Below, one piece after another: positions 1 to 12,244 of a stretch of DNA of 12,244 nt; position 1 is the first letter of the stretch, and each line of letters begins with the position of its first letter. The position numbers and the translations under genes are program-made. The notes beneath the pieces were generated by a model that was not told where the DNA came from, did not search any database, and worked only from the letters and a program-made list of their open reading frames with translations. Origin of the DNA: a virus. Lineage: Duplodnaviria; Heunggongvirae; Uroviricota; Caudoviricetes. Location: IMG/VR virus record IMGVR_UViG_3300027312_000135; one strand, given 5' to 3'.

Positions 1-198
1 GCCGCGCCGGATGAGCCAGTCGCTGATTTCGCTGTACCACATGTGGGATAAGGCGTTCTGGTTGAGGCTGCGCTTCTCGCGCCACGGCTTGATGATCAGC
101 CGGTAGGTTTCGCCAGAGTCGAGCATAGGGAGGATTTGCTGCCCGATGGCGTTGAAGTTCGACCTATGAAGCCGTATGCCGTCCTTCGGTATCTCCAT
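1..198 (-). CDS. ninB: NinB/Orf-family recombination mediator, C-terminally truncated by the window edge
   Basis: Not in the ORF track because it runs off the edge. ATG at 198-196 is preceded by AAGGAGG. The translation MEIPKDGIRLHRSNFNAIGQQILPMLDSGETYRLIIKPWREKRSLNQNALSHMWYSEISDWL parallels lambda NinB (..QQNAIHAVQQILPD..VTIQERNRSLDQNRKLWACLGDVS..). Confidence 0.7.
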   Translation of the reverse strand, partial: MEIPKDGIRLHRSNFNAIGQQILPMLDSGETYRLIIKPWREKRSLNQNALSHMWYSEISDWLIRRG

Positions 199-388
199 CA
201 ACAACCTCCTTCAGTTGCTGAATAATTAGCCGCATATCATCCTCAAGGCGACCAACAGCGCGGTCAGAGAGCGGGTTGTCACCGCGATGGACCATGAGGA
301 GCTGCTGAGAGGCGTTTACGGCGTTGATGTAGGCGTTGCAAATTTGGCGGAATTGACGTTTTGAGATGGTGACTTGCTTGCTGCTCAA
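164..388 (-). CDS. Hypothetical nin-region protein (74 aa)
   Basis: ORF track entry. TTG start at 388-386 is preceded by AGGAGG. The start overlaps the upstream stop (TTGA) and the 3' end overlaps the ninB start. Confidence 0.55.
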   Translation of the reverse strand: MSSKQVTISKRQFRQICNAYINAVNASQQLLMVHRGDNPLSDRAVGRLEDDMRLIIQQLKEVVDGDTEGRHTAS

Positions 389-561
389 GTTTCCTCCTGC
401 TTGCTACAGGCGAGCCATGCGGCCTGCCAGCACTTCCACGCGTTAACTGTAGCGGGATCGTCGTACTCACCCTCATAGGTATGAAGGTCGAATCCCAACG
501 AATCAGCCCAAATCTCGAACTCCAGGTTACAGAACTCAAAATTTATTTTATCGTTTTTCAT
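385..561 (-). CDS. Hypothetical small protein (58 aa), paralogous to the C-terminus of the upstream 116-aa protein
   Basis: Hand-translated; below the ORF-track cutoff. Sequence is MKNDKINFEFCNLEFEIWADSLGFDLHTYEGEYDDPATVNAWKCWQAAWLACSKQEET. RBS is AGGAGA, and there is an ATGA overlap with the upstream gene. Confidence 0.5.
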   Translation of the reverse strand: MKNDKINFEFCNLEFEIWADSLGFDLHTYEGEYDDPATVNAWKCWQAAWLACSKQEET

Positions 562-908
562 GTGCTCTCCTGCTTACTACTTAAGGCTGCCTGCCATGCC
601 ATCCAGAAGCCAAATTTGATATGTGGCACTGCGTCGGTATATTTCGAGGATTCGAGATGCTTGTATTCAGCCTCAAACCACGCCTCAAACCTCTGCCGCT
701 CTAGCTCAGCTTTATCACTCATAGTTGTTACCGGATTATCAGAACGCGAGCAACTCATAAGGTCGATAGCTTCTTTTGCCAGCGTGCGGATATGCGTCAG
801 CGTGTCCTGCGATGCCGGTTGCTTCCGGGCGACGTCAATGATCGCCAGCACCAGGTTGCGTGTCTGGTCCTGTGTGGGCCGGATAATCAGCTGTGTTACC
901 TGCGTCAT
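558..908 (-). CDS. Hypothetical nin-region protein (116 aa)
   Basis: ORF track entry. RBS is GGAAGGGG, with an ATGA overlap with the upstream small ORF. The C-terminus FWMAWQAALSSKQEST resembles the downstream 58-aa ORF. Confidence 0.6.
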   Translation of the reverse strand: MTQVTQLIIRPTQDQTRNLVLAIIDVARKQPASQDTLTHIRTLAKEAIDLMSCSRSDNPVTTMSDKAELERQRFEAWFEAEYKHLESSKYTDAVPHIKFGFWMAWQAALSSKQEST

Positions 909-1060
909 GCTCTTGCCCCTTCCCGTCCTGCCAGCCAGAAGAAAAACGCGCGGTCGACAACCTCATCCTGATAGCCGAGGTGCGATCGGGTCATGCTGTG
1001 CTTGTCGCCGTGAACGCTGTGATAAAAACGCTCGAAGCTTCTTCTGATGCTTTCGCTCAT
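905..1060 (-). CDS. Hypothetical small protein (51 aa)
   Basis: Hand-translated: MSESIRRSFERFYHSVHGDKHSMTRSHLGYQDEVVDRAFFFWLAGREGARA. RBS GGGAGA sits 5 nt upstream. It starts 2 nt after the P stop and its stop overlaps the next ATG (ATGA). Confidence 0.45.
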   Translation of the reverse strand: MSESIRRSFERFYHSVHGDKHSMTRSHLGYQDEVVDRAFFFWLAGREGARA

Positions 1061-1062
1061 GA

Positions 1063-1755
1063 TTATCTCCCTTTCCTGACGAGAGCTTTCAGCCGGGCAA
1101 CGTTGTCCAGTGCCTTTTCGCTGGCTGTAGGCATGTAGAGCTTTTCCAGCTGCGCGCGCGGTGGGGGAATTTCTTCACCAGACTCGATGCGCGATGCCAT
1201 TTTGCGAAGCTCGGCGCGGCACTTTGCGCGCAGCTCAGGCTCAGAGAGGTTATTGGCGCGCATGGTGCTGTACAGTCCGGTGACCATCCAGTATGCGGCG
1301 TTGCTTTCCCACGGATACGCCTCGGGGCTGTCGATCAGACCGCGGCGGGCGGAGTACTTCATCACCATGTCATACAGACCGTCTTCGTCCGGCAGACCAG
1401 CGGAGCGGAGCTCGCCCTGCTTGCACCACTCGATAAATTGCCCAGGCGACGGCCAGAACGGCGAGGCACTGGCGCGGGCGTGCTTCATGCCGGCCGACAG
1501 CTGCTGCTTCGTGCTGATGTCGTTTTCAGCGAAGGCGGCGAGCCACTGACGCTTGGCTGAGGCTTCGTCGCGCGGATCCTTCAGCGCAGTGCTGACCGAT
1601 GCGGGAAAAACCTGCTTCAGGCTCATGAACAGCATGTCGACCAGACGCTCAACGGTTTCGTTAACGCCACGATCCACCGGCTGTGGGCCATCACCAGCCA
1701 TGCGGGCCAGCGCGCTGCTGTCGCGGTTGTTTATTGCGGCTACGAGATTTCTCAT
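1063..1755 (-). CDS. P: Replication protein P (DnaB helicase loader), lambda P family
   Basis: Translation shares long blocks with lambda P (PSPGQF.WC, YPW.SNA.YW.VT.LY..MRAN.L...ELR, RI..GE.IP.P). ATG at 1755 overlaps the O stop (ATGA). The ORF-track start at 1773 is an upstream GTG. Confidence 0.9.
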   Translation of the reverse strand: MRNLVAAINNRDSSALARMAGDGPQPVDRGVNETVERLVDMLFMSLKQVFPASVSTALKDPRDEASAKRQWLAAFAENDISTKQQLSAGMKHARASASPFWPSPGQFIEWCKQGELRSAGLPDEDGLYDMVMKYSARRGLIDSPEAYPWESNAAYWMVTGLYSTMRANNLSEPELRAKCRAELRKMASRIESGEEIPPPRAQLEKLYMPTASEKALDNVARLKALVRKGR

Positions 1756-2675
1756 ATGAAATTTTCCTCCCACTCTCTGCGGTCGTTCCAGTGTGGAATC
1801 TGCTGCTGTGAACTGGATGGCGCGTTGCGGGCCGGCTGGCTCATCTGCGCTTTAAGGGTCGCCCACTGCTTTCGCAGCTTCGACGGGCTGAGGATGTTGG
1901 TCTGCCAGAACTGATTGCCGTTCGCCCAGGTGAAGACTTCGCAGATTTCCCGGTGGCTGACCTTCAGGGAATCGCGCATCAGGCGAATGTCGTTTGCCCA
2001 GGCTGGCCAGTTGGGTTGCTGTGCTGTCGGGGTGATCACCTGAACCTTGCTGAAAATCCACTGAGCAGCCAGAAGGTCTTCAGCGGTTCCCCACTTATCG
2101 CCCTTAGGTGAATGAACCGCTGCATCAGGCCGAACAACAGGAAGACTTTTCAGACGCTCGTCAGAGGATTCGCCAGAATTCTCGGACGTATGTTTAATGT
2201 CTTTTTTGTCTTTTGTAATAGTGTCTTTTGTGTGTCCCTGTTTTGGTGACATCCCTGTCACTGTTTTGGTGACACTTTTTGTCACTGTTTTGGTGACGGT
2301 GACACCATCTTGGTGACACTCTGGAATTTGCCACTCAGCGAGGTTCTTATTAGGCCCGATTAGCATGCCTTCCCGGACCAGAACACCCATCTGAATAAGC
2401 TCGTTTTTCGCCTTGTTCACCTTCTGCCTGGGCAGTCTGGTGAGCTGGCTTATCTGGCTGTCAGCAATGCGATCCATCTTTTTGTTGAAGCCGTATGTTT
2501 TCCGGCAAACAGCATGCGCAACCTTCGCCTGGTTCCTGGTCAGGTTGGCCCCTATCAGCTCTTCGTACAGCTCGTTTGCCAGACGCGTATATCCGTCGTC
2601 TGTGTCTGCCACACGTTGCTCCACGGCCCGGAGTTCGGGCCTGATTGGCGTTACATTTGCGAGAGCGAGGCTCAT
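1752..2675 (-). CDS. O: Replication initiator protein O, lambda O family
   Basis: Translation matches lambda O in the N-terminal block (VADTDDGYTRL...RKTYGFNKKMDRIADSQISQLT) and C-terminal block (SENSGESSD...VVRPDAA...KWGTAEDL...WANDIRLMR...FW..N.LSP.KLR). The RBS GGAGGAGG is strong. Iterons lie inside the gene. Confidence 0.92.
   Translation of the reverse strand: MSLALANVTPIRPELRAVEQRVADTDDGYTRLANELYEELIGANLTRNQAKVAHAVCRKTYGFNKKMDRIADSQISQLTRLPRQKVNKAKNELIQMGVLVREGMLIGPNKNLAEWQIPECHQDGVTVTKTVTKSVTKTVTGMSPKQGHTKDTITKDKKDIKHTSENSGESSDERLKSLPVVRPDAAVHSPKGDKWGTAEDLLAAQWIFSKVQVITPTAQQPNWPAWANDIRLMRDSLKVSHREICEVFTWANGNQFWQTNILSPSKLRKQWATLKAQMSQPARNAPSSSQQQIPHWNDRREWEENFI
2190..2320 (-). repeat. 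ori: Replication origin: four GTCAC...GTGAC iterons plus an adjacent AT-rich segment, inside the O gene
   Basis: Iterons are gtccctgttttggtgac (2234-2250), gtcactgttttggtgac (2257-2273, 2281-2297) and a variant ggtgacaccatcttggtgac (2298-2317), spaced about 20-24 bp. T-rich DNA at 2190-2232 lies on the O-downstream side, as in lambda ori. Confidence 0.8.
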
Positions 2676-3475
2676 TTTGCCTCCTCCGGCTCTGTTGCAT
2701 CACCTAACACCCAACGGAGCGCTGCGGCGTAATCGCCGGTTGTCTCTGTCAGTGCCTGGGTAATTTCTTTGCGGGATCTCATGCGGGGTTTGCTTTCGCC
2801 CATCACGGCGCGCTGACGGCGGGCTCTTTCATGGCCCTTCGCTTCTGCACCGACTTGCGTTAGTTCTTTCACCTTGGCGCGCTGCTCTTCAGGCGGCATT
2901 GTTGACAGCTGGCGAGCATGCGTGACCGTCACCTGTCCGCCCTCTACTGCGTCCTGCACAGCCTGCGTGCAGTCCAGCAGTGCCAGGGTAGCTTTTACAG
3001 TCTGAAGGCTGCAGCCGAAAAGCAGCCCTAAATCCTGCTCATCGTGTCCGCGTTCAATCATCGCCGCCATTTTCTTTGCCCGCCCAAGGGGCGTATCGGC
3101 GCGCCGGATTTCGTTCGCGCTGACCATGTACTGGGACATGCGCACTGCCGATCCCCGCTTAGCGATTGCTGGCACGAGTACCGGTTCTTTACCTTCTGCC
3201 GCCAGGCGAATATTAGCCTCCAGGCTATGCCGGACCCGCTGACGACCGTCGACAACGCAGACCTTGCCGGATTCGGGATCTTTCCAGCACAGAACAGGCT
3301 CCAGAACGCCCTGATCCATGATGTTCAGCACCATCGCTTCGTCGATAGGCAGGTGAATGCGCTCGTCATAAAGCGGGTGTGATGGGTTGGTAACCAGGTA
3401 CAGGGCGCCCGGTTCGAAAAACAGCACGTTGCTTTTGCCGCTGGCGCCGTAAGCGTCGATTGAGTTCTTAGCCAT
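2672..3475 (-). CDS. ParB/Srx N-terminal-domain protein (ParB-like nuclease/CTPase fold) with a central HTH-like region
   Basis: 267-aa ORF with RBS GGAGG. The motif VVDGRQRV, followed by helix-rich and basic C-terminal regions, is typical of phage ParB-like proteins. ATGA overlap with the O start. Confidence 0.75.
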   Translation of the reverse strand: MAKNSIDAYGASGKSNVLFFEPGALYLVTNPSHPLYDERIHLPIDEAMVLNIMDQGVLEPVLCWKDPESGKVCVVDGRQRVRHSLEANIRLAAEGKEPVLVPAIAKRGSAVRMSQYMVSANEIRRADTPLGRAKKMAAMIERGHDEQDLGLLFGCSLQTVKATLALLDCTQAVQDAVEGGQVTVTHARQLSTMPPEEQRAKVKELTQVGAEAKGHERARRQRAVMGESKPRMRSRKEITQALTETTGDYAAALRWVLGDATEPEEAK

Positions 3476-3489
3476 TGGCGCCTCCGAGA

Positions 3490-3518
3490 TTGAAAACTTC
3501 AGCTACTTGTTTCATAAT
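3490..3518 (+). promoter_or_regulatory. Candidate Po-like promoter for the oop-like antisense RNA
   Basis: TTGAAA (3490-3495), a 17-nt spacer, then CATAAT (3513-3518). It lies in the cII-parB intergenic region and points into the cII 3' end. Confidence 0.55.
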
Positions 3519-3524
3519 TACTCC

Positions 3525-3591
3525 TGTGAATTGATCCAGTCTTTTCGCATCAGGCCTCGAAGCTGTTCGCGCAGCTCGGGGCCTTTTCTTT
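3525..3591 (+). ncRNA. oop: oop-like antisense RNA overlapping the 3' end of cII
   Basis: The promoter above is followed by an intrinsic terminator. The stem is 3553-3565 / 3572-3583 (12 bp with one bulge), the loop is ttcgcg, and the tail is TTTTCTTT at 3584-3591. Position and orientation match lambda oop. The 5' end is an estimate. Confidence 0.6.
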
Positions 3592-3849
3592 GGTAAGAAG
3601 CTGCTCAATGCGAAGCAGTCTTTGCGCCACTTCAGATTCCGGCGACACAACATCGAGGTAAGCCATAGCGAGGCTCATCATCTGGAAGAAGCTGTGTTTC
3701 TGCATTCCCGATCTGCGCTTCATTCGGCTTATGGTCGCTTCATCCATATCAAGCACTTTCGCCAGAGTTCCTTGTCCGCGTTCAGCCAGCTTGTTCAGTA
3801 ACTGACTTTCGATTTCTCGCGCTTTTTTGCGATAACTTGCAATTTCCAT
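3550..3849 (-). CDS. cII: Transcriptional activator cII
   Basis: REIESQLLNKLAERGQGTLAKVLDMDEATISRMKR aligns with lambda cII (LRIESALLNKIAMLGTEKTAEAVGVDKSQISRWKR). Its position after cro and nutR fits. Confidence 0.9.
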   Translation of the reverse strand: MEIASYRKKAREIESQLLNKLAERGQGTLAKVLDMDEATISRMKRRSGMQKHSFFQMMSLAMAYLDVVSPESEVAQRLLRIEQLLTKEKAPSCANSFEA

Positions 3850-3876
3850 GACGTAATATCTCTTTCGTTGAATAAG

Positions 3877-3911
3877 TTGCGTGACATTGCGGTGAGCAAG
3901 TCACTTAAGGT
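3877..3911 (+). promoter_or_regulatory. PRE-like cII-dependent promoter candidate (TTGC-N6-TTGC)
   Basis: TTGCgtgacaTTGC at 3877-3890 on the strand antisense to cro and sense to cI. A weak -10 candidate TAAGGT at 3906-3911 fits an activator-dependent promoter. Confidence 0.5.
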
Positions 3912-3912
3912 T

Positions 3913-3954
3913 TCCCCACACGGGCGGGGACGGGTTTCAGAGTGTTAAAGAGCG
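3913..3954 (-). promoter_or_regulatory. nutR: nutR: boxA plus boxB hairpin
   Basis: On the minus strand, boxA is CGCTCTTTAACA (3954-3943). BoxB is TCCCCgcccgtgtGGGGA (3930-3913). It lies between cro and cII and is nearly the same design as the nutL site. Confidence 0.75.
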
Positions 3955-3960
3955 GTGTTA

Positions 3961-4176
3961 CTAAGAGGCGGCTAACAGGTCTGCAAGATCAGGGCGAATC
4001 TCGAACGGTTTAACTCGACCCTGCGTGGCCTTGGATATTGCCAACACATATTTGGCATCTATGCCGCCTCCGTGTAGCCAACGCCAAACGGTCGGCTGTT
4101 TGACGCCGCAGAGATCAGCCAGCTTTTGCTGACTTCCTGCGATGTTCACAGCCCTTTGAATAGCTTTGTTAGTCAT
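3961..4176 (-). CDS. cro: Cro-like HTH repressor (Cro/YdaS-type)
   Basis: 71 aa from ATG 4176 with RBS AAGGAA: MTNKAIQRAVNIAGSQQKLADLCGVKQPTVWRWL... contains an HTH. It is divergent from cI. The ORF-track start at 4236 lies upstream of the PR candidate hexamers and would run through the operator region. Confidence 0.8.
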   Translation of the reverse strand: MTNKAIQRAVNIAGSQQKLADLCGVKQPTVWRWLHGGGIDAKYVLAISKATQGRVKPFEIRPDLADLLAAS

Positions 4177-4181
4177 AGCAA

Positions 4182-4276
4182 TTCCTTTACGTATTATCAC
4201 AGCAGGAATAATAGCAATGAGTATTGGTAAAGGCAATAGCTTTCCACATTTGACGGTTAATACGCCTAGCTATAAA
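4182..4276. promoter_or_regulatory. OR operator cluster with divergent PR and PRM candidates
   Basis: PR on the minus strand is TTGCCT (4236-4231), 17 nt, then TATTAT (4213-4208). PRM on the plus strand is TTGACG (4250-4255) with TATAAAT (4271-4277), placing the start a few nt before the cI ATG, so the mRNA would be nearly leaderless. Operator-like sites lie at 4182-4199, 4212-4229 (16/18 match to the best OL site) and 4255-4272. Confidence 0.6.
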
Positions 4277-4285
4277 TTGCGGGGT

Positions 4286-4909
4286 ATGAATAAAACTCTC
4301 GCAGAAAGATTGGCTAAGGCCATGCAAGAAAGGGATATGTCCCAGGGTGCTTTAGCTAAAGCATCGGGTGTAGCCCAACCAACTATCTGGCGCCTAGTCA
4401 AAGGTGAGGCCAAGGGTTCGACTCGTCTGGTTGATATTGCGCGCGCTCTGTCGGTGAGCGTTGAGTGGCTGGCTAACGGAACTGGGTCGATGGATGCTCA
4501 GGAAAAGATGACTTATCCTCAGCCACCAGCCAATGAGATGAAGCTCGGAGGGGTGTTTCCTGTTCCTGTCTTTGATCGCTCTAATGAACAAACACATGAC
4601 TATGTGTATGTCCCAAATTCAGTAGAGAGTGATAGCTGTAGAGCTTATATCTTAGAGCGAAATAGCGGGTGTTATGAAGCCCCTGCAGGAACTGTTGTCG
4701 TAGTAGACACAAAGGAAGAAGCTGGTAATGGTGATCTGGTTTACGCCAAAGTTAACGGGGCGTATTCCGTCTATAAATTTGTTGACGGCGGATCCACGGG
4801 TTATCTGTCAGTAGATGATGATCGCGTTCCTCTCGTACCTGCGACAACCGATTCATCCGTAATAGGCGTCGTCGTTTTCCTGCTGCGTGATCTGAAGCGC
4901 AAAAAGTAA
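4286..4909 (+). CDS. cI: cI-type prophage repressor: N-terminal HTH_XRE plus C-terminal S24/LexA-like domain
   Basis: MNKTLAERLAKAMQERDMSQGALAKASGVAQPTIWRLV.. is an XRE-type HTH. The C-terminal beta-rich domain (..GDLVYAKVNGAYSVYKF..) resembles an S24 peptidase fold. The ATG at 4286 was chosen because the ORF-track start at 4166 overlaps cro and OR. Confidence 0.85.
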   Translation: MNKTLAERLAKAMQERDMSQGALAKASGVAQPTIWRLVKGEAKGSTRLVDIARALSVSVEWLANGTGSMDAQEKMTYPQPPANEMKLGGVFPVPVFDRSNEQTHDYVYVPNSVESDSCRAYILERNSGCYEAPAGTVVVVDTKEEAGNGDLVYAKVNGAYSVYKFVDGGSTGYLSVDDDRVPLVPATTDSSVIGVVVFLLRDLKRKK

Positions 4910-5175
4910 TCCTCTTCATTTTTAGGGGGGGTGTATTCTGTATACCCTCCTTGCTTATTTCTAAGCAAAGCCGTCGCCATAATCCCTCCCCCTTTTCAAT
5001 CAAATCAGCATTTTATATTTTGAGTCCACCCAAAACACTGTTGTTTTAAACAGTAGTTTTCATAGTGAAACACATCCTCTTATAAATCAAGCAGAGCGTG
5101 ACGCTTTTTTTCTACCCTTCTCAAATCAGTAGCTTGCCACCATAAAACACTAATTTTTTTCGATACGAAATCATT

Positions 5176-5243
5176 CACTTATGCGTATTGCTATTGAAAT
5201 ATTACCAATACGTATTGCTATGAATAATACGCAATGCTATTGT
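5176..5243 (+). promoter_or_regulatory. OL operator cluster and PL promoter
   Basis: Three related sites lie at 5176-5193, 5203-5220 and 5222-5239. The middle one, TACCAATACGTATTGCTA, is an 18-bp palindrome with 8/9 pairs. The best promoter fit is TTGCTA (5215-5220), 17 nt, then TGcTATTGT (extended -10, 5235-5243). An alternative is TTGAAA (5194-5199), 19 nt, then TATGAA. Confidence 0.65.
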
Positions 5244-5285
5244 CTACCCCATCAGCAGGACGCAGTACCCAACAGGATGTTGGAT

Positions 5286-5332
5286 CGCTCTTTAACATTG
5301 ATGGGGTTTATTTCTCCCGCCCTTGTGGGAGA
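5286..5332 (+). promoter_or_regulatory. nutL: nutL: boxA plus boxB hairpin
   Basis: BoxA is CGCTCTTTAACA (5286-5297). BoxB is TCTCCCgcccttgtGGGAGA (5313-5332). It lies between PL and N. Confidence 0.75.
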
Positions 5333-5515
5333 CCAAAGAGCAGTTGGCTTTGGGATTGGATGAATGCGCAGGCATGGCTGGGATTAGCGAGTATTCCCGG
5401 CGTCGGCTGAAGCCGCTGGATAACAAACCCGCCTTGAGCGGTGGCAAAACCAGCGCGAGTGAACAGCGAGGAGCACCGGCCATCCAATCACCTAAGCCAA
5501 CTACCGGAGGTAAAT

Positions 5516-5785
5516 ATGTTTGCAGCTACCAACAGCGTCAGCCGTCGCTACCTCAAGCGTGGCGAACTGATCGCAAAACGCCGGGCAGAAGCGGCTGAAA
5601 GTAAAGCCCGCGTTGACGCCAGTGCTGAGCGCGTTTCGCGCGCTGTATCGGCGCCGAGCCTTCGTGAGAAACAAGACGTAGTAGCGCTACGCGTTAGTAC
5701 TAAATATCAGAAAATCAGCAACGAAGCTGGCCGTCAGATTCACGCTGTACAGAAGATCCGCGGAAAAAGCATTCCGCTTATCTAA
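5516..5785 (+). CDS. N: Antitermination protein N (phage 21-like arginine-rich motif)
   Basis: ATG at 5516 follows GGAGG. The N-terminus NSVSRRYLKRGELIAKRRAEAA resembles the phage 21 N ARM (SRYKARRAELIAERR). The C-terminal ..GKSIPLI resembles phage 21 ..GSKPLI. Confidence 0.85.
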   Translation: MFAATNSVSRRYLKRGELIAKRRAEAAESKARVDASAERVSRAVSAPSLREKQDVVALRVSTKYQKISNEAGRQIHAVQKIRGKSIPLI

Positions 5786-6050
5786 TGGCTTTCGATCCAG
5801 TCAGTACGCTGATGAACGAGATGAAGCTGATAGAGGTTATTAGCTTCTGCTCGCCTTCCACAGTTACAGCAGATAGCGCCATGAGGGGTATTTTTTTCTG
5901 CGTCTTTGAAGGTGAACTGAAATCAGCGTGCTCCACATTCAGGGCACCGAAACTTAACACGGCCCATGAGGAGACTCCGTTTTGGTTTTGCTTAGTGATA
6001 GGTAACCCTAACATTCCTTCCAGCTTTAGCCAGCAAAAAATGAACTTACT

Positions 6051-6071
6051 GCCGCATAAGCGGCTTTTTTT
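6051..6071 (+). terminator. Intrinsic terminator (tL1-like) downstream of N
   Basis: GCCGC-ataa-GCGGC stem-loop followed by T7 (6065-6071). Confidence 0.7.
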
Positions 6072-6095
6072 ACGCCCAAATTCAGGAGAGTAACG

Positions 6096-6368
6096 ATGTG
6101 CAATTGCATTGAAGAGGCTGGCCAGAAGGTCCGGGAGCAGATGCTCAAAAGCAAACCGGATGATGCCGAAATCGACGAAAGCTGGGGAGCCAGCGGCTGG
6201 GATAATCAGGTCATGTCGCTCGGCGATGGCAAAATTCGCGTGATGCTCAATTACAAAATGGGCTGGTATCCACGCAAGAAAGACGGCAGCCGCGCTAAGA
6301 ACGCAAGCCGCAAAGAAATGGCCGTGAAGATGAGTCACTGCCCTTTCTGTGGCGTCAGCCTTGAGTGA
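6096..6368 (+). CDS. Hypothetical 90-aa protein with split Cys pairs (CxC ... CPFC), possibly a zinc ribbon
   Basis: RBS AGGAG lies 6 nt upstream. The sequence runs MCNCIEEAGQKV...KMSHCPFCGVSLE. It occupies the ral/kil position of the PL operon. The antisense 197-aa ORF was judged a shadow. Confidence 0.65.
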   Translation: MCNCIEEAGQKVREQMLKSKPDDAEIDESWGASGWDNQVMSLGDGKIRVMLNYKMGWYPRKKDGSRAKNASRKEMAVKMSHCPFCGVSLE

Positions 6369-6459
6369 CACCGCAATGGCCTGTTACGGCAGGTCATGAC
6401 GGTGCATTTGCACCAGACGCGTAATGAGCCGCAGTGCGGTACGAGAGTTTTTCGCCTTT

Positions 6460-6491
6460 GGCTCCTGCAGGAATGCAGGGGCCATTTTTTT
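6460..6491 (+). terminator. Strong intrinsic terminator immediately upstream of cIII
   Basis: GGCTCCTGCA-ggaa-TGCAGGGGCC forms a 10-bp stem including one G-U pair, followed by A then T7 (6485-6491). Confidence 0.75.
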
Positions 6492-6522
6492 AACCAAACC
6501 AACCGAATTAAGGATGTCCACG

Positions 6523-6660
6523 ATGAATCTTGCGATCGCGGGCGGCACCATCGTGGATGCCGCTCAGCTTTACCCTTCCCAGTTAACCCGCTTAACAGAA
6601 CGCCTGCGCACCATTTGTCGCTGGCTGAAAGACACCCTGATGCAGCCAGGGAGACCCTAA
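6523..6660 (+). CDS. cIII: cIII (FtsH/HflB protease inhibitor)
   Basis: MNLAIAGGTIVDAAQLYPSQLTRLTERLRTICRWLKDTLMQPGRP aligns with lambda cIII MQYAIAGWPVAGCPSESLLERITRKLRDGWKRLIDILNQPGVP. RBS AAGGA lies 8 nt upstream. An in-frame ATG at 6514 is an alternative start. Confidence 0.85.
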   Translation: MNLAIAGGTIVDAAQLYPSQLTRLTERLRTICRWLKDTLMQPGRP

Positions 6661-6773
6661 TGAAAATTCGTTACTTCCAGAAAGCGCAGGAGCTTTCACG
6701 CGAGGCCCATCTGTTCGGCGACAGCGCGAAGTGGGCTATGGCAATGCTGTTGTTACGGAGAGCGCACCAGTGA
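6660..6773 (+). CDS. Possible 37-aa ORF coupled to cIII
   Basis: TAATG overlap with the cIII stop. The sequence is MKIRYFQKAQELSREAHLFGDSAKWAMAMLLLRRAHQ. There is no independent support. Confidence 0.35.
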   Translation: MKIRYFQKAQELSREAHLFGDSAKWAMAMLLLRRAHQ

Positions 6774-6811
6774 AACTTTCATGGCGAGCAAAACAGGAAG
6801 TCGAGGAGATT

Positions 6812-7081
6812 ATGAAAAATCTCTCTGAGACCGATTTAGAGCGCATCGGCGATGAAGCCGACTCGATGATGGACCAGCACAAGATTAACCCGCTGATGAC
6901 CGCGCTGTGCGCGTTCCTGCCTAAGCACTTCGATTACCCCGCTGTCGAGCTGGTCGACGAAGACGACGAGCAGTACGAAGCCGCCGAAAACTTCCTGCGC
7001 GATGCGCTGGTGAAAGTCGCTAAGCGGGACATGGCGATCGCCATCTGGAAAAGCCGAAACAGCTTCGATGAGGTGGCGTGA
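6812..7081 (+). CDS. Hypothetical acidic protein (89 aa; possibly 103-116 aa from upstream starts)
   Basis: ATG at 6812 follows GAGGAG. In-frame alternatives are GTG 6770 (GTGA-coupled to the 37-aa ORF, RBS GGAGAG) and ATG 6731. The stop overlaps the recE-like ATG (TGATG). Confidence 0.65.
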   Translation: MKNLSETDLERIGDEADSMMDQHKINPLMTALCAFLPKHFDYPAVELVDEDDEQYEAAENFLRDALVKVAKRDMAIAIWKSRNSFDEVA

Positions 7082-7899
7082 TGCAGCCTGGCATCTATTA
7101 CGACATCAGCAACGAGTCGTACCACAGCGGCCCCGGCATCAGTAAATCGCAGCTGGACGACATCGCGATCAACCCGGCCATCTTTCAGTGGCGCAAAGAA
7201 GCGCCAGAGGACGAAGAGAAGAAATCGGCACTGGATATGGGCACGGCCCTGCACTGCCTGCTGCTGGAGCCTGAAGAGTTTGATCACCGCTTCATCGTGG
7301 CGCCCGAGTTTAACCGCCGCACCAATGAAGGAAAGGCGAACGAGAAAGCCTTTCTGCAGGACTGCGCCGGGCTGGGCATGACGGTGATGGACGCCGAGGA
7401 AGGTCGCAAGCTGAAGCTTATGCAGGCCAGCGCCCTCGCCCACCCGGCCGCACGCTGGTTACTGGAGGCAGAAGGCCATCAGGAGGCGTCAATCTACTGG
7501 AATGATGAGCAGACAGGCGAACTTTGCCGGATCAGGTCAGACAAGTTTCTTTCGGAACAGCCCGTCATCGTTGACGTGAAAAAAGTGGCTGATATGTCCC
7601 GCTTCGCCCGGCACGTCGAAGAGTTCCGCTATCACGTTCAGGACGCCTATTACCGCGAGGGCTTCAGTCAGCATTTCGGCGAATACCCGCTTTTCGTTTT
7701 TATCGCCGTCAGCGAGTCGATCGACTGCGGCCGGTATCCGGTGCGCACCTTCCAGCTGCAGGAGGACGATGTTTCCGTGGGCTACGACCTCTTTCGCCGC
7801 GACCTGAACACCTATCACGAATGCATGCTGACCGGTAACTGGGGCGGCATCGAAGAAATCACGCGCCCGGACTGGGCAAAAAGGAAGGATTACGCATGA
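7081..7899 (+). CDS. recE: RecE-like / PD-(D/E)XK exonuclease (exodeoxyribonuclease VIII C-terminal-domain type)
   Basis: Nuclease motifs are visible: ..RIRSDKF.., IVDVKKV (D/E-x-K) and HVQDAYY (QxxxY). It lies immediately upstream of, and overlaps, recT. Confidence 0.8.
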   Translation: MQPGIYYDISNESYHSGPGISKSQLDDIAINPAIFQWRKEAPEDEEKKSALDMGTALHCLLLEPEEFDHRFIVAPEFNRRTNEGKANEKAFLQDCAGLGMTVMDAEEGRKLKLMQASALAHPAARWLLEAEGHQEASIYWNDEQTGELCRIRSDKFLSEQPVIVDVKKVADMSRFARHVEEFRYHVQDAYYREGFSQHFGEYPLFVFIAVSESIDCGRYPVRTFQLQEDDVSVGYDLFRRDLNTYHECMLTGNWGGIEEITRPDWAKRKDYA

Positions 7900-8798
7900 G
7901 CAACGAAATTACGCACCCGCCGGTCAACGAGGCCGACACCAAAGCGGCAATTTTCAGCCCGAGCGCATTGCAGAAGCTGCAGGCGTTTGCCGAAGTGATG
8001 GCAATGGGAAAAGTCACAGTTCCCGCCCACCTGGCTGGTAAACCCGCCGATTGTCTCGCTGTCGCGCTTCAGGCTGCACAGTGGGGCATGAACCCCTACG
8101 CAGTGGCGCAGAAAACACATGCCGTTAACGGCACGCTGGGCTACGAAGCGCAACTGGTAAACGCCGTCATAACCAGCTCTACGGCCGTGCAGGGTCGCTT
8201 CAAATATGAGTACGGCGGCGACTGGGAGAAGTTCAAGCCCGGCGCAGCTAACGCGGCGAATGAACGCGGCCTGTTTGTCCGGGTCGGCGCCGTGCTGCGC
8301 GGCGAGACGGAAATCACCTGGGGCGAGCCGCTGTTTCTGGAGTTCGTAACCACCCGCAACTCTCCGCTCTGGAAAACAGCGCCGAAGCAGCAGCTGGCTT
8401 ATCTGGCCGTCAAATACTGGGCGCGCCTCTACTGCCCTGACGTCATCCTCGGCGTTTACACCCCAGATGAGTTTGAACCGGCGCAGCGCGCGGAACGTGA
8501 TGTTACCCCAGCACGCAGCCGTGCAGACCTGAACAACCTGATCAACAGCAAGCCCGAAACGCAGCAGCCCGAGCGCGAAATTAACCCGGCGACTAACACC
8601 AGTGCACCAGCGCGCACGCCGGACGAGCTCCTTGCCGATTTCACCACCGCTGCAGCTGAAGCGGAAAACGTTGCCGGTCTGGACCGCTGCTACAAATACG
8701 CGGCACGCATGCTGGCTAATGATGGTCAAGATCTTGTAAAGGCGACGAAGGTTTATCAGATACGCAAGAAAGAACTTAGCGATTCAGATTTAGGATAA
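7896..8798 (+). CDS. recT: RecT-family single-strand annealing protein
   Basis: The 300-aa ORF has an ATGA overlap with the exonuclease gene. The core (..QAAQWGMNPYAVAQKTHAVNGTLGYEAQL.. , ..NSPLWKT.PKQQLAYLAVKYWARLY..) is typical of RecT. Confidence 0.88.
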   Translation: MSNEITHPPVNEADTKAAIFSPSALQKLQAFAEVMAMGKVTVPAHLAGKPADCLAVALQAAQWGMNPYAVAQKTHAVNGTLGYEAQLVNAVITSSTAVQGRFKYEYGGDWEKFKPGAANAANERGLFVRVGAVLRGETEITWGEPLFLEFVTTRNSPLWKTAPKQQLAYLAVKYWARLYCPDVILGVYTPDEFEPAQRAERDVTPARSRADLNNLINSKPETQQPEREINPATNTSAPARTPDELLADFTTAAAEAENVAGLDRCYKYAARMLANDGQDLVKATKVYQIRKKELSDSDLG

Positions 8799-8830
8799 AC
8801 ATGTAGTACACTTATAGCTCTATAAAATTC

Positions 8831-8861
8831 AAAAAATATTTCCCCTCAGCCGAGGGGAAAT
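8831..8861 (-). terminator. Intrinsic terminator ending the minus-strand island operon; may act weakly for recT on the plus strand
   Basis: ATTTCCCCTC-agcc-GAGGGGAAAT forms a 10-bp stem (8838-8861). On the minus strand it is followed directly by ATTTTTT (8837-8831). Confidence 0.8.
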
Positions 8862-8863
8862 GA

Positions 8864-9004
8864 TTAAGGTTTTTTTGGCGGTGGGGCTGGTTGCGTAACT
8901 TGTTTAGCTGGTTTATAACCCTCGTTTACTGGCTGTGATTTCGGTTGATAACCATAGTCATATGGTTGATATCCATCTTCTTTGAACCTTTTTTCATTGG
9001 CCAT
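8864..9004 (-). CDS. Proline-rich micro-protein paralog 3 (46 aa; 50 aa if started at 9016)
   Basis: Hand-translated: MANEKRFKEDGYQPYDYGYQPKSQPVNEGYKPAKQVTQPAPPPKKP*. It shares its C-terminal motif with the two upstream micro-ORFs. The RBS is weak. Confidence 0.55.
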   Translation of the reverse strand: MANEKRFKEDGYQPYDYGYQPKSQPVNEGYKPAKQVTQPAPPPKKP

Positions 9005-9033
9005 TTTTACACTCATCTTCAATTACTTAAATA

Positions 9034-9177
9034 TTATGGTTTTTTAGGGGGAGGTACGGGCTGTGTTACTTGTTTTGAAGGTTTGTAACCCTTTTCGACA
9101 GGCTTCTCTTTTGGCTGATACCCACGATCGGTATTATCACCGTTAAATTTAGAATACTTCTGGTTAAATAATTTCAT
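9034..9177 (-). CDS. Proline-rich micro-protein paralog 2 (47 aa)
   Basis: Hand-translated: MKLFNQKYSKFNGDNTDRGYQPKEKPVEKGYKPSKQVTQPVPPPKKP*. A GAGGTAGGA RBS region precedes the ATG. Confidence 0.6.
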   Translation of the reverse strand: MKLFNQKYSKFNGDNTDRGYQPKEKPVEKGYKPSKQVTQPVPPPKKP

Positions 9178-9191
9178 ACCGTTTCCTACCT

Positions 9192-9335
9192 CTATGGCTT
9201 TTTTGGAGGAGGTGCAGGAGGGGTAACCTGTTTCGGAGGTATATAACCACCATTAACACCATTGCTACTCTGGTTTTTACTTTGAGCTCTAGGTTGATAA
9301 CCATCTTGAGCTATGCCTTTATTTTTTTGCATCAT
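9192..9335 (-). CDS. Proline-rich micro-protein paralog 1 (47 aa; 46 aa from the second ATG)
   Basis: Hand-translated: MMQKNKGIAQDGYQPRAQSKNQSSNGVNGGYIPPKQVTPPAPPPKKP*. RBS is GGAGA. It starts 20 nt after the stop of the 195-aa membrane protein. Confidence 0.6.
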   Translation of the reverse strand: MMQKNKGIAQDGYQPRAQSKNQSSNGVNGGYIPPKQVTPPAPPPKKP

Positions 9336-9355
9336 ACATTCTCCAATGGAAATAA

Positions 9356-9943
9356 CTACGTTTCATAAAATTCAATCTTTTCAATATCTTTAGAGAGAAT
9401 AAGCACGCCCTGAGTCTTATCTTTGACGCTATCAAAACCACCGTCGCTATTAATGTGCCAACTTTGCTCTAAATAGAGTTGCTCTGGTTCAGGAGCGCTG
9501 GAAGCAAAAGAGTCACTACCATAATACCCGCCTATAGTCTTTCCGTCTTTTAAAGTAACAACGACCCAAGCCGTTTTACGCAATCCAAAATAATAATCCC
9601 AAGATCTTCCTGTTGGGTGTGGTAATAAGTTCTTTATCCATGGCAAAACTCTGGCCTTAGAGAAAATAAGCGCCAATAGAATAGGGCTTATTATCAAAAC
9701 AATCATATAAAAACAAAAGTAAATGAACGGGTGAGAAAACTTAAAGCCCAGCCCTTCAAAATAATATATTGGAATAAACCAAATCGCGTGATTGATGCAA
9801 CTGTAAGATACAACTTCTACTATCGCTTTTGAAGTATCTATTTGTACTGTAGGATGAAAAACATTATATGCTTTCATGCTTAGAAAGCCAGGAACGACAA
9901 AAAGGATAAAAATAAATAACTTACTACTATTCCAGATATCCAT
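9356..9943 (-). CDS. Integral membrane protein (three predicted TM helices plus a C-terminal soluble domain), function unknown
   Basis: 195-aa ORF in AT-rich DNA. Hydrophobic segments are KLFIFILFVVPGFLSMKAY, AIVEVVSYSCINHAIWFIPIYYF and PFIYFCFYMIVLIISPILLALIF. These are followed by RSWDYYFGLRKTAWVVVTLKDGKTIGGYYG...LYLEQSW. The layout is reminiscent of small DUF-type membrane proteins of prophages (recollection, not verified). Confidence 0.8.
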   Translation of the reverse strand: MDIWNSSKLFIFILFVVPGFLSMKAYNVFHPTVQIDTSKAIVEVVSYSCINHAIWFIPIYYFEGLGFKFSHPFIYFCFYMIVLIISPILLALIFSKARVLPWIKNLLPHPTGRSWDYYFGLRKTAWVVVTLKDGKTIGGYYGSDSFASSAPEPEQLYLEQSWHINSDGGFDSVKDKTQGVLILSKDIEKIEFYET

Positions 9944-10120
9944 TAGAGTTTTCTTCGAGTGATTTTTCTTTAAAAGAGCAAAACTGCACCTTCATGTCAA
10001 TAATTTTTTAGATGATTTTAAAGTATTACTAGTTTTCTTGATGAACAACACATAGCAGAGAAATACATGATGATAAGGTATACGTGGGCATGCCCCAACG
10101 ATGTCAATTCCAAGGAGCTT

Positions 10121-10246
10121 ATGAACATGCCGGTAATAGTTACGAAGTGGAGATGCAGCAGCCGGAAGCGGCTAAAGTTTTACCGTGATGGGTCGATGCA
10201 GTTACCGGAGGGTTACGATCCGATTTATCAGAAAGAGGGGGATTGA
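10121..10246 (+). CDS. Small basic peptide (41 aa; 59 aa if started at ATG 10067, 39 aa from ATG 10127)
   Basis: AAGGAG at 10112-10117. The sequence is MNMPVIVTKWRCSSRKRLKFYRDGSMQLPEGYDPIYQKEGD*. The stop TGA shares its A with the ATG of the 220-aa gene (TGATG). Confidence 0.45.
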   Translation: MNMPVIVTKWRCSSRKRLKFYRDGSMQLPEGYDPIYQKEGD

Positions 10247-10905
10247 TGTTCGAGCTATTTGATAAGAGATATTCCCATAGGATATCAGAAGCTCTTAAAG
10301 AGAAAGTTCGCACTGACATAGATGGGCCAGGATTCATTGCTCGGGGGATTCTTGAGGCTATTCGCTTACTAGAAGGTGAAAACGTAGCGCAGTCCACAAG
10401 AGCGATGCGACATAAGGAGCGAGAACTAAAAGGGGAACTAGAAGGTTTTTTTCATATTCACGTTGCAGAAGACAATTTTAGTAGATTAATGAATAATTTT
10501 GGTGGGAAGCCCTCTAAACCAATAAAAAACCCCAGACCAGATGAATTGATTGCTTATGCCACAAATCAAGTCTTAAAAGCATATGTTAAAAAATTTAGCA
10601 TCCCTTATAGTAGTGATGACACTCAACATTTGAGGGATGCCATAATTAACAGCAGCCATGCGAAGAAGATTGGCGCTGATAATATTTTTGATTCAATTCA
10701 GAAGCAAATACCTATGATGATAGACAAGGTATTTTTTTCAAACAATAAAGTTAGTGGCGATTGGTTATTATATAAAAAACACAGCGATGGTAAAAACTAT
10801 TACCTTGATTTCACAGTACATGTAGAATCAGAAGATACGCAGCGCCAAATTGAACTTCGAGCGTCTTTGAATAAATCTTTCCAAGAACTTATCAAACAAC
10901 ATTAA
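10246..10905 (+). CDS. Hypothetical 219-aa protein of the AT-rich island
   Basis: ATG at 10246 follows GAGGGGG; the ORF-track start at 10243 is a TTG one codon upstream. AT-rich codon usage matches the island. A strong terminator follows. I recognise no family with confidence. Confidence 0.78.
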   Translation: MFELFDKRYSHRISEALKEKVRTDIDGPGFIARGILEAIRLLEGENVAQSTRAMRHKERELKGELEGFFHIHVAEDNFSRLMNNFGGKPSKPIKNPRPDELIAYATNQVLKAYVKKFSIPYSSDDTQHLRDAIINSSHAKKIGADNIFDSIQKQIPMMIDKVFFSNNKVSGDWLLYKKHSDGKNYYLDFTVHVESEDTQRQIELRASLNKSFQELIKQH

Positions 10906-10920
10906 TTCTTAATAACTTTG

Positions 10921-10942
10921 ACCTGCTCCGGCAGGTTTTTTT
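10921..10942 (+). terminator. Intrinsic terminator closing the island
   Basis: ACCTGC-tccg-GCAGGT stem followed by a T-run to 10942. Confidence 0.85.
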
Positions 10943-10959
10943 ACGCCTAAATTTCGGAA

Positions 10960-11178
10960 ATGACTATGAATTTTCCAGATCCAGCAGACGAAGCAGCAGA
11001 ACGCGAACAGCAGCTGATAGAGGTAGCGCTGGCGAACAGGCCGGTTCCGCTGATGACTTACACAGGTAAATGTCACTACTGCGAAGAGCCAATCGACAAG
11101 GGGCATTTCTGCAGCGATGAATGTCGAACCGATCATGAGCGTATTCAGCATGCTCTTCGCAACAAAAAGGTGGCATGA
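10960..11178 (+). CDS. DksA/TraR-like small zinc-finger protein
   Basis: The 72-aa ORF reads ..EREQQLIEVALANR...GKCHYCEEPIDKGHFCSDECRTDHE. This is a CxxC...FCSxxC arrangement like phage TraR-type proteins. The start could be ATG 10966. Confidence 0.6.
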   Translation: MTMNFPDPADEAAEREQQLIEVALANRPVPLMTYTGKCHYCEEPIDKGHFCSDECRTDHERIQHALRNKKVA

Positions 11179-11390
11179 CGCCGCAAACTGAAAACGCACT
11201 AAGGGCCGTAGCGCGTAAGTGCAGGAGCGAGATTCTTAAAGCCATTGATGGCACAGAACACGACCGCATCATAACCATCCTTCTCGATAAGCACGCCAAA
11301 ACCGTTCAATGCCTACCGCCAGGCACATTCCCGGCAAAACGCTGGCTGTCCTTCTATGTGCGGCAGGTAGATAAGGAAATTCGCCAGTGA
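11175..11390 (+). CDS. Hypothetical protein (71 aa)
   Basis: ATGA overlap with the upstream gene and GTGA overlap with the downstream methyltransferase. GC content resembles the backbone. Confidence 0.6.
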   Translation: MTPQTENALRAVARKCRSEILKAIDGTEHDRIITILLDKHAKTVQCLPPGTFPAKRWLSFYVRQVDKEIRQ

Positions 11391-11959
11391 ATATCGTTAA
11401 TGACTATGGCGACAGCACCACACCGCCCGAACACCGTGACAGCTGGCAGACGTCGCCGGAAATATTTGCTGCGCTGAACCGCAATTTCCGCTTTGTGGCT
11501 GATGTTGCGGCGAGCGAGCATAACCACCTGCTCCCGGTTTACTTCACCGAAAAGGACGACGCGCTGGCGCAGGACTGGGCCGGACAACTGCCACTGGGGA
11601 TCACCTGGTGCAATCCGACCTATAGCGACATTTCTCCCTGGGTGAAGAAAGCCGCGGAGGAATGCCGTAAAGGGATCGGCATCGTGATGCTTGTTCCCGC
11701 TGACACTTCGGTCGGCTGGTTCAGCCTGGCGCGGAACTCATGCACCGAGGTGCGCTTCATTATCGACGGTCGACTCTCGTTTATTCGCGCTGATACAGGC
11801 AAGCCGGTCAACGGCAACAATAAGGGATCGATGCTGTTGATCTGGAACCCGTTCACCTCAGATTTTGGCATAACCGGGCATGTCTCGCGTGACACGCTAA
11901 TGGCGATCGGACGGAAGCTATTGTCCGAACGGGAGCCTGCCGACGAGCGCGCCGCATGA
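11387..11959 (+). CDS. dam: Phage Dam-type DNA N6-adenine methyltransferase
   Basis: WQTSPEIFAALNRNFRFVADVAASEHN...YFT..DDAL..DW....WCNPTYSDISPWVKKA matches the phage N6A-MTase family layout. The catalytic tetrad reads NPTY rather than N/DPPY. The start is a GTG. Confidence 0.85.
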   Translation: MNIVNDYGDSTTPPEHRDSWQTSPEIFAALNRNFRFVADVAASEHNHLLPVYFTEKDDALAQDWAGQLPLGITWCNPTYSDISPWVKKAAEECRKGIGIVMLVPADTSVGWFSLARNSCTEVRFIIDGRLSFIRADTGKPVNGNNKGSMLLIWNPFTSDFGITGHVSRDTLMAIGRKLLSEREPADERAA

Positions 11960-12058
11960 CAGCCACCATAAAGAAGCCGACATGGGCTGGATTATCACTA
12001 ATCTGGCCCTTTTTATTTGTATCGTGCTGGCCTGGCTATGGCCGCCAAAGGAGTAGAT

Positions 12059-12244
12059 ATGGAACGAATGTATAGCTGCCGACAGGTTTGTGAAATTCTG
12101 AGCATCGGTAAAACCACTCTATATCGAAAGGTAAAAAGTGGTGAAATTGATAAGCCTCTGCGTAACGGTTGCCGGATGAGCCGTTGGCCGGAATCAAGCA
12201 TCACACGTTATCAGGAATCACTGAAACGAAGTCATGCGGCATAA
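12059..12244 (+). CDS. xis: AlpA/Xis-type excisionase or DNA-binding regulator
   Basis: ATG at 12059 follows AAGGAG. MERMYSCRQVCEILSIGKTTLYRKVKSGEIDKPLRNG.RMSRWPESSI is a typical AlpA-family HTH. The stop is at the window end, and an integrase is expected beyond. Confidence 0.78.
   Translation: MERMYSCRQVCEILSIGKTTLYRKVKSGEIDKPLRNGCRMSRWPESSITRYQESLKRSHAA

Follow-up and report, generated by a model that had tools for sequence, protein, structure and literature searches.

A DUF6338 Membrane Protein and Proline-Tailed Microproteins Form an Uncharacterised Two-Part Module in the Cargo Hotspot after recT in a Lambdoid Pantoea Prophage

Overview

The stretch that follows recT in a lambdoid Pantoea prophage is a real cargo hotspot. 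In the 12,244-nucleotide sequence analysed here (the window) it holds a module of two parts, as yet uncharacterised: a DUF6338 membrane protein together with three proline-tailed microproteins. On balance, and by a small measure, we favour the view that the hotspot holds two unrelated things: an antisense DUF6338-microprotein module (8799 to about 10066), whose microprotein would dock on and regulate the membrane protein, speculatively as an addiction or phage-exclusion device, and a theta remnant with the orphan gene D (10067-10950) belonging to the early operon. Since the module is linked in the same way in many bacterial phyla and one archaeal MAG, it is worth testing. If the prediction holds, several hundred microproteins that lack annotation, each about 50 aa long, would be given a family definition and a partner, a Pfam domain of unknown function would be placed in a defined two-gene context, and a candidate new accessory system would be added to the prophages, plasmids and defence islands of many phyla. 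The case would also show that the conserved half of a system can lie in micro-ORFs, which are often passed over by annotation pipelines. In this prophage, the true cargo is set apart from what is left of a decayed backbone gene and from a rare orphan.

Features of the region, in positions of the window:
7896-8798, plus strand: recT, conserved left anchor of the hotspot (Pfam RecT, E 3.7e-30)
8828-8861, minus strand: intrinsic terminator of the antisense DUF6338 operon (10-bp stem 8838-8861, U-tract 8828-8837)
8864-9016, minus strand: microprotein B3, 50 aa from ATG 9016 (MSVKMANEKRFKEDGYQPYDYGYQPKSQPVNEGYKPAKQVTQPAPPPKKP); a TTG start at 9022 gives 52 aa
9034-9177, minus strand: microprotein B2, 47 aa (...DRGYQPKEKPVEKGYKPSKQVTQPVPPPKKP), AGGAAA Shine-Dalgarno upstream
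9192-9335, minus strand: microprotein B1, 47 aa (MMQKNKGIAQDGYQPRAQSKNQSSNGVNGGYIPPKQVTPPAPPPKKP), GGAGAA Shine-Dalgarno upstream
9356-9943, minus strand: DUF6338 membrane protein, 195 aa, predicted three TM helices and C-terminal cytoplasmic Sm-like beta-barrel (residues ~125-194)
9944-10066, no strand assigned: AT-rich upstream region of the DUF6338 operon (GC 0.285), candidate promoter region with TTGACA on the minus strand
10067-10246, plus strand: decayed DNA polymerase III theta (HOT-like) gene (ORF 10067/10121-10246; phrog_1105, E 3.4e-5, C-terminal 30 residues only)
10246-10905, plus strand: orphan protein D, 219 aa from ATG 10246 (ORF 10243/10246-10905), a rare accessory gene after theta in relatives
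10920-10944, plus strand: intrinsic terminator after D (7-bp stem 10920-10937, then a U-run)
10960-11178, plus strand: DksA/TraR-like zinc-finger gene, conserved right anchor (phrog_54, E 7e-11)

The Cargo Hotspot Downstream of recT

The initial annotation described 8799-10950 as a single insulated island of two divergent, self-promoted orphan operons, both holding lysogenic-conversion or anti-phage cargo. Its account of layout and composition was borne out: all six ORFs are present as it listed them, GC content falls abruptly after recT from about 0.56 to 0.29-0.37, and the terminators at the two ends both fold well (left, -15.9 kcal/mol, z -3.6, 0 of 200 shuffles equally good; right, -11.7 kcal/mol, z -3.8). 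The region is compositionally foreign to its flanks, with a GC content of 0.371 over 8799-9943 and 0.367 in the 220-aa ORF, against 0.559 (5400-8798) and 0.53 (10951-12244) in the backbone; 10067-10246 is the sole exception inside the AT-rich region, at 0.483. A repeat search turned up no direct or inverted repeats at the bounds of the island, which therefore bears no trace of having transposed or been inserted site-specifically. Neither Rfam nor tRNA scanning of the window gave a match, and megablast with 7000-12244 as the query found nothing in complete E. coli genomes or in GenBank phages. The 90% cluster of the recT product has 184 members, those named being Pantoea.

The window was compared with 80 viral contigs whose exo and recT are 76-94% identical. 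DUF6338 was found in none of these relatives and the 220-aa protein D in one, so that the island is not core, while theta occurs in 34 and the zinc-finger gene in 37 of them. In the related phages the interval from recT to the zinc-finger gene or phrog_303 is between 315 and 4078 nt long and as a rule AT-rich, with a median GC of 0.475 versus 0.56 upstream. The comparison with the related phage L099 shows where the exchange took place. The two sequences have exo and recT in common (82% identity over 7018-8704) and again, collinearly, the theta-D-zinc-finger stretch (73% identity over 10111-11124), and L099 carries different cargo between recT and theta, so that only ~8705-10110 is replaced. 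Of the stretch between recT and the zinc-finger gene, the left part is swapped and the theta-D part is shared. What was swapped in is confined to ~8799-10066, runs antisense to the early-left (exo-recT...xis) operon of the phage and has its own terminator.

We consider the single-island reading unlikely. It accounts for the low GC over the whole of 8799-10950 and the terminators at both ends, and D is also rare (1 of 80 relatives) and AT-rich (0.367). D was also found at another site, the nin region, in a Serratia prophage, which makes D accessory too. Against it, L099 keeps the right half in place while the left half is replaced, in every relative the start of D overlaps the theta stop, D is read the same way as the early operon, a search for a rightward promoter came up empty, and the supposed small peptide is a pseudogene remnant.

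The region has two marks of a prophage moron, distinct GC (0.29-0.37 versus 0.56) and presence or absence among relatives. As for transcription of its own, it has strong terminators and, on the promoter side, a conserved -35 hexamer without a -10. Like known morons and hotspots of lambdoid prophages, its cassette is an AT-rich, terminator-bounded antisense unit amid conserved early genes, present or absent among close relatives; it differs in that its cargo is absent from PADLOC, PHROGs and NCBIfam and that only the left half of the region is swapped.

The Theta Remnant and the Orphan Gene D

The rightward "small peptide" had been taken for an orphan gene. Set against the intact theta of L099, at both the DNA and the protein level, it is instead a DNA polymerase III theta/HOT-like gene that has lost its N-terminus, carries a 1-nt frameshift and internal deletions, and keeps the 3' end that overlaps the start of D. 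The match to phrog_1105 covers only profile positions 50-79 of 79, and the match to the theta family (PF06440) reaches 16.2 bits, below the cut-off of 34.6. Thus 10067-10246 resembles theta (HolE) and phage P1 Hot in its ~30 C-terminal residues, and its DNA resembles the intact theta genes found immediately upstream of D in relatives, but it is frameshifted, internally deleted, N-truncated and below the Pfam threshold, a remnant and not a functional member.

D is on record in its ATG-start 219-aa form; the exact TTG-start 220-aa form was not matched. Homologs are very rare, 8 among 5.8e9 proteins, with 15 profile matches among 1.8e9 representatives, and no family was found in Pfam, PHROG, NCBIfam or PADLOC. 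The start of D overlaps the theta stop codon in relatives, and D points the same way as the early-left operon, so it does not need its own promoter. What had been called a rightward orphan operon is therefore the theta remnant and D in sense orientation, common to the early operon of related phages: 10067-10950 is a decayed theta/HOT gene plus a rare orphan, part of that operon.

Two divergent promoters had also been proposed. The TTGACA on the minus strand is present at 10000-9995 and is kept in the closest relative, L100, but no canonical -10 follows it at a spacing of 15-19 nt. For the rightward genes no convincing sigma-70 promoter was found, and the best site in a consensus promoter scan of 9900-10300 had at most 8 of 12 matches. 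The DUF6338 upstream regions of nine enterobacterial loci do not align, so that there is no common regulatory element beyond the window and L100. A hairpin or attenuator in the conserved sequence after the TTGACA was considered and rejected, the stem not being kept in the window.

The DUF6338 Protein and Its Microproteins

None of the six products had been assigned to a family, which was too strong. The membrane protein is a full-length member of Pfam DUF6338 (PF19865; E 1e-34, 120.1 bits against a gathering threshold of 26.5), its residues 5-194 of 195 aligning to profile positions 4-201 of 205, and the three micro-ORFs belong to a large, conserved and unnamed family. The DUF6338 protein is predicted to be an inner-membrane protein with three TM helices, its N-terminus outside and an Sm-like barrel in the cytoplasm. 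With PADLOC-DB v2, PHROG and NCBIfam models the module had no match. Across all six products these collections gave only the weak theta match, with PADLOC itself at 0 matches at E <= 1, so that no known defence family was matched.

B1, B2 and B3 are paralogs of 47-50 aa that follow the DUF6338 gene closely: B1 starts 20 nt past the DUF6338 stop, and the gaps before B2 and B3 are 14 and 17 nt. They are soluble, disordered and rich in Pro, Lys, Tyr and Gln, with two to three GYxP repeats each (GYQP and GYIP in B1, GYQP and GYKP in B2, GYQP twice and GYKP in B3), and all three end ...PPPKKP, the last PP being followed by KKP and the stop. We defined the family as soluble peptides of 45-85 aa with at least two G[YWHF]xP motifs and a last PP followed by exactly three residues, with a start no more than ~60 nt past a DUF6338 gene in the same orientation; B1-B3 have all the features of this GYxP-repeat/PPxxx-COOH family. 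Exactly three residues follow the last PP in 84 of 88 family peptides. A search with the peptide profile returned 342 proteins, 49-80 aa long among the best 120 of the 342, and among the profile matches listed none has a Pfam domain and any name given is "hypothetical".

B3 is 80% identical to its L100 ortholog, with synonymous sites saturated. Between the window and L100 the microproteins have a pN of 0.158 versus a pS of 0.849, and over the C-terminal 13 codons the values are 0.057 versus 0.88. By this codon comparison, the microproteins are under purifying selection as proteins.

The sole published trace of the module is in P. stutzeri, where mass spectrometry picked up, at 98-100% coverage, three small Pro-rich proteins whose genes are predicted to share an operon with DUF6338; these SEP1/SEP5/SEP2 peptides were termed species-specific and possibly new genes, and no link to the membrane protein was proposed (PMC10433244). 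The likeness lies in small proteins seen by mass spectrometry beside DUF6338; the P. stutzeri peptides have a PPPPKK-type tail and no GYxP motif. Our analysis differs in the pairing at 79 of 79 evaluable loci, the GYxP and PPxxx-COOH signature and the covariation described below. Literature searches on PF19865, GYQP, Sm-like defence systems and polyproline/EF-P prophage small proteins gave nothing relevant beyond that study.

Linkage and Spread of the Module

A microprotein directly follows the DUF6338 gene in all 79 evaluable loci, which span many bacterial phyla and one archaeal MAG; at one of them the peptide is IS-disrupted. When the peptide rule was applied to 7391 small ORFs (703 kb, six frames), 76 matched, and each of the 76 sits immediately downstream of, and on the same strand as, a DUF6338 gene. 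In P0116 the two proteins are naturally fused. The gene pair is thus obligatorily linked across this range. More distant plasmid DUF6338 genes that were examined, from Gordonia and Mesorhizobium, have no obvious GYxP peptide.

The module is also mobile as a unit. DUF6338 homologs of 57-81% identity, each with one to three ...PPPKKP peptides, occur at other prophage sites, among them the nin region (Enterobacter and Klebsiella prophages), next to int-xis-SNF2 (E. coli) and next to recT/yqaJ (L100). The module is likewise found in a phage-plasmid and in 20 plasmid records. No third partner gene is conserved, the commonest neighbouring Pfam family occurring at 3 of 73 loci. Flanking genes often gave strong defence or mobile-element matches, as raw, uncorrected observations, including GajA (3e-273), type IIG restriction-modification, IetS, AbiEii, ThsB-TIR, OLD-TOPRIM, nSTAND3, SMODS, HipA, defence-type reverse transcriptases and integrases. 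In Enterobacter a KAP NTPase follows the module, and in E. coli PCTIR-TIR and SIR2 genes lie close to it; some other flanking genes are ordinary metabolism genes.

Covariation of the Microprotein Tail and the Sm-Like Domain

Charges at the end of the microprotein and in the barrel change together. Tail position -2 and column 171 (D167) carry opposite charges in 56 of 73 pairs and the same charge in one, and tail position -1 and column 132 (V128) carry opposite charges in 26 pairs and the same charge in none. At least 5-6 independent co-switches were counted at tail -2/column 171, as assessed on a UPGMA tree rather than a formal phylogenetic model; in one example, at 81% identity, L053 has PPGKE with D and L056 has PPGDE with K. 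Since the charges of the last two tail residues change together with those at two sites in the Sm-like domain, direct docking is predicted, and the contacts between the penultimate residue and D167 and between the last residue and V128 would become testable.

The C-terminus of the microprotein may therefore dock on the cytoplasmic Sm-like domain much as a PxxPx(K/R) ligand does on an SH3-type small barrel, and so regulate the membrane protein. The analogy with SH3-type barrels and with Sm/LSm proteins that bind peptide motifs has its limits: the barrel here is anchored in the membrane by three TM helices, and the ligand is a separate gene product that would be read from its free C-terminus, as predicted from sequence alone.

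Possible Functions of the Module

Our best guess at the function is a membrane effector regulated by its docked microprotein, of the addiction or phage-exclusion type. Speculatively, and by analogy only, the Sm-like domains could assemble the DUF6338 protein into a ring- or pore-type effector, abundant and labile microproteins could hold it inactive, and their polyproline codons could tie microprotein supply to translational health. On prophages, plasmids and defence islands such a module might serve for addiction, in the manner of a toxin-antitoxin pair, or for phage exclusion by abortive infection. The interaction of two genes that marks toxin-antitoxin and abortive-infection modules is suggested here by operon structure and charge covariation. 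As in type II toxin-antitoxin and abortive-infection systems with a membrane effector, two tightly linked co-oriented genes are found on prophages, plasmids and defence islands, a small, disordered and probably labile partner appears to bind the larger protein, and no third gene is conserved. However, neither protein is homologous to a known toxin or antitoxin, and the partner has no DNA-binding domain and comes in one to three tandem copies.

More tentatively, and with a probability well short of even, the pair could be a new kind of two-component system in which an Sm-like ring anchored in the membrane would recognise a dedicated polyproline microprotein by its free C-terminus. Synthesis of the microprotein would be EF-P-dependent, and the system would so couple translational status, or phage-induced translational shut-off, to a membrane response. 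If true, this would be a mechanism without characterised precedent among toxin-antitoxin, defence and small-protein regulators.

It is possible, though we doubt it, that the pair is a general membrane-physiology module riding mobile elements, for instance a small channel or scaffold, an Sm-like ring capped by a disordered adaptor. The layout of three TM helices and an Sm-like domain recalls the core of MscS, a resemblance that we take to be one of architecture only, and sequence searches linked the protein neither to MscS nor to any solved structure (no Pfam MS_channel match, and no PDB sequence match with the family profile at E <= 10). DUF6338 proteins keep ~40-60% identity from Enterobacterales to Chloroflexi and the archaeal MAG; conservation this high is atypical of fast-evolving defence genes, so a housekeeping-type interaction also fits. 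Some neighbours are housekeeping genes, and the P. stutzeri peptides were constitutively abundant under two growth conditions (PMC10433244). The patchy, mobile-element-borne distribution (prophage moron sites, small plasmids, defence-gene neighbours) and the absence of the module from the 80 close relatives of the phage speak against such a role.

An antimicrobial role for the P. stutzeri peptides was raised by the authors of that study (PMC10433244). On the model of insect and mammalian proline-rich antimicrobial peptides, the microproteins would be the effectors, acting on a conserved target such as the ribosome exit tunnel, release factors or DnaK, and DUF6338 the exporter or immunity protein. 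They are Pro-rich, Tyr-containing and mostly cationic with a strictly positioned C-terminus, and three gene copies would suit an effector. But they have no signal peptide and no PRP motifs, about a quarter of the family has acidic tails and a net negative charge, three TM helices are few for an exporter, and the covariation marks the Sm-like domain as the binding partner. We regard this as quite improbable.

Least probable of all, with only a slight chance of being right, are micro-ORFs that act as cis-acting translational pause elements, where an EF-P-dependent stall at the near-terminal PP would tune termination or read-through at the adjoining terminator. The position of PP exactly three codons before the stop in those 84 of 88 peptides would fit, as would its PPP, PPG and APP contexts, which are strong EF-P-dependent stall motifs, and the terminator at 8828-8861 begins 3 nt past the B3 stop codon. 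Conservation at the protein level, however, extends far from the tail into the GYxP repeats, tail charge co-varies with DUF6338, and there are a natural fusion protein and full-length peptides seen by mass spectrometry. A ribosome-arrest leader peptide of the SecM or ApdA type was also considered and rejected, the microprotein genes being downstream of DUF6338 and the last before the terminator. Ribosome pausing could still be a secondary feature of the micro-ORFs.

Prophage Setting and Composition of the Island

The window represents the early region of a lambdoid prophage. The replication proteins P and O, a ParB-HTH protein, CII and a Cro/YdaS-like protein are encoded on the minus strand and a CI-type repressor (HTH plus S24 peptidase) on the plus strand; the leftward early operon comes next and contains the AT-rich island.

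7078-7899, plus strand: PDDEXK exonuclease, early-left operon
7896-8798, plus strand: RecT, early-left operon, before the island
8864-9016, minus strand: microprotein B3, ...DGYQPYDYGYQPKSQPVNEGYKPAKQVTQPAPPPKKP
9034-9177, minus strand: microprotein B2, ...RGYQPKEKPVEKGYKPSKQVTQPVPPPKKP
9192-9335, minus strand: microprotein B1, ...DGYQP...GGYIPPKQVTPPAPPPKKP
9356-9943, minus strand: 195-aa DUF6338 membrane protein
10067-10246, plus strand: remnant of a theta gene
10246-10905, plus strand: 219-aa protein D
10960-11178, plus strand: DksA-like zinc-finger gene, early-left operon, after the island
Downstream of the zinc-finger gene, plus strand: phrog_303 gene, Dam, excisionase-like gene

The host is a Pantoea, since all named members of the 90%-identity clusters of RecT and Dam are Pantoea or Caudoviricetes MAGs. 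Over stretches of 2.6-4.5 kb, three contigs from metagenomes match the window at 100% identity. A terminator-like hairpin with a 14-bp stem (4923-4953) lies 3' of the CI repressor gene; between it and the first early-left gene, around 500 nt of low GC (0.36-0.43, within 4909-5440) without an ORF of convincing length presumably form the oL/pL control region.

The abrupt GC drop, the bracketing terminators and the six ORFs of the initial annotation were all recovered. The GC content is 0.371 over 8799-9943, 0.285 over 9944-10066 and 0.367 in the ORF of D (annotated as 220 aa), against 0.559 and 0.53 in the backbone. Each terminator is a real hairpin followed by a U-run (8838-8861 on the minus strand, -15.9 kcal/mol; 10920-10937 on the plus strand, -11.7 kcal/mol), with z around -3.6 to -3.8 and none of 200 shuffles folding as well in either case. 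The minus-strand TTGACA at 10000-9995 is present and is kept in the closest relative, but no acceptable -10 element lies downstream of it, and a search for a rightward promoter found none. At 8826-8880 the antisense terminator hairpin is flanked by an upstream A-run and, 8 nt downstream, a plus-strand T-run; read on the plus strand, the region adopts an extended fold of -19.2 kcal/mol, and this terminator might also attenuate early-left read-through from recT.

A Cargo Hotspot and a Composite Island

The reading of the region as a cargo site was examined in 80 viral contigs whose exo and recT are 76-94% identical to their counterparts in the window, and it holds for the region as a hotspot: DUF6338 is found in none of the 80 and D in a single one, and the interval from recT to the next conserved gene lies between 315 nt, where there is no cargo, and 4078 nt. 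Theta is present in 34 of these contigs, the zinc finger in 37 and phrog_303 in 34. The median GC of the interval is 0.475 versus 0.56 upstream, and in 30 of 40 intervals GC falls below 42% in some 400-nt window. The region after recT is a cargo hotspot, hypervariable and AT-rich. An antisense gene for a 193-aa multi-TM protein of no Pfam family stands right after recT in two related contigs (L099:5328-5909 and L128:7013-7591, 87% identical); the site is repeatedly host to antisense membrane-protein cargo.

The proposal of two divergent orphan operons was wrong in detail. Contig L099 is 82% identical to the window across exo and recT (window 7018-8704) and 73% identical over 10111-11124, which comprises the theta fragment, the 219-aa gene, the terminator and the zinc-finger gene. 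Because L099 matches on both sides and carries different cargo between them (the antisense gene of the 193-aa multi-TM protein and one resembling PAPS reductase), only the left part, about 8705-10110, has been exchanged, the block of theta fragment and D being common to both. In all relatives with D in the early-left region (L096-L099), theta (DNA pol III, HOT-like) directly precedes D and its stop codon overlaps the D ATG. The segment 10067-10246, previously described as a small-peptide gene of a rightward operon, aligns at the DNA level to this theta gene, but it has lost the N-terminus and carries deletions and a 1-nt frameshift; its match to theta models is limited to the last 30 or so residues and scores below the Pfam threshold. 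It is a decayed theta gene, the 3' end of which was probably kept owing to the overlap with D. D itself reads in the direction of the early operon, and no promoter could be recognised for it alone. Its extreme rarity shows in 8 homologs out of 5.8 billion proteins and in the 15 hits that a profile gave in 1.8 billion representatives; we obtained neither a family nor a confident model or fold match for it.

The DUF6338-Microprotein Module and Its Mobility

The valuable content of the region is the DUF6338-microprotein pair. None of the products had been considered assignable, but the 195-aa protein belongs to Pfam DUF6338, which it matches over its full length (120 bits). The three micro-ORFs, spaced by 14-20 nt, are paralogs of one another, B1 and B2 having Shine-Dalgarno sequences. 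Homologs of the DUF6338 protein (57-81% identity) occur on unassigned metagenomic contigs and in Enterobacter, Klebsiella and E. coli prophages, at differing sites: in the nin region adjoining dinI/rusA/Q, beside int-xis-SNF2, or beside recT/yqaJ. In every such prophage locus, one to three micro-ORFs come after DUF6338, with tails of the PPP[KR]KP type, in most cases PPPKKP. The Klebsiella phage-plasmid pJN2-26 and Acinetobacter plasmids show the same arrangement, and the module is also carried on 10-16 kb plasmids. DUF6338 and its micro-ORFs move together as one unit.

A pattern scan with one genome per species gave 80 DUF6338 loci, from Gamma-, Beta- and Alphaproteobacteria, Desulfobacterota, Campylobacterota, Nitrospirota, Chloroflexota, Bacteroidales, Synergistaceae, Planctomycetota, Sumerlaeota and one Methanosarcinales MAG. 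When a peptide was required to have two or more G[YWHF]xP motifs and, within the last 12 residues, two or more prolines, 76 of 7391 small ORFs (six frames, 703 kb) satisfied the rule, and all 76 lay immediately downstream of DUF6338 on the same strand. The loci outside the rule have variant peptides, one IS-interrupted copy, or a contig end, so that with the interrupted copy counted a microprotein gene follows DUF6338 in 79/79 evaluable loci. That copy (L043:5579-5760, an uncultured betaproteobacterium MAG), the only evaluable locus without an intact peptide, starts MPDKKRQ... and is broken after about 10 codons by an element whose reading frame, judged by eye, resembles an IS21-type transposase. 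Distant DUF6338 genes (24-31% identity) without a GYxP peptide occur on a Mesorhizobium plasmid (L108:1079-3082), directly after a nucleotidyltransferase and SLATT-domain pair, and on a Gordonia plasmid (L107), after a type I restriction endonuclease and with a Pro/Gly-rich C-terminal extension.

Predicted Docking of the Microprotein Tail

The positive-inside rule, read from the sequence, places the Sm-like barrel of the DUF6338 protein in the cytoplasm; the peptides have no signal sequence and would therefore be on the same side. Among 73 DUF6338-peptide pairs, the penultimate peptide residue and column 171 (D167 of the window protein, within an N-x-D-G-G-F loop) are of opposite charge in 56 and of the same charge in one. 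For the last residue and column 132 (V128, first barrel strand), 26 pairs are of opposite charge and none of the same, E occurring with K, and P with I or V. By parsimony on a tree from the rest of the protein, 6 of 13 tail changes fall on the same nodes as column-171 changes. Loci L053 (PPGKE with D) and L056 (PPGDE with K) have co-switched at 81% identity, and independent switches are also seen in L040, L046, L086/L090/L093 and the archaeal L092. Where the tails are basic, the cytoplasmic domain carries a net charge of -4.2; where they are acidic, it carries +0.7. Because the tail charges co-vary with columns 171 and 132, we predict that the free C-terminus of the microprotein docks on the Sm-like domain, a formal likeness to an SH3-type barrel with its PxxPx(K/R) ligand. 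The pair is a two-gene system of wide distribution that has gone all but undescribed, and the interaction predicted for it is concrete and testable.

The Microproteins as a Protein Family

The 88 unique peptides have a median length of 54 aa and consist of 18.5% Pro, 12% Lys and 10% Gly, hydrophobic residues being almost absent. Typically there are three GYQP-type motifs, the last starting 18-22 residues before the C-terminus; common tails are PPKKP, PPKKK, PPGDE and PPGKE. A family profile matched 342 proteins, and the best 120 of them are 49-80 aa long, lack a Pfam domain and, where named, are "hypothetical protein". The window and its closest relative, L100, have 81% identical DUF6338 proteins and three orthologous peptides, whose genes give a pN of 0.16 for a pS of 0.85 (saturated); over the C-terminal 13 codons pN is 0.057. 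One database protein (P0116, 259 aa, on a 2380-nt Logan metagenome contig) joins DUF6338 to a GYQP...GGYQP...PPPKKP tail, which could be a true fusion or else reflect stop-codon loss or sequencing error.

In our literature search, a single paper mentioned DUF6338 (PMC10433244). It reports a P. stutzeri DUF6338 gene in a predicted operon with three proline-rich small proteins (CP036186.1:2666728-2667116; Table S5), which digest-free mass spectrometry detected at 44-114 PSMs each and a coverage of 98-100%, and which the authors took to be species-specific. Their tails (...APPPPKK, ...APPPPPKRDSK and ...PPPPPKKGG) share the polyproline-Lys character of the GYxP family, but they lack GYxP and have 2-5 residues after the last PP, versus exactly three in 84 of the 88 family peptides. 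They form a divergent branch of the DUF6338 partner family. A rival reading makes the micro-ORFs cis-acting pause elements; we conclude that their products are real proteins.

Neighbourhood and Possible Function

No conserved third gene accompanies the module, at most 3 of 73 neighbours sharing a family. Flanking genes often give strong defence or mobile-element matches (GajA, type IIG restriction-modification, IetS, AbiEii, ThsB-TIR, OLD-TOPRIM, nSTAND3, SMODS, HipA, defence-type reverse transcriptases and integrases). The lack of a third gene, these neighbours, the occurrence on plasmids and the antisense, terminator-bounded cargo placement together point to a self-sufficient accessory system.

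In the mechanism that we prefer, which is speculative, DUF6338 would be a small membrane effector that may form oligomers by way of the Sm-like domain, and abundant, labile microproteins would hold it in check; polyproline codons could tie the supply of this antidote to translation capacity. The module might then act as a toxin-antitoxin-like addiction or phage-exclusion device. In a rival reading the peptides would be the effectors. PADLOC found no match of the module to known defence models, and the conservation of DUF6338 is unusually high for a defence gene, which counts against a defence role; a general membrane-physiology module is another rival reading.

In Enterobacter prophages (L004-L009, 7144-9268), a gene for a 707-aa KAP-family P-loop NTPase follows the module of DUF6338 and two peptides on the same strand, beyond the module's terminator; it could be linked to the module in function or be a second piece of cargo. 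In E. coli prophages (L190-L194), the DUF6338 homologs lie between int-xis-SNF2 and small genes, with a CAP12/PCTIR-type TIR gene close by and, in L194, a SIR2_2 gene too; this region is possibly a multi-defence cargo cluster.

What the first reader, a model, noticed from the sequence alone, without database searches (positions are those of the whole stretch)
9356..9943. Orphan three-TM membrane protein with a beta-rich C-terminal domain as first gene of the island operon
The 195-aa product has three clear hydrophobic helices in its first ~95 residues. A soluble domain follows (WDYYFG..AWVVVTLKDGKTIGGYYG..EPEQLYLEQSWHINSDGGF). Small prophage-encoded membrane proteins expressed from their own promoter in a moron are typically superinfection-exclusion or abortive-infection effectors; lambda SieB and Rex-type logic are examples. 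By eye the sequence does not resemble lambda or P22 SieB. I have a vague recollection of a DUF-class family with this layout but cannot verify it.
Basis: inference. Interest (0 to 1): 0.6.

Follow-up and report, generated by a model that had tools for sequence, protein, structure and literature searches.

The report
Membrane protein with obligate proline-rich microprotein partners
The 195-aa membrane protein is not an orphan: it belongs to family DUF6338, and almost every member is followed by tiny, unannotated proline-rich proteins (three here) that appear to bind it, forming a mobile cassette found in prophages and anti-phage defence islands whose function is untested.

Summary
The ORF at 9356..9943 (-) is real. 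An AlphaFold2 model (pLDDT 81) gives three N-terminal helices and a C-terminal Sm/LSm/Hfq-like barrel, with an N-out/C-in topology.

The gene does not work alone. In 78 of 80 genomic loci (many bacterial phyla, one archaeon) and 45 of 47 viral-contig loci, DUF6338 is directly followed by one to four ~55-aa disordered microproteins. These carry GY(Q/V)P motifs and a PP-containing charged tail. Control regions gave 0-1 hits. The reverse test agreed (8 of 8 places).

The family has no Pfam model and no name. The window's three micro-ORFs belong to it. Related proteins were detected by mass spectrometry in P. stutzeri.

Tail charge co-varies in a complementary way with DUF6338 residues 167 and 128, and natural fusions exist, so direct binding is likely.

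The cassette is low-GC, lies antisense to the phage genes, ends in its own terminator, and recurs in prophage accessory slots and defence islands.

Best reading, by inference only: a new anti-phage or toxin-antitoxin-like module, a ring-forming membrane effector regulated by its microproteins.

The parts
9356..9943 (-). DUF6338 gene (195 aa), first gene of the cassette
   Evidence: ORF; Pfam PF19865, E=1.3e-34, full length; 138 homologs; about 2,565 clusters at 50% identity.
9653..9937 (-). Membrane part, residues 3-97: three helices (3-29, 37-64, 72-97) carrying invariant PGF (18-20), S48/N51 (in the YSxxNY motif), P87 and R98
   Evidence: AF2 model, pLDDT 81. Hydropathy: helices 1 and 3 exceed 1.6; helix 2 is about 1.26 (my hand calculation from the sequence). 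Invariant columns. K+R averages 5.6 after helix 3, against 0 at the N-terminus and 1.0 in loop 2, which gives N-out/C-in.
9362..9604 (-). Cytoplasmic Sm/LSm/Hfq-like barrel, residues 114-194, with a conserved aromatic-rich surface (W115, F119, W126, F146, Y157, W162) and the co-varying positions V128 and D167
9192..9335 (-). Microprotein 1 (47 aa): MMQKNKGIAQDGYQPRAQSKNQSSNGVNGGYIPPKQVTPPAPPPKKP; GGAG Shine-Dalgarno; starts 21 nt after the DUF6338 stop
   Evidence: member of the GYxP/PP-tail microprotein family.
9034..9177 (-). Microprotein 2 (47 aa): MKLFNQKYSKFNGDNTDRGYQPKEKPVEKGYKPSKQVTQPVPPPKKP; AGGTAGGA Shine-Dalgarno
8864..9016 (-). Microprotein 3 (50 aa from the ATG at 9016; the mechanical ORF starts at TTG 9022, and another ATG lies at 9004): MSVKMANEKRFKEDGYQPYDYGYQPKSQPVNEGYKPAKQVTQPAPPPKKP
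   Evidence: A gene caller on the identical contig L002 called 50 aa. Pairwise, the three paralogs share 21-29 identical residues of 47.
8829..8861 (-). Intrinsic terminator-like hairpin ATTTCCCCTCGGCTGAGGGGAAAT followed by a T-run, starting 3 nt after the last stop codon
   Evidence: 10-bp stem, 5 GC pairs; sequence.
9972..10000 (-). Tentative promoter: TTGACA (10000..9995), a 17-nt spacer ending in TGc, then TCTTTT (9977..9972); about 28 nt upstream of the ATG
   Evidence: Read by eye. The consensus scan did not call it, so it is unverified.

Best explanation
The gene encodes a DUF6338 protein. It is a small inner-membrane protein: N-terminus outside, three helices with conserved polar and proline motifs, and a cytoplasmic Sm/LSm-like beta-barrel.

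It does not act alone. It forms a self-contained cassette with the micro-ORFs directly downstream. These encode cytosolic, disordered proteins rich in Pro, Lys, Gly and Gln, with spaced GY(Q/V)P motifs and a PP-containing charged tail. This window has three diverged copies, all ending in PPPKKP.

SHOWN here:
- the family membership;
- the fold, at the level of a structure model;
- the near-universal and reciprocal gene pairing across bacteria and one archaeon;
- the complementary charge covariation between the tail and barrel positions 167 and 128;
- natural fusions of the two genes;
- the location in prophage accessory slots and defence islands.

INFERRED:
1. The microprotein tail, and probably the GYxP motifs, dock onto the aromatic-rich, oppositely charged face of the Sm-like domain.
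2. The Sm-like domains assemble into a ring, as Sm domains usually do, which would bundle the helices into a channel-like assembly.
3. The cassette is an anti-phage (abortive-infection or exclusion) or toxin-antitoxin-like module. The abundant microproteins would hold the membrane effector in a harmless state. Their loss, titration or displacement during infection would let it breach or depolarise the membrane.
4. Arrays of diverged microproteins, typical of phage-borne copies, raise the dose or widen what is sensed.
For: Family: Pfam DUF6338, 120 bits, full length.

Topology: K+R averages 5.6 after helix 3, against 0-1 elsewhere.

Pairing:
- 80 partner ORFs in 74 kb downstream, against 1 in 73 kb upstream, 0 antisense, and 7 in 1.32 Mb elsewhere.
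- After inspecting variants, 78 of 80 loci have a partner.
- Replicated in 45 of 47 viral-contig loci, with 0 hits in 87 kb of controls.
- Reverse test: 8 of 8 places found from microprotein seeds have DUF6338 2-12 nt upstream.

Microprotein family: 199 database hits down to E=2.5e-15; all are 47-74 aa, without a Pfam domain and unnamed.

Direct contact:
- Tail charge against residue 167: rho=-0.73 overall, and -0.66 within one clade (permutation p=5e-5).
- Residue 128: rho=-0.83 and -0.64.
- These are the top two complementary columns in both scans.
- PPGKE tails pair with D/E167 inside a clade where PPGDE tails pair with K/R167. The archaeal PPEDP tail pairs with R167.
- Net charge of the Sm domain is -2.8 with basic tails and +1.1 with acidic tails.

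Fusions: P0116, P0145 and P0181.

Expression: three tail-related small proteins downstream of a P. stutzeri DUF6338 gene were seen by MS in cell lysates, with 44-114 PSMs and 98-100% coverage (PMC10433244).

Context:
- The cassette is low-GC, antisense to the flanking phage genes, and has its own terminator.
- It occupies different accessory slots in Enterobacter, Klebsiella and E. coli prophages and in a phage-plasmid.
- Neighbours are highly variable. The recurrent ones are TIR, caspase-like protease, integrases, R-M, retron/DRT RTs, Gabija, HerA-SIR2, DISARM, MADS, Dpd, pAgo and KAP NTPase.
- Arrays of 2-4 microproteins: 14 of 47 viral loci against 4 of 80 genomic loci, p=3e-4.
Against: - There are no functional data. 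The defence or toxin role rests only on neighbourhood and analogy.
- PADLOC, PHROGs and NCBIfam give no hit for either component.
- Ring assembly and pore formation were not modelled. Only monomers could be predicted, and I could not inspect coordinates.
- In the model of the fusion protein, the rise to pLDDT about 71 over the last 9 residues could reflect polyproline geometry alone.
- The covariation is only partly corrected for phylogeny: the acidic-tail loci are largely one clade.
- The P. stutzeri small proteins share the polyproline-Lys tail but have no obvious GYxP motifs, so equating them with this family is by tail and gene context only.
- High steady-state microprotein levels also fit a constitutive, non-toxic complex.
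- No consensus sigma-70 promoter was called upstream, and expression in lysogens is unknown.
- Only 1 of 50,697 deposited phage genomes carries the gene.
Confidence: 0.5

Rival explanations
1. A selfish toxin-antitoxin-like addiction module with no role against phages. DUF6338 is a membrane toxin and the labile microproteins are antitoxins. The cassette persists because losing it kills the cell or destabilises the element that carries it.
For: - A tight two-gene unit with translational coupling.
- Evidence for direct binding.
- A location on prophages, a phage-plasmid and islands.
- Patchy, HGT-like distribution.
Against: - Canonical type II antitoxins are usually encoded first and carry a DNA-binding domain. 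Here the putative antitoxin is second, fully disordered and often multi-copy.
- The repeated adjacency to bona fide defence genes is more typical of defence cargo.
- Many TA systems also defend against phages, so this rival overlaps the main explanation.
Confidence: 0.15
2. The microproteins are the active agents, for example cationic proline-rich peptides that act on the ribosome, on chaperones or on an incoming phage component. DUF6338 would be their membrane anchor, exporter or immunity protein.
For: - The proline-rich, cationic make-up (P 18%, K 12%) loosely recalls proline-rich antimicrobial peptides. The authors of PMC10433244 raise this idea.
- The microproteins are diversified into arrays in phage-borne copies.
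Against: - They have no signal peptide.
- In P. stutzeri they were found full-length and unmodified in cell lysates.
- About a quarter of family members have acidic tails, which does not suit cationic antimicrobial action.
- The motifs are GYxP, not PRP.
- Tail charge tracks the charge of the partner's domain, which suggests the tail's job is to dock onto DUF6338.
Confidence: 0.1
3. DUF6338 is a signal-activated membrane effector of nucleotide-signalling immunity (Thoeris-like). Its Sm-like ring would bind a TIR-derived nucleotide between protomers, as proposed for the 3-TM effector ThsF. The microprotein would be an accessory.
For: - TIR genes and caspase-like proteases are the most frequent neighbours.
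- Apparent operons of the form TIR - (caspase-like protease or an unknown gene) - DUF6338 - microprotein occur in L009, L036 and L165/166.
- Sm folds classically bind nucleotides at protomer interfaces (established knowledge).
- A ThsF analogue is described in 10.64898/2025.12.03.692087.
Against: - Only about 9 of the 272 neighbour ORFs around some 78 loci carry a TIR domain. This window has none, and neither do the Enterobacter and Klebsiella prophage copies.
- The only invariant partner is the microprotein.
- TIR plus caspase-like protease is already a complete system (type IV Thoeris).
- The basic-tail majority has a net negative Sm domain, which suits anionic nucleotides poorly.
Confidence: 0.1
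4. It is an ordinary phage housekeeping membrane protein (holin, spanin, SieB-type exclusion protein), or a RiPP precursor/processing pair.
For: It is a small membrane protein in a prophage. Tandem small ORFs superficially resemble RiPP precursor arrays. PMC10433244 notes DUF6338 in biosynthetic gene clusters.
Against: - No Pfam or PHROG hit to holin, spanin or SieB families.
- It is not in the lysis cassette.
- Most family members are chromosomal, outside prophages and in varied phyla.
- No conserved tailoring enzyme lies nearby: 132 and 117 different Pfam families were found among the two neighbour sets.
- The P. stutzeri small proteins are unmodified and full-length.
Confidence: 0.03

Closest known systems
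Pfam DUF6338 (PF19865), and the P. stutzeri operon Pstu14405_RS12030 + SEP1/SEP5/SEP2 (PMC10433244)
   Same: The window protein is a full-length member of the family. In P. stutzeri, a DUF6338 gene is likewise followed by three small proline-rich proteins of under 50 aa ending in APPPPKK-like tails, and these were shown by MS to be expressed.
   Different: That paper treated the small proteins as species-specific new genes ('not conserved beyond' P. stutzeri) and proposed no link to the membrane protein. Here the pairing is family-wide, reciprocal and supported by covariation. The P. stutzeri peptides lack clear GYxP motifs.
Sm/LSm/Hfq proteins
   Different: There is no detectable sequence relation (no PDB hit at E<=10; no Pfam LSM hit). 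The domain is membrane-tethered, and the likely ligand is a proline-rich peptide rather than RNA. Ring formation was not tested.
MscS-type mechanosensitive channels
   Same: The same gross plan as I recall it: N-terminus out, three helices, then a cytoplasmic Sm-like beta domain that builds a heptameric ring.
   Different: DUF6338 has no C-terminal alpha/beta domain. This is an analogy only.
Small oligomerising membrane effectors of abortive-infection systems (Thoeris ThsF/DUF2270, CBASS Cap15, SLATT proteins)
   Same: A few helices plus a small cytoplasmic ligand-sensing domain, residence in defence islands, and predicted ring or channel assemblies.
   Different: Those effectors are triggered by nucleotide signals made by a partner enzyme. 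Here the invariant partner is a disordered microprotein and no enzyme is present.
Type II toxin-antitoxin pairs and prophage exclusion genes (lambda RexAB, SieB)
   Same: A compact, co-transcribed pair carried as prophage cargo and transcribed antisense to the phage genes. One partner is a membrane protein.
   Different: There is no sequence or fold relation. The putative antitoxin is encoded second, has no DNA-binding domain, and occurs in tandem diverged copies.

Membership tests
Pfam DUF6338 (PF19865) | Score above the curated gathering threshold, over most of the model | tested here: met
   120.1 bits against a 26.5 cut-off; residues 5-194 match model positions 4-201 of 205. Database homologs carry the same Pfam label.
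DUF6338 + GYxP/PP-tail microprotein cassette (defined here) | One or more ORFs of 45-70 aa with GY(Q/V)P motifs and a PP-containing charged tail, on the same strand, starting within a few tens of nt of the DUF6338 stop | tested here: met
   Three such ORFs lie at 9335..9192, 9177..9034 and 9016..8864. The same arrangement occurs in 78 of 80 genomic and 45 of 47 viral loci.
Sm/LSm fold | N-terminal helix plus a five-stranded, strongly bent barrel (structural similarity) | tested here: met
Sm/LSm fold | Sm1/Sm2 sequence motifs, i.e. detectable sequence homology | tested here: not met
   No PDB sequence hit at E<=10 with the family profile. No Pfam LSM or Hfq hit at E<=1.
Sm/LSm fold | Hexameric or heptameric ring assembly | not testable with these tools
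   Only monomer prediction was available.
MscS channel family | Sequence homology to the MS_channel domains | tested here: not met
No Pfam hit.
Lambda/P22 SieB, holins, spanins | Match to the corresponding Pfam or PHROG families; position in the lysis cassette or immunity region | tested here: not met
   Only DUF6338 was hit in Pfam at E<=1. There were no PHROG hits at E<=0.1. The gene lies between recT and the dam/xis/int end of the prophage.
Known anti-phage systems (PADLOC-DB v2) | HMM match of a component | tested here: not met
   No hit at E<=1 for DUF6338 or any of the three microproteins.
Thoeris-type signalling systems | A TIR (ThsB) gene in the same operon | tested here: not met
   There is no TIR gene in the window. 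TIR domains were found in only about 9 of the 272 neighbour ORFs of other loci.
Type II toxin-antitoxin | An adjacent, co-transcribed pair whose products bind each other | tested here: inconclusive
   Adjacency and coupling are shown. Binding is inferred from charge covariation and fusions and was not measured.
Type II toxin-antitoxin | Toxicity of one partner, neutralised by the other; a labile antitoxin | not testable with these tools
   This needs expression experiments.

The most novel reading that the evidence does not exclude
DUF6338 plus its GYxP/polyproline-tailed microproteins is a widespread, previously unrecognised two-component anti-phage system. A membrane-tethered Sm-like ring would form a latent channel that is stapled shut by disordered microproteins. 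Phage-borne copies would carry arrays of diverged microproteins that share a common docking tail but present different bait sequences, so that different infection cues release the effector.
Probability: 0.3. Interest if true: 0.85.

Novelty: new variant of a known kind. Interest (0 to 1): 0.66.

Why it matters
If correct, three things follow.

1. It gives an uncharacterised protein family of about 2,500 clusters its first structural and functional frame.

2. It uncovers a family of about 55-aa proteins, spread across bacterial phyla and one archaeon, that has no Pfam model and no name and that gene callers often miss. Relatives of these proteins are abundant in at least one proteome.

3. It provides a concrete, cheap-to-test candidate for a new kind of defence or toxin-antitoxin logic, in which a disordered proline-rich microprotein regulates a membrane-anchored Sm-like ring. 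The charge-swap pairs (residue 167 with the tail) offer a ready-made genetic test of the interface.

It also corrects a published statement that the P. stutzeri small proteins are species-specific.

Tried and rejected
- Megablast of the island against E. coli genomes and phages gave no match. The backbone has only weak lambdoid similarity.
- PHROGs, PADLOC and NCBIfam gave nothing for any cassette protein.
- A PDB sequence search with the family profile gave nothing at E<=10.
- The afdb50 fold library was unavailable.
- hhalign against E. coli MscS was negative, so MscS is kept only as an architectural analogy.
- The AF2 model of the natural fusion P0116 was meant to show the tail docking. Only a modest pLDDT rise at the extreme C-terminus was seen and no coordinates were available, so it is inconclusive.
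- My first strict tail regex (PPP...K/R) undercounted partners at 32 of 89 loci. Inspection showed that the GYxP motifs are the more general signature.
- Literature searches for DUF6338, PF19865, Sm-like + anti-phage, and proline-rich small proteins + prophage returned only the P. stutzeri paper. GYQP/PPPKKP matched only SARS-CoV-2 spike peptides.
- The Thoeris papers do not mention the family.
- I considered the 220-aa divergent ORF as a third component and rejected it: its homologs occur in other prophages without DUF6338.
- No Rfam family, no operator-like inverted repeat upstream and no consensus promoter call were found.
- I considered a purely cis-acting role for the PPP/Pro-stop codons (ribosome stalling over the terminator). 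I did not favour it, because the amino-acid motifs are conserved across phyla and the proteins accumulate in vivo.

Full report
**1. The observation**

The ORF at 9356..9943 (- strand, ATG start, 195 aa) exists as described. It is not a chance ORF. It matches Pfam DUF6338 (PF19865) at 120 bits (cut-off 26.5, E=1.3e-34) over residues 5-194. It has 138 homologs in a word-indexed search. A family profile finds 2,565 clusters at 50% identity (1,469 at E<=1e-10), nearly all 190-215 aa.

The gene lies in a low-GC island (0.375 against 0.538). It is the first gene of a compact - strand unit:
- three micro-ORFs follow, with gaps of 21 and 14 nt before the first two and a short gap before the third, and the first two have good Shine-Dalgarno sequences;
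- a 10-bp-stem hairpin plus T-run starts 3 nt after the last stop codon.

A TTGACA / extended -10-like promoter can be read by eye at 10000..9972, but the consensus scan did not call it.

No Rfam family matched. No inverted repeat was found upstream.

**2. The protein**

An AlphaFold2 model built on 41 homologs (pLDDT 80.7) gives helices 3-29, 37-64 and 72-97, two short helices, and then eight strand segments across residues 125-194. Hydropathy clearly supports helices 1 and 3. Helix 2 scores about 1.26 (my hand calculation) and is rich in polar residues.

The membrane part is as conserved as the soluble part. Invariant positions include PGF 18-20, S48/N51 in a YSxxNY motif, P87 and R98. This argues that the helices do more than anchor the protein.

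K+R averages 5.6 in the segment after helix 3, against 0 at the N-terminus and 1.0 in loop 2. By the positive-inside rule, the topology is N-out/C-in.

From memory, the plan 'N-out, three helices, cytoplasmic Sm-like beta domain' is also the core plan of MscS channels. That is therefore an analogy, not membership.

**3. The partner**

The three micro-ORFs are paralogs (21-29 identical residues of 47) with GYxP motifs and the tail QPxPPPKKP.

A 62%-identical DUF6338 in Enterobacter prophages sits in a different prophage slot. It is followed by two micro-ORFs with the same motifs.

I fetched 80 species-representative loci: Gamma-, Beta- and Alphaproteobacteria, Desulfobacterota, Nitrospirota, Synergistota, Bacteroidales, Planctomycetota, Sumerlaeota, Chloroflexi and a Methanosarcinales archaeon. 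I scanned them with a motif rule:
- 80 partner ORFs in 74 kb directly downstream on the same strand;
- 1 in 73 kb upstream;
- 0 antisense;
- 7 in 1.32 Mb elsewhere.

After looking at variants (a single GYQP plus PPPKKP in L012 and L023; SYxP in L079), only L025 and L041 lack a partner. The partner usually starts within -40 to +30 nt of the DUF6338 stop.

The microproteins align as one family. The consensus is MSxKK..EGYQP..KGYQP...GGYQPTxSxGdxP.NPPPKKP. The median length is 55 aa. Composition is P 18%, K 12%, G 11% and Q 8%, with almost no hydrophobic residues. Tails are basic in 54 members, acidic in 21 and neutral in 5.

An independent set of 58 IMG/VR viral contigs replicates the pairing: 45 of 47 distinct genes have a partner, with 0 hits in 87 kb of controls.

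A profile of 45 microproteins finds 199 database proteins (best E=2.5e-15 against 5.8 billion sequences). All are 47-74 aa, none has a Pfam domain, and none has a name beyond 'hypothetical'. Starting from four of these hits (Chlorobaculum, Sulfurimonas, a proteobacterial MAG and a metagenome), DUF6338 lies 2-12 nt upstream in 8 of 8 places.

**4. Published evidence of expression**

The only paper in the library that mentions DUF6338 is PMC10433244. It reports three novel proline-rich proteins of under 50 aa in a predicted operon with the DUF6338 gene of P. stutzeri ATCC 14405. They were detected by digest-free MS in lysates of cell pellets, with 44-114 PSMs and 98-100% coverage. Their sequences end in ...APPPPKK...APPPPPKRDSK and ...APPPPPKKGG.

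The authors state that these proteins are 'not conserved beyond' P. stutzeri. The shared tail and gene context say otherwise, although the P. stutzeri proteins lack clear GYxP motifs.

Their detection as unmodified, near full-length, cell-associated proteins argues against secretion, cleavage or RiPP-type processing.

**5. Evidence for direct contact**

The charge of the last four microprotein residues is anti-correlated with the charge at two DUF6338 positions:
- residue 167 (D in the window, in the NSDGGF loop): rho=-0.73;
- residue 128 (V in the window, first barrel strand): rho=-0.83.

Within the clade that holds most of the acidic tails, rho is -0.66 and -0.64 (n=27, permutation p=5e-5). 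These are the two most complementary columns in both scans.

The sign table for tail charge against residue 167 is 42 (+/-), 15 (-/+), and only 4 same-sign (Fisher p=1.7e-10, not corrected for phylogeny).

The switch recurs in separate lineages. PPGKE tails pair with D/E167 among PPGDE/K167 relatives. The archaeal PPEDP tail pairs with R167. A PPPKDP tail pairs with K167.

The net charge of the Sm domain moves from -2.8 to +1.1.

Natural in-frame fusions of DUF6338 with a GYxP...PPKK tail exist: P0116, P0145 and P0181. An AF2 model of P0116 leaves the linker disordered and raises pLDDT to about 71 over the last nine residues. I treat that result as inconclusive.

The conserved aromatic residues of the barrel (W115, F119, W126, F146, Y157, W162) are what one expects of a site that binds polyproline. 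That last point is inference from general knowledge of SH3, WW and GYF domains.

**6. Context**

In the window, the cassette lies antisense between recT/exonuclease (7078-8798, +) and a 220-aa ORF, dam, xis and int (+ strand).

The identical protein occurs on three metagenome contigs with the same neighbours.

Homologs sit antisense in other accessory slots:
- Enterobacter and Klebsiella lambdoid prophages, between the replication genes and the DinI/nin region; the Enterobacter copies lie next to a KAP NTPase;
- an E. coli prophage at the acpS site;
- the Klebsiella phage-plasmid pJN2-26.

Among 272 nearest-neighbour ORFs of the genomic loci, Pfam families are extremely varied (132 and 117 different families). 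The recurrent ones are:
- ThsB_TIR/TIR_2 (9);
- caspase-like Peptidase_C14 (6);
- integrases (6);
- AAA_21, MmeI, RVT_1, SIR2_2, HerA and SNF2.

PADLOC adds retron/DRT RTs, type I, IIG and III R-M, DrmMI, MADS, DpdE, GajA/B, SIR2-pAgo, bSEFIR and PDC candidates.

Apparent operons of the form TIR - (caspase-like protease or an unknown gene) - DUF6338 - microprotein occur in L009, L036 and L165/166.

Arrays of 2-4 diverged microproteins are much commoner on viral contigs (14 of 47) than in genomes (4 of 80; p=3e-4). The triplet in this window is therefore the typical phage-borne form.

The 220-aa ORF is a separate near-orphan. It has 14 homologs, and those occur in other prophages without DUF6338.

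**7. Interpretation**

Shown: family membership, the fold (as a model), the obligate and reciprocal pairing, covariation and fusions, and mobile/defence-island residence.

Inferred: the microproteins dock by their tail, and probably by their GYxP motifs, on the cytoplasmic Sm-like domain. The domains form a ring. The cassette is an anti-phage or toxin-antitoxin-like unit in which the abundant microproteins keep a membrane effector inactive.

I put about 0.9 on the structural and pairing claims and about 0.5 on the whole statement including function.

Rivals are: a purely selfish toxin-antitoxin module; microproteins as the active agents; a Thoeris-type signal-gated effector (plausible for the minority of TIR-linked loci); and housekeeping or RiPP roles, which are largely excluded.

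**8. Novelty**

The family is catalogued only as a DUF. The operon had been seen once and was regarded as species-specific. New here are the family-wide microprotein partner, the Sm-like domain, the inferred interface and the defence-island association. No described system pairs a membrane-tethered Sm-like domain with a disordered proline-rich microprotein.

I rate it a new variant of a known kind (small membrane-effector/regulator cassettes). There is a realistic chance that it is a new defence system.

Noticed in passing
window 10243-10905 (+), terminator-like hairpin 10920-10937: A 220-aa ORF shares the low-GC island and is divergent from the cassette. It is the real near-orphan: only 14 homologs among 5.8 billion proteins (Serratia, Enterobacter, Raoultella prophages), with no Pfam, PADLOC or NCBIfam hit. 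Its homologs sit in other prophages without DUF6338, so it is an independent accessory gene of unknown function.
   Followed up: partly
L004-L008 (Enterobacter prophages), about 7075-9268: A 707-730-aa KAP-family P-loop NTPase lies directly downstream of the DUF6338 + microprotein cassette, on the same strand. It may be a co-transcribed extra component or a separate defence gene.
   Followed up: no
L009 3650-5597; L036 4941-6600; L165 1-3183; L166: Operon-like arrangements of the form TIR (ThsB_TIR or CAP12-PCTIR_TIR) - caspase-like Peptidase_C14 (or an unknown gene) - DUF6338 - microprotein. In L009 the caspase-like gene overlaps the DUF6338 start by 4 nt. This could be a type IV Thoeris-like system with an added membrane module.
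   Followed up: partly
PMC10433244 (P. stutzeri CP036186, 2666728-2667116): The paper states that SEP1, SEP5 and SEP2 are found only in P. stutzeri and may be newly evolved genes. Their polyproline-Lys tails and their position after a DUF6338 gene match a family that spans many phyla.
   Followed up: partly
L101-L158 (IMG/VR) versus L012-L091 (genomes): Tandem arrays of 2-4 diverged microproteins are enriched on viral/prophage contigs (14 of 47 against 4 of 80, p=3e-4), and almost all phage-borne tails are basic (PPPK[KNQ][PR]). The reason for the amplification is unknown.
   Followed up: partly
P0052, P0062, P0081, P0094, P0110, P0123, P0142 (long DUF6338 homologs): A subgroup carries C-terminal extensions of 40-80 aa with G(R/E)(V/I/L)P-type motifs instead of a separate GYQP microprotein. 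These may be a fused, diverged version of the partner.
   Followed up: no
all microprotein tails (window 8864-8884, 9034-9054, 9192-9212): Every tail contains a diprolyl or triprolyl motif (PPP, PPG, PPD, PPE) a few codons before the stop. In the window the ORFs end in Pro-stop, and the terminator hairpin starts 3 nt after the last stop. From general knowledge, such motifs depend on EF-P and slow termination, so a translational or regulatory side-effect is possible.
   Followed up: no
window 1-8800 and 10940-12244; L001: The backbone is a lambdoid prophage with only weak nucleotide similarity to known E. coli, Klebsiella and Erwinia phages. It carries a cI-like repressor (4166-4909 +), a candidate cro-like ORF and a CII-like ORF (- strand), ParB-like and O-like replication genes, an ORF at 7078-7899 that I read as an exonuclease without testing it, RecT (7896-8798), Dam (11387-11959) and an excisionase-like HTH. 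On contig L001 the integrase follows, next to an ABC-transporter/acetyltransferase locus.
   Followed up: partly
window about 4910-5440: A stretch of lower GC (0.41-0.45) downstream of the cI-like gene has no convincing long ORF. It was not examined.
   Followed up: no

What the first reader, a model, noticed from the sequence alone, without database searches (positions are those of the whole stretch)
10067..10905. Translationally coupled small basic peptide plus 220-aa protein: possible two-component toxin/antitoxin-like or defence module
A short ORF has its TGA sharing one base with the ATG of the 220-aa gene (GATTGATG at 10241-10248), which is a hallmark of stoichiometric co-expression. It is 41 aa from ATG 10121 with AAGGAG upstream, or 59 aa from ATG 10067. 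The small ORF is locally more GC-rich than the rest of the island. The large protein contains a stretch, RELKGELEGFFHIHVAEDNFSRL, that weakly recalls the LKGxLxGxxxxRvgdyRl core of RelE/ParE-type toxins. It also has a C-terminal GDWLLYKKHSDGKNYYLDFTVH strand-turn-strand. This is motif-level resemblance only, and the protein is far longer than those toxins.
Basis: inference. Interest (0 to 1): 0.6.

Follow-up and report, generated by a model that had tools for sequence, protein, structure and literature searches.

The report
Lone RelE-like gene behind decayed theta gene
The small upstream ORF is the wreck of a phage copy of the DNA-polymerase III theta gene, not an antitoxin, while the 219-aa gene encodes an undescribed toxin-like (RelE/YafQ-fold) protein split by a large helical insertion that always travels alone.

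Summary
Its two-gene interpretation is not supported.

**Small ORF (10067-10246).** It is a decayed phage holE/hot (Pol III theta) gene. A related prophage carries an intact 84-aa theta with the same TGATG junction. Other relatives carry theta with stop codons or frameshifts, and at least five contexts have no theta at all.

**219-aa gene.**
- It is under strong purifying selection (dN/dS 0.04-0.25) and is AT-rich, 37% GC against about 53% in the backbone.
- It matches no model in Pfam, NCBIfam, PADLOC or PHROGs.
- The fold is split: a 96-105-aa helical insertion (58-66 aa in distant relatives) sits in the β2-β3 hairpin, and a C-terminal helix follows.
- Two histidines (H72, H192) are conserved at positions that line up with YafQ catalytic residues.

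**No partner gene.** None recurs in about 30 contexts: prophages, a plasmid, and chromosomes from many phyla.

**Best reading.** A solitary RelE-like endoribonuclease-fold accessory gene. Its role is unresolved: self-regulated defence toxin, RegB-like phage RNase, or a tamed non-toxic protein.

The parts
10067..10246 (+). Small ORF (59 aa): a decayed, probably chimeric remnant of a phage DNA polymerase III theta (holE/hot) gene. Theta-homologous DNA runs from about 10076 to 10243.
   Evidence: PHROG 1105 (theta) E 3.4e-5 and Pfam PF06440 E 0.009, 16 bits against a cutoff of 34.6. tblastn with the intact L012 theta gives E 1e-8 at 10103-10237. The DNA alignment to the intact and pseudogene copies shows loss of the 5' end, a 1-nt deletion and a 23-nt gap. 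The out-of-frame stretch reads EVEMQQPEAAKVLP* in another frame.
10112..10123 (+). These bases correspond to the internal theta codons K-E-R-M.
   Evidence: Alignment of the window AAGGAGCTTATGAACATG to L012 AAAGAGCGCATGAACATG; coordinates.
10235..10241 (+). Shine-Dalgarno sequence GAGGGGG of the 219-aa gene, 4 nt before the ATG.
   Evidence: Direct reading. Theta-less homologues also carry their own purine-rich SD before the ATG.
10244..10248 (+). TGATG stop/start overlap, inherited from an ancestral theta-gene junction.
   Evidence: The same junction is found in L004, L019 and L012 (intact theta). A GTGA junction is found in L021 and L025.
10246..10905 (+). 219-aa gene encoding a solitary RelE/YafQ-type (BECR-fold) protein with an insertion in the β2-β3 hairpin.
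10246..10473 (+). N-terminal part of the RelE-like core (aa 1-76): β1, α1 (15-25), α2 (30-42), then β2 carrying the invariant H70-x-H72.
   Evidence: Secondary structure; invariant S14, L42, E43, L65, H70 and H72.
10474..10755 (+). Inserted helical domain (aa 77-170; helices 77-84, 98-116, 126-134, 137-142, 144-163). It has no detectable relatives.
   Evidence: Insertion length between the HxH and G(D/E)W motifs is 96-105 aa in clades A and B and 58-66 aa in clade C. Searches of the insert alone found only chance hits.
10756..10830 (+). C-terminal part of the core (aa 171-195): G-D172-W173, β3 (173-178) and β4 (184-190), ending at H192.
   Evidence: W173 and Y186 are invariant and H192 is nearly invariant.
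10837..10896 (+). C-terminal amphipathic helix (aa 198-217).
   Evidence: A tail of 41-51 aa from the G(D/E)W motif to the C-terminus is present in all members.
10920..10944 (+). Intrinsic-terminator-like hairpin plus T-run, 15 nt after the stop codon.

Best explanation
The locus is one working gene plus a scar, not a two-gene module.

**The scar.** ORF 10067-10246 is what remains of a phage-borne DNA polymerase III theta (holE/hot-like) gene. In the ancestor this gene sat immediately upstream of the 219-aa gene with an overlapping stop/start. In this prophage theta has lost its 5' third, carries a frameshift and lacks 8 codons. Only about 10 plus 26 residues are still read in the theta frame. 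Its SD-like AAGGAG, its ATG and its higher GC content are leftovers of theta coding sequence.

**The working gene.** The 219-aa gene is AT-rich, horizontally mobile and solitary. It encodes a RelE/YafQ-type (BECR) fold. The β2-β3 hairpin, where YafQ's catalytic His63 and Asp67 lie, is split by a helical domain of about 95 aa. A C-terminal helix follows the fold.

**Inferred mechanism.**
- The conserved H72 and H192, with D/E172, W173, R12 and S14, form an RNase-type acid-base site, so the protein cleaves RNA.
- No antitoxin gene accompanies it anywhere. Its activity must therefore be controlled within the polypeptide (by the insertion and/or C-terminal helix) or by expression.
- In this prophage it most likely acts as an accessory translation-shut-off function, either in exclusion or abortive infection, or during early lytic growth.

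**Shown versus inferred.** Shown: theta ancestry and decay, fold, insertion, purifying selection and solitary status. Inferred: RNase activity, self-regulation and biological role.
For: **Theta ancestry and decay**
- Theta hits for the small ORF.
- L012 (large gene 76% identical) has an intact 84-aa theta, PF06440 at 110 bits, with the same TGATG junction.
- L004 has a stop plus a frameshift, L019 has one stop, and L025 has a resident theta with an in-frame TAG plus a second 3' remnant abutting the gene.
- Lesions in the window copy are shown.
- The distant L021 (37% identical) has an intact theta with a GTGA overlap.

**Loci without theta**
- L008/L009/L020, L010/L011, L013, L016/L017 and L028/L029.

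**Fold**
- AF2 pLDDT 90.1.
- The best Foldseek TM-score is also to HigB.

**Sequence-level support**
- Constructs with the insert removed hit only YafQ_toxin in Pfam (E 4e-4).
- In NCBIfam the same construct hits YafQ and RelE_StbE (E 0.005).
- 10 of its 12 weak PDB hits are HigB, YafQ or HP0892.
- hhalign places H72 on YafQ H63 and D172-W173 on D67-W68.
- JGI names relative P0032 'YafQ'.

**Selection and composition**
- dN/dS 0.04-0.25.
- Gene GC 0.35-0.43 against 0.48-0.53 for the loci of clades A and B.

**Solitary status**
- No neighbouring ORF family recurs in the 20 genome loci.
- Some loci have no same-strand ORF within 150 nt on either side.
- 22 adjacent small ORFs hit no antitoxin family.
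- The window island has no RNA family match or repeat array.
Against: - Native sequences match no RelE, YafQ or ParE profile. The spliced-construct hits are below curated cut-offs, and I chose the splice point with YafQ in mind.
- Profile-profile support is weak (hhalign E 0.04).
- The fold assignment rests on a predicted structure, not a solved one. I could not inspect coordinates, so whether the insertion covers the active site is unknown.
- A bulky domain in the β2-β3 hairpin should hinder A-site entry, so ribosome-dependent cleavage as in RelE is doubtful.
- Theta linkage recurs in two clades with tight overlaps. This could reflect function rather than only shared ancestry.
- A relative sits in the same chromosomal slot in Moraxella osloensis and in a diverged relative's contig. 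This argues the protein need not be toxic.
Confidence: 0.6

Rival explanations
1. One reading: the small basic peptide and the 219-aa protein form a translationally coupled toxin-antitoxin (or two-component defence) pair.
For: The TGATG overlap is real and recurs in L004, L019 and L012. The large protein has a toxin fold.
Against: The peptide is a theta remnant, and its basic stretch is out-of-frame theta sequence. The upstream ORF differs in every locus: 84-aa intact theta, 38-40-aa tail, 59 aa, or none. No partner recurs in about 30 contexts.
Confidence: 0.04
2. Theta and the 219-aa protein are functional partners, for example in a replisome- or proofreading-linked activity. The window copy would then be a half-dead module.
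For: Tight stop/start overlap with an intact theta in two clades whose large proteins are only about 37% identical (L012 and L021). A theta 3' remnant also abuts the gene in L025.
Against: Theta decays independently in at least four lineages (window, L004, L019, L025) while the large gene stays under purifying selection. Most family members, including the plasmid and chromosomal ones, have no theta. Theta genes in known phages such as HK639, P1 and RothD have other neighbours. The pattern fits theta as a conserved recombination joint next to an accessory-gene slot.
Confidence: 0.08
3. The protein is a ParE-like poison of DNA gyrase rather than an RNase.
Against: The strongest sequence signals point to YafQ, RelE and HigB. 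Histidines are conserved at positions corresponding to YafQ H63 and H87; to my knowledge ParE-type toxins do not conserve such residues.
Confidence: 0.1
4. The protein is a domesticated, non-toxic RelE-fold protein, such as a regulatory or ribosome- or RNA-binding factor, carried as ordinary cargo.
For: The gene is solitary everywhere. It occupies the same slot between a polyprenyl synthase and an RDD gene in Moraxella osloensis and in the contig of a diverged relative.
Against: The histidine pair and acidic residue are conserved across very distant members. Members in Enterobacterales sit on mobile elements, are AT-rich and lie in accessory slots. One distant member lies beside a restriction-modification system and an Abi_C-like gene.
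Confidence: 0.2

Closest known systems
YafQ, HigB, YoeB and RelE type II toxins (RelE/ParE or BECR-fold superfamily; e.g. PDB 4Q2U, 6AF3, 2A6Q)
   Different: About twice the size. A helical domain of 58-105 aa is inserted in the β2-β3 hairpin, and a C-terminal helix is added. No antitoxin gene is adjacent. The protein scores below threshold for every curated profile. Ribosomal A-site entry as seen for RelE looks sterically doubtful (inference).
Fused single-gene toxin-antitoxins (CapRel SJ46; the RelE/ParE-family fusions listed by Gerdes 2025, PMC11980606)
   Same: A single polypeptide with a toxin fold plus extra helical parts. Carried by prophages and other mobile DNA, with no separate antitoxin.
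   Different: Known fusions are end-to-end and carry recognisable antitoxin domains (HigA, YefM, ParD, HTH). Here the extra domain is inserted inside the toxin fold and resembles no known antitoxin. Self-inhibition is not shown.
Phage T4 RegB endoribonuclease
   Same: A phage-encoded protein in an early transcription unit with a RelE/YoeB-like fold, a two-histidine catalytic site and no known antitoxin (PMC3014915).
Phage P1 Hot and E. coli HolE (Pol III theta, PF06440)
   Same: The small ORF derives from this family, and intact orthologues sit at the same position in L012 and L021. The L021 theta is 77% identical to P1 Hot.
   Different: The window copy is a pseudogene remnant: 16 bits against a cutoff of 34.6, a frameshift, and 5' and internal deletions.

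Membership tests
RelE/ParE (BECR-fold) toxin superfamily | Compact fold: two N-terminal helices packed on a 3-5-stranded antiparallel sheet | tested here: met
RelE/ParE (BECR-fold) toxin superfamily | Match to a curated family profile (YafQ_toxin, RelE_StbE, HigB, ParE and others) at its threshold | tested here: not met
   The native protein and 45 relatives give no hit. With the insert removed: YafQ_toxin 21 bits against a cutoff of 30, and RelE_StbE 17 bits against 27.9.
RelE/ParE (BECR-fold) toxin superfamily | Single domain of about 85-120 aa | tested here: not met
   219 aa, with a 96-105-aa (or 58-66-aa) insertion present in every full-length member.
YafQ-type mRNA interferases | Catalytic residues H50, H63, D67, H87 and F91 (from my own knowledge of E. 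coli YafQ) | tested here: inconclusive
   H72, D172 and H192 align with H63, D67 and H87 by spacing and by hhalign (E 0.04). H72 is invariant and H192 nearly so. Equivalents of H50 and F91 are unclear. No structural superposition could be inspected.
Type II toxin-antitoxin module | A conserved adjacent antitoxin gene co-transcribed with the toxin | tested here: not met
   The upstream ORF is a theta remnant. No recurring neighbour was found. Some loci have no flanking ORF. No antitoxin Pfam family appears among 22 adjacent ORFs.
Type II toxin-antitoxin module | Toxicity neutralised by the partner | not testable with these tools
   Needs expression experiments.
Type I/III toxin-antitoxin (RNA antitoxin) | An antisense RNA or tandem-repeat RNA next to the toxin gene | tested here: not met
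   No Rfam match with E below 0.1 and no repeat array in 8700-11100. An unannotated antisense RNA cannot be excluded.
Fused (single-gene) toxin-antitoxin | A recognisable antitoxin domain in the same polypeptide | tested here: not met
   The insert alone hits only designed helical proteins and chance Pfam matches.
DNA polymerase III theta (PF06440), applied to the small ORF | Profile match at threshold and an intact ORF of about 76-84 aa | tested here: not met
   16.2 bits against 34.6. The copy has a frameshift and deletions. The positional orthologue in L012 scores 110 bits. The ORF is therefore a pseudogene derived from the family, not a member.
Known anti-phage defence systems (PADLOC-DB 2.0) | Match to any defence-protein model | tested here: not met
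   No hits for either ORF or for the DUF6338 neighbour.

The most novel reading that the evidence does not exclude
The family is a new kind of self-contained immune toxin. It would be a RelE-like endoribonuclease whose catalytic hairpin is interrupted by a helical sensor or lid domain, kept silent within the molecule and switched on by an infection cue. One gene would then do the work of a toxin-antitoxin pair, and prophages and plasmids would carry it as a portable abortive-infection or exclusion function.
Probability: 0.22. Interest if true: 0.75.

Novelty: new variant of a known kind. Interest (0 to 1): 0.5.

Why it matters
RelE/ParE toxins are among the best-studied bacterial toxins. Surveys of them rely on Pfam profiles and on finding an adjacent antitoxin.

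This family escapes both filters. It is invisible to every curated profile, it has a large domain inserted at the catalytic hairpin, and it never has a partner gene. Yet it is conserved under purifying selection and is scattered across prophages, a plasmid and chromosomes of many phyla.

If it is an active RNase, it raises a direct question: how is a toxin fold kept harmless without an antitoxin? It would also add a single-gene candidate to the accessory and defence repertoire of temperate phages.

The locus also shows how a decaying backbone gene (theta) can look like a translationally coupled small partner.

Tried and rejected
**Searches that found nothing**
- Near-identity DNA search of the island in E. 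coli genomes: no match.
- tblastn of the 219-aa protein against phage and plasmid records: no match.
- PADLOC, PHROGs, NCBIfam and Pfam on the native protein: nothing meaningful.
- PDB sequence search with the family profile and with the spliced-core profile: nothing.
- Foldseek against PDB and BFVD: no significant hit. AFDB50 was not available.
- Genome scan with the clade-A alignment: no relative among the species representatives.
- Spliced-core profile search for relatives lacking the insertion: every full-length hit has it.

**Attempts that needed repeating**
- First AF2 run with 6 sequences: pLDDT 56, unusable. Repeated with 20 sequences.
- The broad alignment was too diverse for locus finding.

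**Ideas tested and dropped**
- The divergently transcribed neighbour (DUF6338) as a conserved partner: rejected. The divergent genes in L016 and L012 are unrelated to it.
- P1 Lxr as a counterpart downstream of hot: rejected. It is on the opposite strand and shows no similarity.
- The insertion as a known antitoxin or HTH domain: no support.
- An RNA antitoxin: no support.

Full report
**Setting**

The window is the immunity and early region of a lambdoid prophage of an Enterobacterales host.
- On the minus strand lie the replication genes P (1063-1773) and O (1752-2675), a ParB-HTH gene, cII (3550-3849) and a cro-like gene (3961-4236).
- On the plus strand lie a cI-type repressor (4166-4909) and the early-left operon. 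The operon includes a PDDEXK exonuclease (7078-7899) and RecT (7896-8798).
- An AT-rich island follows (about 8800-10950), then a small zinc-finger gene, a Dam methylase (11387-11959) and an Xis-like gene.
- An identical copy on a longer contig continues into an integrase and host genes.
- The island is 37.5% GC against 53-54% on both sides.

**The observation**

The large gene starts at the ATG at 10246. It also has its own Shine-Dalgarno sequence (GAGGGGG, 10235-10241).

**What the small ORF is**

It gives weak but specific hits to DNA polymerase III theta: PHROG 1105 at E 3.4e-5 and Pfam PF06440 at E 0.009.

The 219-aa protein has only eight close relatives among 5.8 billion clusters. Fetching their loci settled the question.
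- **L012** (large protein 76% identical): the upstream gene is an intact 84-aa theta scoring 110 bits to PF06440. It ends in the same TGATG junction.
- **L004 and its copies:** theta carries an in-frame TAA and a frameshift, leaving only a 38-aa tail ORF. L019 has the TAA alone.
- **The window:** the DNA alignment shows loss of the theta 5' end, a 1-nt deletion and a 23-nt gap. As a result, only KELMNMPVIV and the last 26 residues are read in the theta frame. The basic stretch TKWRCSSRK is out-of-frame theta sequence. The correct frame there reads EVEMQQPEAAKVLP and then stops.
- The AAGGAG-ATG pair corresponds to the theta codons K-E-R-M.
- The higher GC of the ORF fits backbone-derived DNA.

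The small ORF is therefore a pseudogene scar.

**Is theta nevertheless a partner?**

The linkage is old.
- A relative only 37% identical (L021) has an intact 82-aa theta overlapping the gene by GTGA.
- In L025 the resident theta has an in-frame TAG and is followed by an unrelated 81-aa gene with a terminator. A second theta 3' fragment of about 33 codons then abuts the gene directly.

So the last part of theta travels with the gene. I read it as the homology joint used when phages exchange the accessory slot behind theta.

Against a functional pairing:
- Theta decays independently in at least four lineages, while the large gene shows dN/dS of 0.04-0.25.
- Five other contexts have no theta at all. 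These are the nin region of a Serratia prophage (L008), L010, L013, a prophage with P0009 (L016) and a plasmid with ParAB and Tn3 (L028).
- In two of those loci a shared promoter-like TTTACC-16-TATATT block precedes the gene.
- Theta genes of HK639, P1 and a Klebsiella phage have unrelated neighbours.

**What the large protein is**

No curated library recognises it.
- An exhaustive profile search of 1.84 billion representatives found 15 relatives.
- With 20 sequences, AlphaFold gave a confident model: pLDDT 90.1 and pTM 0.80. A 6-sequence run had failed.
- Foldseek found nothing significant. Its only match with a sizeable TM-score was again a HigB.

The fold is interrupted.
- β2 ends at H70-I-H72.
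- Helices spanning residues 77-163 follow.
- The sheet resumes at G-D172-W173 (β3) and continues through β4 to H192.
- A helix at 198-217 closes the protein.
- Every full-length relative has this insertion: 96-105 aa in the two Enterobacterales clades and 58-66 aa in distant ones.

**Sequence-level checks**

- L61-KGELEGFFHIHVAED has the same spacing as E. coli YafQ LQGSWKGYRDAHVEPD. YafQ then continues WILIYK...TGTH, which parallels WLLYKK...FTVH. I confirmed the YafQ sequence against PDB 4ML2.
- Constructs with the insertion removed hit YafQ_toxin as the only Pfam family or the strongest one (E 4e-4, 21 bits, below the cutoff of 30). In NCBIfam they hit YafQ and RelE_StbE.
- 10 of their 12 weak PDB hits are HigB, YafQ or HP0892.
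- hhalign reproduces the H72/H63 and D172-W173/D67-W68 register, but only at E 0.04.
- These hits are suggestive only, because I chose the splice point.
- Across all clades the invariant or near-invariant residues are R12, S14, L42-E43, L65, H72, G171, W173, Y186, L187 and H192.
- One relative is labelled YafQ by JGI.

I infer an RNase-type histidine pair. ParE-type action is less likely but not excluded.

**No partner anywhere**

- A profile of the spliced core found 37 clusters, and all full-length ones carry the insertion.
- A genome scan found 20 species representatives. They include Moraxella, Pseudoalteromonas, cyanobacteria, Nitrospirales, Bradyrhizobium, Cupriavidus, Halomonas, Acidobacteriota and others.
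- Within 2 kb on either side, the only ORF family that recurs is the gene itself.
- Several loci have no same-strand ORF within 150 nt on either side.
- 22 adjacent small ORFs hit no antitoxin family.
- The window island has no Rfam match or repeat array.
- In Moraxella osloensis, and in the contig of a diverged relative (P0024), the gene occupies the same slot between a polyprenyl synthase and an RDD gene.
- One truncated distant member lies beside an MvaI/BcnI restriction-modification system, Vsr and an Abi_C-like gene.

**Mechanism**

Shown: a solitary, selected, mobile gene with a RelE-like fold split at the catalytic hairpin.

Inferred:
- The protein cleaves RNA using H72 and H192.
- Because the insertion sits where RelE-type toxins meet the ribosomal A site and the mRNA, it either gates the active site or redirects the enzyme to another RNA.
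- With no antitoxin gene, control must be internal or at the level of expression.

The biological role is open. The gene lies in the early-left operon with a terminator after it. Relatives have their own promoter-like elements. This fits either an exclusion or abortive-infection function, or an early phage RNase like T4 RegB. RegB has a RelE/YoeB-like fold, two catalytic histidines and no known antitoxin (PMC3014915).

**Comparison with the literature**

A 2025 survey of mono- and multidomain RelE/ParE toxins lists end-to-end toxin-antitoxin fusions. It set aside multidomain proteins for which no antitoxin could be identified, and it does not use the words 'insertion' or 'inserted' (PMC11980606).

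This family fails the sequence-profile, size and partner criteria of the canonical families but shares their fold. I therefore call it a new variant of a known kind.

**Verdict**

- The two-component interpretation is rejected.
- The toxin-fold hunch is upheld.
- Interest is moderate. The family is an undescribed, partner-less, insertion-bearing RelE-like family, but its activity and role are untested.

Noticed in passing
window 8838-9943 (- strand): A second AT-rich cassette runs against the early-left operon. It holds a 195-aa membrane protein of family DUF6338 (9356-9943; Pfam E 1e-34), overlapping candidate 46-47-aa ORFs downstream (9034-9335), and a terminator-like hairpin at 8861-8838. 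It has no PADLOC or PHROG match and looks like a separate accessory gene of unknown function.
   Followed up: partly
L025 4393-5001: One prophage holds two theta-derived pieces. The resident theta has an in-frame TAG, followed by an unrelated 81-aa gene with a terminator. A theta 3' fragment of about 33 codons then joins directly to the RelE-like gene. This suggests the 3' end of theta serves as the recombination joint for swapping accessory genes.
   Followed up: partly
L030-L038 (Moraxella osloensis) and L015: Distant family members (193 aa) sit in the same chromosomal slot: acyl-CoA dehydrogenase (absent from the short L015 contig), polyprenyl synthase, the gene, then an RDD gene on the opposite strand. 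The gene in L015 is 27% GC against 45% for the rest of that locus.
   Followed up: partly
L014 525-6831: A distant relative (P0025, 169 aa) ends before the final conserved histidine. It lies next to an MvaI/BcnI-type restriction enzyme, a cytosine methylase, Vsr and a weak Abi_C-like ORF, which looks like a defence island.
   Followed up: no
L008 7917-7944 and L013 about 37-70: In loci without theta, a conserved block CCTGTTTACCGA...TGTAGT(A)TAT matches a sigma-70 pattern (TTTACC-16-TATATT) about 55 nt before the start codon. The surrounding upstream DNA is otherwise diverged.
   Followed up: partly
window 10767-10794 (- strand): The best promoter-like match in the island (TTTACC-16-TATAAT, 10 of 12) lies antisense inside the 219-aa gene, over the WLLYKK...DGKN codons. 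It is probably a by-product of AT-rich codons, and I did not check its conservation.
   Followed up: no
window 3961-4236 (- strand): The cro-position gene hits Pfam 'YdaS_toxin' (E 3e-18). The same pairing of a Cro-like HTH with this family name appears in related prophages (L008, L016), so the name probably marks a Cro-type repressor rather than a toxin.
   Followed up: no
window 10960-11178 (+ strand): A 72-aa zinc-finger protein with a weak TraR-family hit (E 0.004) follows the terminator. Similar 68-72-aa ORFs follow the gene in L012 and L010 but not elsewhere, so it belongs to the phage backbone and is not a partner.
   Followed up: partly
P0015, P0017, P0046, P0050, P0051: Several database proteins of 94-121 aa consist only of the end of the insertion plus the C-terminal β3-β4 and helix part. 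They may be contig fragments or split genes; I did not resolve which.
   Followed up: no
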